Assembly: GCA_963728445.1 (NCBI GenBank)
Contig: CAVSJO010000008.1
Coordinates: 122,333 to 186,332, forward strand
Direction: 5' to 3'
DNA length: 64,000 nt
Source: an uncultured Gemmatimonadales bacterium
Lineage (GTDB): Bacteria > Gemmatimonadota > Gemmatimonadetes > Longimicrobiales > RSA9
Shown here: in pieces, positions 1-64,000 of the stretch
Position numbering within the stretch: the stretch's first letter is position 1
How the letters are laid out: every line of letters starts with the position of its first letter
Position numbers and translations under genes: made by a program
Notes under the pieces: generated by a model
The model's input: only the letters and a program-made list of their open reading frames with translations
Database searches by the model: none
What the model was told of the DNA's origin: nothing

Positions 1-12
1 AGGAGCGGGGAG

Positions 13-118
13 GCGCACAGGCCGGGCCGTCGCGCACAGGCCGGGCCGTCGCGCAGAGGCCGGAGGTCGCGCAGAGGCCGGAGGTCGCGCAGAGGCCGGA
101 GGTCGCGCAGAGGCTGGG
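13..118. repeat. Tandem repeat: 2x 19-bp GCGCACAGGCCGGGCCGTC, then about 3.5x 18-bp GCGCAGAGGCCGGAGGTC
   Basis: Contiguous units read directly, no spacers. Confidence 0.85.
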
Positions 119-546
119 CCCGGGGCCCCGCCCCCCGGCCTCGGCCCCGGCCCCGGACGAAAGTGGACATCCACCCCGCCTCTCCTGCGTGAGTGTGCAG
201 TTTCACCCGGAAATCGCACGAAATTGCACATCGACGCGCGGTGTGGCGCGCGCCGATGGCCGATTTCGTTCGAAATCCGGAGCCAATTGGCCACCGGGCG
301 CCGCCAAGGAGCTTCGCTGGCCGATTTCGTCCGCTCTCCCCGCGGGCCCGAACGTAGACAAGCGTCATCGCGTGCAGATCTGCCCGGGCGACCCGGATCA
401 CGGCGGGTCCGAGGGCGCGCCCCCGGTTCTTCCTCTCCTTCGCGCCCTTCGCGCCCTTCGCCCCCTCCGCACCTCCGTCCAGCCTGCGCCTCCGCGCGCC
501 ACTATCCCCCGGTGAACCGGCGCCGCCAGTGCGGGTACGGGGACCC

Positions 547-1269
547 ATGCGCGTCCATCCCTCCCTTCTCGTTGCCAGCCTGGTCGTTCTCGTTGTCTTC
601 GCCTCACCACGCCCGGCACCGGCCCAGACCGTCCACGGCACGCTCGTGAACGAGGACGGCGGCGCGCCACTGCCTCACGGGGCGGTATCACTGTTCGATG
701 CGTCCGGCGTGAAGGTGGACTCCACGCGCGCGGGTGCGGACGGCGCGTTCACGCTGCACGCGACGTCGCCCGGTACCTTCACCCTCTACTTCACCCATCC
801 AGGCTACGCATCGGTCCCGTCCGCGCCGATCGCGCTCAAGGCCGGAGACACGGTCGAGAAGCGCTTCGCCGTGCCGCTCATCGGCGGCGCGGCGATGGAG
901 CGGATGGCGGAGGTGGTGGACCTCGAGAAGCGTCTGCAGGGCGACATCGTCGAGCTGTGCGGCGAGCGGCCGCGCTCATGGGAGGCGGGCATTCTCGTCG
1001 GGGTCGTGCGGACGAAGGACGGCGGCGCGCCGCTGGCCGGGGCGGTGGTCCGGATCGAGGCACCGGCGCGGGCCGGTGGCGAGCCGTTCCACAGGGCGAC
1101 GGTGAGCAGTGCGAACGGCGTCTACGTCATCTGCAACGTGCCGGAGGGGCGTGCGACGATGCGCACGACGCTCGAAGGCTACCGGGTCGACGAGGGACCG
1201 GTCGACGCGCACGCGGGCGACGTCGGCTGGTACGACGTCTACCTCGGTCGTGCGAGGTCCAGGAGGTGA
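547..1269 (+). CDS. Secreted protein with two carboxypeptidase-regulatory-like (transthyretin-like) domains
   Basis: Signal peptide ending PAPA-Q; motifs VHGTLVNEDGGAPLPHGAVSL and VGVVRTKDGGAPLAGAVV...SSANGVYVICNVPEG. Confidence 0.75.
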   Translation: MRVHPSLLVASLVVLVVFASPRPAPAQTVHGTLVNEDGGAPLPHGAVSLFDASGVKVDSTRAGADGAFTLHATSPGTFTLYFTHPGYASVPSAPIALKAGDTVEKRFAVPLIGGAAMERMAEVVDLEKRLQGDIVELCGERPRSWEAGILVGVVRTKDGGAPLAGAVVRIEAPARAGGEPFHRATVSSANGVYVICNVPEGRATMRTTLEGYRVDEGPVDAHAGDVGWYDVYLGRARSRR

Positions 1270-2075
1270 CGAGCAGAGTGCAGCAGACCGGCCGCCCACA
1301 CGTCCGCCTGCCCGGGCCGCTGGTCCGGTCCCGGTTCGTCGAGCGTCCGAACCGCTTCCTGCTGCGGTGCGCGGTGGACGAGGCATGCGACGTCGCTTCG
1401 GCCGGGGACGTCGTGGACGTGCACATGGCGGACCCGGGCCGACTCCGGGAGCTGCTGATCGCGGGCCGCAGGGTCTGGATCCGGCACGCGCCCTCACCGA
1501 AGCGGAAGACGTCCTGGAGCGCGGTGCTCGTGGAATCCCCCGACGGCGGCGGCCTGGTGTCGCTCAACACCACGGAGCCGAATCGGCTGGTGCACACGGC
1601 GCTGCGGGCGCGGGGGCTGGACGAGCTGGCGGAGTGGGAGCTGGAGAGCCGGGAGACCCGACTCGGTCGGTCGCGAATCGATTTCGTGCTGGCGCACCCG
1701 GACGGACGGAGGATGGCGCTGGAGGTGAAGAGCGTGACGCTGGTCGAAGACGGCGTCGCCCGCTTTCCTGACGCGGTCACGGCGCGTGGCGCGCGGCACG
1801 TGCGGGAGCTGACCACCCTCGCCGGCACGGACGGATGGGAAGCCGCGATTCTGTTCGTGCTGCAGCGGCCCGACGCGCGGCGGATCGAAGCGGCGCACTC
1901 CATCGATCCGGCCTTCGCCGCGGCGCTCGCCGAAGCGGCAGCGGCGGGGGTCCGGGTGCTGGGTCGGAGGTGCGACGTCTCCCACGAGCGGCTAACGCTC
2001 GGCGAGGCGGTGCCGGCGGGCGCCGACGCGCAGCCTTTCGGTCGCGGCGGACTCACCCTAGCATTCGAGCCATGA
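1266..2075 (+). CDS. sfsA: DNA/RNA nuclease SfsA
   Basis: RPNRF, HMADPGRLRELL, SRIDF, EVKSVTL, FPDAVTARGARHVREL; GTG start overlaps the upstream stop. Confidence 0.9.
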   Translation: MTSRVQQTGRPHVRLPGPLVRSRFVERPNRFLLRCAVDEACDVASAGDVVDVHMADPGRLRELLIAGRRVWIRHAPSPKRKTSWSAVLVESPDGGGLVSLNTTEPNRLVHTALRARGLDELAEWELESRETRLGRSRIDFVLAHPDGRRMALEVKSVTLVEDGVARFPDAVTARGARHVRELTTLAGTDGWEAAILFVLQRPDARRIEAAHSIDPAFAAALAEAAAAGVRVLGRRCDVSHERLTLGEAVPAGADAQPFGRGGLTLAFEP

Positions 2076-4753
2076 AGACCACATCGCAATGGACGGCCGT
2101 CGCGACGGCCATCGTGCTTGCCTGGGGCATCACCGCGCCCGCACCGGCGGCGGCCCAGGGCACCGCGAGCGTGCACCAGGGTGCGGAGCGGCTCGGCCTC
2201 GAGCTGCGGCGCCTCGGCACGACCAAGCGGGTGCTGATGATCGCCGCGCACCCCGACGACGAGAACACGGCGCTGCTGGCGGAGCTCGCGCTGGGGCAGG
2301 GGGCGGACGTCGCCTACCTGGCGCTGACGCGCGGGGAGGGCGGCCAGAACCTGATCGGGCCGGAGCTGGAGGAGGGGCTCGGGCTGATCCGCACCGAGGA
2401 GCTCATGGCCGCGCGGCGCCTGGACGGAGCGCGGCAGTTCTTCAGCCGCGCCTACGACTTCGGCTTCTCCAAGTCCGCCGACGAGGCGTTCGGCCACTGG
2501 CCCCGCGACTCGGTCCTCTCGGACGTGGTGGCGGTCGTGCGGAAATTCCGGCCGGACGTGATCGTGGCGGTGTTCACGGGCACGCCCGCGGACGGGCACG
2601 GGCAGCACCAGGTCTCGGGCATCCTGGCGCGGGAGGCGTTCCGGGCCGCTGCGGACCCGTCCCGGTTCCCTGACCAGGTGGCCCGGGGGCTCGCGCCGTG
2701 GCAGGCGAAGTACCTGTTCCAGTCGCTGTGGCAGGGCTCGCCGCCGGGCTCCATCCGGCTGTCGACGGGCGACCTCGATCCGCTGCTGGGCGAGTCGCAC
2801 TACCAGGCGGCGATGGCGAGCCGCAGCCGGCATCGCTCGCAGGACATGGGAACGGCGCAGCCGATCGGGCCTCAATCGGTGGCCGTGAATCCCGTGAGCG
2901 GCGGCTTCCCGGCGGGCGCGACGTCGATGTTCGCGGGAACGGACACGACGCTCTCCATCCTCGCCGCGGACGTGGCGGGCGCGCCGGCGTCGCTTCGCTC
3001 CGCGCTCGAGGACTACGAACGCCTGGTCGCATCGGCGCGGAAGGACTACAACCCGTTCCATCCGGAGTCGATCCGGCCGGTACTGGGCCGGGCGCTGGCG
3101 GACCTGGACCGGGCCGCCGGAACGGCCGCATCGCTGAAGGGGGAGGGCGCCGAAGCGCTGCGAGGTCGCCTGTCCGCGGAGCGGGAGCAGGCCGGCGCCG
3201 CCGCGTGGGACGCGGCGAACCTCGTGTTCGACGCCGTGGCGGACCAGCCCCGGGTCGTGCCGGGACAGGACCTCACCGTCACGCTGCGCCTCTGGAACGG
3301 CGAGGACTCGCCCGTACAGGTCGCGGCGCTGGAGCCGCGGCTGCCGGAGGGCTGGAGCGCGGAGCCGCAGGACGCGACGCCGACGAGCGTGGCCTCGGGC
3401 GACGTCGCCGCGAGACGGTTCCGGGTGCACGTCCCGGGCGACGCGCCGCCGACGGAGCCGTACTTCCTGCGGCGGCCGCGGAACGGCGACATGTACCGCT
3501 GGCCGGCGGCGGACTCCATCCGCAACCTGCCCTTCGCCCCGCCGGCCATGCAGGCGACGGCGAGGGTGAAGGCGGGGGACGCGACGCTCGTGTCGACGGA
3601 CGAGATCACGTACGCGGACGTCGACAAGGCGGTGGGCGAGCGGCGCGTGCCGATCCTCGTCGTCCCGGCGGTGTCGGTGGCCCTGACGCCGCGGGTCACG
3701 ATCGTCCCGGTTTCGCCGGCGGAGACGGCGAGCACGCGGGCCGACGGCGGGTCGGCCCGGACGGCGAGCGCGCAGGACGGCGCGGCCACCCGTGCGCCCG
3801 CCCGGGAGCTGACGGTGGAGCTGCACGCCGCGGCGGCGACGAAAGGGACGCTCGAGCTGACCGCGCCGGAGGGGTGGACCGTCGCACCGGCCCGGCAGTC
3901 GCTGGATCTGGCGGCGGGCGAGATGAGAACGGTGCGGGCGACGCTGACGCCGCCGTCCTCGCCGGCGCCGGGACAGCTCGCGGTGGACGCCGCGTTCCGG
4001 AGCGACGACGCCCGGACCTACGAGCGGGGCTACACGGTCATCGACTACCCCCACATCAGCCCCCACGCTCTGTACCGACCGGCGGAGACGCTCGTGTCCG
4101 TCGTGCCGGTGAGCGTGCCCGCGGACCTGCGGGTCGGCTACGTGATGGGCGCCGGTGACGACGGGCCGGACGCGCTGCGGCAGATGGGCGTGAGCGTGGA
4201 CCTGCTGGGCGCGGAGGCGCTCACGAGCGGGGACCTGTCGAAGTACGACGCCATCGTCACGGGCATCCGGGCGTACGAGGTGCGCACCGACCTGGACGCC
4301 AAGAACGGGCGGCTGATGGAGTACGTTCGGAACGGCGGGACTCTCGTCGTCCAGTACAACAAGTACGAGTTCGTGGAGGGGGACTACGCGCCGTACCCGC
4401 TCACCATGGCGCAACCGCACGACCGGATCACGGACGAGGATGCGGACGTGACGTTCCTCGAGCCGGACCACCCGGCGCTGTCGAGTCCGAACCGGCTGAC
4501 GCCGGAGGACTTCCATCACTGGATCCAGGACAAGGGGCTGTACTACGCCCACACCTGGGACGACCGATACACGCCGCTGCTGTCGATGCACGATCCGGGG
4601 GAGGAGCCGGTGGAGGGCGGGCTGCTGGTCGCGAAGGTCGGAAGGGGCTGGTACGTGTACACGGGGCTGGCGCTGTTCCGCCAGTTCCCGCAGGGAGTCC
4701 CGGGCGCGTACCGGCTGCTCGCGAACCTCGTCTCGCTGGGCTCGGCTCGGTGA
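2072..4753 (+). CDS. Secreted PIG-L/LmbE family deacetylase with NEW3-like Ig domains and a C-terminal GATase-like domain
   Basis: Signal peptide; AAHPDDE, LTRGEGGQN, DFGFSKS, HGQHQ, SRHRSQ. Confidence 0.85.
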   Translation: MKTTSQWTAVATAIVLAWGITAPAPAAAQGTASVHQGAERLGLELRRLGTTKRVLMIAAHPDDENTALLAELALGQGADVAYLALTRGEGGQNLIGPELEEGLGLIRTEELMAARRLDGARQFFSRAYDFGFSKSADEAFGHWPRDSVLSDVVAVVRKFRPDVIVAVFTGTPADGHGQHQVSGILAREAFRAAADPSRFPDQVARGLAPWQAKYLFQSLWQGSPPGSIRLSTGDLDPLLGESHYQAAMASRSRHRSQDMGTAQPIGPQSVAVNPVSGGFPAGATSMFAGTDTTLSILAADVAGAPASLRSALEDYERLVASARKDYNPFHPESIRPVLGRALADLDRAAGTAASLKGEGAEALRGRLSAEREQAGAAAWDAANLVFDAVADQPRVVPGQDLTVTLRLWNGEDSPVQVAALEPRLPEGWSAEPQDATPTSVASGDVAARRFRVHVPGDAPPTEPYFLRRPRNGDMYRWPAADSIRNLPFAPPAMQATARVKAGDATLVSTDEITYADVDKAVGERRVPILVVPAVSVALTPRVTIVPVSPAETASTRADGGSARTASAQDGAATRAPARELTVELHAAAATKGTLELTAPEGWTVAPARQSLDLAAGEMRTVRATLTPPSSPAPGQLAVDAAFRSDDARTYERGYTVIDYPHISPHALYRPAETLVSVVPVSVPADLRVGYVMGAGDDGPDALRQMGVSVDLLGAEALTSGDLSKYDAIVTGIRAYEVRTDLDAKNGRLMEYVRNGGTLVVQYNKYEFVEGDYAPYPLTMAQPHDRITDEDADVTFLEPDHPALSSPNRLTPEDFHHWIQDKGLYYAHTWDDRYTPLLSMHDPGEEPVEGGLLVAKVGRGWYVYTGLALFRQFPQGVPGAYRLLANLVSLGSAR

Positions 4754-4778
4754 GGCGGACGATGAACTGCGGGCGAGC

Positions 4779-5099
4779 ATGACGTTCGACGCGGAGCGGA
4801 TCGCGGCGTTGCGGCGCATGGCGGAGCGAAGCCCGTCGGATCCGCGGCCGCGCTTCGGGCTGGCCGCCGAGGCGGAGCGGGCCGGGGACTGGGCCGGTGT
4901 CGTCGCCGAGCTGCGAGCATACCTGGAGCTGGCGGAGGACCAGGGGAATGGGTGGGGGCGGCTGGGACGGGCGCTCCGGGAGCTCGGACGCACGGCCGAA
5001 GCGCGGGACGCCTACCGCAGGGGAATCGAGCAGGCCCGGTCCCACGGACACCCATCGATGGCCGCCGAGTTCGAAGAGATCCTGGAGGACTGGGACTGA
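4779..5099 (+). CDS. Small tetratricopeptide-repeat protein
   Basis: P-x-D-P-x-x-R-F-G-L-A start and the TPR pattern LGRALRELGRTAEARDAYRRGI. Confidence 0.75.
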   Translation: MTFDAERIAALRRMAERSPSDPRPRFGLAAEAERAGDWAGVVAELRAYLELAEDQGNGWGRLGRALRELGRTAEARDAYRRGIEQARSHGHPSMAAEFEEILEDWD

Positions 5100-5302
5100 C
5101 CCTGACAGCAGTCAGGCCGGCGCGACTCCCCGTCGTGCAGGGCCCGTCCGGAGCCCATCCGCGGACGGCGCCTCCCTCCCCCCCTTGAGACTCCGAAGGA
5201 AATCCGAAAGATTGCGGCCGGGCCCGGCGTCGAGCGGGGCCCGGCGGCGGCGCCCGGACGTCGGGCGCACAGCCATCACCAGGGCAGGAACGTCGAGGCG
5301 AA

Positions 5303-7771
5303 ATGGTCGGAATCGAGCCGAGAGAACGGGTGCTCCAGCGTCTCATCGAGGAGGAGATGCGGGAGTCCTTCCTGGACTACTCGATGAGCGTAATCGTGCA
5401 GCGGGCGCTGCCGGACGTGCGCGACGGGCTGAAGCCGGTGCACCGGCGGATCCTCTACGCCATGCACGGGCTGGGGCTGAACCCGGGACGGCCGTACAAG
5501 AAGAGCGCGGCGGTGGTGGGAGAGGTGCTGGGCAAGTTCCACCCGCACGGGGACGCGGCGGTCTACGACGCGCTCGTGCGGATGGTCCAGGACTTCAGCC
5601 TGCGCTATCCGCTGGTGGACGGGCAGGGCAACTTCGGGTCCATCGACGGAGACAACGCAGCGGCGTACCGGTACACCGAGGCGAAGCTGGCGCCGGTAGC
5701 GCTCTCGCTGCTCGGGGACATCGACAAGGACACGGTCGACTTCACGCCGACGTTCGACAGCCAGCGGGAGGAGCCGGAGATCCTGCCCGCCGTACTTCCG
5801 AACCTGCTCGTGAACGGCAGCTCCGGGATCGCCGTGGGGATGAGCACGAACGTGCCGCCCCACAACCTGCGGGAGATCGCGGCGGCGGTGCATCTGCTGA
5901 TCGAGAACCCGGAATGCACTCTGGACGAGCTGCTGGAGCTCGTGCCGGGCCCCGACTTCCCCACTGGCGGGCTGATCGTGGGCCGCTCGGGCATCCGGGA
6001 CGCGTTCGAGACCGGCCGCGGACGGATCGTCATGCGGGCCCGGGTCCAGAAGGAAGCGCGGCGGGACGGGAAGGAGCAGCTCGTGGTGACGGAGCTGCCG
6101 TACGGCGTGTCGAAGTCGAAGGTGGTAGAGCAGATCGCGGACCTCGTGCGGGCGCGGAAGATCGACACGGTTTCGGACCTGCGGGACGAGTCGGACCGGG
6201 ACGGCATGCGCATCGTCGTGGAGCTGAAGCGCGGTGCGAACCCGAAGGACGTGCTCCGCTACCTGTGCCGGCACACGTACCTGCAGCAGACCTTCGGCGC
6301 GATCATGCTGTCGCTGGATCACGGGCAGCCGGTGGAGCTGGGCCTGAAGGAGATCCTCGGTTGCTATCGGGACCATCGGATCGAGGTGATCCAGCGGCGC
6401 GCGCGCCACGAGCTGGAGGAGGCGAAGCGGGACGCGCACATCGCCGAGGGGCTGATCATCGCGCTCGACAACATCGACGCGGTGATCGGAATCATCCGGG
6501 AGTCGAAGGACCGGGAAGACGCGGGGCGTGCACTCCAGAAGCGATTCGGCCTGAGCGACGTGCAGGCGGCCGCGATCCTGGACATGCGCCTGCACCGGCT
6601 CACGTCCCTCGAGCAGTCGGAGCTGCGCGACCGGCTGGCGAAGCTGAAGGCGCGCATCGCCGAGCTGGAGGAGCTGCTCGCGAGCGACGCGTTGCAGCGG
6701 CAGGTCCTGCTCGAGGAGCTGGACGCGGTGGTAGAGCGCTTCGGCGACTCGCGGCGCACGACGATCATCGAAGTCGGGAAGAACGAGTACGTAATCCCGG
6801 ACCTGGTGGCGCAGGAGGAATGGGTCGTCACGGTGAGCCGCGAGGGGTTCGTCAAGAGGATCCCGATGAACCTGTACCGGCGCCGCGTCGAGAGCGGGAA
6901 GCCCATCGCGGGGATGGAGCGCTACGAGGACGACTGGATCGAGCGCATGTTCATCGCGGACACGCACGACACGGTGCTGGTCTTCACGCAGGACGGGAAG
7001 GCGCACTCGCTGCCCGTGATGGACGTACCGGAGACCGCGCGCTCGAGTCGCGGTCGGTCGCTGGCACAGCTGCTCGAGCTGGACGACGTGGAAGTGGCTG
7101 CCCTCGTGCCCGCCCCCGACTTCTCGCCGCAGCGAACGGCCATCTTCGCGATGGCGTCGGGCACCGTGAAGCGCACCGAGCTCGACCAGTTCGCGAGCAT
7201 CCGGTCCGGCGGCATCGCGGCCGTGGGACTGAAGAAAGGGGACCGCATCGTGGACGTGCGGCTCGGCTCGGGCACGACGGAGCTGGTGCTGGTGAGCGGG
7301 GAGGGCCGGGCGATCCGCTTCCCGGAGGACGAGATCCCGACCATGGGCCGGACCGCGCAGGGTGTGAAGGGAATGCAGCTCCGGAAGAACGACCGCCTCG
7401 TAGGCATGCTGGCCCCGCGCCGGGACGCGCTGGTCTGCACGGTGAGCGAGAAGGGGTTCGTGCAGCGCACCCCTGTCGCGGACCTGTCGGTCCAGAAGCG
7501 GGGCGGCCTGGGCAGCGTCGTCATGAAGGTCACGTCGAAGACGGGTGCCGTGGTGAGCGCCCGCGAGCTCCTGCCGGGCGAGGACCTCATGGTCGTCACG
7601 GCAGCGGGTCCGCCCGCCATCGTTCCGTCGGCGTCGCTCCCGGCGGCGGGCGACGCAGCGGCGAAGCCGATGAAGGAGACGGGCGGCAGCGCCGTGCTGG
7701 AGGCCCACGCCACACGGGCGGCGGACCGCGACCCGGGCGAGCAGCTGGACCTGATGGGCGAAGGCGGCTGA
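5303..7771 (+). CDS. Type IIA DNA topoisomerase subunit A (GyrA/ParC family; probably topoisomerase IV ParC)
   Basis: [28 protein letters not shown] (catalytic Tyr), C-terminal beta-pinwheel; no canonical GyrA-box in blade 1. Confidence 0.9.
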
Positions 7772-7813
7772 TCCCGCGTCGGGGCGTCGGACCGTCGGGG
7801 CGACGTCGCCCGG

Positions 7814-8614
7814 CTAGAGCGCGTCGAGGAAGCGGACGACGGCCCGGCGGAACTCCTCCGGCGATTCCAACGGCGGGAGATGGCCCGACGGCCCCACCAC
7901 GGAGAGGCCGCCGGCGGGGAAGCCGCCGGCCAGCACACGCGCCTCCTCCGGCGGCGTGACGGGATCCTGGTCTCCGACGATCACGAGGACGGGGCAGGCG
8001 ACGCCCGGCAGGCGGCCGGAGTGGTCGTCGCGCTCTGCCATTCCGAGGGACGCCCGGGCCACGCCTTCGGGGCTCGACCGGCGCATCATCTGCACGACCT
8101 CCCGCACCGTCTCGGGTCGATCGGCGAGGGTGGAGGCGGCGAGGAGCCGGGGGGCCATTTCGTCGGCGATCCCGGCGACGCCCTCGGCGCGGGCGCGGGA
8201 GGCCACGAGGGCGCGGCGGCGGCGGCCCTCCTCGTCGTCGGCCGTCGCGCGGGTGTCCGACAGGACCAGGGCACGAACCCGCTGGGGCGCGAGCTCCTGC
8301 AGCGCGAGGGCCACGTACCCGCCCATGGAGAGGCCGCACACGACGGCGTGCTCGGCCCCGACGTGATCGAGGAGGGCGAGGAGGTCCCGGGCGAAGCGCC
8401 GCATGGAGTGCCGCTCTGCAAGGCCGAGTCCGGAGCCGCCGAAGCCACGCAGGTCCGGCGCGATCGCTCGCCACCCGGCGGGCGACTCTTCGAGGAGGTG
8501 CCGCCAGAGCCCTGCGTCCAGCGGAAACCCGTGCACGAGGAGGAGGACGTCGTCGTCAGCGCCACCGGCTTCGTGCCAGTGGAGGCGGGCGCCCTCGACC
8601 TCGAGGGAGGGCAT
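7814..8614 (-). CDS. Alpha/beta fold hydrolase
   Basis: HGFP oxyanion motif, DLRGFG, GLSMGG nucleophile elbow, GDQD, GHL. Confidence 0.88.
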   Translation of the reverse strand: MPSLEVEGARLHWHEAGGADDDVLLLVHGFPLDAGLWRHLLEESPAGWRAIAPDLRGFGGSGLGLAERHSMRRFARDLLALLDHVGAEHAVVCGLSMGGYVALALQELAPQRVRALVLSDTRATADDEEGRRRRALVASRARAEGVAGIADEMAPRLLAASTLADRPETVREVVQMMRRSSPEGVARASLGMAERDDHSGRLPGVACPVLVIVGDQDPVTPPEEARVLAGGFPAGGLSVVGPSGHLPPLESPEEFRRAVVRFLDAL

Positions 8615-8633
8615 CAGATGCGGAGAGAGGCCA

Positions 8634-8930
8634 TCAGATGCCGAGGGACGACCGGATCAGCGGATCGATCCGCTCGGGCGACCACTGGGGCTCGAACGTG
8701 AGCTCGATCTCGGCCTCGTTCACGCCGTCCAGGTCCTCCACCGCCGTGCGTGCATCCTCCACGATCTGCGTGGCCGCCGGACACATCGGCGAGGTCAGGG
8801 ACATGAGCACGTGCACGCGGTCGTCCGTGATGTCGATCTCGTAGACGAGGCCGAGCACTACCACGTCCAGATTCAGCTCCGGGTCCTTCACGCTGCGCAG
8901 CGCCTTCCGTACCGTCTTCTCGTCAGTCAT
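8634..8930 (-). CDS. sufT: DUF59/SufT metal-sulfur cluster assembly factor
   Basis: DPEL...LGLVY...LTSPMCP...FEPQWSPERI. Confidence 0.85.
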   Translation of the reverse strand: MTDEKTVRKALRSVKDPELNLDVVVLGLVYEIDITDDRVHVLMSLTSPMCPAATQIVEDARTAVEDLDGVNEAEIELTFEPQWSPERIDPLIRSSLGI

Positions 8931-9083
8931 GCAAAATTCCATGGCTCGGGGTCGCGTCCGGTCCTATACCCCCGTTCGGCGCGCGGCGGTCCGGCCGGAC
9001 GCACGGGCAAGGAACGTCTCCTGCAGCACAGTGGCCGCGGGGAGCCCCGAACTCAAGTCGGCGCCCGCGCGCGGGCCGAACGT

Positions 9084-9113
9084 TTGACACCTCCCGGCTT
9101 CGGCCGGTAGGGT
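9084..9113 (+). promoter_or_regulatory. Putative sigma70 promoter TTGACA-N18-TAGGGT for the selenoprotein-pfkA unit
   Basis: Perfect -35 and plausible -10, about 30 nt upstream of ATG 9146. Confidence 0.5.
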
Positions 9114-9145
9114 TCCGGCGCCGGCTACTCCAGACGAGGTGGACC

Positions 9146-9379
9146 ATGGCGACGGCACCGAAGAAGGTCACGATCGAATACTGCGGGCTCTGAAACTACG
9201 AGCCCCGGGCCTCCAGGATGGAGGCGCAGATCCGGGAGCACTTCCCGGACACGGACGTCGAGCTGATCCGATCGAAGGGCGGCGTGTTCGAAGTCGTCGC
9301 GGACGGACGGCTGATCTACTCGAAAAAACAGACGAAGAGGCACGCCACATGGGAGGAAGTCCGGGAGCGGCTCTCCTGA
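9146..9379 (+). CDS. Rdx family (SelW/SelT/SelH-like) selenoprotein, 77 aa, Sec at TGA 9191-9193
   Basis: Read-through gives MATAPKKVTIEYCGLUNYEPRA...IRSKGGVFEVVADGRLIYSKK; CxxU and GxFEV motifs; GAGG RBS. Confidence 0.9.
9209..9225 (+). promoter_or_regulatory. Putative bacterial SECIS hairpin
   Basis: GCCTCC-AGGAT-GGAGGC stem-loop with a G-containing loop, starting 16 nt after the in-frame UGA. Confidence 0.6.
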
Positions 9380-9404
9380 GGCGACGCCGATCGGACGGGA
9401 GCGC

Positions 9405-10499
9405 ATGGCGCAGACCATACGAAAGATCGCGCTGAACACGGGCGGCGGGGACGCCCCGGGCCTGAACGCCGTGATCCGGGCCGTCGTGCTGGCGGCGATG
9501 CGACAGGGCATCGAGGTGTGGGGCATCCGGAAGGGCTACGGCGGCCTGCTGGGCGAGGACGCGATCGTCCGGCTCGATCAGGACACGGTGCGAGGCATTA
9601 CGCACCTGGGCGGCACGATCCTCGGCACGACGAACCGGGGCAACCCGTTCGAATGGCCGGTGGATCGGAACGGCGAAGTCGAGCACTACGTCGACCGCTC
9701 GGATGAGGTCGTCTCCGAGTTCGAGCGGCAGGGTTTCGACGCCCTCATCGCCATCGGTGGGGACGGCTCGCTCGGGATCGCCAGCCGGCTGGCGCGGAAG
9801 GGGCTGCCGGTGGTGGGCGTCCCGAAGACGATCGACAACGATCTCGCGGCCACCCAGGTGACGTTCGGCTTCCACACGGCGGTGCAGACGGCGACCGACG
9901 CCCTGGACAAGCTCGTCTCCACGGCCGAGAGCCACGAGCGGGTGATGGTGGTCGAGGTCATGGGCCGGCACACGGGATGGATCGCGCTGCACTCCGGCGT
10001 GAGCGCCAGCTCGGAGGTGATCCTGATCCCCGAGATCCCGTTCCAGATCGAGAAGGTGTGCGAGAAAATCGAGGACCGGTATCGGCGCGGCCGGCGGTTC
10101 GCCATCGTCGTCGCGGCGGAAGGCGCGCAGATGGTGGGTGGAGGCGCCTTCTACAAGGAGTCGGGCGGGCCCGGCCACGCGGCCCGCTATGGCGGCCTGG
10201 CGGAGTTCCTGGCGGCGGAGATCGAGCACCGCACCGGCCGGGAGACCCGGTCCATCGTACTGGGCCACCTGCAGCGGGGCGGCTCCCCTGTCTCGTACGA
10301 CCGTCTGGTCGCCCTGCGCTTCGGCGCCGCGGCCGTGCGCGCGGTGCTGGCCGGGAAGTTCGGGACCATGGTGGCCCTCGACCCACCGGAGGTTCGCGCC
10401 GTGCCCCTGGAGGACGCGATCGCACACCTGAAGCGCGTGCCCCTCGACTCGGACACCGTGCTCACGGCCCGGGCTCTGGGGATCTCCTTCGGCGACTGA
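9405..10499 (+). CDS. pfkA: 6-phosphofructokinase (PfkA family, group III/mixed-substrate type)
   Basis: TGGGDAPGLN, GGTILGTTN, GGDGS, PKTIDND, EVMGR, LGHLQRGG. Confidence 0.92.
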   Translation: MAQTIRKIALNTGGGDAPGLNAVIRAVVLAAMRQGIEVWGIRKGYGGLLGEDAIVRLDQDTVRGITHLGGTILGTTNRGNPFEWPVDRNGEVEHYVDRSDEVVSEFERQGFDALIAIGGDGSLGIASRLARKGLPVVGVPKTIDNDLAATQVTFGFHTAVQTATDALDKLVSTAESHERVMVVEVMGRHTGWIALHSGVSASSEVILIPEIPFQIEKVCEKIEDRYRRGRRFAIVVAAEGAQMVGGGAFYKESGGPGHAARYGGLAEFLAAEIEHRTGRETRSIVLGHLQRGGSPVSYDRLVALRFGAAAVRAVLAGKFGTMVALDPPEVRAVPLEDAIAHLKRVPLDSDTVLTARALGISFGD

Positions 10500-10614
10500 C
10501 CCGGCCCGCGCGCCATCCGCCGCCGGCGTCGCGTTGAAGCGATACTGCGCGGCGGGTATCTTCCCCCGGGGCGGTGCCCCACCGAATCCCTCGACATCTC
10601 ACAGGAAGACGAGC

Positions 10615-13086
10615 ATGAACCTGCGTCACGCCCTGGCCGGGTGCGCGCTGGCGGCCGCCGCGGCCGCTCCGCTCGCGGCTCAGCAGCAGGGATCCTTTGA
10701 GCTCACCGTGAACAGCATCATGCGCGGGCCGGAGCTCGTGGGAGAGGCGCCGTCCCGCGTCACCTGGACGCCCGACGGCCAGTGGGTCTACTTCCGCTGG
10801 AAGCCCGGCGGCGAGGCGTGGAACGAGGAGCCGTCGCTCTACCGCGTGCGGTCGTCCGGCAGAGAGCCGGAGAAGCTGACGGACGAGGAGGCGGACTCCC
10901 TCGGCGTGCTGCTCGCTTCGGGCGACGTCTCCCGGGACCGGTCGCGGCGCGTCGTCTCCTACGAGGGGGACCTCTATCTGATCCGGCGTCAACCGCTGTC
11001 GATCCGCCGGCTGACGCGCACGAAGGCGGTCGAGGCGGAGCCGGTCTTCTCGAAGGACGCCAGCCGCGTCTACTTCGTCCGGGACGACAACGTGTTCGCC
11101 CTCGATCTGGGTGCCGGGGCCGTGCGTCAGCTCACGGACATCCGAAAGGGTCCGAAGCCGAAGGAGGAAGAGAAGGCCGAGGGCCAGCGCGCGTTCCTGG
11201 AGGAGCAGCAGAAGGAGCTGTTCGAGACCATCCGGGTCCGGGAACAGGAAGAGGCCGAGCGGAAGGCACGCAGGGAGGCGAAGGAGAAGGAGGGGCTGCA
11301 GACGGTCTGGATCGGACCGAAGGAGCGGGTCTTCGCTCTCGCGGTGGATCCGGACGGGGAGCACGCGGTGCTGACCGTCGGCAATCCGGGCGAGGACCGG
11401 AGCACGCTCGTGCCGAAATGGGTGACGGAGTCCGGCTACGTGGAGAGCATCCAGGGGCGCCCGAAGGTGGGGGACGAGGAGCCGATGGCGCGCATGGCCC
11501 TGGTCGATCTCTCGGACGGCACCGCCCGGTGGCTGGACGTGGGGCCGCCCGGCGGTGACGAGACCGAGCCGCCGGCCGCGGGGGCCGACAGCGCCGTCGT
11601 GGACGCCGCTGCCGCGGACAGCTCCGGAAACGCCACGTCGGCGGCTCATGCCCCCCGGCCGCGCTTCGCCCGGATCTCCTTCCTCGGCTGGAACGACGCG
11701 GGCACGAAGGGCCTCGTCGGGGCGGTCTCCTATGACTACAAGGACCAGTGGCTGCAGGTGCTCGACGCCGGAACCGGTCAGCTGACGACGATCGCCCACG
11801 ACCACGATGACGCGTGGATCGGCGGTCCCTGCGACCCGTGGCTGAGCTCGAGCTGCGCCGGCTGGATCCCGGACGCCGACGCTGCCTGGTTCGTCAGCGA
11901 GCGGAGCGGCTGGTCCCACCTCTACCGCGTTCGGGCGGAGGCCGGCGCGGAGCCGAAGCAGCTCACGAGCGGGCAGTGGGAGGTGAAGGACGCCGGCATC
12001 GCGCCGGACCGACGCCACTTCGGGATGCACACCAGCGAGCGCTCGGCGTTCGACCAGGACTTCTATCGCATGGGCCTGGAGGGCGGCGAGCGAACCCGGC
12101 TCACGCAGGACCCCGGGCTGCACAGCGTCACGCTGTCACCGGACGGCGACGAAATGGCCGACGTGTACTCGACGTCGAACCACCCGCCGGAGCTCTACCT
12201 GGCGGACGCGAAACCGGGCGCGAAGCGGGAGCGCATCACGACCTCACCCACCGCAGAGTGGAGCGCCTATCCCTGGATCGCGCCGGAGATCGTGACGGTG
12301 CCGGCCCGCGATGGGGTGAAGGTTCCGGCCCGCATCTATCGGCCCGCCGACGTGGGCGCCACGCCGAACGGGGCGGGCGTCATCTTCGTCCACGGCGCCG
12401 GGTACCTGCACAACGTGCATCACGGCTGGAGCGACTATTTCCGCGAGTACATGTTCAACCACCTCCTCGCCTCCAAAGGCTACGTGGTGCTGGACATGGA
12501 CTACCGCGGCTCCGCCGGCTACGGGCGCGACTGGCGGACGGCGATCTACAGGCACATGGGCGGGAAGGACCTGACGGACCAGGTCGACGGCGTGAAGTAT
12601 CTCGTCGCGAACGAGGGCGTACAGGACCCGGAGCGGGTCGGCATCTACGGCGGCTCGTACGGCGGGTTCATCACCCTCATGGCTCTCTTCACCCAGCCGG
12701 ACTGGTTCGGGGCGGGCGCGGCCCTGCGCTCCGTCACGGACTGGGCGCACTACAATCACTGGTACACGGCCCGGATCCTGAACCTGCCGCAGGACGACAG
12801 CACGGCGTACCGGCAGAGCTCGCCGATCTACTTCGCCGACGGGCTGCAGGACCCGCTCCTCATCGCCCACGGGATGCAGGACACCAACGTAGAGTTCCAG
12901 GATGTGGTCCGGCTGGTGCAGCGGCTGATCGAGTTGAAGAAGACGGGGTGGGAGCTGGCGGTCTTCCCGGTGGAGAACCACGGCTTCGTGGAGCCGACGT
13001 CCTGGATGGACGAGTACCGGCGCATCCTGGCGCTCTTCCAGCGGACCGTAGGCTCACCGGCCGCCGCGAGGACCGATCCCCGGTAG
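10615..13086 (+). CDS. Secreted S9 family (DPP IV-like) serine peptidase
   Basis: Signal peptide; beta-propeller N-domain; GGSYGG, DTNV, ENHGF triad motifs. Confidence 0.9.
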   Translation: MNLRHALAGCALAAAAAAPLAAQQQGSFELTVNSIMRGPELVGEAPSRVTWTPDGQWVYFRWKPGGEAWNEEPSLYRVRSSGREPEKLTDEEADSLGVLLASGDVSRDRSRRVVSYEGDLYLIRRQPLSIRRLTRTKAVEAEPVFSKDASRVYFVRDDNVFALDLGAGAVRQLTDIRKGPKPKEEEKAEGQRAFLEEQQKELFETIRVREQEEAERKARREAKEKEGLQTVWIGPKERVFALAVDPDGEHAVLTVGNPGEDRSTLVPKWVTESGYVESIQGRPKVGDEEPMARMALVDLSDGTARWLDVGPPGGDETEPPAAGADSAVVDAAAADSSGNATSAAHAPRPRFARISFLGWNDAGTKGLVGAVSYDYKDQWLQVLDAGTGQLTTIAHDHDDAWIGGPCDPWLSSSCAGWIPDADAAWFVSERSGWSHLYRVRAEAGAEPKQLTSGQWEVKDAGIAPDRRHFGMHTSERSAFDQDFYRMGLEGGERTRLTQDPGLHSVTLSPDGDEMADVYSTSNHPPELYLADAKPGAKRERITTSPTAEWSAYPWIAPEIVTVPARDGVKVPARIYRPADVGATPNGAGVIFVHGAGYLHNVHHGWSDYFREYMFNHLLASKGYVVLDMDYRGSAGYGRDWRTAIYRHMGGKDLTDQVDGVKYLVANEGVQDPERVGIYGGSYGGFITLMALFTQPDWFGAGAALRSVTDWAHYNHWYTARILNLPQDDSTAYRQSSPIYFADGLQDPLLIAHGMQDTNVEFQDVVRLVQRLIELKKTGWELAVFPVENHGFVEPTSWMDEYRRILALFQRTVGSPAAARTDPR

Positions 13087-13177
13087 GGGGCCTCGGGAGA
13101 CGATCGGGGCGATCCGCCCGAACACGGACGAAGATCGGGCGGGTCAGCCCGCCCGCAAGCAGCCGGAACCGGGCGGG

Positions 13178-13819
13178 TCAGCCCGCCCGATTCCGCAGGA
13201 CCCGGCCGGCGTAGCCGTTGTCCGCGTCCTCGCCACGGCTCCGGAGCCGATCCACGGTTCCGGGGCCGCGGTTGTACGCCGTCAGCGCGGTCCAGATGTC
13301 TCCGTCGTACCGGTCGATCAGGTAGTGCAGGTAGCGGAATCCGAGGCGGAGGTTGGTGTCCGTCTCGAAGAGGTCGCCGCGGGCGGTGCCCGGCACCAGC
13401 CAGCGGGCGGTGGCCGGCATCACCTGTGTGTAGCCCACGGCACCGACGGGCGAGACGGCAGTCCGGCGGAAGCTCGACTCGGTTCGAACGAGCTGGAACG
13501 CGACGCGCGGGCGGACGTTCTCTGCGAGCGCGGCCCGCGTGATGCGGTCCGCGAGGTCGATGGGGACGTCGTACTCGTCCGCCAAGTGGGTCGTGAGCTG
13601 AAGTCGAGAAGCCGCGTCTCGCAGCCTGGCGCGGTGCTCGGCGACGGTCGGATTGACCGGCGCCGCGGCGGCGTCCGCCGCGGCGGTGTGGAAGCCGGCG
13701 AGGAACTCCGCCGGGTGTGTGAGCGCGGCCGGCGCCACGAGCAGCGTGGCGACGAGGGCACGTATGAGGGGCCGCCGAACGGATGGCAGCCGCCGAGCTC
13801 GAAGGAGCGTGCGCGTCAC
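13178..13819 (-). CDS. Lytic transglycosylase (SLT domain)
   Basis: VRTESSF, AVSPVGAVGYTQVMPATA, AYNRGPG. Confidence 0.88.
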   Translation of the reverse strand: MTRTLLRARRLPSVRRPLIRALVATLLVAPAALTHPAEFLAGFHTAAADAAAAPVNPTVAEHRARLRDAASRLQLTTHLADEYDVPIDLADRITRAALAENVRPRVAFQLVRTESSFRRTAVSPVGAVGYTQVMPATARWLVPGTARGDLFETDTNLRLGFRYLHYLIDRYDGDIWTALTAYNRGPGTVDRLRSRGEDADNGYAGRVLRNRAG

Positions 13820-13949
13820 CGCGTACCTCCCTGGGTTCGGGTTCGGGACGAAACAGCCGGGCGCGCTGCGTCTCGTCGACGCCGTGGGCCCGGCTCGATC
13901 GTCACGGTCGAATCGGTGCTACCCTCTCCCCCATGGCCGGTTCCCGGCC

Positions 13950-14315
13950 TCACGAGCCGAGCCGGACGCTGGTGGCCTGCGTCCGGCTGAGCGTGACCTG
14001 CTTCTGGAACGTCGTTCCGCCGTCCTTCGGACGCCCCACGATCGTCACCGACGCGCTGCTCGGGGAGGAAATCACGAACCGCTGGGTCGCGCCCGCGTCC
14101 ACCGTCCCCAGGAGGGCCGAGCCGCGGGAATCCTCATAGCTGACGACCAGCGGCTGGCCCGCGTCGTTCTGCACCACGACCGTGTACGCGATGCCGGGCT
14201 GCGACTCCACCGCCACGGCGCGGCTGCACGCCGCAGCAAACGTTACCGTCGCGACGAAGGCGAACACCCGTACCGCGGCGGCCGAGGCTGCTCCCCTGCT
14301 TCTGCGAGACATCAT
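13950..14315 (-). CDS. Hypothetical lipoprotein
   Basis: Lipobox FAAAC after a hydrophobic stretch; beta-rich mature part. Confidence 0.65.
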   Translation of the reverse strand: MMSRRSRGAASAAAVRVFAFVATVTFAAACSRAVAVESQPGIAYTVVVQNDAGQPLVVSYEDSRGSALLGTVDAGATQRFVISSPSSASVTIVGRPKDGGTTFQKQVTLSRTQATSVRLGS

Positions 14316-14379
14316 GATGCGCCTCCTCTGCGTGGGTCGCGGACCGGGGTGCAGGAAGCGTGCGCGGCCGGCGCCGGGC

Positions 14380-14410
14380 AAAAAAAAACCGCCGCGGCAA
14401 CCGCGGCGGT
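14380..14410 (-). terminator. Rho-independent terminator
   Basis: ACCGCCGCGG/CCGCGGCGGT stem followed by a T run on the minus strand, downstream of the 14438 stop. Confidence 0.8.
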
Positions 14411-14437
14411 CGGCGTCCGGACGACGGGGCCGGGCCC

Positions 14438-14854
14438 TCAGTCCGGGAAGCTGATCGTGCGCGTGGTCGCGTCGTCGGGTGAGCTCCCGGTCATGAGCTC
14501 GATCATCGCCCGCATCTCGGCGCCCATGCGGGCGACCCGCTCCCGCATGGCGAGCACGTGTCCGAAGTCGAAATAGGCCAGGACCGCCGACTCGGACCCG
14601 ACGTGCTCCTCCGTGATCGCGCTCTCCATCCGCTCCTGCAGGTACGCGGTCACCAGCGCGATCACCCGCTCGAGCGTCTGCTGACGCGCGTACGTCCGCA
14701 CGCTGAGGTCGCCCGAAAGCCGCGGCAGCAGGGCCTCCACGTCCGCGACGACCTCCGGCGGCGCGGCGACGCCGCCGCCGTCGTAGGAAGCCAGAACGCT
14801 CTCGATCCCGTTCGTCAGGGCCGTGAGCTCCTCGTAGCTGCACCGAAGGATCAC
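14438..14854 (-). CDS. Hypothetical helical protein
   Basis: AAGGAG RBS before GTG; natural composition (ILRCSYEELTAL...YFDFGHVL); followed by a terminator. Confidence 0.7.
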   Translation of the reverse strand: MILRCSYEELTALTNGIESVLASYDGGGVAAPPEVVADVEALLPRLSGDLSVRTYARQQTLERVIALVTAYLQERMESAITEEHVGSESAVLAYFDFGHVLAMRERVARMGAEMRAMIELMTGSSPDDATTRTISFPD

Positions 14855-15170
14855 GGGAGACTCCTTGCCTGCGTCTCGAGGCGGCGCGGAAGTGCCGCCC
14901 ACACCAAAAGATATCCCGATCCTGCCACTTCGTTCCGCAATCCGCGTTCCCTGGCGCGCACCCCCTATCCGGGCCCCCGGAGGGGCCGGATCACGGAACC
15001 CGTATCTCTCTACGTATCAACGACTCGCGCGGTTGCAGACGGACATCCGGGCGGCGGGTGCAGGGCTGCCCCGTGCGTAACGGATCGTCGCGTTTCGCCC
15101 GAATCGTGGCGTTCCGCGTCCACGCCCTGCCGCGGTGGTGCGACAGGTGAGACGCCTCCGGCGAAGGCGG

Positions 15171-15929
15171 TCAGACGCCTTCGCGATGCATCAGCCAGTC
15201 GGCGAGCCAGAGACCGGCGACCAGGTCCAGCGCCGCGTGGGCTGCCATCGCCGGCAGCACGCTGCCGACCAGAACGAGCGGCAGCGCGAGTACGAAGCCG
15301 AGGAGCGTCGCCCGGAGGACGCCGGTTGCGCCCTGATAGGAGTGGACGAGTCCGAACGCGACGGAGGAGACGGCGGCTCCAATCCAGACGTTACCGGATG
15401 CGGCGCCGATGGCCGGCACGAGAAAGGACCGGAACGCCAGCTCCTCGCCGATGCCGGCCGAGAGGGAGACGCCGACGAAAGCCCAGCGCTCGGCCCGCGT
15501 CGAAGGGAGCACCAGGTCGACGAGCGTGGTCTCGGAGGCGCCGAGCAGCCGGGCGACGACGAGCACGGCGATCCCGGCGGCCAGGGCGATGGCCGCCCAG
15601 CCGTACGCGGGCCCCGCGCCCGGCCAGCGAAGGCCGAGGAGGGCGGGCGTGAAGCCGGCGCCGAGTCCGAGGACAAGGCCGACGGCGCCCATGGCCCAGA
15701 TCGCGGCCGCCGACGAGGCGTAAACGGACATGCGGGACCCCGCCGCGGCAGTCAGGTCGGCACGCGCCAGCATGTCGGCCTGGAGGAGCGTGAGGGCGGG
15801 CAGGAAGACCAGGAAGAGAACCACGCCGACGCGCCCGGGCCACGGGAGGGGCGTGGCGGCGAACCATGCCACGGCCGCCGCGACCAGAACCGCGGCGGCC
15901 AGCGCTCGCCGATTCAATCCGCCGTCCAC
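15171..15929 (-). CDS. CPBP/Abi family intramembrane glutamic endopeptidase
   Basis: GIGEELAFRSF, FGLVHSYQG, AAHAALD; multiple TM segments. Confidence 0.88.
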   Translation of the reverse strand: MDGGLNRRALAAAVLVAAAVAWFAATPLPWPGRVGVVLFLVFLPALTLLQADMLARADLTAAAGSRMSVYASSAAAIWAMGAVGLVLGLGAGFTPALLGLRWPGAGPAYGWAAIALAAGIAVLVVARLLGASETTLVDLVLPSTRAERWAFVGVSLSAGIGEELAFRSFLVPAIGAASGNVWIGAAVSSVAFGLVHSYQGATGVLRATLLGFVLALPLVLVGSVLPAMAAHAALDLVAGLWLADWLMHREGV

Positions 15930-15930
15930 G

Positions 15931-16836
15931 TCAGGTCTCCCCGCGAAGACGGCGGTACAGCCGCGGCGCGACGCCGGCCGCCGCGAGTCCAAGCAGGAGG
16001 CCCGTGGAGGCATCGACGGCGTAGTGGAAGCCGCCGTAGACGGCGCCGAGCGCCAGTCCGGCGGTGAGGACGGCAGCCACCGACAGGAACGCCGGCAGGT
16101 AGAGGGCCACGTTCACGCACTGGGCGGCGGAAACGCCGACGTGCGACGAGGGGAAGGCCGCGCCGCGGCTGGAGCCGGACTCCAGGATCCGGTGCGCCAG
16201 GGCCCAGGCAGGTCCCCGGGCGCTTGCGGCCACGGGCGTGGGGAACAGGTAGCGGGGTCCCTGGACCGGGAAGTACACGAAGAAGAGGTAGTGCACGAAG
16301 AAGGCGAGCATGAGGGCGAAGACCGACTTCAGAAAGGCCGGTCGCCGGCCCCTCGAGTAGAGGATCAGGGGCGGCCCGTAGATGAGGAGATAGTACGACA
16401 GATAGGACGCGTGCAGCCACTCGGAGAGAGCCTTCCAGGTGAAGCGGGCGGCCAGGTCGTGGCTGGGGTAGCCGCCGAACACGGCATGCTCGGCGGTCAG
16501 GATGAGCGGATCGAAGTAGCGCCCGTTCCACACCGCCACGTTCAGCACCGCCAGCTCGGAGTAGAGCACGGGGATGAGGAGCAGCGGGTACCAGTCGGCC
16601 GTGAAGCGGGAGGCTCGCGGGAACGCCTTCCCCATCCGGGCGAGCCCGCGGCCGAAGGGCCCGATCCGGAGCGCGAACAGGATTCCGAAGAGATGGAAGG
16701 CCGCCCAAACCGGCCACGTGGGCGGCCGGTGTGGGAACACGAGAGCGACGCCGGCCGCGGCCAGGTACGCGGCGAAGAGGAGATCGACGGGTCGGGGCCG
16801 GCCGCGCGGCTCCGTTCCCGGGCAGGGAACCGTCAC
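15931..16836 (-). CDS. PAP2 superfamily membrane protein, Aur1/inositol-phosphorylceramide-synthase-like
   Basis: FPVQGPRY, AAFPSSHV, YGGFHYAVD motifs; about 8 TM segments. Confidence 0.8.
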   Translation of the reverse strand: MTVPCPGTEPRGRPRPVDLLFAAYLAAAGVALVFPHRPPTWPVWAAFHLFGILFALRIGPFGRGLARMGKAFPRASRFTADWYPLLLIPVLYSELAVLNVAVWNGRYFDPLILTAEHAVFGGYPSHDLAARFTWKALSEWLHASYLSYYLLIYGPPLILYSRGRRPAFLKSVFALMLAFFVHYLFFVYFPVQGPRYLFPTPVAASARGPAWALAHRILESGSSRGAAFPSSHVGVSAAQCVNVALYLPAFLSVAAVLTAGLALGAVYGGFHYAVDASTGLLLGLAAAGVAPRLYRRLRGET

Positions 16837-17984
16837 CCGGCCCCACCGACCGCCCGGTCGTAGATCCTGTACGTCTTGTACACGACGGCTCCCATCTGCT
16901 CGAGCGCCCGGCGCATCTCCCAGTTGTCCTCGAGGATCCAGGAGCACTCCCCACGGATGGTGCCGTCCGCCAGGGCCTGCCTGTAGAACTCGAGATACAG
17001 CATGGCGTCGATCCCGAGGCGACGGTATCCCGGCTCCACGCCAAGCGTGAGGACCCGGACCTGGTCGATCTTCCGCCGGTACCACAGGAGCTTGAAGATT
17101 CCGAAGGGCAGCAGACGGCCGTCGATATGGCGTAGCGCCTGGTTGAAGTCGGGCAGACCGATGCCGAATGCGATGGGACTGCCCCGTACCTCGGCGAAGA
17201 GGATGTACCGCGGCTCGGCCACAGGCTTGAGCTGCTTCGCCATGACCTGGAACTCCTCGTGGGTCATGGGCACGAAGCCCCAGTTGCTCTCCCACGCCCG
17301 ATTGTAGATTCCTTCCATGACGGCGACCTCTTCGTCGAACTTCGACAGATCCGCGTGCCGGATGCGGATCCCCTTGCGCTCGGCGATTCGGGCCGTGCCC
17401 CTGACGAGCCGCTCCGGGGGCGGCGTGGTCGGCAGCTCGTAGGCCAGGAGGTCCTTCGCCTTCCGGAAACCCGTACCCTCGATGAGCCGCTCGTAGTAGC
17501 GCGGGTTGTACGTCATCATGATGAACGGCGGCTCGTGGAACCCGTCCACGAGCAGCCCGCACTCCTCGTTCGTCGAGAAGTTCATCGGTCCGCGCAGGAT
17601 CCGCATCCCACGATCGGCGACGTACGCCTCGGCGGCGTCGAGGAGCGCCGCAGCCGCCTCGGGATCGTCCTCGCACTCGAAGAATCCGAAGAAGCCGGCC
17701 TTTTCGTCGTGGAACTGAACGTGGAGATGGTTCACGATGGCGGCGATCCGGCCGACGACGCGCTCGCCCCGGCGGGCGAGGAAGTACTCGACCTCGGCGT
17801 GCTGGTGGAACGGATGCTTCTCCCGGTCGAGGAGCATCTTCTGGTCGTGAAGCAGAGGGGGGACCCAATCTGGGTCCCCCCGATAGATCGACCACGGCAG
17901 GCGCAGGAATGCCTGCAGGTCCATCCCGCCCGAGAGCGGCTCGACCCGCACCCCCTGACTCCCACCGGCCGTTCCGAGGCTCAC
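16833..17984 (-). CDS. GNAT N-acyltransferase, bacterial ceramide synthase-like (YghO-type)
   Basis: WVPPL, VGRIAA, GFFGFFE, GPMNFSTNEECGLLVDGF, YNPRYY, NWGFVP, SWILEDN; coupled to the Spt gene. Confidence 0.8.
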   Translation of the reverse strand: MSLGTAGGSQGVRVEPLSGGMDLQAFLRLPWSIYRGDPDWVPPLLHDQKMLLDREKHPFHQHAEVEYFLARRGERVVGRIAAIVNHLHVQFHDEKAGFFGFFECEDDPEAAAALLDAAEAYVADRGMRILRGPMNFSTNEECGLLVDGFHEPPFIMMTYNPRYYERLIEGTGFRKAKDLLAYELPTTPPPERLVRGTARIAERKGIRIRHADLSKFDEEVAVMEGIYNRAWESNWGFVPMTHEEFQVMAKQLKPVAEPRYILFAEVRGSPIAFGIGLPDFNQALRHIDGRLLPFGIFKLLWYRRKIDQVRVLTLGVEPGYRRLGIDAMLYLEFYRQALADGTIRGECSWILEDNWEMRRALEQMGAVVYKTYRIYDRAVGGAG

Positions 17985-19177
17985 AGGACGCCCATCTCGC
18001 GGCCGACATGGCCGAAGGCGTCGAGTACCGCGTCGACGTGATCGTCGTCGTGGGTCGCCATCATGGAGACCCGCAGCCTGCACGAGCTCGGCGGGACGGC
18101 GGGCGGCGTCACCGGGTTCGTGTATACGCCGCGGTCGAAAAGCGCCCGCCAGAAGTGGAGGGTGTCGTAGATCTCGCCGATGTGGACCGGGATGATCGGG
18201 GTCTCGCTGCCGCCGATGTTGTAGCCGAGAGAGATCAGGCCTTCCTGCATGCGGCGCGTGTTGTGCCAGAGCCGCTCGCGCCGTTCCGGGTCGCTCTGCA
18301 GGACCTCGAGGGCCGTCAGCACGGTGGCGACGGCGGCAGGGGGCATGCTCGCGCTGAAGATCAGGCTGCGGGCGTTGTGCTTCAGGTAGTGGATGACCGG
18401 CTCCTCGCCGGCGATGACGCCGCCGATGGAGGCGAGGGACTTGGAGAAGGTGCCCATGATGAGGGCCACGTCCTGCTCGAGGCCGAAATGCTCGGCAGTC
18501 CCGGCGCCCCGGGTGCCCAGCACGCCGAGGGAGTGAGCGTCGTCCACCATGATCTCTGCGCCGTGGCGGTGCGCCACCTCGACCAGGCGGGGCAGATCGA
18601 CGATCGTCCCTTCCATGGAGAAGATGCCGTCCGTGACGATGAGCTTCCCCTCCCCGTCGGGCGTCGCGGCGAGCTGCCGCTCGAGCTGGTCCAGATCACC
18701 GTGGGAATACCGGTGCACCGTCCCGTACGCCAGCCGTGCGCCGTCCACGATGCTGGCATGGTCGAGCTTGTCCAGATACACGTGGTCGTTACGGCCGACG
18801 AGCGTCGAGATCGCACCGAGATTGCTCTGGAATCCGGTGCTGAAGACGACGGCGGCCTCCTTGTTCAGGAAAGCCGCCAGGCGGTCCTCCAGTTTCTCGT
18901 GAAGATCCAGGGTGCCGTTCAGGAACCGGCTGCCGGTGCACCCGCTGCCGTAGCGCCGCAACGCGTCCGCCGCGGCCTCCATCACCCGGGGGTGGTGCGT
19001 CAGCCCGAGATAGTTGTTCGAGCCGACCATGATCTTGCGCTCGCCCCGGATCATCACCTCGGTGTCGAAGGACGCCTCGATCGGCTGGAAGTACGGGTAG
19101 ACCCCCGCGGCCTGCGCCTCCCGCGCCGCCGTGAACGTGTAGCACTTGTCGAACAGGCTCGTGACGGTCGGCTTCAT
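17981..19177 (-). CDS. spt: Alpha-oxoamine synthase, probable serine palmitoyltransferase
   Basis: GVYPYF, GSNNYLGL, GSRFLNGT, HASIVDG, DDAHS, PLP-lysine motif GTFSKS; genomic context. Confidence 0.78.
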   Translation of the reverse strand: MKPTVTSLFDKCYTFTAAREAQAAGVYPYFQPIEASFDTEVMIRGERKIMVGSNNYLGLTHHPRVMEAAADALRRYGSGCTGSRFLNGTLDLHEKLEDRLAAFLNKEAAVVFSTGFQSNLGAISTLVGRNDHVYLDKLDHASIVDGARLAYGTVHRYSHGDLDQLERQLAATPDGEGKLIVTDGIFSMEGTIVDLPRLVEVAHRHGAEIMVDDAHSLGVLGTRGAGTAEHFGLEQDVALIMGTFSKSLASIGGVIAGEEPVIHYLKHNARSLIFSASMPPAAVATVLTALEVLQSDPERRERLWHNTRRMQEGLISLGYNIGGSETPIIPVHIGEIYDTLHFWRALFDRGVYTNPVTPPAVPPSSCRLRVSMMATHDDDHVDAVLDAFGHVGREMGVL

Positions 19178-19225
19178 GGGTAGCCCGCCTTCCGGGTGGC
19201 CGTCGGATCGTAGTCTTGTATTCAC

Positions 19226-20357
19226 TTACAGATATCCGTTTGAACGGTACCAGCGTGCCGTCTGTTTCAATCCCTCCGGAAGCGACCAGCGTGGCTCCCA
19301 GTCGAGCTCACGCCGGGCGGGCCCGGTGTCACACAGCCAGCCCGGCGCCAGCAACTCCCGGACCTTGTCCCGATTGACGATGGTCGCTCCACCCGTCACG
19401 CCGGCGGCCGCCTCGGCGACCCGTGCGACAGCCCGGACGAGCGAGCGCGGCACCTTCACCCGGACGGCTCGGCGGCCGACCGCGTCGGCGATCATCTCTG
19501 CCACTTCCGACCACCGATACGCTCTCGGCTCGGCGGCCTGATAGACGCCGCCGTCGCGCCCCCGACCCGACGCGGCCGCCGCAAGTGCACGAACGAGGTC
19601 CTCCACGTGGACCAGCTGCACCCAGCGCTCCGGCCCCGCCGGAAGCGGCAGCAGGCCTCGCCGGGCCAGACGGAAGTAGATCAGCAGGTCCCTGTCCCGC
19701 GGCCCGTAGACCGCGGGCGCCCGCACCACGATGGGCGAAAGGTCCTGCGCCTCGATGGCGATTCGCTCGCCCGCGAGCTTGCTGCGTCCGTACGCCGTGA
19801 TCGGCCGTGGCTCGTCCTCGGCGGTGACGGCGGCGAGGCCGATGGACGGACCGGCGGCCGCCATGGAGCTCACGTACACCAGCCGCCCCGGCGTCGGATC
19901 CGCCGACCGCATGGCGGCCACGAGGTTCGCCGTCGCGTCGACGTTTGCGCGCCGGTACTCGGCCTCGCTCCTCGCCCGCGTGGCGGCCGCCAGGTGCAGC
20001 ACGACGTCCGCCCCCTCCACCGCGGCGCGCAGCGAGCCCGGATCCCCGAAATCGGCTACGACCTGCTCGACGTCGAGTTCCGCCAACCTGCTCGTGTCGC
20101 TGTTCGATACGGACGATCGCCACCGGCTCGATCCCGAGCGCGCGCAGCGCATCCGGCAGTGCCCCTCCGACGAAGCCGGTCGCTCCCGTGACTGCGGCTC
20201 TCAGCCGGCGCTCCCGCCCGTGGACGCCGGAACGTGCGGACTGTGCGGATCGGGGCAGTGGGAAAGAGCCCGCAGACGGGCGGGTCGCGTCCGTCCCGCG
20301 CGCTCCCGTCCGGGGGGGCGCGGCGCGAGGTCGGTCGTCAGCGAATTCATTCCGCAA
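19226..20357 (-). CDS. NAD(P)-dependent epimerase/SDR (ceramide reductase CerR-like), frameshifted near 20108; start uncertain
   Basis: VTGATGFVG in one frame; HLAA, YVSSMAA, YGRSK, VYGPRD in another. Confidence 0.75.
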
Positions 20358-20382
20358 AAGCTAGGTCCGCAGAGGGGCGGGA

Positions 20383-21736
20383 TCAAGCCATCGGGTGTAC
20401 CGCGCCCGCGTGGACGCGCCTCAGCTGCTCCTCGATCACTTCGAGAGCCGCCTCGAGGCAGCCGCGCCCGATCGAGAGCGGCGGCGTGACGGCGAGCAGG
20501 TCGGCGGCCGGGCCCTCGGACAGCAGGATCACGCCGGCCCGGAGGCTCGCGGCCACGATCCCGGAGGCGACTTCTCCGCCGGAGCGCTCGCCGCGGGGGT
20601 CCTCCAGCCGCACGCCCCGCATCAGCCCGACGCCGCGGGACTCGACCACGAGGTCCGGGAAAGAGCACACGCCATTCCTCCATGCGGTCCGCCACCACGC
20701 GGCCGACGCGCTCGGCGCGGCGCACGAGGCCCCGCCGGCCGATTTCGCCCAGGTGAGCCAGCGCGGCGGCGCACGCGACGGGGTTTCCGAGGAAGGTGCT
20801 GGTGTGGAGCGCCTCGCCCTGCCAGGGCGGCCACGCGGCCATCACCTCCGGCGTGCCGATGGCAGCGCTCAGCGGCAGCGAGCCGGCGAGTGCCTTGCCG
20901 ACCACGAGCACGTCCGGCACCACGCCCGAGTGTTCGCACGCGAACCAGCGCCCGGTCCGGCCGAAGCCGGTGTACACCTCGTCGAAGATCAGGACCGCGG
21001 CGTGGCCGTCGCAGAGTCGGCGCAGGCCGGGGAGGAACTCCGGTGGGGGGACGACGAACCCGCCACGTCCGAGCACGGGCTCGACGATGACGGCCCCTGC
21101 GCCCGCTTCGAGGGCCGAGCGGACCGCGTCGAGGGAGGGACGGGGGTCGTCGCCCGGGCCCGGATAGGGTGCGAACGTCACGTGGGGGTTGAGCTGCGCG
21201 GCGAAGGGATCACGAAACTCCCTCCGCCCCGTCACGGCCAGCGCGCCGTACGTGAGGCCGTGGTAGGAGCCCTCGAAGGCCACGATGCCGGGCCGCCCGG
21301 TCCGCAGGAGCGCCGTCTTCAACGCGGCCTCCACAGCCTCCGCACCGGCACTCGCCAGCACGGCAACCGACAGCGCGCCGGGCGCCAGGTCCGCCAGCCG
21401 CTCGAGAAGAGCCAGCTTCACGTCTGCGGGGTACACGTCTCCGAGGGCGTGTGACAGGCGCCGGGCCTGCCGGCCGATGGCTTCGGCCACCGCCGCGTTT
21501 CCGTGCCCGGCGGCGAGGACGCCGAACCCGGCGGTCAGATCGACGTAGACATTTCCGTCCACGTCCCGTACGTTCGCGCCCCGGGCCGCGGCCCAGAAGA
21601 TCGGCGCTGCCGCCGGGCCGGGGGCGAGATTGCGCGACTCGACCGCCGCGATGCGTCCGGCGAACTCCACGGATCGCGGGCCTGGCACCTCCGTGATCAG
21701 GTCGGGCGGCGCCGCACCGAAGCGGAAGGCGCTCAC
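20383..21736 (-). CDS. Class III PLP aminotransferase (GabT-like), frameshifted near 20661
   Basis: DVDGNVYVD, GAEAVEAALK, FEGSYHG, DEVYTGFGRTG, GKAL, TFLGNP; C-terminus RGVGLMRG continues in the 20383-20670 frame. Confidence 0.85.
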
Positions 21737-21798
21737 GCGGGCATGTCGGTTGCACCCCCGAAGGGGCGACACACGGTGAGGTCAGCAGGGGTCATGAC

Positions 21799-22302
21799 GT
21801 GAATATACAAGGAACGGTGAGGCTTTCGATCATCGCGCTGGCGACGGCGGCGGCCGGGGCGTGCGGGCACGGCGCCGACGTGGGGTCGCCGGCGGACAGC
21901 AGCGTCGCGCGTCCGTCGACGGCGACGGCGGCGGCAGCGAGCCCCACCGTCCGGGCGAACAGCGCCGCCCCAGCGGCCGACTCGCCGCAGGCGCGCGCCT
22001 ACGCCAGCGGCGCCCGGCCGGAATGGACGCCCGACGACATCTACTACGATCTGCAGCAGTTCGACTGGTACCGCCGCGGCGAGCCCCTCCAGGCGAATGG
22101 CGAGCCGTACACGCTGGCGGGCGCTCCGGTCCGTGTCGCCGACGCCGCGATGGACTCTGCGGGCGACTACCAGGGGGTGGCGTACTACCGCGCCCGGGCA
22201 GGCACCGAGGGGGACGTGGACGCCGTCTACGTTCCGGTCTTCCCCCACTACTGGCAGACCTTCGTTCGTCGGGGCGGCGCTTCCGTGGCGGCCTCCCGCT
22301 GA
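21799..22302 (+). CDS. Hypothetical lipoprotein
   Basis: Lipobox AAGAC; Ala/Ser linker followed by an aromatic-rich domain. Confidence 0.7.
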   Translation: MNIQGTVRLSIIALATAAAGACGHGADVGSPADSSVARPSTATAAAASPTVRANSAAPAADSPQARAYASGARPEWTPDDIYYDLQQFDWYRRGEPLQANGEPYTLAGAPVRVADAAMDSAGDYQGVAYYRARAGTEGDVDAVYVPVFPHYWQTFVRRGGASVAASR

Positions 22303-22318
22303 GCGGCCGGCCCGGGTC

Positions 22319-23275
22319 ATGAGCGCCACGAAGGCGGCCACGCCAGGCTCCGGGCGCGCACTGCGGCCGCCTCGGCTGCGGCCGGGCGACCGCGTGGTGC
22401 TCGTCGCGCCGGCGGGCCCGGTGACGCGAACGCGCATCCGTACGGCGCTGCGGCACTGCGAGGCGCTGGGCCTGCGGCCACTGCTCGGCGAATCGGCCCA
22501 CGAGCGCCAGGGCTACCTGGCGGGCTCGGACGCCCAGCGGGCGGCGGACCTGCAGGCCGCGATACACGACGATTCCATCGCGGCCATCTGGGCGATCCGC
22601 GGCGGCTACGGCACGATGCGGCTGCTCCGGTCGCTGGACCTCTCGCCGCTGCGGGCGCGACCAAAGGCGTTCATCGGCTTCAGCGACAACACGGCGCTGC
22701 ACCTGGCTATCGCCCGTGAAGGGGTGGTCTCCTTTCACGGTCCCCATGCCGGCTTCGGCGAGTTCCCGGAGTGGGCCGAATCCTGTTTCCGGGACGTCCT
22801 GTTCCGGGCGACGCCGCCCGGTCGGCTGCCGGCGCCTCCCGACGCCGCCTCGGCCGCCGTGCTGCGCGAAGGCGTCGCGGAGGGCGACCTGATCGGGGGC
22901 AACCTTTCGCTGCTGGCGGCGCTGTGCGGTACGGAGTGGAGCCTGCGTGCCCGGGGCCGAATCGTCTTCATCGAGGACGTCAGCGAGCCCGTGTACCGCA
23001 TCGACAGGATGCTGGCGCAGCTCGCGCTCTCGGGGGCGATGGAGGGCGTCGCCGGCGTCGCGTTCGGGCACTTCACCCGGATCACGCCCATGAAGGACCA
23101 GCGGCCCCTCGGGCTGGTCCTCAAGGAGTGGGTGGATCAGCTCGGCGTCCCGGCCGTGGCGGGGCTGCCGTTCGGACACATCGCCAACAACTGGACCCTT
23201 CCCGTCGGCGTCCGGGCGCGGCTGGACGCCACGGGCGGCACGCTCGACGTGCTCGAGACGGCCGTCAGCGAGTGA
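22319..23275 (+). CDS. ldcA: S66 family LD-carboxypeptidase
   Basis: RGGYG, GFSDNT, GGNLS, IEDV, PFGH. Confidence 0.9.
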   Translation: MSATKAATPGSGRALRPPRLRPGDRVVLVAPAGPVTRTRIRTALRHCEALGLRPLLGESAHERQGYLAGSDAQRAADLQAAIHDDSIAAIWAIRGGYGTMRLLRSLDLSPLRARPKAFIGFSDNTALHLAIAREGVVSFHGPHAGFGEFPEWAESCFRDVLFRATPPGRLPAPPDAASAAVLREGVAEGDLIGGNLSLLAALCGTEWSLRARGRIVFIEDVSEPVYRIDRMLAQLALSGAMEGVAGVAFGHFTRITPMKDQRPLGLVLKEWVDQLGVPAVAGLPFGHIANNWTLPVGVRARLDATGGTLDVLETAVSE

Positions 23276-23281
23276 GGCGCC

Positions 23282-23893
23282 ATGGATCGGATATACACGC
23301 GCACGGGTGACGCGGGAGAGACCGGCCTCTTCGGTGGGGGCCGCGTGCCCAAGTCGCACCCCCGTGTCGAGGCATACGGCGCCGTCGACGAGCTGAACGC
23401 GACCCTCGGCTGGGCCGTTTCCCAGCAGCAGGACCGGGACATCGCCGCCGTGCTGGAAGGCGTGCAGCCCGACCTGTTCGCCATCGGGGCGCACCTGGCG
23501 ACGCCGGTGCGGGTGCGGGGCCGCCGTCCGAAGCTTCCGCCACTGCCCGCCGCCCGCATCGCGGACCTCGAGCGGGAGATCGACGGGGCGCAGAAGGAGC
23601 TTCCAGCGCTGCGCAACTTCATCCTTCCGGGAGGAGCCGCCGGCGGCGGGTCGCTCCATCTGGCGCGGACGGTGTGCCGCCGGGCCGAGCGCCGGGTCGT
23701 CGGCCTGATGCAGGAGGAGGAGGTGGAAGGCGACGTCGTCGTCTACCTCAACCGGCTCTCGGACCTGCTCTTCGCCCTCGCGCGGCTGGCCAACGCGCGG
23801 GCGGGGCGCCCCGAGCGGCCATGGATCCCGGGCAGCGCGGAGGAGGGAGACGGAGGCGTGCACGACCCCGGCCAGGAGCCGGCGGAGTCGTAG
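23282..23893 (+). CDS. PduO-type cob(I)alamin adenosyltransferase
   Basis: IYTRTGDAGET, YGAVDELN, ARTVCRRAER, YLNRLSD. Confidence 0.92.
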   Translation: MDRIYTRTGDAGETGLFGGGRVPKSHPRVEAYGAVDELNATLGWAVSQQQDRDIAAVLEGVQPDLFAIGAHLATPVRVRGRRPKLPPLPAARIADLEREIDGAQKELPALRNFILPGGAAGGGSLHLARTVCRRAERRVVGLMQEEEVEGDVVVYLNRLSDLLFALARLANARAGRPERPWIPGSAEEGDGGVHDPGQEPAES

Positions 23894-24022
23894 GCGCGGA
23901 TCGGTGCGGCCGACGCCTCGCGCGGCTCTTGCGGCCCACCGGGGTGGGCCGCACTATGCAACCCGAGCCGAGGGGGAACGCGGCTCGTTTCCATGTCGAG
24001 ATCGAGTAGGTCGGAGGAGCCA

Positions 24023-24256
24023 ATGCCGTATGTGATCGCCGAGCCGTGCATCGGGACCAAGGACGCGAGTTGCGTCGAGGTGTGCCCGGTGGACTGCATC
24101 TACGAAGGCGAGGATCAGTACTACATCCACCCCGACGAGTGCATCGATTGCGGCGCGTGCGAGCCGGAGTGCCCGGTCACCGCCATCTTCCCGGACACGG
24201 ACGTCCCTCCCGAGTGGACGAACTACATTGAGAAGAACCGGGCACACTTCGAGTAG
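24023..24256 (+). CDS. fdxA: 7Fe-type ([3Fe-4S][4Fe-4S]) ferredoxin
   Basis: [17 protein letters not shown] and [12 protein letters not shown]; GGAGGA RBS. Confidence 0.9.
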
Positions 24257-24731
24257 AGGGTTCTCCGCGGCGGCGCTGACAGTGGCGCTGGCCACGGCGG
24301 GATGCACGGGGGGCGGCGCGGTTCGAACCGCGCCGCCCCCTGTCGCGGCCGCCTCGGAAGCGATCCCGGGCCAACTCGAGCGGTCGGCCGAGGCGTGGAA
24401 CCGGGGGGACCTGGACGGCTTCCTGGAGCCGTACCTGCACGACGGACGTGTGAGCTTCGTGGGCTCGAGCGGGCTGGTCAGGGGCTACGAGGCGCTCCGG
24501 AACACCTATGCCCAGGGCTACTGGAAGAACGGGCCGCCGCGGACGAAGCTCACCTTCGAGGGCATCGACGTCACGCCGACGGGCACGGACGCGGCTCTCG
24601 CAGTCGGTCGGTACGTCCTGACCGACCCTGTGACGGGCAGCGAAGCAGACCGGGGAATCTTTTCACTGACGTGGATCCGGACGGGCGAGGGCTGGCGCAT
24701 CCTGCACGACCATTCCTCGTCCACCCGTTGA
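24228..24731 (+). CDS. NTF2-like/DUF4440 lipoprotein
   Basis: Lipobox TAGC; [20 protein letters not shown]; start uncertain. Confidence 0.8.
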
Positions 24732-24758
24732 GGCGGGGAGACGCGGGGCGGGAGACGG

Positions 24759-24986
24759 CTAGAGGCCGGCGGCCCGGATCGCGTCGAGGCTCGGCGCCGT
24801 CGGCGCGACGTCCCCGCCCGGAGGCGCGAGAGTCGCCTCGTCGGGCCGGTCCTGCCGCCGCCCGATCACCAGGCTCGCCACCAGCGCGCCGGCGGCCACC
24901 AGCCCGAGGCCGACGGTCCGCGCGAGGAGGCTGCCCACGTCCGGCGCGGCATCACGCAGATGCGCGCCCATTCGCTTGCGGTCCAT
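24759..24986 (-). CDS. Small hypothetical single-TM protein
   Basis: TM segment VGLGLVAAGALVASLVIG and C-terminal SLDAIRAAGL; fills the intergenic gap. Confidence 0.5.
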   Translation of the reverse strand: MDRKRMGAHLRDAAPDVGSLLARTVGLGLVAAGALVASLVIGRRQDRPDEATLAPPGGDVAPTAPSLDAIRAAGL

Positions 24987-25115
24987 GCGCTTGAAACTCA
25001 ACTTCCGATGTATCCAGGGGAGCACGGGAAGGTGTCGACCGAAGAACGGTCGAACGCCTCGTTTTGTGACTCCGCCTGCGCCACGTTTTGTGGCACTTCC
25101 CCTCGGTCCCCGCCG

Positions 25116-26783
25116 ATGAAACCCCTCGTGATCGTGCCGATGCTCGCTCTCTGCGCTTTCCCCACGACCGGCGGGCCGCCCCCGTCGAAGGCAAGTCTCG
25201 TGCTCACCGGCGGCGTTGTCTGGACGGGGGTCTCCGGAGCCCCGACGGCCGAGGCCATAGCCGTAGCCGACGGCCGCATCCTGAGGGTCGGCAGCTCGAA
25301 GGACATGGCTGAGCTGATCGGCCCGGACACCCGTGTGGTCCGGCTGAACGGCCGGCTGGTCACGCCGGGGCTCATGGACAGCCACACGCACTTCATCGAC
25401 GGGGGCTTCCAGCTCGCGAGCGTGGACCTGCGGGACGCCGACTCCCCCGCGGAGTTCACGCAACGCCTGTCGCGCTTCGCCCACAGCAGGCCCGAGGGCC
25501 GGTGGATCACCGGCGGCGACTGGGACCACGAGCGCTGGGCGGGCGCCGTCCTGCCCCGGCACGAGTGGATCGATTCGGTGACTCCGGACAACCCCGTGTT
25601 CGTCTCCCGGCTCGACGGGCACATGGGCGTGGCGAACTCGGTAGCGCTGAAGCTCGCCGGCATCACCCGGGACACGCCGGACCCCGCCGGTGGCACCATC
25701 GTCCGGGATGCAGCGACGGGCGAGCCGACGGGCGTGCTCAAGGACGGAGCGATGGACCTGATCTGGCGCGTCGTGCCCGAGCCGTCGGAGCAGGAGTACG
25801 ACGAGGCGTTCGCGCGGGCGCAGGCGCACGCCCTTTCCCTGGGAGTGACGCACATCACGAACATGGGGACGTGGCTCCACCTCGCCGCGTTTCAACGGGC
25901 GCGGGACCGCGGCACGCTGAAAATGCGCGTGTACGCGTTCGTGCAGATCCCCGGATGGGAACGGCTGCGGGACTACGTCGCGGAGAACGGTCGCGGGGAT
26001 GACCGCCTGCGGTGGGGCGGCGTGAAGGCGTTCGTGGACGGATCGCTCGGCTCCCACACCGCGTGGTTCCACGACGCGTACACCGATGCGCCCAACGACA
26101 GGGGTCTGCAGGTGACGGACACGGCGGACCTGCGCCGCTGGGTCATCGCCTCGGACGCCGCAGGACTGCAGGTCGCGGTACACGCCATCGGGGACGCGGC
26201 CAACGACTGGATCCTCGGCGTCTTCGCGGAGGCGGAGCGGAAGAACGGCGCCCGTGACCGGCGCTTCCGTATCGAGCACGCGCAGCACCTGAGCCCGGAC
26301 GCCATCGGACGCTTCCGCGAGCTGGGTGTGCTGGCCTCGATGCAGCCGTACCACGCGATCGACGACGGCCGCTGGGCCGGCAAGCGCATCGGACCCGACC
26401 GGGTCCGGCGCACGTACGCGTTCCGCTCCCTCGAGGACGCCGGCACGCGCCTGCTCTTCGGCAGCGACTGGACGGTGGCGCCGCTCGACCCCATCGCCGG
26501 GGTCTACGCGGCCGCGACGCGACGGACGCTGGACGGCGAGAATCCCGGCGGTTGGGTGCCGGAAGAGAAGATCTCCGTGGAGGACGCGCTGCGCGCCTAC
26601 ACGGCGAACGACGCGTACGGCGCATTCGAAGAGAAGGAGCTCGGGACGCTGCAGGCCGGGAGGCTGGCGGACCTCGTCGTCCTCTCGGAGAACCTGCTGA
26701 GCGTGGACCCCGCCCGCATCCGGGAGGCGCGCGTCGACCTCACGGTCGTGGGGGGGGACGTCGTGTTCGAGCGGACGCCGTGA
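25116..26783 (+). CDS. Amidohydrolase 3 family (YtcJ-like)
   Basis: PGLMDSHTH, DGHM, DGSLGS, HAIGD, RIEHAQ, FGSDW, LADLVVL. Confidence 0.9.
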   Translation: MKPLVIVPMLALCAFPTTGGPPPSKASLVLTGGVVWTGVSGAPTAEAIAVADGRILRVGSSKDMAELIGPDTRVVRLNGRLVTPGLMDSHTHFIDGGFQLASVDLRDADSPAEFTQRLSRFAHSRPEGRWITGGDWDHERWAGAVLPRHEWIDSVTPDNPVFVSRLDGHMGVANSVALKLAGITRDTPDPAGGTIVRDAATGEPTGVLKDGAMDLIWRVVPEPSEQEYDEAFARAQAHALSLGVTHITNMGTWLHLAAFQRARDRGTLKMRVYAFVQIPGWERLRDYVAENGRGDDRLRWGGVKAFVDGSLGSHTAWFHDAYTDAPNDRGLQVTDTADLRRWVIASDAAGLQVAVHAIGDAANDWILGVFAEAERKNGARDRRFRIEHAQHLSPDAIGRFRELGVLASMQPYHAIDDGRWAGKRIGPDRVRRTYAFRSLEDAGTRLLFGSDWTVAPLDPIAGVYAAATRRTLDGENPGGWVPEEKISVEDALRAYTANDAYGAFEEKELGTLQAGRLADLVVLSENLLSVDPARIREARVDLTVVGGDVVFERTP

Positions 26784-26786
26784 GGC

Positions 26787-27476
26787 TCAGACCACCTTCA
26801 GGACCCGCCCGTAGCGACGCTGCCGCGTGCCGAAGTGCTCGACGGCCGCGCGCAGCTCCTCGCCGTTGAAATCCGGCCACATGCAGCCCATGAAGTGAAG
26901 CTCGGCGTAGGCGCACTCCCACAGCAGGAAATCACTGAGGCGCTGCTCGCCGCCCGTCCGCAGGAGCAGGTCCACGTCCGGGACCGGTTCGGGCGTGTTC
27001 AGGGCGCGGGCCATCGCCGCTCGCATGGCCTCCCGGTCCGCCGCATCGGCGGGGCCGAGGCGCCGGGACGCGGCCACGAGAGCGTCGCGCCCCGAGTAGT
27101 CGATGGCGACGCGGAGCCGGAGCCGCCGCCCGCCGCACGTCGCCTCCTCCGCCGCGTCGATGGCGCGAACCACCGAGCGGGGGAGACGATCCCGCCGCCC
27201 GACGACCATCAGCCGGACCCCGTTCTCCACCAGCTCCGCCGTCTCCGAGCGCAGGTAGCGACGGAAGAGCGAGAGCAGCGCCCGCACCTCCGGCCGCGGC
27301 CGCTGCCAGTTGTCCGACGAGAACGCGTACAGCGTCAGATCCGTGATGCCCAGCCCCGGGGCCGCCTGCACTGCCTTGCGGACGGCCTTCGCGCCCGCGG
27401 TGTGACCCGCCGTCCTCGGCAGCCCGCGGGCGTTCGCCCACCGGCCGTTCCCGTCCATGATGATCGCTACGTGCAT
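26787..27476 (-). CDS. uppS: Undecaprenyl diphosphate synthase / cis-prenyltransferase
   Basis: [38 protein letters not shown]. Confidence 0.9.
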
Positions 27477-27874
27477 CAAACCTCTCGCACCGCGCGGATG
27501 AGCGCTTCCATGTGCTCCAGATAGTGCTCGAGGGCCGCCCGGCCGCTCGGCGTGATGATGTAATCCGTGTGGGGCACGCGTCCCCGGAACGACTTCTTGC
27601 ACTCGATGTAGCCGGCCTCCTCGAGCTTGCGGGCGTGCACGCTCAGGTTGCCGTCGCTCACGTCCAGGAGCTGCTTCAACTCCGTGAACCCCAGAGAGTC
27701 GTTCACCGCCAGGGCGCTGATGATCGCGAGGCGCACACGCTCGTGGATGAGACGGTCCAGGTCCGTCGACGCACCGACGGGCTCCAGCGCCGCGTCCGTC
27801 GACGACACCACGTCCTCCACTTCCTCCTCCTCCGGCTCTCGCCGCCTCCGCGCGGCCGCTGAACGATCAGCCAC
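27476..27874 (-). CDS. Winged-helix transcriptional regulator (HTH_34, ArsR/MarR-like)
   Basis: [35 protein letters not shown]. Confidence 0.88.
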
Positions 27875-28487
27875 CGTGCCTCCTCGCGATCACGACCCCG
27901 AACACCACGTGCAGCACCCCAAACCCCACCGCCATCGCCCCGTCCTGAAGGGGCGCCGGGACGGAGAGGGCCGCCGCTCCCACCGCCATCACCGCCACGC
28001 CCATCAGCGGCACCGGCCGCACCGAGAACGCGCCTCCGGTCGCCACGGCCGCCCCGTACAGGAGCAGCCAGACCGCCGGCAGCAGTCCGGCCGCGCCGCC
28101 CAGCCACAGCGCTGGCGTCAGCACGGCGCCCACCGCCAGCGGCGGCGCGAACGCGAGCACGAACTTGCGCGCCGGCTGCGCCCGCAGTGGCATCCCCTGG
28201 CGACGCGCCTTCCGAACCGTCGTCGCAAGCGCGATGCTCACCGCCACGCCCGCCGTGACGAGCCACACCGCCAGCCACGACGCCGAGCCGAACGGACGCG
28301 AGCCCGCCACGAAGGACGCCCCCACCGCCAGCGCACCCACGGACACGATGCCCCACCCCGGCACCGCAGTGAACGCACCCGCCCGCTCCATCGTCTCACG
28401 GATGAAACGGAGGTTGTCCATGGCCCGGTCGTGCAGGGCCACGGGCGGTGCGTCCTTGTCGTTTCGGGCGGGAACGGGTGTGCTCAT
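27867..28487 (-). CDS. Hypothetical multi-pass membrane protein
   Basis: RAMDNLRFIRETMER followed by about 6 TM helices ending GFGVLHVVFG. Confidence 0.8.
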   Translation of the reverse strand: MSTPVPARNDKDAPPVALHDRAMDNLRFIRETMERAGAFTAVPGWGIVSVGALAVGASFVAGSRPFGSASWLAVWLVTAGVAVSIALATTVRKARRQGMPLRAQPARKFVLAFAPPLAVGAVLTPALWLGGAAGLLPAVWLLLYGAAVATGGAFSVRPVPLMGVAVMAVGAAALSVPAPLQDGAMAVGFGVLHVVFGVVIARRHGG

Positions 28488-28494
28488 GTGGAGA

Positions 28495-28542
28495 AGGCTA
28501 AGGGGCGGGTGCGGTTTCGTCAAGCACTTTGTATGAAAAAGT
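28495..28542 (-). promoter_or_regulatory. sigma70 promoter TTGACG-N17-TAGCCT (likely leaderless mRNA) with upstream palindrome ACTTT-N7-AAAGT
   Basis: -35 at 28518-28523, -10 at 28495-28500 (7 nt before the ATG), palindrome at 28526-28542. Confidence 0.6.
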
Positions 28543-28554
28543 CGGGTGGGAGGG

Positions 28555-29850
28555 TCAGGTGCGCTCGACGACCATGGCGAAGCCGAGTGCGCCGGCGGCG
28601 CAGACGGTGATGAGTCCGAGGCCCGCGCCGCGGCGCTTCATCTCGTTGAGCAGGGTGACGGTGATGCGGCCGCCGGTGGCGCCGAAGGGATGGCCGAGGG
28701 CGATGGAGCCGCCCATGACGTTGATGCGGTCCTCGTCGATGAGGCCGACCTTGTGGTCGCGGCCGAGGCGTTCGCGGGCGATGCGATCGGAGTCGAGCCA
28801 CTGGAAGTTGGAGAGGACCTGGGCGGCGAACGCCTCGTGCAGGTCCCAGAGCTCGACGTCCTTCATGGTGATGCCGGCGCGGTCGAGGGCGCGGGGGGCG
28901 GCGAAGACGGGTCCCTGGAGGAGCTGGTCCGAGGGCGCGAGGGCGGCGTAGGCCCAGGAGCGGATGAAGCCGAGGGGCTCGTAGCCGAGGGCGCGTGCCT
29001 TCTCTTCGGACATGAGGACGAGGGCGGAGGCGCCGTCGGTGAGGCCGGACGAGTTGCCGGCCGTGACGGTCCCGTGGCGTCGATCGAAGACGGGTTTCAG
29101 GGCAGCGAGCTTTTCGAGGCTGGTGTCGGCGCGGATGCCGTTGTCGCGGTCGACCACGGTCTGGTAGTCGGGGGGCACGAAGACGGGCGTGATCTCGGCG
29201 GTGAGGCGGCCGTCGCGGGTGCCCTGAAGGGCGAGCTCGTGGGAGCGGAGGGCCCAGCGGTCCTGGGCTTCGCGGGAGATGTGGTTCTCCTTCGCCATGC
29301 GCTCGGCGCTCTCGCCCATGGTCTCGCCGGTGGTCGGCTCGGCGATGGCGGGGGACATGGGCACGAGTTCGGACGGGCGGAAGCCGGAGAAGGCCCGGAT
29401 ACGGGCGCCCAGGCTGCGGGCCTTCGACGCGGCGACGAGGCGGTCCCTGAGCTTCCTCCCCACGAGGATGGGGATGTCGGTGAGGGATTCGGCGCCGCCC
29501 GCGACGACGACGTCCGCCTGGCCTGTCAGGATGTCCTGGGCGGCGGAGGTGATGGCCTGATTGGCGGAGGCGCAGGCACGGGAGACGGTGAAGGACGGAA
29601 TCTCCGGCGGCAGGCCGGCGCGGAGGCTGACCTCGCGGGCGATGTTGGGGGCCGTCACGGCGTGGACGACCGTGCCGTAGACGAGCGCGTCGATCTCACG
29701 GGGATCGAGGCCCGCGCGGTCGACGACCTCGCGCACGGCGATGGTGCCGAGGTCGATGGCGGTCATGTCGCGGAAGACGGTGCCCGCGCGAGCGAAGGGG
29801 GTGCGGCACCCTTCCACGATCGCGACGCGGCGGCCGCGGGAAGCGCTCAT
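28555..29850 (-). CDS. fadI: Acetyl-CoA C-acyltransferase (FadI-type thiolase)
   Basis: RTPF, APNIAREV, SRACAS, LHEAFAAQ, GHPFGATG, CAAG. Confidence 0.88.
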   Translation of the reverse strand: MSASRGRRVAIVEGCRTPFARAGTVFRDMTAIDLGTIAVREVVDRAGLDPREIDALVYGTVVHAVTAPNIAREVSLRAGLPPEIPSFTVSRACASANQAITSAAQDILTGQADVVVAGGAESLTDIPILVGRKLRDRLVAASKARSLGARIRAFSGFRPSELVPMSPAIAEPTTGETMGESAERMAKENHISREAQDRWALRSHELALQGTRDGRLTAEITPVFVPPDYQTVVDRDNGIRADTSLEKLAALKPVFDRRHGTVTAGNSSGLTDGASALVLMSEEKARALGYEPLGFIRSWAYAALAPSDQLLQGPVFAAPRALDRAGITMKDVELWDLHEAFAAQVLSNFQWLDSDRIARERLGRDHKVGLIDEDRINVMGGSIALGHPFGATGGRITVTLLNEMKRRGAGLGLITVCAAGALGFAMVVERT

Positions 29851-29866
29851 CGAAGCGAGGGGGCGG

Positions 29867-30337
29867 TCAGTCGGCCTCGGCCTGCTTGAGGCCCTCCTGG
29901 AGGGCATCCCAGCCGAGGAGAGCACACTTGACGCGGACGGGGAACCTGCTGACGCCGGCGAGGGCCCGGAGCTGACCCATGGCCCCGTCGCGTGCGGCCT
30001 CCTCGTCGCCGTGCATCATGTCCGTGAAGCGCCGTGCGACGCGGACGGCCTCGGCGGGGGTGAGCCCCGTGACGAGGTCGGTCATCATGGACACGGACGC
30101 CTGGGAGATGGAGCAGCCCTCGCCCATGAAGCGGGCCTCCTCGATGCGGCCGCCGGAGAGCCGGAGCTGGAGCCGGATCTCGTCGCCGCAGCTCGGGTTG
30201 CGCATGTGGACGACGGCGTCGGGGGCGTCGAGCTCTCCCTTGTTGTGGGGCCGCTTGTAGTGGCTGAGGATGACCTCCTGGAAGAGGCCTCCGAGCGCGG
30301 GAGGCGATCTGTCGGTCGTCTGCGCGTTGTCGGTCAC
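29867..30337 (-). CDS. sufU: SUF system NifU-family protein SufU
   Basis: EVILSHYKRPHN, NPSCGD, GCSISQAS, RVKCA; downstream of sufS. Confidence 0.9.
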   Translation of the reverse strand: MTDNAQTTDRSPPALGGLFQEVILSHYKRPHNKGELDAPDAVVHMRNPSCGDEIRLQLRLSGGRIEEARFMGEGCSISQASVSMMTDLVTGLTPAEAVRVARRFTDMMHGDEEAARDGAMGQLRALAGVSRFPVRVKCALLGWDALQEGLKQAEAD

Positions 30338-30519
30338 GATCGTCCCTCCGTGGACGGTCCAGGAGCCGGTCGGGAGACTCGGCGGGAACGGGCGGCCGGC
30401 GGCGCGCGCCCGGAGCGTCCCCCGGTACGTCGGCACGGGAGACAGTTCTGTAGGCGTACGGCCGAAGTGGCCTGCGCCGCAAGTCCCCCGGTCGCTTTTC
30501 GGCCGCGGAAACGGCGTCC

Positions 30520-31764
30520 TCAGGCGAAGAGCTCGCGCGCCTCGTCGAGGCCTTCCGCCAGCCGGTCCAGCTCGTCGGACGTGTTGTAGATCCAGCACGA
30601 CGCCCGCGTGGTCGCGGGCACGCCGAGTCGCCGCATGAGCGGCTGGGTGCAATGGTGACCGGCCCGGATGGCGACGCCGCGGGCGTCGAGCACGGTCGCG
30701 ACGTCGTGGGGGTGCACGCCGGCGAGCTCGAAGGAGAAGACGGCGATGCGGTCGCGGGCGTCAGGAGGTCCGAACAGGCGGAGTCCCTCCACGTCTCCCA
30801 GGCGATCGAGTCCGTGCCGGAGGAGTGCGGCCTCGTGGGCGGCGACGGCGTCCGGGTCGAGCTCGCGGAGATAGCGGATCGCGGCGGCCATGCCCACGGC
30901 GCCGCCGACGTTGGGGGTGCCGGCCTCGAACTTGTGGGGCGGCTTCGCCCACGTGGACGTCTCGAGGTCGACGTAGTCGATCATCTCGCCGCCGCCCTGG
31001 TACGGGGGCATGGACTCGAGCAGCTCCCGGCGCGCCCAGAGGGCGCCGATGCCCATGGGCCCCCCGAGCTTGTGCCCGGACAGGGCGTAGAAGTCGCAGT
31101 CCAGGTTCTGCACGTCGACGCTCAGGTGCGGCGCGGCCTGGGCGCCGTCCACGAGGACGAGGGCGCCGGCCGCGTGGGCGCGCTCGACGATGTCCCGGAC
31201 GGGGTTGATGGTCCCGAGTGCGTTGGACACGTGTCCCACGGCAACCATTCGGGTCCGGCCATCGGCCAGGATCGCGTCGAGCTCGTCGAGGCGGAGTCGC
31301 CCGTGTTCGTCCGTGCCGACGCCCCGGATGCGGGCGCCGGTGCGGGCGGCGGCGAGCTGCCAGGGGACGAGGTTCGAGTGGTGCTCGAGCACGGTGACGA
31401 CGATCTCGTCGCCCGAGCGGAGGCTCTGCCCCCACGCGGACGCCACGAGGTTGACGGCCTCAGTGGTGCCTCGCGTCCACACGACCTCGTCGGGTGCCGG
31501 GGCGTTCAGGAACTCCGCCACCACGCGTCGGGCATCCTCGAAGCGGGCCGTCGCGCGGACCGACAGGTCGTAGAGGCCACGGTGGACGTTGGCGTTGTCC
31601 CGGCGGTAGAAATCTGCGACGGCGTCGATCACCCGGGCCGGCCGCTGGGCCGTCGCGGCGCTGTCCAGGTAGACGAGCGGGTGGCCATGGACCCGCTGAT
31701 CGAGGGCGGGAAAGTCGCGACGCAGTGCGTCGACGTCGAGTTGCGCCGCGGGTGCGGTCGCCAT
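30520..31764 (-). CDS. sufS: Cysteine desulfurase SufS
   Basis: YLDSAAT, EHHSN, DGAQ, SGHK, EAGTP, RAGHHC. Confidence 0.95.
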   Translation of the reverse strand: MATAPAAQLDVDALRRDFPALDQRVHGHPLVYLDSAATAQRPARVIDAVADFYRRDNANVHRGLYDLSVRATARFEDARRVVAEFLNAPAPDEVVWTRGTTEAVNLVASAWGQSLRSGDEIVVTVLEHHSNLVPWQLAAARTGARIRGVGTDEHGRLRLDELDAILADGRTRMVAVGHVSNALGTINPVRDIVERAHAAGALVLVDGAQAAPHLSVDVQNLDCDFYALSGHKLGGPMGIGALWARRELLESMPPYQGGGEMIDYVDLETSTWAKPPHKFEAGTPNVGGAVGMAAAIRYLRELDPDAVAAHEAALLRHGLDRLGDVEGLRLFGPPDARDRIAVFSFELAGVHPHDVATVLDARGVAIRAGHHCTQPLMRRLGVPATTRASCWIYNTSDELDRLAEGLDEARELFA

Positions 31765-31782
31765 GCTGGCCTCCCGATCCGG

Positions 31783-32088
31783 TCAGATGGTGACGAAGAC
31801 GTCGTCGCCGTCGACCCGGACCTCGTATGTCTTCACGGGACGGATGGCCGGAAGGGCCACCGCCCGCCCGGTCGTGACGTCGAATCGGGCGCCGTGCCAC
31901 GCGCACTCGATGCGATCGCCCTCGAGCCGTCCGTCGGTGAGAGGGAAGTCCTGGTGCGTGCAGTTGTTGCGCACGGCGTACAGCGTGCCCTCCACGTTGG
32001 CCAGGCAGATGGGAATTCCCTCCGCCTCGACGCCGAGCGTCTGTCCCTCGGGGATCTCTCCGAGGGATGCGACGCGGTGCTCCGCCAC
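31783..32088 (-). CDS. Rieske [2Fe-2S] ferredoxin
   Basis: CTH...CAWH Rieske motifs. Confidence 0.92.
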   Translation of the reverse strand: MAEHRVASLGEIPEGQTLGVEAEGIPICLANVEGTLYAVRNNCTHQDFPLTDGRLEGDRIECAWHGARFDVTTGRAVALPAIRPVKTYEVRVDGDDVFVTI

Positions 32089-32089
32089 G

Positions 32090-33406
32090 TCAGCCGATCA
32101 GGGCGCCGATGCTCTCCCGCAGCTCGGCGACGACGCCGGGCAGCGGCAGGCGGTCCAGCACTTCGCCGAAGAAGCCGAAGACGACGAGGCGCTCCGCCTG
32201 CGTGCGGTCGAGGCCGCGGGTCATCAGGTAGAAGATCTCGTCCTCGTTGAGCTGACCCACGGTCGCCCCGTGGGAGCAGCGGACGTCGTCCGCCTCGATC
32301 TCGAGGTTCGGCAGCGAATCGGCGCGGGCGTTCCCGGACAGCAGCAGGTTGCGGTTCGTCTGGTACGCGTCGGTGCCCTGCGCCTTCGGGTGCACGCGGA
32401 TGATGCCGCGGAAGATGGCGCGGGAGCTGTCGTAGAGGGCACCCTTGTAGAGGAGGTCGCTGGCGGCGTTGGGCGCGACGTGGTCCTGGCGTGTGTTGTG
32501 GTCGAAGTGCTGCGAGTCGCGACCGAAGTAGAGGCCGAGCATGTCGCTGCGGGCACCCGGTCCCTCGAGAGAGGCGGCCAGGTCCACGCGGGCGACGGAC
32601 GCGCCGAGGTTGACGACGAGCGTGTCCAGGTCCGCGTCCCGTTCCGCGCGGGTGCGCTGCATGGACAGGTGCCGGACGCCGCGGCCCCAGCGCTGAAGGG
32701 CGACGTGCTGCACCTCGGCGGAGTCCCGGGCGATGATCTCGACGACGCCGCACGAGAGGGCGGGCGCGTCGAAATCCGGTGACGCGAACTCCTCGACGAG
32801 GGCGACGTGGCTGCCGGGCTCGGCGACGACGAGGGTGCGCGGGAAGACGGCGAGGCCGTCACGGGTTAGCCAGCGGGCGACGCGGATCGGCTTCTCGAGC
32901 CGCACGCCGCGCGGGACGTGGACGAGCACGCCGGCGCTCCACTGCGCGGCGTTCATCGCCGCGAACTTGCTCCAGTCCGGCTTCACGACGCTGCCGAGGT
33001 GCTCCTGCACGAGGTCGGCGTATTCGGACGCGGCGTCCGCGAGGTCGGCGACGACGACGCCGGCGGAGGCGGCCTCGTCGCCCAGCTCGACCGCCACGAT
33101 GGAGCCGTCGACCTGGAGGACGGAGCCCGCCACGTCGTGGCCCTCGAGGAGCGCCCGGGCCTCGGCCGGGATGTCCGGGACGAGGGTCGGGTCGACCGGC
33201 TCGACGCGATCGAGGGCGAGCTTGGAAACTTCCGTGTAGCGCCACTCCTCGAGCTTCGTCGTCGGGAGCGGCGTACGATCGTAGACCTCCCGCGCGTCGC
33301 GGCGCCGCTCGGCCAGCCACGCCGGACCGGCGGCGGCGAGCGCCTCGACGACGTCCGGGTCGAAGACCGCGGCCCCACTCCGGGACTCGGTCGCCAGATC
33401 AGCCAA
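32090..33406 (-). CDS. sufD: Fe-S assembly protein SufD
   Basis: [30 protein letters not shown]. Confidence 0.93.
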
Positions 33407-34814
33407 CGCTGCCCTCCATCTCCAGCTCGATCAGTCGGTTCAGCTCCACCGCGTACTCCAGCGGGAGCTTCTTCGCGATGGGCTCGATGAAGCCGCGCAC
33501 GATCATGGTGGCGGCCTGCTCCTCGGACATGCCGCGGCTCATCAGATAGAAGAGCTGCTCCTCCCCGATCTTCGAGACGGACGCCTCATGGCCCACGCTG
33601 GCGGACTGCTCCTCGATCTCGATGTACGGGAACGTGTCCGTGCGGGACGTCTCGTCCAGCAGCAGCGCGTCGCACTCGACGTTGGACTTCGCGCCGTCCG
33701 CGCCCTCGTACACCTTGCACAGGCCGCGGTAGGAGGAGCGGCCGGTCCCCTTCGAGATGGACTTGGAGATGATCTGGGACGTCGTGTGCGGCGCGGCGTG
33801 GACGACCTTGCCGCCCGTGTCCTGATGCTGGCCATCCCCGGCGTACGCGATGGACAGGATCTCGCCGTGGGCGCCCGCCCCCACCAGGTAGCAGGACGGG
33901 TACTTCATCGTCAGCTTCGAGCCGAGGTTGCCGTCCAGCCACTCCATGTGACCGCCCTCCTGCACCAGCGCCCGCTGGGTCACGAGGTTGTACATGTTGT
34001 TCGACCAGTTCTGGATGGTGACGTAGCGGAACCGGGCGTTCGGCTTGATGATGATCTCGATCACCCCGGAGTGGAACGACTCCGTCGAGTAGACGGGGGC
34101 GGTACACCCCTCGATGTACTGCGCGTTCGCGCCGTCCTCCACGATGATCAGCGTCCGCTCGAACTGGCCCATGCGCTCCGCGTTGACGCGGAAGTAGGCC
34201 TGCAGCGGCGTGTCGACCTTCACGCCCTTCGGGATGTAGACGAACGAGCCGCCCGACCACACCGCGGAGTTCAGCGCGGCGAACTTGTTGTCGCCCGGCG
34301 GGATCACCGTGGCGAAATGCTCACGGAACAGCTCCGGATACTTCCGCAGCCCGTCCTCGATCGACTCGAAGATGATCCCCTTGTCCTCCCACTCCTTCTT
34401 CAGCGAGTGGTAGACCATCTCCGACTCGTACTGGGCGCCGACCCCGGCGAGCACCTTCCGCTCCGCCTCCGGGATGCCCAGCTTCTCGAACGTGTCCTTG
34501 ATCTCCTGCGGCACGTCGTCCCAGGACCGCTGCATGTGGTCCTGCGGACGGATGTAGTAGTAGATCTCGTCCAGCGTCGCCTCGAGGTGGGACAGGTCTC
34601 CGCCCCACGTCGGCATCGGCTTCGATCGGTAGATCTCCAGAGCCTTCAGCCGGAAGTCCAGCATCCACTCCGGCTCCCCCTTGTTCTCCGAGATCTGCCG
34701 GACCACGCTCTCGTCCAGGCCCTTCCGGGCCTTGAAGACCGGCCTGTCCTTCGTGACGAACCCGTACTTGTAGTCCTCGAGTCCCAGGTTCGAAACGGTT
34801 TCGTTGTACGGCAT
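33399..34814 (-). CDS. sufB: Fe-S assembly protein SufB
   Basis: [46 protein letters not shown]. Confidence 0.96.
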
Positions 34815-34889
34815 CCTGTCCCTCGCTGCTCAATGGCGGGGCCGCACTGCTTCCGCGCACCCCGTTCCGCCTTCCTCCACGCCTCGGTC

Positions 34890-35672
<783 letters not shown>

Positions 35673-35717
35673 CCGTCTTCCTCTTGCGCTCCCGCCACGG
35701 GGCGGCGGGCGATTTTC

Positions 35718-35771
35718 AAGAATGATTCTCGGTATCAATGGATGATAGAGGCGGGACGGGGGGAGTGTCAA
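35718..35771 (-). promoter_or_regulatory. suf promoter TTGACA-N18-TATCAT followed by a Fur-box-like operator (35718-35736)
   Basis: -35 at 35766-35771, -10 at 35742-35747; GATACCGAGAATCATTCTT matches 14/19 of GATAATGATAATCATTATC. Confidence 0.65.
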
Positions 35772-36044
35772 GGCGCCGCCCTGCGGGCGGGGCACCGCGC
35801 CGGGGGCGCGGGGCACGGCGCGGGGCGCCGGGCACCGGCCCTTTGGGCCGGGGCACCGCCTGCGGCGGGGGTTCCGGCCTTTGGCCGGGGACACTGCGCG
35901 CTCGCTTCGCTTCGCGGGGTTCCGCCCTGCGGGCGGGGGGGCCGCGGGGTGGGCGGGGGGCGCTCGCGGGGCGGGGGGGGCGGGAGGTACTATGCGGCGG
36001 GTCGGGGTGGCGAATCGGAGGGACTGCGGCGAGGGACGGACTGC

Positions 36045-36854
36045 ATGGGCGGAACGGTGCTGGTGCTGGGGGGCGGGGGGGTGAAGGGGCTTGCGCACGT
36101 GGGGGCGTGGAGGGCGCTCGTGGAGGCGGGCGTGGAGGTCTCGGCGATCGTGGGGACGAGCATCGGGTCGCTTGTCGGAGCGAGCATCGCGGGGGGGCGG
36201 AGCTGCGAGGAGCTCGAGGAGCGAGCGCTGGCGCTTACGAAGTCGGACATCGTGGTCGTGAACCGCTGGACGCTGCTGCTGAACGGGATCCGGCAGACGA
36301 GCGTGTTCCAGGGGGATCCGTTCCGGGACTACATCGTGGGCGCGCTGCCCGCGGAGCGGTTCGATGACCTGCGGCTGCCGCTGGAGATCAACGCGGTGGA
36401 TCTGGAGTCGGGTGAGGAGGTCTGGTTCGGGGCGCGGGGGCGAACGGACGTGGGGCTGGCGGAGGCGGTCTACGCGTCGAGCGCGCTGCCGGTCTTCTAT
36501 CCCCCGGCTGAGATCGGGGGGCGTCACTACGTGGACGGCGGAGTGGCGGACGCACTTCCCGTGGAGCGGGCGGCGGAGCGGGAGCCGGATCGGATCGTGG
36601 CGGTGGACGTCGGAGCGGGGGGCGCGAGGGACGCGGCGGACACGGTCTCGAAGGGGCTGGTGGCCGTGCACCATCGCGTCTACGACATCATGAACTACAC
36701 GCGCAAGCGCCAGCGGCTGGACGCGTGGAGCGGCCCGCCGCTGACGCTGGTCCGGCCGCGTCTGGACGACCATTCGACGTTCGACTTCGGGGCCACGGCG
36801 TGGTTCGTCGACGAGGGCTACCGCGCGACGAAGGAGGCGCTGGCCCGGCTCTGA
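36045..36854 (+). CDS. Patatin-like phospholipase
   Basis: [22 protein letters not shown]. Confidence 0.9.
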
Positions 36855-36865
36855 GGCGAGCCGGC

Positions 36866-36926
36866 GCTACCTACCGCTGCCTACCGCTACCTACCGCTAC
36901 CTACCGCTGCCTACCGCTGCCTACCG
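36866..36926. repeat. 10-bp tandem repeat GCT(A/G)CCTACC x6
   Basis: Read directly, between convergent genes. Confidence 0.9.
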
Positions 36927-37523
36927 TGGCAGGGTCCCGCTCGTGTCGGGCGGAAGCCCGAGGTCGGTCGGGGGGGCGGCAACGCTCCCGGGCGCGGCGG
37001 ACGGGACGGCGCCTGCGGGACCGGTCGAAGCCGCGCCTGCCGGAGTCTGTCCGGCGGGAGCCGTGCCTGCTCCCTGACCGGCCGCGCCGGTGCGGGCGGG
37101 GCCGCCGGAGGGCAGGGCCTGGTTGGGACCGCCGACGGCGGCGCTGAAGCGGGAGTACTGGGACGTCAGCTCCTCGGCGGCGCGAGGGTCGGCGCGGGAG
37201 AGGAGGGTGATCGTCGCGTCGCGCCGCTGCAGGAGTTCCTGCAGCTCGGCGGGCGCCGGCACGGCTTCCTGCCCGGAGAAGAGGACCTGGAGCCCCGTGT
37301 AGAAGTCGCTGGCGCGCTGGCGGGCGACCTCGAAGCTGGCCTGCTGGGCGGCGATGGTAGCGGCGCCGAGCGTCGCCTCGAGGTTCTCGAGGGCGAGGGC
37401 GTGGCGGGTTGCGTCGAGCTGGTCCTGCAGGTCGTTCGCGCGCAGGTACTGCCAGAGGAAGCCTGCGCCGAAGGCGACGAGCACGAGTACCACGGTAAGG
37501 AGGATCGAGCGTCCGCGAGTCAT
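36921..37523 (-). CDS. Hypothetical membrane-anchored coiled-coil protein with an Ala/Pro/Gly-rich tail
   Basis: N-terminal TM segment, helical body; overlaps the dacB stop. Confidence 0.7.
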   Translation of the reverse strand: MTRGRSILLTVVLVLVAFGAGFLWQYLRANDLQDQLDATRHALALENLEATLGAATIAAQQASFEVARQRASDFYTGLQVLFSGQEAVPAPAELQELLQRRDATITLLSRADPRAAEELTSQYSRFSAAVGGPNQALPSGGPARTGAAGQGAGTAPAGQTPAGAASTGPAGAVPSAAPGSVAAPPTDLGLPPDTSGTLPR

Positions 37524-39286
37524 CGGCTACCTCCGTCGGTTGCCACGGTCTGAAGGATACGGTCGATGGCGTGCCGCACGCGGGCGGACGGCAGCCCCGA
37601 GCCGTTGCTGAGGATGCTGAAAACGAGCTCCTGACCGGTATCGGTGACGACGAATCCGCTCAGGGAATTGACGTTGCTGATGGTGCCGGTCTTGGCGAAG
37701 AGCCGGCCCCGGTACTGGAGCAGCCGGTGCTCCAGCGTGGAGTCGTGCTCGCCGGGAGAGGCGAGGGCGTCGAGATAGCTCTCGCCCCAGGGCTGGAGCC
37801 GGACCCACGTCAGCAGGCGCACGAGGGCCGCCGGCGTCACGAGGTTCTGCGCCGAGAGACCCGAGGCGTCCTCGGTCCGGATGGCGAGCGAGTCGATGCC
37901 CACGCTGTCGTCGAGGAATCCGTGCAGCACGCGGACGCCCTCCCGCCAGCTGCCCTTCGCTCCCTCTTCGGCGCCGAGGGTCTTCAGCAGGTGCTCGGCG
38001 ATCCAGTTCTGACTCGGCTCGAGGACCCCCTTCACGATCTCCTTCATCGCAGGCGACGTCCGGACCGCCACGACCTCGCCGGGGCCCGCGGCGCCCGGGC
38101 CCGAGCCGCCCGGCGCCGAGCGGCTCGCCACTTCTCCGGCCGCGGCCGCGGGGCCGCCGAAGCGGACCTCGAGATCGGCAACCGCGGCGGAGTCGAACAG
38201 GACGCGCACGGGCCCACGGACGCGAACGCCGGCGTGCTCGAGGGCCGCGGCGAGCGCGCGGCCGGCGGTCCGGGCGGGAGACTCCATGGCGACCCAGCTC
38301 GTGCGAGCGTCCGCCGTCGACCGGACGGTTCCGGTGAACAGGAGCGTGTCGCCAGGCAGACGGTGGACGTCCCAGTCCGCCGAGTCGCCGCGAACGGTGC
38401 GCACGTGGTCGACGACGGTCACGAGCCCGGCCGGGCCGCCGACGTCGATGCGTGCCGCGCTGCCCGGGGTGCCCGGAGCGAGATGCACGGTGAAGGCGCC
38501 CTCGGCGACGTCGAAGGCGGTCACCGGCGCGGCGTAGTACCAGTCCAGGTCGCCGATCTCCCAGGAGCCGTTCACGGTGGTGCTGTCGAAGCGGGTCGCG
38601 TCGATCACGAGCGGCCCGTCGACCTCACCGATTCCGGAAGCGGCGACGCCGGCCGCGAGGGAGTCGAGGGCGCTCCAGTCCCCGGCGCCGAAGCGGGCGG
38701 AGAGGGTGGGATCGCCGCTGCCGCGCACGACGAGCGCGCGGGCCCGCGAGCCCGAGCGCCCCAGGGCCCGCACCTCCGTCCGGTACCGGTAGTCGGCTCC
38801 GAGGAGGGCCATGGCGGCCGTGGTCGTGAGCAGCTTGTTGTTGGAGGCCGGGATGAAGTGACGGTCGGCGTTCACGTCGACGAGGACGCGGTCCGAGCGG
38901 GGGTCGTAGACCTCCACCCCGAAGAACATGCGGTCGAACGGCGGCTGCTCGACGATCTGGCGCACCGCGAGCTGCAGGTCGGACTCGCCGGCCGCCGGCG
39001 TCTTCGCGCGGGGGTGCGCCGTAACGCGGCCGGGAGCGACGTGTGCGCCCGCGGGCTGCGGCGGGATCGGCGTGGGCCCGTACGCCGCGGCGGACGTATC
39101 GGCAGCCGGGCCGGCGCTCGGCGTGTCCGCCGGCGCGGGCGGCGCCGGCGCCGCTGCGGGGGCGGCGGCCGCCCCGGTCGGCGCCGGTTCGGTCGGCGCC
39201 GGTGCGGCCGGCGGCGCGGAGGCGGCCGGCGTGCAGGCCTGCATCGCGAAGAGGAGGAGCGACGTCGCCGCGAGCCTTCGTAGCAT
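37520..39286 (-). CDS. dacB: D-Ala-D-Ala carboxypeptidase/endopeptidase (PBP4, S13), lipoprotein
   Basis: PASNNK (SxxK), SQN, KTGT, DASGLS; lipobox MQAC. Confidence 0.9.
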   Translation of the reverse strand: MLRRLAATSLLLFAMQACTPAASAPPAAPAPTEPAPTGAAAAPAAAPAPPAPADTPSAGPAADTSAAAYGPTPIPPQPAGAHVAPGRVTAHPRAKTPAAGESDLQLAVRQIVEQPPFDRMFFGVEVYDPRSDRVLVDVNADRHFIPASNNKLLTTTAAMALLGADYRYRTEVRALGRSGSRARALVVRGSGDPTLSARFGAGDWSALDSLAAGVAASGIGEVDGPLVIDATRFDSTTVNGSWEIGDLDWYYAAPVTAFDVAEGAFTVHLAPGTPGSAARIDVGGPAGLVTVVDHVRTVRGDSADWDVHRLPGDTLLFTGTVRSTADARTSWVAMESPARTAGRALAAALEHAGVRVRGPVRVLFDSAAVADLEVRFGGPAAAAGEVASRSAPGGSGPGAAGPGEVVAVRTSPAMKEIVKGVLEPSQNWIAEHLLKTLGAEEGAKGSWREGVRVLHGFLDDSVGIDSLAIRTEDASGLSAQNLVTPAALVRLLTWVRLQPWGESYLDALASPGEHDSTLEHRLLQYRGRLFAKTGTISNVNSLSGFVVTDTGQELVFSILSNGSGLPSARVRHAIDRILQTVATDGGSR

Positions 39287-39341
39287 CGATTCCTTTCTGC
39301 GATCCGTGGACGTGCTCCGGACCCCGCCGTAGCTTGGCCGC

Positions 39342-40853
39342 ATGACCGAGACGAGCGGAGGCGCCGAAGCGCCGCGGCTGGATCCGGGCCAGAGCGGGCT
39401 CGGGGACATGGATCCCGAGGCCTTCCGGGCCCACGGCCGTGCCGTCGTGGACTGGATCGCCGACTACCTCGCCGAGGTGGGCGAGCTGCCGGTCCTGCCG
39501 GACATGCGGCCGGGCGATCTCGTGGCCGCGCTGCCGGGGGAGGCGCCGGCGGGACCGGAGCCCATGGACGCGATCCTCGCCGACTTCCGCCGGCTCATCA
39601 TACCCGGAACGACGCATTGGAACCACCCCGGATTCCTGGCCTACTTCGGAATCACGGGCTCCGGACCGGGCATTCTGGGGGAGGCGCTCGCCGCGGCGCT
39701 GAACGTGAACGCGATGCTGTGGCGCAGCGGTCCGGCGCAGACGGAGCTGGAGCAGGTCACGCTGGAGTGGCTGCGCCGGCTGCTCGGTCTGCCGGACGGG
39801 CTGACGGGCACGATCACGGACACGGCCTCCAGCAGCACGTTCTACGCCCTGGCCGCCGCCCGGGAGTCGCATCCGGAGCTGCGGATCCGGGAGGAGGGGA
39901 TGGCCGGACGCCCGGACCTCCCGGCGCTGCGGGTCTACTGCTCGGAGGAAGCGCATTCGAGCGTCGACAAGGCGGTGATCGCGCTGGGGCTCGGGATCGC
40001 GGGCGTGCGCCGCATCGCGACGGACGACGAGATGCGCCTGGACGTGGAAGCGCTGCGCAGGGCCGTCGCCGAGGACCGCGCGGCCGGGCACCGGCCACTG
40101 GCGGTCGTGGCCACGACGGGAACGACGTCCACCACCGCGGTGGACCCGGTCCCGGCCATCGCCGACGTGTGCGCCGCCGAGGGCATGTGGCTGCACGTGG
40201 ACGCGGCATACGGCGGGGCCGCTGCTGCTGTCCCGGAGATGCGGTGGGTTCTCGAGGGGTGTGAACGAGCGGACTCCCTGGTGGTGAATCCGCACAAGTG
40301 GCTGTTCACGCCCATCGACTGCTCGGCGCTGTACACGCGCCGTCCGGACGTGCTCCGGCGCGCGTTCAGCCTCACGCCGGAATACCTGAAGACGTCGCTC
40401 GGAGACGACGTCTTCAACCTGATGGACTACGGGCTCGCGCTGGGCCGGCGCTTCCGCTCGCTCAAGCTGTGGTTCGTCCTGCGCTACTTCGGGGCGGAGG
40501 GGATCGCGGCGCGGATCCGGGAGCACATCCGCCTCGCGTCCGAGCTGGCGGGATGGGTCGACGACGAGCCCGGGTGGGAGCGTCTCACGCCGACGCGCTT
40601 CTCCGTGGTCGTCTTCCGGCACCGGCCAGACGTGCTGCCGGGGGTCGGCGGGGTGTGGGACGAGGCGGCGCTCGAGGCGCACAATGCCCGCCTCCTGGAA
40701 GCACTCAACGGAACCGGGGAGTTCTTCCTGTCCCACACGAAGGTGCGGGGGCGCTTCGCGCTGCGGGCGGCGGTGGGGAACCTGCGAACGGACGCGGATC
40801 GGCTGAACCGGCTGCGGTCGCGGCTGAGGGAGCTGGCGGGCGAGATCGCCTGA
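39342..40853 (+). CDS. Group II PLP decarboxylase (aromatic L-amino acid decarboxylase-like)
   Basis: THWNHP, AHSSVDK, HVDAAYGG, NPHKW, LGRRFRSLKLW. Confidence 0.9.
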   Translation: MTETSGGAEAPRLDPGQSGLGDMDPEAFRAHGRAVVDWIADYLAEVGELPVLPDMRPGDLVAALPGEAPAGPEPMDAILADFRRLIIPGTTHWNHPGFLAYFGITGSGPGILGEALAAALNVNAMLWRSGPAQTELEQVTLEWLRRLLGLPDGLTGTITDTASSSTFYALAAARESHPELRIREEGMAGRPDLPALRVYCSEEAHSSVDKAVIALGLGIAGVRRIATDDEMRLDVEALRRAVAEDRAAGHRPLAVVATTGTTSTTAVDPVPAIADVCAAEGMWLHVDAAYGGAAAAVPEMRWVLEGCERADSLVVNPHKWLFTPIDCSALYTRRPDVLRRAFSLTPEYLKTSLGDDVFNLMDYGLALGRRFRSLKLWFVLRYFGAEGIAARIREHIRLASELAGWVDDEPGWERLTPTRFSVVVFRHRPDVLPGVGGVWDEAALEAHNARLLEALNGTGEFFLSHTKVRGRFALRAAVGNLRTDADRLNRLRSRLRELAGEIA

Positions 40854-40869
40854 CGGCGGCGCGAGCGGG

Positions 40870-41724
40870 TCAGCCCTTCCGCAGGAGGTGGTGACTGACG
40901 GCACCGTCGCGGACGAGGTCGACGGCGGCGTAGCCGGCATGGAATCGCCGGACGAACGCGGCGCGGGTGGCCTCGCGCCAGCGGCGGGCCAGGGCCGGGT
41001 CGGCGGTCTTCAGGGACTGGATGTCGGCCGGGATCGCGACGCGGACGACGGACGGATCGCCGGCGACGTCGCCCGTCAGCGGCGCCGGCCAGGTCCCCGC
41101 GCGGTCCGCCTCCACGTCCGCGGGGATCGTCCGCAGTGCGTCGGGGCCGGGCCCGGCGAGGACGCGCTCCGGCCGTCCGGCGAGGGCGTGCTCGACGCGG
41201 GGCGTCGCCACGGCCCAGTCGGCGACGAGGCGGTCGGTGCCGATGCCGGCGTGGAGCGGCGAGTCGGTCTGCCCGTAGTGATCGACGAGGTACTCGGCGG
41301 ACGCGGCGCCGAGCCGCACGAAGTTGAGGTACGCGTTGCGGGACTCGAGGGGATCGAAGGTCCAGTAGACGTGGCCGATCCCCCGGGCCATGACCCGCTC
41401 CCGCTGGAAGCGCTTCAGGCGCTCGCCCACGCCGGCGTCGCGCAGACCCGGGCGAACGGCGAGCATGTCGGACCAGTGGATCGGCCGGTCGCCCTCGTCC
41501 AGGCCCGTGAACCCCACCACGATCCCCACCAGTTCGCCTTCCTGGAACGCGCCGCCGACGAGTCCGCCGAGGCGCGGGATCGTCACGAGCACGGAGACCG
41601 GCACGATCTCGGCGCAGTCCTCCCCCCACGTCGCCTTCTGGAGCGCGACGCAGGCCGCGTACTCGTCGAGGCCGCGAAGGGCGCGGACCTCGATGGGCGG
41701 CCCCCCGGTGCGGTCCGGGCTCAC
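40870..41724 (-). CDS. GNAT acyltransferase (predicted amino-acid N-succinyl/acyltransferase type)
   Basis: HWSDMLAV, LKRFQR, WTFDPLESRNAYLN, TDRLVADW. Confidence 0.8.
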   Translation of the reverse strand: MSPDRTGGPPIEVRALRGLDEYAACVALQKATWGEDCAEIVPVSVLVTIPRLGGLVGGAFQEGELVGIVVGFTGLDEGDRPIHWSDMLAVRPGLRDAGVGERLKRFQRERVMARGIGHVYWTFDPLESRNAYLNFVRLGAASAEYLVDHYGQTDSPLHAGIGTDRLVADWAVATPRVEHALAGRPERVLAGPGPDALRTIPADVEADRAGTWPAPLTGDVAGDPSVVRVAIPADIQSLKTADPALARRWREATRAAFVRRFHAGYAAVDLVRDGAVSHHLLRKG

Positions 41725-42839
41725 GGCTCCTCGAGCAGGCCCCGCAGGAGCGCGACGCGGAGCGGCAGGTCGGCGGCCACGACGTGCTCGTCGACGGCGT
41801 GCGCCCCGCCACCGCGGGGTCCGAGGCCGTCCAGCGTCGGGATGCCCATGGACGCCAGGAAGCTGCCGTCGCTGCCCCCGCCCGTGGACCCTTCCCCCAG
41901 GTCGAGCCCGATCCGGGCCGCGACGTCCCGGGCGCGGCGGTACAGCGACACGACCGCGTCGGTGCGGACCAGGGGCGGTCGCCAGCCGGTCCGCTCGACG
42001 GCCAGGAACGCGCCCGGCCGCGTGGAGCGGAGAGCGTGGAGGGCGGCGTCGACGCGCTCGCCCTCCTCGGGCGTGGCGAAGCGGACGTCGATGTCGGCCT
42101 CCGCCCGGGCCGGGACCACGTTCACGGCGGTGCCACCGCGCACGAGCCCGACGCTCAGGGTGGACCCGGCCTGCCGGTCCGGCACCGCCTCGACGCCGAG
42201 GATCTGCGCCGCCAGCTCGAGGATGGCACTGACCCCGGCGTCCGGATCGACGCCCGCGTGGGCGGCACGGCCCGTGACGACGAGACGGTACGTCGCCACG
42301 CCCTTCCGTGCGGTCTTGGCCTTGCCCCCGGGCAGCGACGGCTCGAGGACGAGAGCCGAAGCGGCGCCCTCGGCCTCGTGGCCGAGCCAGTCCCGGGACG
42401 CGTCGGAGCCGACCTCCTCGTCGCACGTGACGAGAACGCGGACGGGGCGGGCCGGGCGACGCCCCTGCTCCGCGAGCTGCGTGAGCGCCTCGACGATGAC
42501 GGCGAGCCCGGCCTTCATGTCGAAGGTGCCGGGGCCCTCGGCCCTGTCGTCCACGATGCGGAAGGGTCTCTCGGCGAGGGTGCCGACGGGGTGAACGGTG
42601 TCGAGATGGCCAAGGAGGATCGTGGGTGCGGCGTCGGGCTCGGCGCCCGGTACGTCGGCCCGGACGTGGTGCCCGAAGCCGTCGTGCGGGACGAGCTCGA
42701 CGCTGGCGCCGGCCCCCTCGAGCTCCGCGGCCAGGACGCGGGCGAGAGCGGTGGCCCGGGGGGCGTCCCCGGTGGGCGTCTCGTGCTCGACGTAGCGGCG
42801 CATGCGCGCCAGCACTCGCGACTCCTCGTGTTTCGCCAA
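41721..42839 (-). CDS. M20 metallopeptidase (glutamate carboxypeptidase-like)
   Basis: GHLDTV, DMKAG, DEEVGS, GGSDG, GAHA. Confidence 0.88.
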   Translation of the reverse strand: MAKHEESRVLARMRRYVEHETPTGDAPRATALARVLAAELEGAGASVELVPHDGFGHHVRADVPGAEPDAAPTILLGHLDTVHPVGTLAERPFRIVDDRAEGPGTFDMKAGLAVIVEALTQLAEQGRRPARPVRVLVTCDEEVGSDASRDWLGHEAEGAASALVLEPSLPGGKAKTARKGVATYRLVVTGRAAHAGVDPDAGVSAILELAAQILGVEAVPDRQAGSTLSVGLVRGGTAVNVVPARAEADIDVRFATPEEGERVDAALHALRSTRPGAFLAVERTGWRPPLVRTDAVVSLYRRARDVAARIGLDLGEGSTGGGSDGSFLASMGIPTLDGLGPRGGGAHAVDEHVVAADLPLRVALLRGLLEEP

Positions 42840-42840
42840 C

Positions 42841-44316
42841 TCAGGCCTCCCGTTCGTCGCGTCGGTAGCTCTCGGCGAGCAGCTCGATGGGGTGCAGCAC
42901 GGGTCGATGGTCGCCCTCCAGGAGCAGGCCGGCGCCGATCTGCATGATGCAGCCCGGGTTGCCGGTGACGACCACGTCGCCGCCGGAGTCACGGGCGTCG
43001 TCGACCTTGTCGTGGAGGATGCGGCCGCCGAGGTCCGGGTGCATGAGTCCGTAGATCCCGGCGCCGCCACAGCATTCCTCGAAGCGGGCAAGGGGCCGGA
43101 TCCGGAGGCCCGGGACGGCGTCGGCCAGAACCCGCATGGGCGCGTCGTGGATACGCTGCGCGTGGTAGAGGTGGCAGGGCGCGTCGTACGCGGCCTCGAG
43201 GCGGACGGGCGCGCCGGGGCGGGCTCCGGTCTCGTCGAGGAACTCGAATACGTCCCGCACCCGGGCCGCCAGCGATCGGGCTCTCTCCGCGTAGAGGGGC
43301 TCGTCCGCGAGGAGCTCTCCGTACTCCTTCATCATCGCGCCGCAGCCGGCGGCGTTTACGATGACGGCCTCGGTGTCCGGAGCGGAGAAGGCGTCGACGT
43401 TGCGCCGGGCCAGCTCCCGGGCTCCCTCCAGGTCCCCGGCGTGGGCGTGGAGCGCGCCGCAGCACGCCTGCCCGCGGGCGGCCACCACGTCGCAGCCGTT
43501 GCGGCGCAGCACCGCGGCGGTGGCGACGTTCACGCGCCGGAAGAGTCCGTGCTGGACGCATCCCCGCAGCATGGCCACACGACGGGCGGGCCCACCCCGC
43601 ACCGCGACGGCGTCGGCCCGGGCCCTTGCCCGGTCCAGCACGCTCTCCGTCGGATGCGCCGCGGGCGATCCGCCGCCGGAGCCGGGCGGCTGCGTGCCGG
43701 CCCCGCCGGTCTCGGCGGCGTCCTCCTCCGTGGCGCTGCTCTCGTCCGCCTTCCAGCCGTGTCGCCGCGGCGGCCCTCCCGCTCCGCGCAAGCCGGACCA
43801 CGGGCGCGTCGCGCCGAGCATCGCCAGGCCGAACCGGACTCGGGAGAAGCGGCGAGGCAGGCTGCGGACGAGGCCGTGCACCAGGCCCGAGCTGCGGAGC
43901 GCGCGCCCCAGCCAGAGGACGAAGGCGGTCAGTCCCGTGCTGCGGAAGATCCGCAGCATGACCCGGGTCGGCCACGGCATCCCCCGGGCGCGCGCCGAGA
44001 CCTCCCGCGCCCGCTCCAGCAGGAAGCCGTACTGCACCCCCGACGGACACACCGTCTCGCAGGCCCGGCAGCCGAGGCAGCGGTCGATGTGCTCGGCGAA
44101 CGCCTCCGACTCGGCGGCGAGGCGGCCCTCCACCACGGCGCGCATGAGATAGAGGCGGCCGCGGGGTGAGTCGTTCTCGTCGCCCAGCCGGGTGTACGTC
44201 GGGCACGCCGTAAGGCAGAAGCCGCAGTGCACGCACGCGAGCAGCCGGTCTTCCTGCTCGGCCAGCGCCGCGTTCAGGGCTCCGTGTGGCGTGCCGACAC
44301 TTCGGGGCTCCGTCAT
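42841..44316 (-). CDS. glcF: Glycolate oxidase Fe-S subunit GlcF-like
   Basis: CVHCGFCLTACP, CLGCRACETVCP, two CCG domains. Confidence 0.88.
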   Translation of the reverse strand: MTEPRSVGTPHGALNAALAEQEDRLLACVHCGFCLTACPTYTRLGDENDSPRGRLYLMRAVVEGRLAAESEAFAEHIDRCLGCRACETVCPSGVQYGFLLERAREVSARARGMPWPTRVMLRIFRSTGLTAFVLWLGRALRSSGLVHGLVRSLPRRFSRVRFGLAMLGATRPWSGLRGAGGPPRRHGWKADESSATEEDAAETGGAGTQPPGSGGGSPAAHPTESVLDRARARADAVAVRGGPARRVAMLRGCVQHGLFRRVNVATAAVLRRNGCDVVAARGQACCGALHAHAGDLEGARELARRNVDAFSAPDTEAVIVNAAGCGAMMKEYGELLADEPLYAERARSLAARVRDVFEFLDETGARPGAPVRLEAAYDAPCHLYHAQRIHDAPMRVLADAVPGLRIRPLARFEECCGGAGIYGLMHPDLGGRILHDKVDDARDSGGDVVVTGNPGCIMQIGAGLLLEGDHRPVLHPIELLAESYRRDEREA

Positions 44317-44325
44317 GCCTCTCCT

Positions 44326-45678
44326 CTACACCACGTAGCGGCCGGGCGCCAGCACGCCGGCCGGATCGAATCTGCGCTTCAGCTCCCTCATGATCGCGAG
44401 GACGTGCGGGTCGACGGGCCCGAACGGGTCCGCCTCCTTCAGGACCCCCGCCGCCCGGTCCACGACCAGCGTCCCGTGCTGACCCGGGTGCCCCGCTCCC
44501 GCCAGCTCCTCCCGAGCCGCGTCCACCGCGTCGGCCGCGTGGGCGCCGGCCGGTCCGACCTCGCCGGGACCGACGAGCAGGCGCACGATGCCGTCTGCGG
44601 CGTGGGCGACGACGCAGGGACCGCCGCCGGGCGCCCCGCCGTCGGGGGCGCCGCCGCCGCCGAGCGCCCGGGCCAGCGCCAGCGCGGCCTCCAGCGTCTC
44701 GGCCAGGCACGCCGGCGGCCGGGCGAGACGCAGCACGCCGGGCGACGTGGCCTCGGCTTCGGCCACGCGGGCCAGCACGTCGTCGGCGCCCTCCGCTACC
44801 GGCAGGTCCGCCGCGGCCGCGACGCGGCGGCCCAGGTCCTCGACCCGCTCCTCGCCACCCGTAAGGCGCGCGATCAGCAGCCACGGGCCGGCGGCCTGCC
44901 GCCCGCCGCGGCCCTCCGTACTGCCCTCCGCCACAAGGCCCGGCGAGACGATCTCGAGGGCCGCCGGCTCCAGCCGCTCCGCGCGGATGCGGCCTGCGGC
45001 GGCCGCAGCAGCCCCTGCGTCGTGCGCGCGGAACCCGAGGACCACGTCCCGGGCCGGGCGCGCGTACAGGCGGAGCGTCGCGGCCGTGAGGACGCCGAGC
45101 GTGCCTCGGCTGCCCACGAGCAGGCGGACGAGGTCGTAGCCGGCGACGTTCTTGACGACGCGGCCGCCCACGCGCAGAACGTGCCCCGCGCCGTCGACGA
45201 AGGAGAGGCCGAGGGCGTAGTCCCGCGGCGTCCCGTAGGCGGCCCGGAGCGGCCCCGCCGCCGCCGTGGCGAGGGTGGCGCCCACGGTCGCGGCGGAGCG
45301 GACGGGCGGATCGAGGGGCAGCCACTGCCCGTTCGCGCCCACGCGATCGGCGAGGGCGGCGTGCGATTCGCCCGCCCGGACGGTGACGGTCAGCTCGTCG
45401 GGATCGTACTCGGTCGCGCCCGTCAGGCGGCGGGTGGAGAGGACCACGTCGACGCCCGCGGGCGTGCGGCCGCCGTCCAGGCGCGTGCAGCCGCCGGCCG
45501 GCTCGACGCGCCAGCCTTCCCGCGCAGCTTCGGCGACCACGGCGGCGACGGCGTCCGCGTCCGCCGGCTCGACGAGGGCGCGGGGACTCACGCCGCGTAC
45601 GGCGGGGAGGTCCGCCCCCTGCCGGACGGCGTCCGTACCGGCGAGCTGGCGGAGCCGGGTGACGAGGGCGTCAGCCAA
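44326..45678 (-). CDS. glcE: FAD-binding oxidoreductase GlcE-like
   Basis: GGRVVKNVAGYDL, GSRGTLG, FDPAGVLAPG. Confidence 0.85.
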   Translation of the reverse strand: MADALVTRLRQLAGTDAVRQGADLPAVRGVSPRALVEPADADAVAAVVAEAAREGWRVEPAGGCTRLDGGRTPAGVDVVLSTRRLTGATEYDPDELTVTVRAGESHAALADRVGANGQWLPLDPPVRSAATVGATLATAAAGPLRAAYGTPRDYALGLSFVDGAGHVLRVGGRVVKNVAGYDLVRLLVGSRGTLGVLTAATLRLYARPARDVVLGFRAHDAGAAAAAAGRIRAERLEPAALEIVSPGLVAEGSTEGRGGRQAAGPWLLIARLTGGEERVEDLGRRVAAAADLPVAEGADDVLARVAEAEATSPGVLRLARPPACLAETLEAALALARALGGGGAPDGGAPGGGPCVVAHAADGIVRLLVGPGEVGPAGAHAADAVDAAREELAGAGHPGQHGTLVVDRAAGVLKEADPFGPVDPHVLAIMRELKRRFDPAGVLAPGRYVV

Positions 45679-47113
45679 CGTCGCCTTCCTCGATGCGCGT
45701 CGCGGGACCCGTCCACTCGCGGCACGAGTGGATGGGAAGGACCTTGCCTGGATTGGCGCGGCCGTCGGGGTCGAAGACGCGCCGGACGTCGCACATGAGG
45801 GCCAGCTCGTCGGCGCCATAGACCAGGTCCATGTAGTCCCGCTTGTCTAGCCCGACGCCGTGCTCGCCCGTGATCGTGCCGCCCGCGTCCACGCACGCCT
45901 GCATGATCTCCTTCGACGCGCGGTGGACGCGCTCCACCTGGTCCGGGTCGCGGCGGTCGAAGACGATGTTCGGGTGGAGGTTCCCGTCCCCCGCATGGAA
46001 GACGTTGGTGACGGTGAGCCCCTCCCGCTCGCCGATGGCGCGGATGCGGCGGAGCACGGCGGGCAGCTTCGTGCGCGGCACGACGGCGTCCTGAACGAGG
46101 AGCTCGGGAGCGAGGCGGCCGAGGGCGCCGAACGCCTTCTTGCGGCCCTGCCAGAGGCGCTGCCGCTCGGCCTCGTCCCGTGCGCGCCGGACCTCCCGGG
46201 CGCCGTGGGCCGTGCAGATCTCCCGCACCCGGTCCGCCTCGGCGCCGAGGCCCGCGCGAGCGCCGTCCAGCTCGACGACGAGCGCGGCGTCGGCGTCCGT
46301 CGGGTAGCCGGCGGCGTAGATGCTCGCCTCCACGGCACGGATCGTCGGGCCGTCGATCATCTCCAGCGCCGCCGGAAGGAGGCCCGCGGCGATGATCGCG
46401 CTGACGGCACGGGCCGCGTCCTCGAGGTCGTCGAAGATGCCGAGGAGCGTCTCCACCGCCTCGGGCAGGGGGGTGAGCTTCACCTCGATCTCGGTGGCGA
46501 CCCCGAAGGTGCCCTCGCTGCCCACGAACAGACCCACGAGGTCGTACCCGACGCGCTCGCCTCCGTCCGCGCCGAGGCGTACGACGGCGCCGTCCGGAAG
46601 CACGACCGTGAGGCCGAGGATGTGGTTGCTCGTGACGCCGTACTTCAGGCAGTGGGGCCCGCCCGCGTTCTCGGCGACGTTGCCGCCGAGGGTGCACGCG
46701 GCCTGGGAGCTGGGGTCGGGCGTGTACTGGAGACCGTAGGGAGCCGCCTCCCGGGACAGACGGACGTTCACGACGCCGGGCTGGACGCGCGCGGTCCGGT
46801 TCACGGGGTGGATGTCCAGAATCCGGGTCATGCGGGCCGTGGACACGGCGACGGCGTCCTCCATGGCGAGGGCGCCGCCGGACAGACCGGTCCCGGCCCC
46901 GCGGGGCACGAAGGGGATGCCTGCGGCGTGCAGGCGGCGCAGCACGGCGGCGGTCTCCTCCGTGCTGCGGGGGAACACGACTGCCCGCGGGCGCACCCGA
47001 TACGCCGTCAGGCCGTCGGACTCGTAGACGAGGAGGCGGCCGGGATCGGTGATCACGCCGTCGTCGCCCACCAGGGCGCGCAGCTCGACGGCGAGCTCGT
47101 CCGGCAGGCTCAT
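45671..47113 (-). CDS. glcD: FAD-linked oxidase GlcD-like
   Basis: RGAGTGLSGG, PDPSSQ, GPHCLKYG, HAGDGNLH, GEHGVG. Confidence 0.9.
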   Translation of the reverse strand: MSLPDELAVELRALVGDDGVITDPGRLLVYESDGLTAYRVRPRAVVFPRSTEETAAVLRRLHAAGIPFVPRGAGTGLSGGALAMEDAVAVSTARMTRILDIHPVNRTARVQPGVVNVRLSREAAPYGLQYTPDPSSQAACTLGGNVAENAGGPHCLKYGVTSNHILGLTVVLPDGAVVRLGADGGERVGYDLVGLFVGSEGTFGVATEIEVKLTPLPEAVETLLGIFDDLEDAARAVSAIIAAGLLPAALEMIDGPTIRAVEASIYAAGYPTDADAALVVELDGARAGLGAEADRVREICTAHGAREVRRARDEAERQRLWQGRKKAFGALGRLAPELLVQDAVVPRTKLPAVLRRIRAIGEREGLTVTNVFHAGDGNLHPNIVFDRRDPDQVERVHRASKEIMQACVDAGGTITGEHGVGLDKRDYMDLVYGADELALMCDVRRVFDPDGRANPGKVLPIHSCREWTGPATRIEEGDVG

Positions 47114-47910
47114 GCCAGCTCCCATCGAGGGCCGACGCGCCGCACGCGGCCTTCGGAGCACAGGTGGTCGAGGTAGGCCCGCATGGCGCCGGCGGCCGCG
47201 GCGCGCAGACCGGGCGCCAGTGCCGGACCGTACACCCTGTCGACGAGGGTGTCGAGGCCTGCGGGTCCGGCGGCGAGGGCGTCGAGGGCCTGGCGGAGGC
47301 GCTCGGAGCGATGCTCGACGTAGCGGTCGAGGGCGGCGCGCGGGTCCTCGAACGGCTCGCCGTGGGCGGGATAGATCACGGAGGGCTCGAGGGCGCGGAG
47401 TCGGCGCAGGGAGGCGAGGTAGCGGCCGAGGTCGCCGTCGGGCGGCGCCACGAGGGCCGAGTCCTGGCCGCCGAGCATGAGGTCGCCGCAGAACACCGCG
47501 CTCGCCGCGGGCCAGTGGAAGGCCGCGTGGTCGGCGGTGTGACCCGGCGTCGCGAGGGTCGTGAGCGGCCCCTGATCGGTCTCCACGACGTCGCCCTCGG
47601 CCAGGGTCCCGTGCCCGAAGCAGCGGACCGGCGCGCCGGTGCGGCGGGACAGGTTCGGCGCCGCGCCGGCATGGTCCGGATGGAGATGCGTCAGGAGGAT
47701 GGCGGCGACGCGTCCGCCACCGACCGCGTCGACGATCGCGTCGACGTGCGCGGGCAGATCGGGCCCCGGGTCCACGACGGCGACGCGGTGCGCGCCGACG
47801 AGGTGGGTCCAGGTCCCGTCCAGGGTGAGGGGCGATGGGTTCGGCGCGCGCAGGCGCCGGGGTGTGGGGGCGGGAGCGCCGCCCGCAGCCGAACGCGGCG
47901 GCGCCCCCAC
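47110..47910 (-). CDS. MBL-fold metallo-hydrolase
   Basis: APNPSPLT, THLHPDH, TPGHT, GD, PAHG. Confidence 0.88.
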   Translation of the reverse strand: MGAPPRSAAGGAPAPTPRRLRAPNPSPLTLDGTWTHLVGAHRVAVVDPGPDLPAHVDAIVDAVGGGRVAAILLTHLHPDHAGAAPNLSRRTGAPVRCFGHGTLAEGDVVETDQGPLTTLATPGHTADHAAFHWPAASAVFCGDLMLGGQDSALVAPPDGDLGRYLASLRRLRALEPSVIYPAHGEPFEDPRAALDRYVEHRSERLRQALDALAAGPAGLDTLVDRVYGPALAPGLRAAAAGAMRAYLDHLCSEGRVRRVGPRWELA

Positions 47911-47917
47911 GTCGGTG

Positions 47918-48385
47918 CTACCGGCGCTCCGCCATGAGGACCTCGGCCAGCTTGTCCGCGATGGCCTGGACCTCCTGCTCGTCCGTGTCGCCGAAGGCCT
48001 CGGCCTTGTGGCTGTCGATGTCGATCTGGCCGAGGACCGTGTCGCCGGCGCGGATCAGGACCACCAGCTCCGACTTCACCCGGGGGTTGCAGGCCAGGTA
48101 GTTCTCGACCTTGGTAACGTCGGGAACGTTCTGGTTCTTCCCCTCGGCGACGGCGGTGCCGCAGACGCCTTCCCCCACGGGGATGCGGGCATGCTCCGTC
48201 GGCTTGCCGATGTAGTTGTGGAGCCAGAGGATCTTCTCGTCGGCGTCGTACAGGTACGCGCCCACCCAGTTGTAGCGCTCGTCGGCGGCCTTCACCGCCT
48301 TGATCGCCTCGCGCAGGATCGCGTCGGAGAGGAAGCCCTCCTCGCGCATCTCCTGCAGCCGCTTCACCACCTTGGTCGAATCCAT
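47918..48385 (-). CDS. GAF domain protein, free methionine-R-sulfoxide reductase-like
   Basis: NWVGAY, GEGVCG, YLAC, SELVV, IDIDS. Confidence 0.8.
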   Translation of the reverse strand: MDSTKVVKRLQEMREEGFLSDAILREAIKAVKAADERYNWVGAYLYDADEKILWLHNYIGKPTEHARIPVGEGVCGTAVAEGKNQNVPDVTKVENYLACNPRVKSELVVLIRAGDTVLGQIDIDSHKAEAFGDTDEQEVQAIADKLAEVLMAERR

Positions 48386-48504
48386 GTCCTCGCCAATCGC
48401 TGTTCAGTTGTCCGCGGTGCGTACGCCGGTCGCCGTGTACGCCGGAGCGAGTCCGTCGTTCCCTCGAAGAGGTCGGCGGCCCGGCCCGCGAGCCGTCCGG
48501 CTCA

Positions 48505-49572
48505 TCACCGCGGGACCAGGTCCGTGTCGGGTCCCAGGTCCCGGACGAATGCGGCGATGAGGCGGGCCGCAGCGTCCAGATCCCGGGTGCTCACGATCTC
48601 GTTGGGCGAATGCATGTAGCGGTTCGGGACCGAGACCAGGCCCGTCGGCACGCCGGTACGGGTAAGGTAGATCGCGTCCGCGTCCGTCGACGTGTAGCGG
48701 GGCGACGCCGCGATCGTGTACGGGATCGACTCCCGCTCCGCCGCCTCCACCAGCCGGTCGAATACGACGGGATGGGCCGCCGAGCCGCGCGTCAGGACCG
48801 GCCCGCCGCCCAGCTTGTGCTCGCCCAGCTCCTTCTTCTCGATCATCGGCGCGTCCGTCGAGAACGTCACGTCCACGACGATGGCGACGTCCGGCTCGAG
48901 GGCGAACGCGCTCGTGCGCGCGCCGCCGCCGGAATGCCCGATCTCCTCCTGCGACGTCGCCACGGCGGTGGTCCGAGCCCGGGGCGGGTCGGCCGACAGC
49001 ATGCGCAGCGCCTCGAGGACGACGTACGCGCCGATCCGGTTGTCGATGGAGCGGCTCGCGATCCTGTCGTTGCCCAGCTCGACGAGCTTCGCGTCGATGA
49101 CGCCGCCGTCGCCGACGCGCAGCCCCAGTTCCTTCACCTCGTCCCGGCTCGCCGCGCCCACGTCGATCCAGAGGTCCGTCAGCCTGGACGCCTTTTCGCG
49201 CTCCTCGCTCTTCATGAGGTGGATCGGCTTCTTGCCGATGACGCCCTTCACCGGCCCCTTCTGGCCGAGCAGCACGATGCGCTGCCCCACCAGGACCTGG
49301 GGGTCCCAGCCGCCGATCCCGTCGATGTAGAGGAAGCCGTCGTCGTCGACGTGGGTGATCATCACGCCGATCTCGTCGATGTGCCCCGCGAGCATGACGC
49401 GCGGCGCGCCTGCGCCCGCCAGCGTCGCCATGGAGTTGCCGCTCACGTCGACGGCGACCTCGTCCGCGAAGGACTCCGCCTCCTCGCGCCAGACGCGGCC
49501 CGGCGCCGCCTCGAAGCCGCTCGGGCCCGGCGTGTCGAGCAGCCGCCTCAGGAATTCGATCGATGCCACCAC
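48505..49572 (-). CDS. M42 family aminopeptidase
   Basis: PSGFE, GHIDEIG, DNR, QEEIG, DVT, RYMHSP. Confidence 0.92.
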   Translation of the reverse strand: MVASIEFLRRLLDTPGPSGFEAAPGRVWREEAESFADEVAVDVSGNSMATLAGAGAPRVMLAGHIDEIGVMITHVDDDGFLYIDGIGGWDPQVLVGQRIVLLGQKGPVKGVIGKKPIHLMKSEEREKASRLTDLWIDVGAASRDEVKELGLRVGDGGVIDAKLVELGNDRIASRSIDNRIGAYVVLEALRMLSADPPRARTTAVATSQEEIGHSGGGARTSAFALEPDVAIVVDVTFSTDAPMIEKKELGEHKLGGGPVLTRGSAAHPVVFDRLVEAAERESIPYTIAASPRYTSTDADAIYLTRTGVPTGLVSVPNRYMHSPNEIVSTRDLDAAARLIAAFVRDLGPDTDLVPR

Positions 49573-49724
49573 ACCTCACCGGTTCGGTTCGCGCTGCCCC
49601 GGTCGGGGAGCGCGGGGAAGGTAGGGGCTGCCGGGGACGCTCCGCCAGTGCGGCGACGTCGCGGACCCTTCCGGCCGCCCGGCGGTACTCTTCGGCGCCG
49701 GACGCAGCCAACCACGGGAGCGCC

Positions 49725-50924
49725 ATGGAGCAGACGTATTTCCGCCGCGGCTTCGGACTCAAGAAGGAAGTCGAGCCGATCCTCGAGTCCGAGTACCACT
49801 CGAACCTCGTCGAGGAGATCCGCGCACAGGACTACACGGCCACGTTCGGGGACGTCACCGTCCGCATGGCCCGGCAGTTCGGATTCTGCTACGGCGTCGA
49901 CCGCGCCGTCGACTACGCGTACGAGACCGCGCACAAGTTCCCCGACCGGCGGATCTTCCTCCTCGGCGAGATCATCCACAACCCGTTCGTCAACCGGCGC
50001 ATGTCCGAGAAGGGCATCCGCTTCATCCACCCCGGGGAGGACGGCGCGTTCGACTTCTCCGGCCTGACGCCCGACGACGTCGTCATCCTGCCGGCCTTCG
50101 GGGCCACGCTGAAGGATTTCAAGCGGCTGCAGGAGACCGGCAGCATCCTGGTCGATACCACGTGCGGCTCCGTGCTCGTCGTCTGGAAGCGCGTCGACCA
50201 GTACGCCCGCGACGGGTTCACCGCCCTGGTGCACGGCAAGGCGTACCATGAGGAGACGCGCGCGACCGTCTCCCAGACGCAGAACCACGAGGGCGGCCGC
50301 TACATCATCGTCCGGGACATGGCCGAGGCCCGCCTCGTCTGCGACTACATCGAGCAGGCGCCCGAAGCGCTGGGGCGGGACGCCTTCCTCGAGCACTTCC
50401 GCGAGAAGGTCACGCCCGGCTTCGACCCCGACGCCGACCTCCAGCGCATCGGCGTCGCCAACCAGACGACCATGCTCGCCGGCGACTCCCTCGCCATCGC
50501 CGCGGAGGTGAAGAAGAGCCTCGTCCGCCGCTACGGCGACGCCTCCATCGACGAACACTTCCGATCCTTCGACACCATCTGCTCCGCCACGCAGGAGCGG
50601 CAGGACGCGGTCAAGGACATGATGCAGTCGCCCCCGGACGTCATGCTCGTCATCGGCGGCTACAACTCCTCCAACACCAACCACCTGGCACACATGTGCC
50701 GGCAGTACACCCGCACCTTCCACATCGCGGATTCCGATCGGATCGACCCCGCCGCCAACCGCATCCGCCACAAGCCCGACCTCCCGGCCGACACCCCGGA
50801 GGAGACCACCGACGGGTGGCTACCCGACGGACCGTTCTCCATCGGCGTCACCGCCGGCGCGTCGACGCCCAACAACAAGATCGGAGAAGCCGTCGCCCGG
50901 GTTCTGGAGACGCGACGCGGGTAG
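49725..50924 (+). CDS. ispH: 4-hydroxy-3-methylbut-2-enyl diphosphate reductase
   Basis: GFCYGV, IIHN, DTTC, HEET, NQTT, TICSAT, SSNT, TAGASTP. Confidence 0.93.
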   Translation: MEQTYFRRGFGLKKEVEPILESEYHSNLVEEIRAQDYTATFGDVTVRMARQFGFCYGVDRAVDYAYETAHKFPDRRIFLLGEIIHNPFVNRRMSEKGIRFIHPGEDGAFDFSGLTPDDVVILPAFGATLKDFKRLQETGSILVDTTCGSVLVVWKRVDQYARDGFTALVHGKAYHEETRATVSQTQNHEGGRYIIVRDMAEARLVCDYIEQAPEALGRDAFLEHFREKVTPGFDPDADLQRIGVANQTTMLAGDSLAIAAEVKKSLVRRYGDASIDEHFRSFDTICSATQERQDAVKDMMQSPPDVMLVIGGYNSSNTNHLAHMCRQYTRTFHIADSDRIDPAANRIRHKPDLPADTPEETTDGWLPDGPFSIGVTAGASTPNNKIGEAVARVLETRRG

Positions 50925-51060
50925 GCGGCCTGCGGGGCCGCAGAGCCGCCGGCGGCCCCGTCCGGACGGCGACCGGCGAACGGGATTCCGATGGCCCGCT
51001 CCGTGCATGAGGTGATGGCGGGGGACGAAGGGGAATCTCAACGGCAAATCAGTGTCCAAC

Positions 51061-51888
51061 ATGCGCTTACGGAAACGCGAACGGAAGCACGAGCGGCGAG
51101 GGTGGCCGTGGCGGGCCGCATGGCCGGCGGCGCTTGCGTGCGCGCTGGCCTGGCTCGCGCCGGCGTCCGTCGCCGCCGCGGGGGCCGGGCGGCCGGACGG
51201 GGCGGCCGCGGGTCAGGGCGGGCCGGTCGCGGTGGCGGCGGTCGACAGCGGTGGTGCGTCGAGCGCCCGTGCGGGCGCGCGCAGCGGCGGGCACATCGTC
51301 GTCTCCCTCGGCGCGCGGCGGCTCTGGTACATCGTCGGCGCGGACACGGTGCTCGCGGCGAAGGTGGCGGTGGGGCGCGGCACGACGTTCGAGTACGGCG
51401 GAAGGACGTACCGGTTCTACACGCCCCGGGGCCGACGCCGGATCCTGGACAAGTCCTCGGACCCGATGTGGATCCCGCCGGACTGGCACTACTTCGAGAA
51501 GGCGGTGGAGAACGGCTGGACGGTCGTGGAGCTGAAGCAGGGTGAGCGGACGATGCTGGGCGACAGCACGTGGCTCGAGATGCACGGCGACACGGTGGGC
51601 CGCGTGGACCGGCAGGGCCGCTGGCGGCCGTGGACGCAGGGAATGGAGATCGTGTTCGGCGACACGCTCTACGTTCCGCCGTTCGGCTCGGTGCAGCGGC
51701 GCATCCCGGAGGCGCTGGGCCCGTACAAGCTGGCGCTGGGCGACGGCTACTACATCCACGGAACGAACCCGTACGACGAGGATTCCATCGGGAACGCTGT
51801 GAGCCACGGCTGTATTCGCATGAGCAACGACCAGCTGGCGCTGCTTTACCCGCTGGTGCGCGTCGGTACGCCCGTCTATATCCATTAG
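51061..51888 (+). CDS. L,D-transpeptidase (YkuD domain)
   Basis: Signal peptide; IHGTN...SHGCIRM. Confidence 0.9.
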
Positions 51889-51980
51889 GAGAGGCACCGA
51901 CGAGACGAGCGGCACCGCTCGCGCCCGCCGGGCGCGGCCGGTGCCGCTGCGCATTTCGAACCGCGGAGGGAGAAGGGACG

Positions 51981-52856
51981 ATGGCGACGGACGCGAAGCC
52001 GATCAGCGAGCGAGGGTACGCGCATCCGGAGGTGCTCGTCTCGACGTCGTGGGTCGAGGACCACCTGGACGACCCCACGGTGCGCGTCGTGGAGGTGGAC
52101 GAGGACGTGCTGCTGTACGAGACCGGGCACGTGCCCGGGGCCGTGAAGATCGACTGGGTGGCGGACCTGAACGATCCGCTGCTGCGGGACTACATCCAGC
52201 CGGAGGACGTGCAGGCGCTGCTCCGCCGGCACGGCGTGTCCGCGGACACCACGCTGGTGCTCTACGGAGACAAGAACAACTGGTGGGCGACGTACGCCTT
52301 CTGGGTCTTCCGGCTCTTCGGCCTGGAGCGGATGAAGATCATGGATGGCGGCCGCGCGCTGTGGGAGCAGGAGGGACGGCCGATGTCCACGGAAACGCCC
52401 CACTATCCGGAAGGTGACGTGGCGGTCACCGCCCGGACGGACGCGGCGATCCGGGCGTTCCGGGAGGACGTCATGGCTCACGTACAGAGCGGCGGCGGAC
52501 TCGTGGACGTTCGAAGCCCGGAGGAGTTCCGGGGCGAGCGGCTGCACATGCCGGACTATCCCAACGAGGGCGCCCTTCGCGGCGGCCACATCCCGGGGGC
52601 GCACAACGTCCCGTGGAGCCGTGCGGTCGATCCGGGGACGCACACGTTCCTGCCGGTGGAGGCGCTCCGCTCGATCTACACCGGCGAGTGCGGCCTCACG
52701 CCCGACCAGGAGGTCGTGACGTACTGCAGGATCGGCGAGCGCTCGTCCCACTCCTGGTTCGTGCTGCACTACCTGCTCGGCTTCGACCGTGTCCGGAACT
52801 ACGACGGCTCGTGGACGGAGTGGGGCAACCTCGTCCGGGCGCCGATCGAGCGATGA
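51981..52856 (+). CDS. Two-domain rhodanese/thiosulfate sulfurtransferase (SseA/CysA-like)
   Basis: GHVPGA, GGHIPGA, active-site [16 protein letters not shown]. Confidence 0.92.
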
Positions 52857-52869
52857 AGGGAGCGTAGTC

Positions 52870-53463
52870 GTGGACCGGCAGACGCGCATCCAGCTTCTGG
52901 TGGATCACTATAAGAACCCGCGCCACCGAGGCACCCTGGAGTCGCCGGACGTGTCGATGCCCGGCGGCAATCCGGGCTGCGGCGACGTCGTCACGATCCA
53001 TCTCCGGACGAAGGAAGACGCAGTCGAGGAGCTGGCGTTCGAGGGCGAGGGCTGCACGATCTCGCAGGCGGCCGCGTCGATCCTGGCGCAGCGGATCAAC
53101 CGGAAGAAGCCGAGCTTCGCCGAGATCGACGCCATGAGCTACGAGGAGATGATCGAGCTGCTCGGGGAGGACATCGTGGGCTCGCGTCCTCGCTGCGCCA
53201 CCCTCGCGCTGGGCACGCTCAAGGCCGCGGTGCGGCGGCTGGAGATGGACCGGCGCCTGCGAGCGGCCGGCCGGAGCGACGAAGAGATCGCCGAGATGCG
53301 CGCCGCGCTGACGCGACAGGCGTCGGGTGGCCTGGTATTCGGGGCGGGCGCCGCGGAGGCGGCCGGCCCGGCAGAGGCAGCTGGACCGTCGGAAGCAGGA
53401 GGCCCCGCGGAGGAGGGCCGCGATGCGGCGGCCGGTGGCGCGGAGACGGATCCGGCCCCCTGA
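52870..53463 (+). CDS. Second NifU_N (SufU/IscU-like) protein with an acidic Ala-rich tail
   Basis: DHYKNPR, NPGCGD, GCTISQA, RPRCA. Confidence 0.85.
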   Translation: MDRQTRIQLLVDHYKNPRHRGTLESPDVSMPGGNPGCGDVVTIHLRTKEDAVEELAFEGEGCTISQAAASILAQRINRKKPSFAEIDAMSYEEMIELLGEDIVGSRPRCATLALGTLKAAVRRLEMDRRLRAAGRSDEEIAEMRAALTRQASGGLVFGAGAAEAAGPAEAAGPSEAGGPAEEGRDAAAGGAETDPAP

Positions 53464-53504
53464 GGGCGCGGCTGCGGTGCGCCGTCCCCGGCGAATGCCC
53501 GGCG

Positions 53505-53936
<432 letters not shown>

Positions 53937-53940
<4 letters not shown>

Positions 53941-55163
53941 GCGCCGGCGCTGGCGGCCGGCCGGCCCGCTACGGCAGCGGCCAGGCGGTCGATGCCGTCA
54001 CGGAGCTCCGCCTCCGAGGCGGCGTACGAAAGCCGCACGAAGCGGTCGTCCCCGAACGCCTCCCCCGGCACGAGGGCGAGACCGGTCTCCTCGACGAGCC
54101 AGCGGCAGAACGCCACGGAGCCGGCTCGCGCCTCGTCGTCGTACCAGGAATCGGCCCGGAAGAAGAGGTAGAAGGCGCCGTCCGGCTGGACGAAATCCGC
54201 TTCCGGGAAGCGGTCCCGGAAAAGGGAGACGACGAGGTCCCGCCGCGCCCGGAATGCGTCCCGCATGCGCAGAACGTCCGCCTCCGCATCCCCGCGGAAG
54301 GCCACCGCAGCCGCGTACTGGGACGGCGTGCTCGCGTTGGACGTCGTGTGACCCTGCACCGCCGCGATGCGGGCGGTGACTTCGGCCCCGGCGTACGAGT
54401 AGCCGATGCGCCAGCCCGTCATGGCGTAGTTCTTCGACGCGCCGCCGATCACGACGTCCCTCTCGTGCAGCGGGCCCAGGTCGAGCAGGCCGGCGGCCCG
54501 ATCGGTCGTGAAGCAGATGCGGTTGTAGATCTCGTCGCTGATGACGGCGACGTCGTTGCGGTGCGCCCACTCCACCACGGCCCGCAGCTCCTCCGCTGAG
54601 TAGACGGCGCCGCTGGGGTTCGTGGGCGAATTGAGCAGCAGTCCGGCGGCGCCCCCGGCGGCTGCGTCGCTCAGCAGCGCCGGAGTCAGCTTGTGTCCCG
54701 CACCCTCGTCGCCCGCCACGACGACCGGCTCCGCCCGGGCGAGACGCACGATCTCCGGGTAGCTCGTCCAGTACGGCGCCGGGATCAGCACGCGGTCGCC
54801 CGGGCCGAAGAGGCTGAAGCACGCGTTGAAGAGCGCCTGCTTCGCGCCCGTGCTCACGACGACGCCGGCGGGGTCGACCGCCACCGCCCGTCCGCGGCCC
54901 AGCTCGGCGGCGACCGCCTTGCGGATCTCGGGCGTGCCGCCTACCGGCGTGTAGCCCGTCCTGCCGTCCTCGATGGCCCGAATCCCGGCGCGGGACACGA
55001 TCTCCGGGGTCGGGAAGTCGGGCTCGCCGGCGCTCAGGTCCACCACGTCGCGGCCGGCGGCGGCGAGCTGCTTGGCGAGTGCGGCGACGGCGAGGGTGGC
55101 GGAAGGCTTGATATCGGCGACATTCGGGCTGGTCCGCACGTTCCACTCCTTCGCTGTGTCCAT
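53937..55163 (-). CDS. Class I/II PLP aminotransferase (aspartate aminotransferase-like)
   Basis: GEPDF, GAKQAL, NSPTNPSG, SDEIY, SKNYAMTGWRIGY. Confidence 0.92.
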
Positions 55164-55360
55164 GGCTGGCAGCGGCCCGCAGCGCGGGGTCCCGCGTTTC
55201 GGGCCGGACTCTGAAGATGCGGTGCCGGGACGGACGGGACAACGCCCCGGCGGCGCGTCGCTTGCACCCTCGAACTGCGGCGGGCAGATTACGCGGCCCC
55301 CGGAACGTGGCCGAGCACGGTCGCGTCAGAGGGGTGGGCGGGGCAGCGGTCGGAGGACAG

Positions 55361-55969
55361 ATGTCGGGGGACTCGAGTCGTGGACGGGTGAGGTTCTTCA
55401 CCGACTACGCCTGCCCGTTCAGCTACCTGGCCGAGCACGTGGTCGAGCGGCTTGGAGATTCCGGACCGGCGGTGGAGCGGGTGGGACTGCAGCTCCGGCC
55501 GGAGCCCACACCGCTTCCGGCGCCGGACGCGCCGGAGCTCGACCGCCAGTGGGAGGAGGCCATCCTGCCGCTCGCGCGTCGCATGCGGGTGGACGCGCGC
55601 CGCCCGGGCGTAGTCCCGCGCACCGCGAAGGCCCACGAAGCCGCGGCGTTCGCGCGTCGGCACGGCGCCTTCGACCGGCTCCACCGGGCGATCTTCCGCG
55701 CCTACTTCGTGGAGGGGCGGGACATCGGCCGCATCGACGAGCTCGTGCACCTCGCAGGCGCGGTCGGCCTGGACGAGACGGAGCTCCGGATCGCCCTCGA
55801 CATCGATGCGTTCGCCGACGCCGTGGCGGAGGCGGAGCAGGAGGCCGCGCGCTCCGGGGTGACCGGAGTGCCGGCCTTTGCCACGAATGAGGAGACGGTA
55901 CTGGGGCTTCAGCCGCCGGGCGTGCTCATCGCCCTCGCGGCCGGCGGCGCCGAACGTCGCCGCACCTGA
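55361..55969 (+). CDS. DsbA/FrnE family protein (CxxS)
   Basis: DYACPFSY, GVTGVP, GLQP. Confidence 0.82.
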   Translation: MSGDSSRGRVRFFTDYACPFSYLAEHVVERLGDSGPAVERVGLQLRPEPTPLPAPDAPELDRQWEEAILPLARRMRVDARRPGVVPRTAKAHEAAAFARRHGAFDRLHRAIFRAYFVEGRDIGRIDELVHLAGAVGLDETELRIALDIDAFADAVAEAEQEAARSGVTGVPAFATNEETVLGLQPPGVLIALAAGGAERRRT

Positions 55970-55986
55970 ACTCGAGGAGCCACTGA

Positions 55987-56271
55987 ATGGGCACGTACGA
56001 ACGAAACACCGTGACGCCGGTGCGGGAGGTCCTCCGCGTCGCAGAGGAGTTCCTGTCGGCCCGGATCCCGATCCGGAAGGTGGCGGGCGACGCGCACTCC
56101 GTCACCCTCGAGGGCGGAGACGGCCGCGCGGTAGTCTCCGCACATCGCCACGGCATGGACACGGTGGTGAGCGTCGCGACCGATCAGGTGCGGACCTCCC
56201 GCATCGACGGCGAAGCACAGCATTTCCTGAATCAACTGCCGTACCAGCCCGGCGACAAGCCGCAGCTGTAG
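55987..56271 (+). CDS. Hypothetical protein
   Basis: GAGGAG RBS; natural composition; operonic position. Confidence 0.65.
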   Translation: MGTYERNTVTPVREVLRVAEEFLSARIPIRKVAGDAHSVTLEGGDGRAVVSAHRHGMDTVVSVATDQVRTSRIDGEAQHFLNQLPYQPGDKPQL

Positions 56272-56297
56272 GCACGAAAGGCGTCGGGACACACACG

Positions 56298-58080
56298 ATG
56301 GCGGAACCCGAGTACACCGAGCTGGGACTCACGGAGCGCACCGCAGCCGCCGCGCTGGCGGCTGGCTGGGACGCGCCGACCTACCTCCAGCGGATCGCGA
56401 TCCCCGTGATCCGGCGGGGCGGCAATGCCGCCCTCCTGGCGACCTCCGGCGCCGGGGTGGTCGGCGCCTGGGGCCTCCCCCTCCTCGACCGCCTGCTGGA
56501 GGAAGGCGACGCCGGGACCGGCACCCCGCGCGCCCTCGTCCTCGCGCCCACGCCGGAGCAGGCCGCGGCGCGCGCCGTCTGCCTCGGCCGCCTGGCCAGG
56601 CGGAACGGATCTCCGCATCGCCGCGCTCTCGCCCGCGTGGCCCGCGCCGGCCGAAGCCGCCGTCCTCGTCGCGGATCCCGCCGCCGCCCTGGCGGCCATG
56701 AAGGGGTCCCGCCTGAAGCTCGAGGGCGTCGCCGCGGTCGTGGTGGACGGGATCGACGCCATCGCCGCCCTCGACGGCCTCGAAGCCGTCGAGGCTCTGG
56801 TCGGGGCTGCGCCCCGGGACGCGCAGCGGATCGTCAGCGGCGGCGATGACGACGCGCTGGACGAGTTCGTCGAGCGCCACGGCCGCCGCGCCGTTCGATT
56901 CCCGCCCCGCCCCGCGGACGCCCGCGCTTCGGCCGCCAGCGGTCCTGCGGGCGCCACGACGGGCTATCTCGTCGTTACGGCCGCCGGCCGCGCGGAGGCC
57001 GTCGCAGCCCGGATCGCCGCGGGCGATCCCGGCCAGCGCTGGCGCGTTCCGGTGCGGACGCCGCGCGAGGCGAACGTCCTCGTGACGGATCTGCGAGCTC
57101 GCGGCTTCGACGCCGCGACGGGCGGGTCCGAGGACGCCCGCGTGCTCGTGACGTCCGCCGCGGAGCCGGACACGGGCGACGACGATCGCGCGGTCCTGAG
57201 CGCGAGTCCCCCCTTCGACGCCGGGACGCTGCGCGCCCTTCACGGCACCTCGGGCGGCGTGGTGCTGCTGGAGGCGCGGGAGCTGCCCCACCTCCGGCGC
57301 ATCGCCGCGGAGGCGGGCGTGCCGCTTACCGCCGCGGCCGGCGCCGCGCACGCCGGCGGCGCACCCGACACCGTTCACGCGTTCCGCCAGACCGTGCGGC
57401 GCGCGCTCCAGGAGGAAGACGTGGACGCGCAGCTCCTGGTCCTCGGCCCGCTCCTCGAAGAAGCGTCCGGAGCCGAGATCGCCGCCGCCCTCGCGGCGCT
57501 GCTGCGCCAGCGCCGGCCTGCCGTTCCGGCGCCGCAGGCCCAGGCGCCGCAGGTCGCTTCGGCCGTGCCCTCGTCCTCATCCCCGCCGCCGCCGACCGCC
57601 GGGCCCGCGATGACGGGACTGTTCATCAGTCTCGGCGACAAGGACCGCATCCGACCCGGCGACCTCGTGGGCGCCATCACCGGCGAGGCCCAGGTGCGGG
57701 GCGAACAGATCGGCCGCATCGAGATCCGCGAGACGTTTTCACTCGTGGAGGTCGAACAGAGCATCGCCGAGCGGGTCATCGGCGCGCTGAACGGCACGAC
57801 GCTCCGGGGACGCAGCGTGCGGGTCGACTACGACAGGAAGTCGGGCGGCTCGCCGGGGGCCACCGGGCAGCACTCGCCAGGCGGCGCGCGGAATCAGCCG
57901 CCCCGGGGGCGCCCTCCCGGGGGACGCCCATCGGGCGGGCGGCCTTCCGGCGGTCGGCCTTCCGGCGGGCGGCCTTCCGGCGGGCGGCCTTCCGGCGGGC
58001 GGCCTTCGGGCGGTCGACCCTCTGGCGGACGGCCTTCGGGCGGACGGACGGGCGGAGGAGGCGAGCGCGGCAACCGCTGA
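56298..58080 (+). CDS. Degenerate DEAD-box helicase-like protein with C-terminal DbpA RNA-binding domain; frameshift near 56598
   Basis: Q-motif (YTELGL...PTYLQ) and ALVLAPT retained; DbpA domain LFISLGDKDRIRPGDLVGAI...IGRIEIRETFSLVEV; Walker A and DEAD motifs degenerate. Confidence 0.78.
57919..58048 (+). repeat. 15-bp coding tandem repeat encoding (GGRPS)n, about 8 copies
   Basis: Repeated GGCGGGCGGCCTTCC-like units in the C-terminal tail. Confidence 0.85.
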
Positions 58081-58127
58081 GGATCGCGGGTGACGAGGCG
58101 GGGCGCTGTACCACGGCGGCTGCAGCG

Positions 58128-58170
58128 AAAAAAGAGCGGGCCGCGCCGAGTGATCGGCGCAGCCCGCTCT
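58128..58170 (-). terminator. Rho-independent terminator of hup
   Basis: Long GC stem AGAGCGGGC..GCGCCGA/TCGGCGC..GCCCGCTCT followed by a T run on the minus strand. Confidence 0.75.
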
Positions 58171-58194
58171 CGCGTGGACCCGCGTGGGTCCGGC

Positions 58195-58479
58195 CTACTT
58201 CACGGCGTCCTTCAGGCCCTTGCCGGCCCGGAAGGAGGGGCTTGTGGATGCCCCGATCTTGATCTCCTTGCCGGTGCGGGGGTTCCGCCCCATGCGAGCC
58301 TTCCGCTTCCGGGTTTCGAACGTGCCGAAGCCGGTGATCTGAACCCGGTCGCCTTTCTTAAGCGCCGAGGCGATGATCCCCTTGTTGGCCCCGAACAACG
58401 CGTCGACAGCCTTCTGGGCGTCGGACTTCGTCAGGTTCGATTTGTCGGCCAACTTCTGTACCAGCTCCGACTTGTTCAT
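58195..58479 (-). CDS. hup: HU family DNA-binding protein
   Basis: MNKSELV, GFGTFE, RMGRNPRTG, PSFRAGKGLK. Confidence 0.95.
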   Translation of the reverse strand: MNKSELVQKLADKSNLTKSDAQKAVDALFGANKGIIASALKKGDRVQITGFGTFETRKRKARMGRNPRTGKEIKIGASTSPSFRAGKGLKDAVK

Positions 58480-58652
58480 CGCGCACTCCTCGCCGAGGTG
58501 GATGGTGTGACGGCTCGGTCCCGAACGGACTCCCATCGTCGCTGCGGCGACCCTTGCGCGGCTCCGGCGGAAACGGGCAAGTTGTCGCCCGCGGCGCCCG
58601 CCGCGCGAGTCGCCGATCCGGGCGGTTCTGCCGGACAGGACGACGCACCCTC

Positions 58653-58681
58653 ACACTAGAGCGGGGGCATGGGTGCGTCAA
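58653..58681 (-). promoter_or_regulatory. Putative sigma70 promoter TTGACG-N17-TAGTGT for hup
   Basis: Consensus-like hexamers with 17-bp spacing, about 170 nt upstream of the ATG. Confidence 0.5.
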
Positions 58682-58762
58682 GAGAGTTGCCAGTAAACAT
58701 CGGCACTTCCGGCTGCCGGACCCCCGCTGACAGGCCGTGGATTTCCCTCCGAAGCGAGTCGA

Positions 58763-60145
58763 ATGGAGTCCGGAACCGAACCGCTCTGGCAGCGTGAGCT
58801 CGAGGTCGCCCGCGAGATCACCCAGGCCTTCCTCACGGCCGCGCAGCCCCTCGAGGTCTATCGCCTCGCCCTGGCCCGGGTGCTCCCCCTGGTCAACGCG
58901 ACGTTCGCATCCGTCTTCCTGCGGGAAGAGAACGATCCGGACCTGCTCCGGCTCGTGTGCGCCCAGAACTGGCCGCAGGCCTCCGCCCGCTTCCTGAGCC
59001 AGCTGCGGATCCGCGTCGGTCGCGGGCCGACGGGCCGGGCCGTGGCGGAAAACGCCGCCGTCGCAGTGGAAGACGTGTTCGTAGACCCCACGCTGCGCGA
59101 GTGGTGGGAGCCTGCCCACGAGATCGGCTTCGCTTCTCTCATCTCCCTGCCGCTGCGCACGGACACGGCGACGATGGGCGCGCTCAGCTTCTACTTCGAG
59201 AAGCCCCACGACTTCCGCGACGACGAGGTCGCCCTTCTCAGCCTGATCGCCGATCAGCTCTCCGCGACCGCCGAGCGGGCCCATCGCATGGAGTCCCTCG
59301 AGGCGAGGAATCGCGAGCTCGAGCGGCGCATCGAGGAGATGCGGGGCCACATGAAGGACGCGGAAGAGGCGCGTCGCCTGAAGGACGAGTTCCTGGCCAA
59401 CATGAGCCACGAGCTCCGCACGCCCCTCAGCTCCATCCTCGGCTACGCCTACCTTCTCCACAGCGGCAACGAGGGAGAGCTGACCGAGGCACAGTCGTCG
59501 ATCGTCAGAAAGATCGAGCACTCGGGAAGCGCGCTGCAGAGGCTCATCACGGACCTGCTCGATCTGTCCCAGCTCAAGCTCGGGCGGACCGCGATGCGGC
59601 CGACGCCCGGAGAGGCGGTGCAACTCTTCGAGCAGGCCGCGGCAGCGGTCGGCGATCCTCCCGAGGGCGTCGAGCTTCGCGTCGAGACTCCGGACGGCAG
59701 GATCCCCGTCACGACGGACGGCGAAAAGGTGGTGAAGATCCTGGAGAACCTGCTCTCGAACGCGTACAAGTTCATGACGAAAGGAGAGGTACGGGTCACC
59801 GTGCGCCAGCAGCGCGGGTTCGCCGCCTCCGGGATCGCCCGGCGGCCCGACGACGCGGCCTCGAACCTCGGCCGCGGACCCATCGTGGAGTGGGTCGTGG
59901 AGGACGGCGGGATCGGCATCGAGCCCGACGACATGGAGTCGATCTTCGACGAGTTCCGGCAGGTCGACGGCTCATCCACCCGCCTCTACGGCGGCACCGG
60001 CCTCGGTCTCGCCCTGTCGCTGCGGCTCGCACGGCTCCTGCGAGGTGAGATCCTCGTGGCGAGCGAGCCGGGCGAAGGCTCTACGTTCACACTGCGCCTT
60101 CCGGCGTCGCCAGCCACGGGTATCGAGAGCAAAGGAGCCGGCTGA
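58763..60145 (+). CDS. Cytoplasmic GAF-domain sensor histidine kinase
   Basis: GAF domain; FLANMSHELRTPL, NLLSNAYKF, DGGIGI, FRQVD, GTGLGL. Confidence 0.92.
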   Translation: MESGTEPLWQRELEVAREITQAFLTAAQPLEVYRLALARVLPLVNATFASVFLREENDPDLLRLVCAQNWPQASARFLSQLRIRVGRGPTGRAVAENAAVAVEDVFVDPTLREWWEPAHEIGFASLISLPLRTDTATMGALSFYFEKPHDFRDDEVALLSLIADQLSATAERAHRMESLEARNRELERRIEEMRGHMKDAEEARRLKDEFLANMSHELRTPLSSILGYAYLLHSGNEGELTEAQSSIVRKIEHSGSALQRLITDLLDLSQLKLGRTAMRPTPGEAVQLFEQAAAAVGDPPEGVELRVETPDGRIPVTTDGEKVVKILENLLSNAYKFMTKGEVRVTVRQQRGFAASGIARRPDDAASNLGRGPIVEWVVEDGGIGIEPDDMESIFDEFRQVDGSSTRLYGGTGLGLALSLRLARLLRGEILVASEPGEGSTFTLRLPASPATGIESKGAG

Positions 60146-60210
60146 ACGGGCCTGCCCGGGAGGCCGGCCGCACCGGATTCGAGAGACTGCAGCGCGGGAC
60201 AGGCCGGAAC

Positions 60211-60756
60211 ATGATCGATTACGAGGGCGCCTGGGAGCGGGCGGAGCCGTTCAAGCAGTTCGTCGACAGCGCTTCCCACCAACGTGAGATGTGGCTCGGC
60301 GTGTACCAGCGGACTGTCGTCCCCGAGTCCCTGGTGGACCGCGCCGCGGCGGCCGGCGGGCCGTGGCGAATTCTCGTTCTCGCCGAGGACTGGTGCGGTG
60401 ACGCGTTCAATACCGTGCCCGTCATCGCACGGCTCGCGGACCGAATTCCCGATGTGGAGGTGCGGATCCTCAAGCGGGACGAGAATCCCGCCGTCATGGA
60501 GGCGCATCTCACGGGCACCGCGCGCTCGATTCCCGTCGTCATGCTGCTGGACGGGGAGTTCCGGGAGCACGGATGGTGGGGTCCGAGACCCGCGGAGCTC
60601 CAGGAATGGTTCCAGGCGGAGGGCCGCGCGATGGAATCGAAGGACCGCTACAGGGAGATCCGTCGCTTCTACGCCCGGGACCGCGGCCGCACGACGCTCG
60701 AGGAGATCATTCGGATGATGGAGCGTGGCTCGCGGAGAGACCCCGCCGCGGCCTGA
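60211..60756 (+). CDS. Thioredoxin-fold protein (WCGD type)
   Basis: EDWCGD, SIPV, WGPRP. Confidence 0.85.
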   Translation: MIDYEGAWERAEPFKQFVDSASHQREMWLGVYQRTVVPESLVDRAAAAGGPWRILVLAEDWCGDAFNTVPVIARLADRIPDVEVRILKRDENPAVMEAHLTGTARSIPVVMLLDGEFREHGWWGPRPAELQEWFQAEGRAMESKDRYREIRRFYARDRGRTTLEEIIRMMERGSRRDPAAA

Positions 60757-61453
60757 CCGCACCCGACCCAAGGCGCGGCCGCACGTCCACGGCGACGGCC
60801 GCGCCGACGGCAAGGAGGGCGGCCGGCTCGACGAGGGCGAGGCGCGCGGCGAGCGGCCAGAGCGTCCCGAGATCCGGATAGCGCAGGTCGAGCAGCCCCG
60901 TTGCGGCAAACAGGTTCGCGCCGGCAGGACTGGCCGCGGCCGCGGCCACCATGACCAGCCCGAGCACGCCCACCGCAACAAGCGGAAAACGAGTACGCAG
61001 CCCGACCTCGGCGAGGAGGAGTGCCGGAAGAACGCCGAGCCCGATCGCGCCGGGGACGAGCACCTCCCACGCCGCGATCTCGACGCGACCCGGGAACGCC
61101 GCCAGGGTGACGACGAACGCGGCTGCGGAGAAGCACACGAGCGAGGCGAACGCCGTCGCCACGCGAGCGGTCACGTACGTGCCCGCGTCGACGAACGCCG
61201 GCACGAGAAACTCGTGGAAGCTCCTCGCGCGGTCTTCCCCCAGCCCGGACCGGTAGACGCACCCGAGCCCCAGCACGTAGCCCCACGGGAGGAGCTCCCG
61301 CGCCCCGTCGACGGTCATCCGTCCCGTGGCGCACCCCCACCCGCAGAGCGCGGCGATGGCCGACACGGCGACCATGGCCGCGAGCGCCGACCGGCTCCGG
61401 AGCCGCGCAGCCAGCTCGAGTCGGGTGAGCGCCACGCAGCGGCCGGCGTTCAT
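60707..61453 (-). CDS. ABC-2-type permease-like membrane protein
   Basis: About 6 TM segments; start overlaps the ATPase stop. Confidence 0.7.
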   Translation of the reverse strand: MNAGRCVALTRLELAARLRSRSALAAMVAVSAIAALCGWGCATGRMTVDGARELLPWGYVLGLGCVYRSGLGEDRARSFHEFLVPAFVDAGTYVTARVATAFASLVCFSAAAFVVTLAAFPGRVEIAAWEVLVPGAIGLGVLPALLLAEVGLRTRFPLVAVGVLGLVMVAAAAASPAGANLFAATGLLDLRYPDLGTLWPLAARLALVEPAALLAVGAAVAVDVRPRLGSGAVRPRRGLSASHAPSSE

Positions 61454-62091
61454 CGGCAGCCGGGCCTCCCCTCGCCCGTCTCCCACAGCGCCTCGCCCAG
61501 CAGTCGCAGCAGCGATCCCGACCCCGACTCCGCGGGCGCATGGTGGGTCGCGACGACGACCACGGCGTGCCGCGCGCGGCGGTCGAGGATGGCCGCCAGC
61601 CGGGTCCGCGACGCGGGCGAGAGATGATCGAAGGGCTCGTCCAGAAGGTAGAGCTGCGCCGGCCGTCTCAGGAGCGCGTCGAGCAGCAGACGACGCGTCT
61701 CGCCCGTGGAGAGACGGTCGATGCGCTGCTCTCCCCGGAGCCCGGGAGGGGCGAGCTCGCTCGGCTCCCATTCCGCGCTCCCCAGCCCCTCGAGCAGCCG
61801 CATCCAGTCGGAGACCCGGGCCCCCGGTGGGGGACGGACGGCCGGGTGGAGGTAGGCAACGCGACCGGGTGGTCGGCGGACCCGGCCGCCGGAGGCGGGA
61901 AGGCGGCCGGCCAGGCAGCGGAGCAGCGTCGACTTGCCCGCGCCGTTCTCTCCGACGACCCAGGCGATCCGGCCCGGTCGGACCTCCCACGAGAGGCCGC
62001 GGAGCACGAGCGTGTTTCGCTGCCGGAGGGTGACGTCCTCCAGCTCGAGGCCGCCCGTCGGGGCGCTCACGGCGGGACCGGACATGACCAC
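61450..62091 (-). CDS. ABC transporter ATP-binding protein
   Basis: GENGAGKST, LSTGE, LYLLDEP, VATH. Confidence 0.88.
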   Translation of the reverse strand: MVMSGPAVSAPTGGLELEDVTLRQRNTLVLRGLSWEVRPGRIAWVVGENGAGKSTLLRCLAGRLPASGGRVRRPPGRVAYLHPAVRPPPGARVSDWMRLLEGLGSAEWEPSELAPPGLRGEQRIDRLSTGETRRLLLDALLRRPAQLYLLDEPFDHLSPASRTRLAAILDRRARHAVVVVATHHAPAESGSGSLLRLLGEALWETGEGRPGCR

Positions 62092-63116
62092 CAGGCGCTG
62101 CTGTCGTCCACGACCACGACGTCCCTCCGACTGGAGAGTCGGGCCAGAGCCACTGCGTTCGCGTCGATGGCGAACGCGCCGCGGAACCGGAAGGCCGAAT
62201 CGGCCCGCACGACGGCCTTCTCCAGGTGCCCCCCGGGCAGGCGTCGTCCCGTGCGCGTCACGTAGAGCACGTCGCCGGTGCGGGCATCGAGCTGGATGGC
62301 GGACGCCACCACGGCGATGCGGGAGACGACCTCATCGGTCACCGGAGGCTCCGGCACGTGGTCGACAAGGTAGCGCGTCGCGGCCGGCAGGGGGACGGCC
62401 ACCGCGCCACTCACGTTCGTGCCGCGGCCGCGGAAGGCCGTGGGGACGAGAAACGAGTGGGCGGCCACCCACGATCCGTCGCCCCGCGCCGAGAGGGCGA
62501 GCACGTTGGCGATCCCCTTGATGGACATGTCGGCGAACGGCGCCGCCGGCACGTCCAGCGGCACGGCCCGGTCGCCCTCGATCGCGTACACCAGCCGGCC
62601 CGGCAGACGGCCGTACACGTACGCCGTCACGAGCACCCCGCTGCCGGCCTGGCGGACGACCATCGGAGAGAAGTCCACCCGCACCTCGCCCCGGTCCCGA
62701 CCCTCGAGGGACAGCCGCTTGATACGCCTGCCCCGGCCGTCGGTCACGAGGAGGAGCGAATCCCCTGCGACGGCGGCGGACATGGGCTCCGATACGCCCC
62801 GGGGCCCAGACTCCTCGAGATCCAGCATCCAGCGCCGCTGCAGGTCAGGGCCGAGCAGCTCGACCCGCCGCTCGGGGCCGTACAGCACGAGCACCGCGCT
62901 GTCGCCGGGCGTCGACACCTCCGTCACCTCCGAACGGCCCGGATTCACCGACAGCGGGTCGCAATGGACCGCCACCCCGTCGGTGAAGTCGTCCAGGTAG
63001 ACGGGCGAGGGCCCGCTTCCGCGGGAGCACGACGCGCCGGCCAGCAGCAGCGCCGGAAGGCACCGTCCCCACCCGCGCCCAATCTTCACCGGCGCTGCCG
63101 CCGGCCGGCCCGACAC
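62067..63116 (-). CDS. Lipoprotein, probable beta-propeller
   Basis: Lipobox-like LAGASC; NHL-like blades (GPRGVSEPMSAAVAGDSLLLVTDGRGRRIKRL). Confidence 0.7.
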   Translation of the reverse strand: MSGRPAAAPVKIGRGWGRCLPALLLAGASCSRGSGPSPVYLDDFTDGVAVHCDPLSVNPGRSEVTEVSTPGDSAVLVLYGPERRVELLGPDLQRRWMLDLEESGPRGVSEPMSAAVAGDSLLLVTDGRGRRIKRLSLEGRDRGEVRVDFSPMVVRQAGSGVLVTAYVYGRLPGRLVYAIEGDRAVPLDVPAAPFADMSIKGIANVLALSARGDGSWVAAHSFLVPTAFRGRGTNVSGAVAVPLPAATRYLVDHVPEPPVTDEVVSRIAVVASAIQLDARTGDVLYVTRTGRRLPGGHLEKAVVRADSAFRFRGAFAIDANAVALARLSSRRDVVVVDDSSAWWSCPVPP

Positions 63117-63119
63117 CGT

Positions 63120-63332
63120 CTACTCCTTCCGGATGATGTGCGCGATGCAGGCGCCGTAGCGGACGCCGCACTCGATCTCCTCCAGCTGCCGCGCCAGCGC
63201 CGAGCTCTCCTGCGTGGCGTCGTTCAGGCAGAGGAAGTAGCTGTTCGTGCACGTCGCGCTCGCGGACTTCGGCGCTGCCACGAGCGACAACCCGGCGACG
63301 GCGACCGGCATCAGCTTCACGAAGGCCTTCAT
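63120..63332 (-). CDS. Secreted Cys-rich peptide precursor (70 aa; 44-aa mature part with 2x CxxxYxxC)
   Basis: GGAGGG RBS; signal peptide MKAFVKLMPVAVAGLSLVAAPKSASA; mature TCTNSYFLC...ECGVRYGAC. Confidence 0.8.
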   Translation of the reverse strand: MKAFVKLMPVAVAGLSLVAAPKSASATCTNSYFLCLNDATQESSALARQLEEIECGVRYGACIAHIIRKE

Positions 63333-63411
63333 GCTTCCCTCCCGGGGCTCAGGCCCCGACTCGTGTCGACGCGGGCGACGCCGACGTGCGCCGCTCGCCC
63401 GTTCGACGAAG

Positions 63412-63426
63412 GCACGCCCGGGGCCA
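63412..63426 (-). promoter_or_regulatory. Putative sigma54 (-24/-12) promoter TGGCCCCGGGCGTGC
   Basis: TGGC with GG-N10-GC spacing, 80 nt upstream of the peptide ATG and directly downstream of a sigma54 activator gene. Confidence 0.5.
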
Positions 63427-63604
63427 CCCGCCCGCCTTACCGTAACATAATGGAGCGCAATGACTTGCGCTGTTTTCACACCGTCCCGCTTCGCGCGTGA
63501 GTGCGCACCATCGGCCGGTCCCCGCAGCCGACTGCGCGCATTCGCCCCAATACCGCCACCGCGGCCGCGGCTGTCCATGGCGGAATCGGCCAGCGTTGGG
63601 CCGC

Positions 63605-64000
63605 TCATCCGCGGCCTGGCGTCGAAGGGTCGGACTTCGCGGAGCCCGGCGAGGAGGGGTCCAGGCCGTGGGTGCGGAGCTTGGCGCGCAGTGTGCCGCG
63701 GGACATTCCGAGGAGCGCCGCGGCGCGCGTACGGTTGCCGCGGCAGCGGTCGAGGGCGTCGAGGATGCGTGCGCGCTCCTGGGCGGGCGGGCCGTTGTAG
63801 GCGTAGCGCGGCCATGCGAGGGGAGCCCGGCCGCCGGCGTCCCGGGCCGTCGGCCCCGGGGCGGGCGCATCGGGATCGTCCGCGATGACGGGTCGCTCGC
63901 CGCGGACGACCTCGGGGAGGTCGAGCACGCGGATCTGGGGGCGGTCGCACGACAGCACCGCCGCCTCGACGGCGTGGGCCAGCTCGCGGACGTTGCCGGG
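63605..64000 (-). CDS. sigma54-dependent (NtrC/Fis-type) transcriptional activator, C-terminal part, truncated by the window edge
   Basis: PGNVRELAHAVE (end of AAA+ domain) and Fis HTH GNRTRAAALLGMSRGTLRAKL. Confidence 0.88.
   Translation of the reverse strand, partial: PGNVRELAHAVEAAVLSCDRPQIRVLDLPEVVRGERPVIADDPDAPAPGPTARDAGGRAPLAWPRYAYNGPPAQERARILDALDRCRGNRTRAAALLGMSRGTLRAKLRTHGLDPSSPGSAKSDPSTPGRG

Follow-up and report, generated by a model that had tools for sequence, protein, structure and literature searches.

Does a compact gene cluster in the 64,000-nucleotide stretch of DNA analysed here (the window) encode the synthesis of a ceramide, and does a membrane protein encoded in the same cluster attach a phosphate-linked head group to it? 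The original prediction had described five co-oriented genes, and this was borne out. All of them lie on the minus strand between positions 20204 and 15171, in agreement with a GC3 frame plot, in the order CerR-like SDR, Spt, YghO/bCerS-type GNAT, PAP2_3 protein and CPBP protease (Table 1). The same order was kept in five of five loci of the same family (G012, G005, G014, G004 and G006) and is the dominant arrangement among metagenome contigs as well. On the basis of homology and synteny only, we favour, with fair confidence, an operon for sphingolipid synthesis, the product probably being a phosphosphingolipid. The host of the cluster is a high-GC soil bacterium.

Table 1. Genes of the candidate sphingolipid operon, in coding order (positions in the window)
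Feature	Position	Strand	Evidence and remarks
CerR-like NAD-dependent epimerase/dehydratase (extended SDR)	19226..20204	-	Pfam Epimerase 80.3 bits; broken in assembly
Serine palmitoyltransferase (Spt), 399 aa	17981..19180	-	NCBIfam SerpalmtaseCFB 539.8 bits; GTFSKS 18454-18437
YghO/bCerS-type GNAT N-acyltransferase, candidate bacterial ceramide synthase, 372 aa	16833..17951	-	37% identity to YghO
PAP2_3 (Aur1-like) predicted membrane phosphotransferase, 301 aa	15931..16836	-	Pfam PAP2_3 48.5 bits
CPBP (Rce1-like) intramembrane glutamic protease, 252 aa from GTG 15929	15171..15929	-	Pfam 60.8 bits

The last four genes had been said to overlap or abut, which held for GNAT, PAP2 and CPBP and only roughly for Spt. 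The GNAT stop and the PAP2 start share the 4-nt overlap GTGA (16836-16833), and a 1-nt spacer separates the PAP2 stop (15933-15931) from the CPBP GTG at 15929; a start at the first CPBP ATG (16013) would give an 83-nt overlap with PAP2. The CPBP gene is, by sequence, translationally coupled to the PAP2 gene. Between the Spt stop (17983-17981) and the GNAT GTG (17951) there is a 29-nt gap. The SDR ends with TAA at 19228-19226, directly abutted by a GTG, and the Spt ATG is located at 19180. Position 20357, formerly taken as the outer limit of the cluster, turned out to be merely the TTG that comes first in a long open frame.

The alpha-oxoamine synthase carrying the GTFSKS motif was identified as Spt-type by NCBIfam, PDB and reciprocal searches. 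Its Pfam match is Aminotran_1_2 (209.5 bits), and the NCBIfam model SerpalmtaseCFB scored 539.8 bits, versus 395.5 for bioF and 384.3 for Kbl. The ten best PDB sequences were all SPTs, headed by 3a2b/8guh; SPT structures scored from 459.8 to 295 bits, and every non-SPT entry scored lower. The protein is 40% identical to E. coli BL21 Spt, each being the other's best match. In a tree of 28 rows with few outgroups, the phylogeny proposed in the original prediction, the synthase grouped with E. coli BL21 Spt and other GNAT-adjacent synthases (clade support 93/89), and the split from E. coli BioF/Kbl was supported at 97/89. A BioF or Kbl identity was ruled out by the NCBIfam scores, the PDB matches, the tree and the reciprocal search; for the other two alpha-oxoamine synthases of the genome, the top-scoring identities are BioF (354.9 bits) and Kbl (324.5 bits).

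The enzyme might nevertheless accept cysteate, alanine or glycine, so that the product would be a sulfonolipid or a deoxy-sphingoid lipid and not a serine-derived ceramide. Such a preference would be compatible with scores below both curated SPT cut-offs (539.8 versus 640 bits for SerpalmtaseCFB and 410.5 versus 500 bits for the BetaP model) and with cysteate-C-fatty acyltransferase being a detectable relative in the PDB search (250.9 bits). However, because these models are lineage-specific, a score below the cut-off weakens the certainty and not the family call. A GNAT-adjacent Reichenbachiella synthase, 51% identical to that of the window, does exceed the cut-off (694.5 > 640 bits), and the lead of the SPT structures over all non-SPT entries and the common clade with E. 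coli BL21 Spt likewise speak for serine. We therefore regard another amino substrate as very improbable.

For the window GNAT itself, no Pfam or NCBIfam match was obtained at E ≤ 0.01; four scanned relatives (61-66% identical) match Acetyltransf_1 at 28-50 bits. Its description as YghO-type was confirmed by 37% full-length identity to E. coli BL21 YghO (380 residues, E 2e-82), which in turn found the window GNAT as its sole match in the genome. The SDR is 29% identical to E. coli BL21 ECD_02852 'epi' (E 4e-32); in the reverse search of the genome, the window SDR came first with 100+29 bits, followed by a match of 61 bits. In the part of PMC9386255 used here, E. coli BL21 Spt is reported as active experimentally, and YghO (ECD_02850) and ECD_02852 are listed as counterparts of Caulobacter CC_1154 'aca' (ceramide N-acyltransferase) and CC_1164 'epi', respectively. 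The anticipated triad of Spt, bCerS-like and CerR-like proteins is present, each homologous to the characterised E. coli BL21/Caulobacter set, and we consider the assignment of Spt, GNAT and SDR to these families highly likely. Spt and GNAT genes also lie together elsewhere, namely within 4 kb of each other in 64 of the 80 cross-phylum loci found with the GNAT alignment.

The operon had been called complete, a description that does not fit the reductase gene, which is interrupted in the assembly by a +1 frameshift and has no ATG/GTG/TTG start. The N-terminus (VTGATGFVGG) lies in one frame and the other ~294 residues in another, owing to one extra base within 20114-20102, as judged against the closest relative, G012, whose SDR is intact in a single frame. 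None of the 13 codons 5' of the Rossmann motif is ATG, GTG or TTG; the start site is occupied by CTG (20204-20202), where G012 has TTG. In 22 of 23 related genomes, an ATG, GTG or TTG start is found within 10 codons of this motif. Either the interruption reflects local sequence errors, or the strain lacks normal ceramide. If cerR were a true pseudogene, the pathway would be decaying in this strain and yield 3-oxo-ceramide-type products or nothing useful. The coincidence of frameshift and CTG start in one gene, with a third lesion, again a +1 shift, in the aminotransferase 550 nt upstream, suits this explanation, as do the losses of single genes from the operon at other loci (GNAT in L182, Spt in L210 and L211, both in G009). 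It also gains from a frame-switch survey of the contig, which flagged three junctions, both of those inspected being gene borders, and showed no general excess of frameshifts. That survey, however, missed both known shifts and is therefore insensitive. Moreover, Spt, GNAT, PAP2 and CPBP are full length and stop-free, and the one exception among the 23 relatives, G002, likewise lacks ATG, GTG and TTG over the 10 codons preceding the motif. Broken copies of conserved genes also turn up in similar few-contig assemblies of relatives (GNAT and PAP2 in G014, MIPS in G012), which makes indel errors plausible. None of the public contigs checked spans the lesion sites, which we also count against decay. 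Taken together, a real lesion in cerR has somewhat less than an even chance, and a decaying pathway is possible but a little less probable still.

The fourth gene is the candidate for head-group transfer. Its product exceeded the PAP2_3 cut-off (48.5 versus 27 bits), stayed below that of the general PAP2 model (26.1 bits), and is the best PAP2_3 match of the genome. All 33 aligned PAP2 sequences carry the residues corresponding to H232, H271 and D275, which align to Aur1 H255, H294 and D298, a His-His-Asp triad whose roles are described in the part of PMC13133130 used here. The sequences show a weak relationship to Aur1 (profile E 0.005), and a single-sequence search of the PDB matched nothing. 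For the AF2 model (pLDDT 90), Aur1 was the only Foldseek match at E ≤ 1e-3 (E 3.6e-4, TM 0.54-0.58) and the top match in VIA-align, with Z 15.9 and 252 of 280 residues aligned at an rmsd of 4.3 (model residues 13-295); LpxE came second with Z 12.9 and aligned over the core only (162 residues). The protein is thus Aur1-like, as predicted, by family (PAP2_3), catalytic triad and whole-length predicted fold. Membership in the sphingomyelin synthase family (PAP2_C), whose reaction the original prediction had also invoked, was not supported: PAP2_C (PF14360) gave no match at E ≤ 0.01, and the structural match to SMSr was weaker.

That this protein acts on ceramide we consider slightly favoured. Gene neighbourhood speaks for it. 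The subfamily adjoins bCerS/Spt genes in many phyla; in 33 of the 80 bCerS-centred loci, genes matched its profile at 66-473 bits, versus just 26.8 bits for the next-best PAP2 paralogue anywhere in the genome. It lies within 6 kb of the GNAT gene in 32 of the 80 loci, with five or more different gene arrangements. Centred on PAP2 (47 loci whose upstream flank reached 1200 nt or more), a GNAT match was found in 44 loci and Spt in 30. The link by gene neighbourhood is strong, but it is not obligatory. Of these 47 loci, L219 and L223 have PAP2 with neither GNAT nor Spt nearby. Conversely, the sister family f3 has SDR-like, Spt and GNAT genes in all eight genomes; a window-type PAP2 was found in none of the eight by protein and in none of five by profile. 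In three related genomes, G009, G010 and G019 (98, 96 and 95% complete), the last of them unpublished, PAP2 is present in intact, triad-bearing form with 51-52% identity, and operon-type Spt and GNAT are missing. Their PAP2 proteins are mutually just 46-48% identical and therefore do not represent one recent lineage.

Such exceptions are what one would expect if PAP2_3 and CPBP were not dedicated to ceramide, with a glycerolipid or other membrane alcohol as substrate or a role as lipid phosphate phosphatase, and adjoined ceramide genes since both serve the envelope. Two of the three Spt-less genomes even retain CPBP and the same upstream aminotransferase, and the triad His-His-Asp, being common to PAP2 phosphatases too, does not by itself imply transferase activity. 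This account is at odds with linkage that recurs across phyla and in several gene orders, with the GTGA by which PAP2 overlaps the GNAT gene, and with a whole-length predicted fold that resembles Aur1 rather than phosphatases. Phosphatases carry SR at the position 7-6 residues before H271, where the PAP2 consensus has GA. One fused CerR-like SDR and PAP2_3 protein, a single and weak case, points in the same direction. Overall, we judge a non-ceramide role for PAP2_3 and CPBP unlikely.

The CPBP protein retains the motifs EExxxR, FxxxH and HxxxD across ten aligned sequences (invariant residues E162, E163, R167, F192, H196, H231 and D235). We take the CPBP motifs to be EExxxR, FxxxH and HxxxD/N. 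The gene follows PAP2 in 37 of the 55 metagenome loci with downstream room and also in G009 (AT3-SDR-PAP2-CPBP) and G019 (AT3-PAP2-CPBP), both without Spt and GNAT. Since PAP2 is kept without Spt/bCerS in three genomes, and with CPBP in two of them, the Aur1-like PAP2_3 and CPBP might constitute their own two-gene module that outlives the ceramide genes, which we find decidedly improbable. If true, it would mean a bacterial Aur1 subfamily with a second, non-sphingolipid acceptor, for example transferring phosphoinositol to another membrane alcohol, and CPBP would be a partner or processing factor of PAP2_3, loosely as Kei1 is for Aur1.

Returning to the ceramide pathway, the characterised homologues suggest the following sequence of reactions. 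Spt would condense serine with an acyl thioester to 3-ketosphinganine, the YghO/bCerS-type GNAT would attach the N-acyl chain, and the CerR-type SDR would reduce the 3-keto group to give dihydroceramide. The Aur1-like PAP2_3 protein may then transfer, by means of His-His-Asp, a phospho-head group from a glycerophospholipid to the C1 hydroxyl of ceramide, with release of diacylglycerol. As to the head group, the genome encodes MIPS (345 bits) and, adjoining it, a CDP-alcohol transferase whose best NCBIfam models are three inositol-phosphate lipid synthases (151.5, 136.7 and 128.8 bits, all below cut-off), versus 29.5 bits for PssA and 23.3 for PgsA. Because this PIP-synthase-like gene adjoins the inositol-phosphate synthase gene, phosphoinositol is a live candidate. 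Both genes lie on another contig than the operon, and of the order's 41 genomes, 38 have MIPS, with or without PAP2. We propose an inositol head group only tentatively; phosphoethanolamine or phosphoglycerol is equally possible.

Among known systems, the closest solved relative of the synthase is the SPT of Sphingobacterium multivorum (3a2b, 8guh; 459.8 bits, residues 9-390), an organism from a different phylum. To our knowledge, that SPT does not belong to an ACP-dependent cluster. The ceramide pathway of Caulobacter crescentus and E. coli BL21(DE3) likewise comprises Spt, bCerS and CerR families, which are adjacent and co-oriented here and are 40% (Spt), 37% (YghO) and 29% (epi) identical to their E. 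coli BL21 counterparts, each a reciprocal best match. In contrast to those bacteria, the genome lacks a specialised ACP or acyl-ACP synthetase (AcpR, no match; best AasR match, 25%), its Spt resembles the Bacteroidota type (SerpalmtaseCFB, Sphingobacterium 3a2b) more than the proteobacterial one, the gene order differs, and cerR is broken in the assembly.

The window PAP2 protein shares its superfamily with the sphingomyelin synthases (SMS/SMSr, PAP2_C) and the kind of reaction predicted, transfer of a head group to ceramide; SMSr aligned to the model with Z 10.5 over 198 residues. Its best whole-length structural match is Aur1, the catalytic subunit of the Saccharomyces cerevisiae IPC synthase (PDB 9ivc, 9vj3, 9vj4), with which it has PAP2_3 and the aligned triad in common. 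It differs from Aur1 by an identity of just 16-19% and a shorter chain, and its CPBP neighbour belongs to a different family from the Aur1 subunit Kei1. A bacterial Aur1-like enzyme is also known from Bacteroides thetaiotaomicron, to which we compare the window protein by published description. According to the part of PMC9246714 used here, the Aur1 homologue BT_1522 is a proven inositol-phosphoceramide synthase, and its deletion abolishes phosphoinositol dihydroceramide; the route can thus no longer be called unusual for a bacterial phosphosphingolipid, as it was originally. Its host, like the present genome, has MIPS and a PIP-synthase-like gene. In that part of the source, BT_1522 is placed in an inositol-lipid cluster and not beside spt, whereas the window PAP2 gene overlaps that of the candidate ceramide synthase. 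Ceramide genes combined with an Aur1-like enzyme represent a sound but familiar type of cluster.

According to the ORF list and a GC3 frame plot, the minus strand carries six genes in the same orientation at about 21772-15171. They encode, in this order, a class-III aminotransferase (AT3), an extended SDR, an alpha-oxoamine synthase, a GNAT, a PAP2 protein, and a CPBP protease. Pfam assigned Aminotran_3, Epimerase, Aminotran_1_2, PAP2_3 (48.5 bits, above the cut-off), and Rce1-like domains, respectively, while the scan of the GNAT returned no domain. A promoter and terminator scan revealed nothing inside the operon that exceeded shuffled sequences. The window has a G+C content of 0.66-0.74; its contig is 248 kb long and belongs to a 4.3-Mb genome (8 contigs, rated 97% complete). 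The aminotransferase is a constant syntenic neighbor in the window's family, where the order is AT3-SDR-Spt-GNAT-PAP2-CPBP, and it still adjoins the PAP2 gene in two relatives without ceramide genes, G009 and G019.

Coordinates of the operon junctions, neighboring genes, and related loci elsewhere
Feature	Position	Strand	Remark
AT3, class-III aminotransferase	20383-21772	-	directly upstream of the operon
AT3 stop	20385-20383	-	178 nt before SDR
SDR stop	19228-19226	-	Spt ATG at 19180
Spt stop	17983-17981	-	GNAT GTG at 17951
GNAT stop/PAP2 start	16836-16833	-	GTGA overlap
PAP2 stop	15933-15931	-	CPBP GTG at 15929, 1-nt spacer
S9 prolyl-oligopeptidase-type peptidase, signal-like N-terminus	10534-13086	+	ordinary neighbor
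SLT lytic transglycosylase	13178-13819	-	ordinary neighbor
LD-carboxypeptidase (S66)	22097-23275	+	ordinary neighbor
PduO-type cobalamin adenosyltransferase	23282-23893	+	ordinary neighbor
CDP-alcohol phosphatidyltransferase + myo-inositol-1-phosphate synthase	window's genome G000, contig C4:514352-516194 (locus L232:93-2067)	-	transferase directly upstream
Second GNAT paralogue	G009:C31:462630-463736		
Second GNAT paralogue	G010:C210:12835-13923		
Second GNAT paralogue	G004:C2:4553-5671		
Second GNAT paralogue	G039:C35:20914-22032		

The original prediction took the alpha-oxoamine synthase for a serine palmitoyltransferase (Spt), and it does stand apart from BioF and Kbl. Among the NCBIfam models, SerpalmtaseCFB scored 539.8 bits (below its cut-off of 640) versus 395.5 bits for bioF and 384.3 bits for Kbl. 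The best ten matches in a PDB sequence search were all serine palmitoyltransferases, led by the Sphingobacterium enzyme (3a2b/8guh, 459.8 bits); Kbl, cysteate acyltransferase, and BioF followed with at most 286 bits. The two other alpha-oxoamine synthases of the genome gave their best scores with BioF and Kbl. In a tree of 28 rows, the window synthase is placed among GNAT-neighboring synthases of many phyla. This clade is joined at 93/89 by the Spt of E. coli BL21, and it is split at 97/89 from E. coli BioF and Kbl. The BL21 enzyme, to which the window Spt is 40% identical, is reported to be active (PMC9386255).

In the same paper, yghO (ECD_02850) is matched with Caulobacter CC_1154 ("aca", N-acyltransferase) and ECD_02852 with CC_1164 ("epi") (PMC9386255). 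The BL21 cluster comprises yghO, an acyl-AMP ligase, an epimerase, an ACP, and spt. The window GNAT (~372 aa) shares 37% identity with YghO over 380 residues; between the SDR and the BL21 epimerase, the identity is 29%. When the E. coli proteins were searched against the window's genome, the first match of each was the operon gene, and YghO had no other match. Both genes are homologous to the BL21 pair, in agreement with their proposed roles as counterparts of bCerS and CerR. A single-sequence PDB search with the GNAT yielded only matches with E values of 0.41 or higher, and the ESM Atlas returned generic GNAT names only. The GNAT belongs to a large family with strong conservation; its 120 best matches share 58-67% identity with it and carry names that include Longimicrobiales, Gemmatimonadota, Deltaproteobacteria, and Binatia. 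In loci centered on this GNAT, drawn from named genome records that cover many phyla, an Spt gene lies within 4 kb in 64 of 80 cases and an SDR gene within 5 kb in 50 of 80.

Four related genomes carry a second GNAT paralogue, a distant relative of YghO and the window GNAT (23-27% identity to both). In G039, it is located divergently beside another alpha-oxoamine synthase that is 41% identical to the window Spt. We rejected this paralogue as a replacement bCerS in G009, G010, G039, and G004 because G004 carries both copies. It may belong to a different N-acyl lipid pathway.

The operon had been predicted to be complete, which is doubtful for the reductase: its gene reads as broken in this assembly. 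The Rossmann motif VTGATGFVGG and the other ~294 residues of the SDR are encoded in two different frames. Alignment with the closest relative G012, which encodes its SDR in a single frame, shows one additional base in the window within 20114-20102. Furthermore, CTG (20204-20202) occupies the position of the TTG start in G012, and the 13 codons preceding the motif contain no ATG, GTG, or TTG in the window. Such a codon lies within 10 codons of the motif in 22 of 23 related genomes (27 loci), the exception being G002. A second +1 shift was detected in AT3, within 20668-20652, where the surplus base falls inside or next to a TTT run; AT3 is intact in G012. Public contigs from one soil-metagenome run match the window exactly at 19229-19439 and 19516-19795 only, and both shift sites and the CTG lie outside these stretches; no RNA dataset was listed as containing the window.

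Frame-switch surveys against G012 flagged 5 of 101 junctions in the first round and 3 of 117 in the second, two of the latter three being ordinary gene borders upon inspection; the survey is insensitive, as it missed both known shifts in SDR and AT3. A flagged frameshift at 7814-8942 (minus strand) was dismissed as a plain gene border: in the window, an FeS-assembly protein gene (8634-8942) is separated by 20 nt from an alpha/beta hydrolase gene (7814-8614) that uses another frame, and the region is a single open frame in G012. Conserved genes show breaks resembling frameshifts in the few-contig assemblies of G014 and G012, too: in G014 (locus L026), GNAT and PAP2 are each split across frames, as is the inositol-phosphate synthase (MIPS) gene in G012 (G012:C1:531520-532741).

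The PAP2 protein gave no PDB match at E ≤ 10 when searched as a single sequence. A 33-sequence profile retrieved the inositol phosphorylceramide synthase Aur1 first (E 0.005), narrowly before YodM/PgpB and LpxE. The invariant residues H232, H271, and D275 align with H255, H294, and D298 of Aur1, a triad that is essential according to the mutational data in PMC13133130. The AlphaFold model of the PAP2 protein (pLDDT 90, pTM 0.88) had Aur1 as its only Foldseek match at E ≤ 1e-3 (TM 0.54-0.58, ~308 columns). VIA-align matched residues 13-295 to Aur1 with Z scores of 15.9 and 15.3, compared to 12.9 for LpxE, limited to a 162-residue core, and 10.5 for SMSr. Judged by sequence and model, the Aur1-like protein is a plausible candidate for the head-group enzyme. 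The prediction of a ceramide operon with an Aur1-like enzyme is upheld in the identities of Spt, GNAT, and SDR and in the triad and fold of the PAP2 protein, but not in the intactness of the reductase.

Longer fused PAP2 forms gave four matches. One of them, P0244 (631 aa; a single sequence on a 5.5-kb contig), combines a CerR-like SDR, 38% identical to that of the window, with a PAP2_3 domain of this subfamily in one frame. This frame may represent a genuine fusion, or else a missed stop or a gene-calling artefact.

Of the 80 GNAT loci, 33 contain genes that scored 66-473 bits with the PAP2-subfamily profile; genome-wide, the next PAP2 paralogue reached 26.8 bits. The PAP2 gene lies within 6 kb of the GNAT gene in 32 of the 80, in the orders Spt-GNAT-SDR-PAP2 (20), SDR-PAP2-GNAT-Spt (4), SDR-Spt-GNAT-PAP2 (3), PAP2-Spt-GNAT-SDR (2), and others. 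Conversely, of 47 PAP2-centered metagenome loci in which 1200 nt or more are available upstream, 44 contain GNAT and 30 contain Spt. Among the metagenome contigs, L182 has Spt followed directly by PAP2 without GNAT, and L210 and L211 have SDR-GNAT-PAP2 without Spt; the pathway seems to have eroded piecemeal in some lineages.

The 24 genomes of the window's family contain Spt in 21 (68-82% identity), GNAT in 21, and PAP2 in 23; these counts and those for the sister family f3 include the unpublished genomes G015, G016, G019, and G026. PAP2 can persist in this family without ceramide genes. G009, G010, and G019 have a PAP2 protein (51-52% identity, triad intact) and no operon-type Spt or GNAT, the loci reading AT3-SDR-PAP2-CPBP in G009, AT3-PAP2-CPBP in G019, and PAP2 alone in G010. 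In f3, SDR-Spt-GNAT is present in all eight genomes, and no window-type PAP2 was matched by protein (0/8) or by profile (0/5). PAP2 without Spt and ceramide genes without PAP2 offer natural comparisons for the function of PAP2.

The CPBP protein retains the protease motifs. Of 55 metagenome loci that extend far enough downstream of PAP2, 37 have the CPBP gene after it; among the GNAT-centered loci, the CPBP gene occurs only in two, those closest to the window's family. A complex prediction for PAP2 and CPBP scored 0.00, which speaks neither for nor against binding.

Regarding the head group, the genome encodes MIPS (345 bits) adjacent to a CDP-alcohol phosphatidyltransferase. The best three NCBIfam matches of the transferase, one of them the BT_1523 model, are inositol-phosphate lipid synthases, and each scores below its cut-off. 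This gene content suggests that the organism makes inositol phospholipids, and from the gene pair phosphatidylinositol would be a plausible head-group donor. As MIPS occurs in 38 of 41 genomes from the order, it says nothing specific on the head group, and we discarded this near-universal gene as a non-discriminating marker. A role of the PAP2 protein as a PIP phosphatase was likewise rejected, since window-type PAP2 is missing from families f2 and f3, in which MIPS is present.

The Spt/bCerS/CerR pathway is established (PMC11087976, PMC9386255), and predictions of sphingolipid producers in various phyla have been based on it (PMC11334938). Our literature searches retrieved nothing on PAP2 with serine palmitoyltransferase in bacteria and no report of sphingolipids in Gemmatimonadetes/Gemmatimonadota. 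The cluster predicts sphingolipids, with phosphosphingolipids being probable, in a Longimicrobiales-like lineage of Gemmatimonadota, as the lineage is placed by the names of the best protein matches. In contrast to E. coli BL21, the window's genome has no counterpart of the specialized ACP and acyl-ACP synthetase. On bacterial Aur1 homologues, we found only the work on BT_1522 of Bacteroides thetaiotaomicron, which describes this protein as required for phosphoinositol dihydroceramide (PMC9246714). The PAP2_3 subfamily is a candidate for the head-group step, to which only BT_1522 has been assigned in the searchable literature. We conclude that the cluster is a new and well-supported example of a known pathway, with a plausible candidate for an Aur1-like head-group enzyme; particular to the window is a reductase gene that reads as broken, and particular to its family is the coupling of PAP2 to a CPBP gene.

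Follow-up and report, generated by a model that had tools for sequence, protein, structure and literature searches.

A Gemmatimonadota gene module encoding a putative Sec-exported twin-cysteine peptide, a predicted propeller lipoprotein and an ABC-2-like transporter

The presence of a small, apparently exported peptide in one tightly packed gene cluster with a lipoprotein and an ABC transporter raises the question of what such a peptide does for the cell that makes it. We addressed this question at a locus close to the end of a 64,000-nucleotide stretch of DNA (the window) from a soil bacterium of the Gemmatimonadota, which is presumably diderm. Along the minus strand, the gene for a sigma-54 activator comes first, and behind it lie four coupled genes for the peptide, the lipoprotein, an ABC ATPase and a permease (Table 1). 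The initial annotation had described this layout of an activator and four packed genes, had noted the absence of a RiPP modifying enzyme and of a C39 peptidase, and could match the locus to no named system. All of this was borne out: the five genes lie where it had placed them, a family search of the flanking open reading frames (ORFs) found neither a RiPP modifying enzyme nor a C39 peptidase, and the peptide, the propeller lipoprotein and the permease have no Pfam or NCBIfam family match, with database relatives annotated only as "hypothetical protein." LanB/C/M enzymes and a lanthipeptide precursor are likewise missing among the neighbors, and a family search of every ORF between ~7 kb below and ~13 kb above the module turned up no glycosyltransferase. 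The lack of a modifying enzyme fits an unmodified, Sec-dependent peptide. The downstream neighbors encode a Thioredoxin_9 protein, a GAF histidine kinase, HU, and the tail of a DEAD-box helicase, and the upstream neighbors encode a POT transporter and two proteins without a family.

Table 1. Features of the module and its upstream region, in minus-strand order
Feature	Positions	Strand	Evidence or remark
Sigma-54 activator, C-terminal 131 residues	63605..64000	(-)	HTH_8 E 1.1e-13, AAA_lid_14
Inverted repeat AGCGCAA-GTCA-TTGCGCT, perfect	63454..63471	(-)	~28 bp 5' of the -24 element
Sigma-54-like -24/-12 element, TGGCCC-N5-GTGCC	63411..63426	(-)	94 nt 5' of the peptide ATG
Short GC hairpin, CGGGGC-CTGA-GCCCCG	63337..63358	(-)	Leads into the ribosome binding site GGGAGGG
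Peptide precursor, 70 aa	63120..63332	(-)	ORF, TAG stop, GGGAGGG ribosome site 5'
Sec-type signal (putative), precursor residues 1-26, ends SASA	63255..63332	(-)	Read from sequence
Mature peptide (predicted), 44 aa + stop codon	63120..63254	(-)	Twin C-x3-aromatic-x2-C motif
Lipoprotein, 349 aa, predicted six-bladed NHL-like beta-propeller	62067..63116	(-)	Model and lipobox Cys
ABC ATPase, 213 aa or less by start codon	61450..62091	(-)	PF00005 E 6.9e-16
Permease, 248 aa, six TM helices, ABC-2-like	60707..61453	(-)	ATG overlaps the ATPase TGA stop (ATGA)

The peptide, lipoprotein, ATPase and permease genes are genuine, coupled in translation and kept as a unit. The GTG start of the lipoprotein gene lies 3 bp past the TAG stop of the peptide gene, and the ATPase gene has alternative in-frame starts at ATG 62085 and GTG 62070, the second of which overlaps the TGA stop of the propeller gene. 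That the peptide ORF is a genuine gene is indicated by its strong ribosome site, by 118 matching database clusters, and by a GC3 of 0.99, compared with 0.67 for the intergenic stretch and 0.87 to 0.90 for the neighboring genes. Its product appears to carry a Sec-type signal peptide, as had been proposed, with lysines K2 and K6, a hydrophobic core, and SASA ahead of T27-C28; a basic N terminus and a hydrophobic run before the first cysteine recur in 116 of 117 relatives. The mature part had been described by a twin CxxxYxxC motif, formed in the window peptide by C28, Y32 and C35 and by C55, Y59 and C62. The twin arrangement is a family trait, since 117 of 118 database relatives have two C-x6-C units, each with an aromatic residue at +4, but the tyrosine is not fixed and the motif is better written C-x3-[YFW]-x2-C. 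The four cysteines are invariant and the glutamate before the third is invariant or nearly so. The mature peptide is modeled as a helical hairpin (helices 22-40 and 45-69, pLDDT 93 to 95). With i/i+4/i+7 spacing, the cysteines and aromatics would line the face between the two helices, and two disulfides, nested as C28-C62 and C35-C55, are therefore expected to form in the periplasm. A net negative charge is seen for 113 of 117 mature peptides (median, -2.6), which does not fit a classical cationic, membrane-active peptide. Additional copies occur as two tandem peptide genes in genome G450 and as a second, divergent gene 3' of the permease gene in five genomes of one genus.

The lipoprotein is predicted to be a six-bladed propeller of the NHL type at the level of fold only (model pLDDT, 86.1). 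The model matches the Brat NHL domain with Z 23.1 (rmsd 3.1 over 257 residues), the DUF4221 structure 3s9j with Z 20.4, and TRIM2 with a Foldseek E of 2.1e-11. Its sequence profile matches the NHL-like blades of long repeat proteins, and a Pfam NHL match was not found at E up to 1. Across 57 sequences C52 and C345 never vary, and the lipobox cysteine, Cys30, is conserved to at least 90%. The initial annotation had suggested that this propeller is the receptor or immunity partner of the peptide. As far as partnership goes, two lines of evidence agree with it. Of the family's 73 genomes, 26 have the propeller and the same 26 have the peptide, with zero discordant genomes, and controlled complex prediction supports binding of the peptide by the propeller, with an ipSAE of 0.83 (median of three runs) against 0.00 for the best of three controls, a partner pLDDT of 85, and contact agreement of at least 93%. 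Of 80 solved complexes 58 attain the mark set for this score, as do 2 of 110 mismatched pairs; these counts are only a rough guide here because we used our own alignments. In the predicted complex, helix 2 and the C-terminal tail of the peptide dock over the top face of the propeller, beside the near-invariant N204 and H220; on the propeller side the contacts involve near-invariant residues, and on the peptide side helix 2, its best-conserved segment.

The ABC ATPase consists only of a nucleotide-binding domain (213 aa), with Walker A GENGAGKST, Walker B LYLLDEP and the signature LSTGE, and carries no peptidase. It scores below all NCBIfam cut-offs, including that of the lactococcin-972 ABC model TIGR03608 (48.5 bits; cut-off, 254.85). 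The permease has no PDB sequence match, and its nearest Atlas cluster, an ABC-2 permease (0.95; 193 of 256 features), is a lead only.

The gene order recurs well beyond this genome. The propeller family comprises ~75 full-length representatives, and the peptide gene lies directly 5' of the propeller gene in all 29 loci with a 5' flank, while the ATPase gene is 3' of it in 28 of 31 loci and 5' in one further locus. Within genera the module is present in 5/5, 3/3, 6/7 and 2/2 genomes, a distribution that looks vertical rather than strain-variable. Divergence from the window copies is greatest in the parts exposed to the envelope: identity is 24 to 42% for peptide, propeller and permease, 35 to 50% for the ATPase and 52 to 60% for the activator.

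Control of the module appears to differ between lineages. The activator gene runs 675 bases past the end of the window, and the whole gene (L003:2938-4008(-)) encodes 356 aa, with Sigma54_activat at residues 12 to 178 (PF00158, E 1.3e-62), a lid at 184 to 261, HTH_8 at 299 to 334, and GAFTGA. An N-terminal sensor domain, which had been anticipated beyond position 64000, is not there, as the AAA+ domain begins at residue 12, and we regard the protein as a PspF-like, sensor-less activator. The genome encodes rpoN (G000:C5; PF04552, E 1.1e-63). However, the activator adjoins the module in only 10 of 31 loci and is absent from 21, so that the earlier description of the module as sigma-54 linked fits one lineage and not the module overall. 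Elements of the -24/-12 form lie 94 to 115 nt upstream in 7 of the 10 activator-linked loci and at that position in none of 17 loci without an adjacent activator, one of which (a contig fragment) has a near match at -103. Across the window, the bare pattern occurs 14 times versus 9.6 expected, which is no enrichment. The inverted repeat upstream (Table 1) is a candidate activator binding site, and it is not conserved as such at other activator-linked loci. In eleven loci without the activator, a conserved structured leader takes its place.

Several known systems share parts of this arrangement. Lantibiotic producers protect themselves with the lipoprotein LanI and the ABC-2 transporter LanFEG, and here too a peptide gene is followed by genes for a predicted peptide-binding lipoprotein, an ATPase and a small exporter-type permease. 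Unlike in those systems, there is no lanthionine enzyme, a Sec signal replaces the leader and LanT, the predicted six-bladed propeller is unrelated to LanI, there is one permease gene instead of two, and the host is presumably a diderm member of the Gemmatimonadota. The bacteriocin lactococcin 972 is exported by Sec without modification and comes with an ABC pair for immunity or export. It resembles the peptide described here in adjoining an ABC ATPase and a membrane partner, but its system has no propeller lipoprotein; membership in it was rejected, given that the peptide belongs to no NCBIfam family and that the ATPase falls short of the TIGR03608 cut-off. In glycocins, the cysteines are spaced C-x6-C, and sublancin and glycocin F are helix-loop-helix peptides. 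Their two nested disulfides are described in PMC12457901. The two-helix hairpin and C-x6-C pairs seen here by sequence and model, and the nested disulfides predicted, are similar to that extent. Glycocins need a glycosyltransferase, whereas none was found from ~7 kb below to ~13 kb above the module, the leader is a Sec signal, and the ATPase lacks a C39 peptidase, and so a glycocin-type RiPP was also rejected. The best PDB profile match of the peptide is Mdm35, at a nonsignificant E of 0.97 to 1.3, in an alignment with the motifs CT..Y..C[LF]N[DE] and EC...Y..CV. Like the CHCH proteins, the peptide would be a disulfide-stapled helical hairpin that clamps a partner between two membranes, with similar local motifs, but it is bacterial and apparently Sec exported, and its spacing is x6 and not x9; homology is unsupported by the score, and we do not assign it to the CHCH/twin-Cx9C family. 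PspF is the type of the sensor-less sigma-54 activators, and the activator shares its AAA+ domain with GAFTGA, its Fis-type HTH and the absence of a regulatory N-terminal domain; it differs from the PspF case in lacking a PspA-like partner in the vicinity and in having target genes with no relation to the psp operon.

We tentatively favor, at a probability of roughly 0.4, a model in which the locus is a Gemmatimonadota-restricted envelope module composed of a Sec-exported antagonistic peptide and, for self-protection, a binding lipoprotein and an ABC-2 pump. The peptide would act on competitors in a microcin-like way, and because it is anionic we infer receptor-mediated rather than membrane-lytic action. 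The propeller lipoprotein would capture the producer's own peptide in the fashion of LanI, and the ABC-2-type pump would clear it from the inner membrane or periplasm, as LanFEG, McbEF and the lactococcin-972 ABC system do. Expression could be turned on by the dedicated sensor-less sigma-54 activator here and by the conserved structured leader elsewhere. Small peptide genes beside ABC-2 pumps belong mostly to self-immunity or export systems, such as LanFEG, McbEF and lactococcin 972. We favor antagonism on the strength of co-occurrence, synteny, the complex prediction, the divergence of the envelope parts and the lack of a modifying enzyme, and also because extra peptide copies, in tandem in G450 and as a second gene in five genomes, are usual for peptide-toxin loci. 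Several observations count against it: a Sec-exported peptide ends in the periplasm of a diderm and the module encodes no outer-membrane release route, the peptides are anionic in contrast to most membrane-active bacteriocins, and presence is vertical within genera. The conserved interface would fit an old obligate complex as well as an immunity pair, and the propeller and the ATPase score tie the module to neither LanI nor the lactococcin-972 model.

The main rival, which we consider possible but rather unlikely, is that there is no weapon and that the peptide is a small, disulfide-stapled periplasmic subunit or adaptor, permanently seated on the propeller lipoprotein in a complex powered or supplied by the ABC-2 transporter. 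Analogues would be NosL with NosDFY, CcmAB with CcmE, and Mdm35, which clamps Ups1 in the mitochondrial intermembrane space. Such an envelope machine would account for the exceptionless co-occurrence of peptide and propeller from genes 3 bp apart, for the confident and conserved predicted interface, for anionic rather than amphipathic-cationic peptides, for vertical presence in genera, and for a peptide that remains in the diderm periplasm unless released, and the nonsignificant likeness to twin-Cx9C Mdm35 points the same way. However, the module has no recognizable substrate-handling domain, we know of no machine of this composition, and extra or tandem peptide copies are odd for a fixed subunit. 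The first position of the peptide gene and its extreme codon bias suggest production in excess over its partner, and the Mdm35 likeness suffers from its score and from x6 instead of x9 spacing. A bolder form of this idea, which we find distinctly improbable, holds that the peptide is a bacterial CHCH-like counterpart and no toxin: an oxidatively folded hairpin that is the obligate clamp or adaptor of the propeller and forms, with the ABC-2 motor, a previously undescribed trans-envelope machine of the Gemmatimonadota, with a new structured RNA leader or the sensor-less activator as its switch.

We hold out little hope for a peptide signaling loop, in which the propeller senses the exported peptide and the activator receives feedback from the state of the ABC transporter, much as MalK holds MalT. 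An activator without a sensor domain must be controlled in trans, a sigma-54-like element precedes the peptide gene, and the complex prediction pairs the peptide with the propeller. Yet the absence of the activator from 21 of 31 loci rules out signaling through it as the core function, the transporter is an exporter type rather than a binding-protein-dependent importer, and the module contains no kinase or receptor domain, the neighboring GAF histidine kinase being common to just one relative. A metal or redox module, with reduced cysteines binding a soft metal in two Cys2 sites and the propeller and pump passing it on or expelling it, is very improbable, since the invariant cysteines, the conserved glutamate before the third, and, ~8 kb away in this genome, an HMA-domain P-type ATPase of the copper type are outweighed by the oxidizing periplasm, an i/i+7 spacing and aromatic core residue that fit structural disulfides, the lack of His or Met metal motifs, and the position of the P-type ATPase outside the conserved neighborhood.

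Collectively, three protein families without a name, the peptide (118 clusters), the propeller lipoprotein (~75 full-length) and the permease, form one tightly linked unit in a poorly studied soil phylum, and the predicted contact of peptide helix 2 with the top face of the propeller is testable. With two alternative devices for its control, the sensor-less activator and the structured leader, the module lends itself as a natural experiment on how one regulator replaces another. Were the peptide to prove a structural partner, it would represent a bacterial analogue of twin-Cx(n)C proteins of the intermembrane space. Were it to prove antagonistic, it would be an anionic hairpin peptide, unmodified and Sec dependent, made by a diderm and accompanied by a new kind of immunity lipoprotein.

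Our analyses show that the genes for a 70-residue peptide, a propeller lipoprotein, an ABC ATPase and a permease form a conserved, phylum-restricted and unnamed four-gene module, in which a Sec-type, cysteine-stapled peptide strictly co-occurs with the propeller lipoprotein. The initial annotation had described five genes on the minus strand in 60707-64000 of the window, these four and a sigma-54 activator. This arrangement was borne out in a reading of the window (G000:C8:122333-186332, on contig C8 of its genome, G000) that extended past its end: the genes lie at those places, the small ORF is coding, and the peptide, the 349-aa protein and the permease belong to no family in Pfam or NCBIfam. 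GC3 is 0.99 in the peptide ORF, 0.67 in the spacer and 0.87-0.90 in the adjoining genes, and GGGAGGG lies 5 nt ahead of the peptide ATG. From this GC3 and the existence of 118 relatives we reject a chance ORF. The Walker A, signature and Walker B motifs of the ATPase are all intact, but the protein scores under every NCBIfam cut-off (CcmA, 75.7 versus 131.6; the lactococcin-972 ABC model, 48.5 versus 254.85). Against the PDB it yielded only generic ABC domains, and the permease profile found nothing among PDB sequences at E values up to 10. The Atlas cluster nearest to the permease is an ABC-2 permease (0.95, 193/256 features), a lead only. The convergent Thioredoxin_9 gene was rejected as a module member; in a comparison of eight related regions it was not found next to the module.

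Coordinates of the module, its regulatory elements and neighboring features in the window and in related loci
Feature	Sequence	Position	Strand	Remarks
Sigma-54 activator, 3' end	window	63605-64000	minus	HTH_8 (E 1.1e-13) and AAA lid
Perfect inverted repeat AGCGCAA-GTCA-TTGCGCT	window			28 bp further upstream of the TGGCCC-N5-GTGCC element
TGGCCC-N5-GTGCC element	window	63411-63426		94 nt upstream of peptide ATG
Peptide ORF, 70 aa	window	63120-63332	minus	272-bp spacer separates it from the activator
Lipoprotein ORF, 349 aa	window	62067-63116	minus	GTG start 3 bp past peptide stop
ABC ATPase	window	61450-62091	minus	PF00005 (E 6.9e-16); one in-frame start, GTG 62070, overlapping the upstream TGA
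Membrane protein (permease), 248 aa	window	60707-61453	minus	ATG overlaps ATPase TGA
Thioredoxin_9 family gene	window	60211-60756	plus	E 2e-36; converges on permease gene, 50-bp overlap with its 3' end
GGRPS pentapeptides, about nine in tandem	window	57890-58080	plus	end of DbpA-domain RNA helicase ORF, 56425-58080
Tandem peptide genes	L073 (G450)	2923-3135; 2551-2760	minus	before the propeller gene
Second peptide gene	L048 (G004)	6690-6875	minus	just past the permease gene
OEP outer-membrane efflux protein	L049 (G007)	10157-11881	plus	E 1.6e-58
1060-aa ORF	L049 (G007)	13074-16256	plus
Radical-SAM gene	L044	13100-14831	plus	preceded by VTT-domain gene
Radical-SAM gene	L045	6526-7545	plus
TPP riboswitch	L074	2857-2961	plus
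TPP riboswitch	L067	3140-3240	plus
TPP riboswitch	L060	2902-3007	plus
TPP riboswitch	L064	925-1027	minus

In the precursor, a basic N-terminus is followed by a hydrophobic core, and ...SASA stands ahead of T27-C28. Single-sequence word searches with the peptide and the propeller recovered only themselves, a search for related loci with the lone propeller sequence gave no relative, and the relatives of both came from profile searches. A profile of 18 peptide homologues matched 118 clusters in a collection of 5.8 billion proteins. None of the 118 carries a Pfam domain; where names are given they read 'hypothetical protein', bar one evidently spurious label, and the organisms named are all Gemmatimonadota or Longimicrobiales. 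C-x6-C ... C-x6-C is present in 117 of the 118 clusters, with Y, F or W at position +4 of both halves in all 117. Exactly 18 residues separate the Cys pairs in 112 clusters, LND follows the second Cys in 104, the N-terminus is signal-like in 116, and net charge is negative in 113 (median, -2.6). The profile detected no paralogue in the window's genome. A degenerate DNA pattern scan of genome contigs returned 61 stretches, with true peptide genes in only 13; all 13 are of Gemmatimonadota type, and the pattern is narrow, so that finding no member outside the phylum among them does not imply absence elsewhere. The Atlas list for the peptide includes unnamed clusters of about 70 aa at 0.91, commonest in Acidobacteriota, as candidates only.

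The AlphaFold2 model of the peptide, built from nine sequences, has two helices (22-40 and 45-69) joined by a turn, and its mature part reaches pLDDT 93-95. Residues at i, i+4 and i+7 fall on one side of a helix, so the Cys and aromatic residues would line the helix-helix interface. The model is compatible with a small aromatic core enclosed by two nested disulfides, which are predicted to pair C28 with C62 and C35 with C55. Foldseek gave no match for this model at an E value of 0.001 or better (best, neurotoxin B-IV at E 1.7); its list, all non-significant, includes plant alpha-hairpinins and the bc1 hinge protein, entries that are suggestive of a fold class only. The top PDB sequence matches of the peptide profile are to Mdm35, a mitochondrial twin-Cx9C protein, at a non-significant E of about 1. 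The CT..Y..C[LF]N[DE] and EC...Y..CV motifs line up if 3-residue gaps are permitted, a sequence likeness that is a resemblance and no evidence of homology. Membership tests led us to reject the lactococcin-972, lanthipeptide and CHCH families. The peptide has the architecture of the glycocins, two nested disulfides (predicted here) with the C-x6-C spacing that glycocins use; however, two features that define glycocins, a glycosyltransferase and a C39-processed leader, are absent here. The nested disulfides of glycocins are described in a published account (PMC12457901).

A profile search with the propeller against 1.84 billion representatives returned 108 proteins at E 1e-30 or better, and the named database members of the family are 'hypothetical protein' entries from Gemmatimonadota. 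Among the best 150 matches, 75 are single stretches of 148-382 residues; in the others, long repeat proteins, the blades match one by one. An alignment of 57 full-length propellers shows no variation at C52, P255 and C345, and conservation of 90% or more at the lipobox Cys30, D119, D126, N204 and H220. The predicted structure (pLDDT 86.1, pTM 0.84) is six-bladed and NHL-like, resembling Brat NHL (Z 23.1, rmsd 3.1 over 257 residues), the Bacteroides DUF4221 lipoprotein 3s9j (Z 20.4 over 298 residues) and peptidyl-hydroxyglycine lyase (Z 18.9); its function cannot be had from fold alone.

Among close relatives, the propeller is found in 6 of 24 further genera within the family and in none of the 16 genomes from two sister families; across the whole family it is present in 26/73 genomes and 11/37 genera, with consistent presence within genera (5/5, 2/2, 3/3, 6/7, 2/2, 2/2 and 2/2). 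An even sample of the phylum yielded a near-full-length match in only 4 of 401 genomes. The peptide profile picks out the same 26 of the 73 family genomes, with no discordant case. Recurrence of peptide, propeller, ABC genes and activator together across relatives, a check suggested with the initial annotation, was seen for the first three, and for the activator in a minority of loci. In the synteny set of 31 loci, two start inside the propeller gene, and a twin-Cx6C peptide gene lies directly upstream of the propeller on the same strand in all 29 that are left. The ATPase follows the propeller in 28/31 loci. The remaining three are a contig fragment, a sister-family genome in which no ABC gene was found beside the peptide-propeller pair, and a paralogous locus in G007 (L049) with ATPase and permease upstream, in the order ATPase, permease, peptide, propeller. 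An OEP gene and a 1060-aa ORF lie within 1-4 kb after this paralogous locus. Two peptide genes precede the propeller in G450, and in five genomes of one genus (G004, G451, G453, G454 and G455) a second, divergent twin-Cx6C peptide gene comes directly after the permease and is preceded by a promoter-like element of the first gene's type. A radical-SAM gene follows the POT transporter gene in two relatives, about 4 kb off. A radical-SAM RiPP was rejected, and neither this gene nor its VTT-domain neighbor in L044 is a module part, because the window's genome lacks both at the matching place.

The activator is adjacent in just 10 of the 31 loci, which have the wider neighborhood of the window in common (HU, GAF kinase and POT transporter). 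Its whole 356 residues comprise Sigma54_activat (12-178), the lid (184-261) and HTH_8 (299-334), with GAFTGA present, and rpoN is present in the genome. The initial annotation had placed an N-terminal sensor domain past position 64000; the full protein has no sensor or receiver domain, which makes it an activator of the PspF type. The window is not enriched for the bare GG/GC pattern (14 matches versus 9.6 expected, with 14 reached in 11 of 100 shuffles), and it is the comparison between loci, not pattern frequency, that supports a putative sigma-54-like element. In 7 of the 10 activator-linked loci a YGG(C/T)CC-N5-NTGC(C/T) element stands 94-115 nt ahead of the peptide gene, and three of these ten loci, from one genus, have GTGAC in place of the expected TGC. 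The 17 loci without an adjacent activator have no element scoring 7 or more at that place; one of them, the contig fragment L078, comes close at -103 with a score of 6. A comparison of the activator-linked loci found no conserved activator-binding palindrome common to them.

Eleven loci from other genera (L059, L060, L061, L014, L064, L067, L068, L070, L071, L072 and L074) have in common roughly 95 nt of sequence ahead of the peptide ATG, with a promoter-like GTCCCA ... GCCCCnTATC and then a leader. In single-sequence folds the leader forms one long hairpin in 11/11 loci. Compensatory changes distinguish the stems, AAGGGTCGGC at the apex is almost without variation, and the 3' strand abuts or runs into the ribosome site. 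The 3' strand was misaligned by MAFFT, and RNAalifold run on that alignment consequently missed the long stem; Rfam had no match to the leaders, and no leader-like copy of the motif GAAGGGTCGGC is present in the genome of the window. In those lineages this leader may serve, in place of the sigma-54 activator, as a cis-regulatory RNA not described before. Four activator-less loci also carry a TPP riboswitch (66-71 bits; gathering score, 54.3) on the opposite strand, reading away from the module; it is a conserved neighbor and probably has nothing to do with the module.

Modeling of the peptide with the propeller, suggested alongside the initial annotation, gave a favorable result. For propeller 31-349 with peptide 27-70, the median ipSAE of three runs was 0.83, compared with 0.00 for the best of three controls, with a partner pLDDT of 85 and at least 93% of contacts common between runs; the ipSAE mark is reached by 58 of 80 solved complexes versus 2 of 110 mismatched pairs, counts that are rough because our own alignments were used. 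Predicted contacts involve residues 27-29 and 53-70 of the peptide (helix 2 and the tail) and several blades of the propeller (112, 127-128, 150-152, 166-168, 198-205, 221-222, 258-273, 297-298, 320-322 and 338), on a top face flanking the near-invariant N204 and H220 in the model. A complex between peptide and propeller is supported by these predictions.

We tentatively favor, at a probability of roughly 40%, production of and self-protection from an antagonistic peptide as the function of the module. The producer would make the peptide, and the binding lipoprotein and ABC-2 pump would protect it. We favor this reading because a peptide, a binding lipoprotein and an ABC-2 pump make up a known self-immunity layout, that of LanI/LanFEG, McbEF and lactococcin 972, because the peptide genes are sometimes duplicated, and because the exposed components diverge fastest. 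A periplasmic machine built of peptide, propeller and ABC transporter is a somewhat less probable alternative, favored by the anionic charge of the peptide, by the absence of a way out across the outer membrane, by inheritance that is vertical and by the conserved interface. Signaling is improbable, as the activator is wanting in 21 of the 31 loci, and metal or redox handling is more improbable still.

We found no description of the module, or of DUF4221/NVEALA-type propeller lipoproteins, in the literature searched on bacteriocins, immunity, propellers, Gemmatimonadota and glycocins. The finding is real and conserved, and the module is a variation on a known theme of peptide, binding lipoprotein and ABC pump. 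It looks Sec-dependent and enzyme-free, with a propeller as the lipoprotein, and it gives a clear experimental handle.
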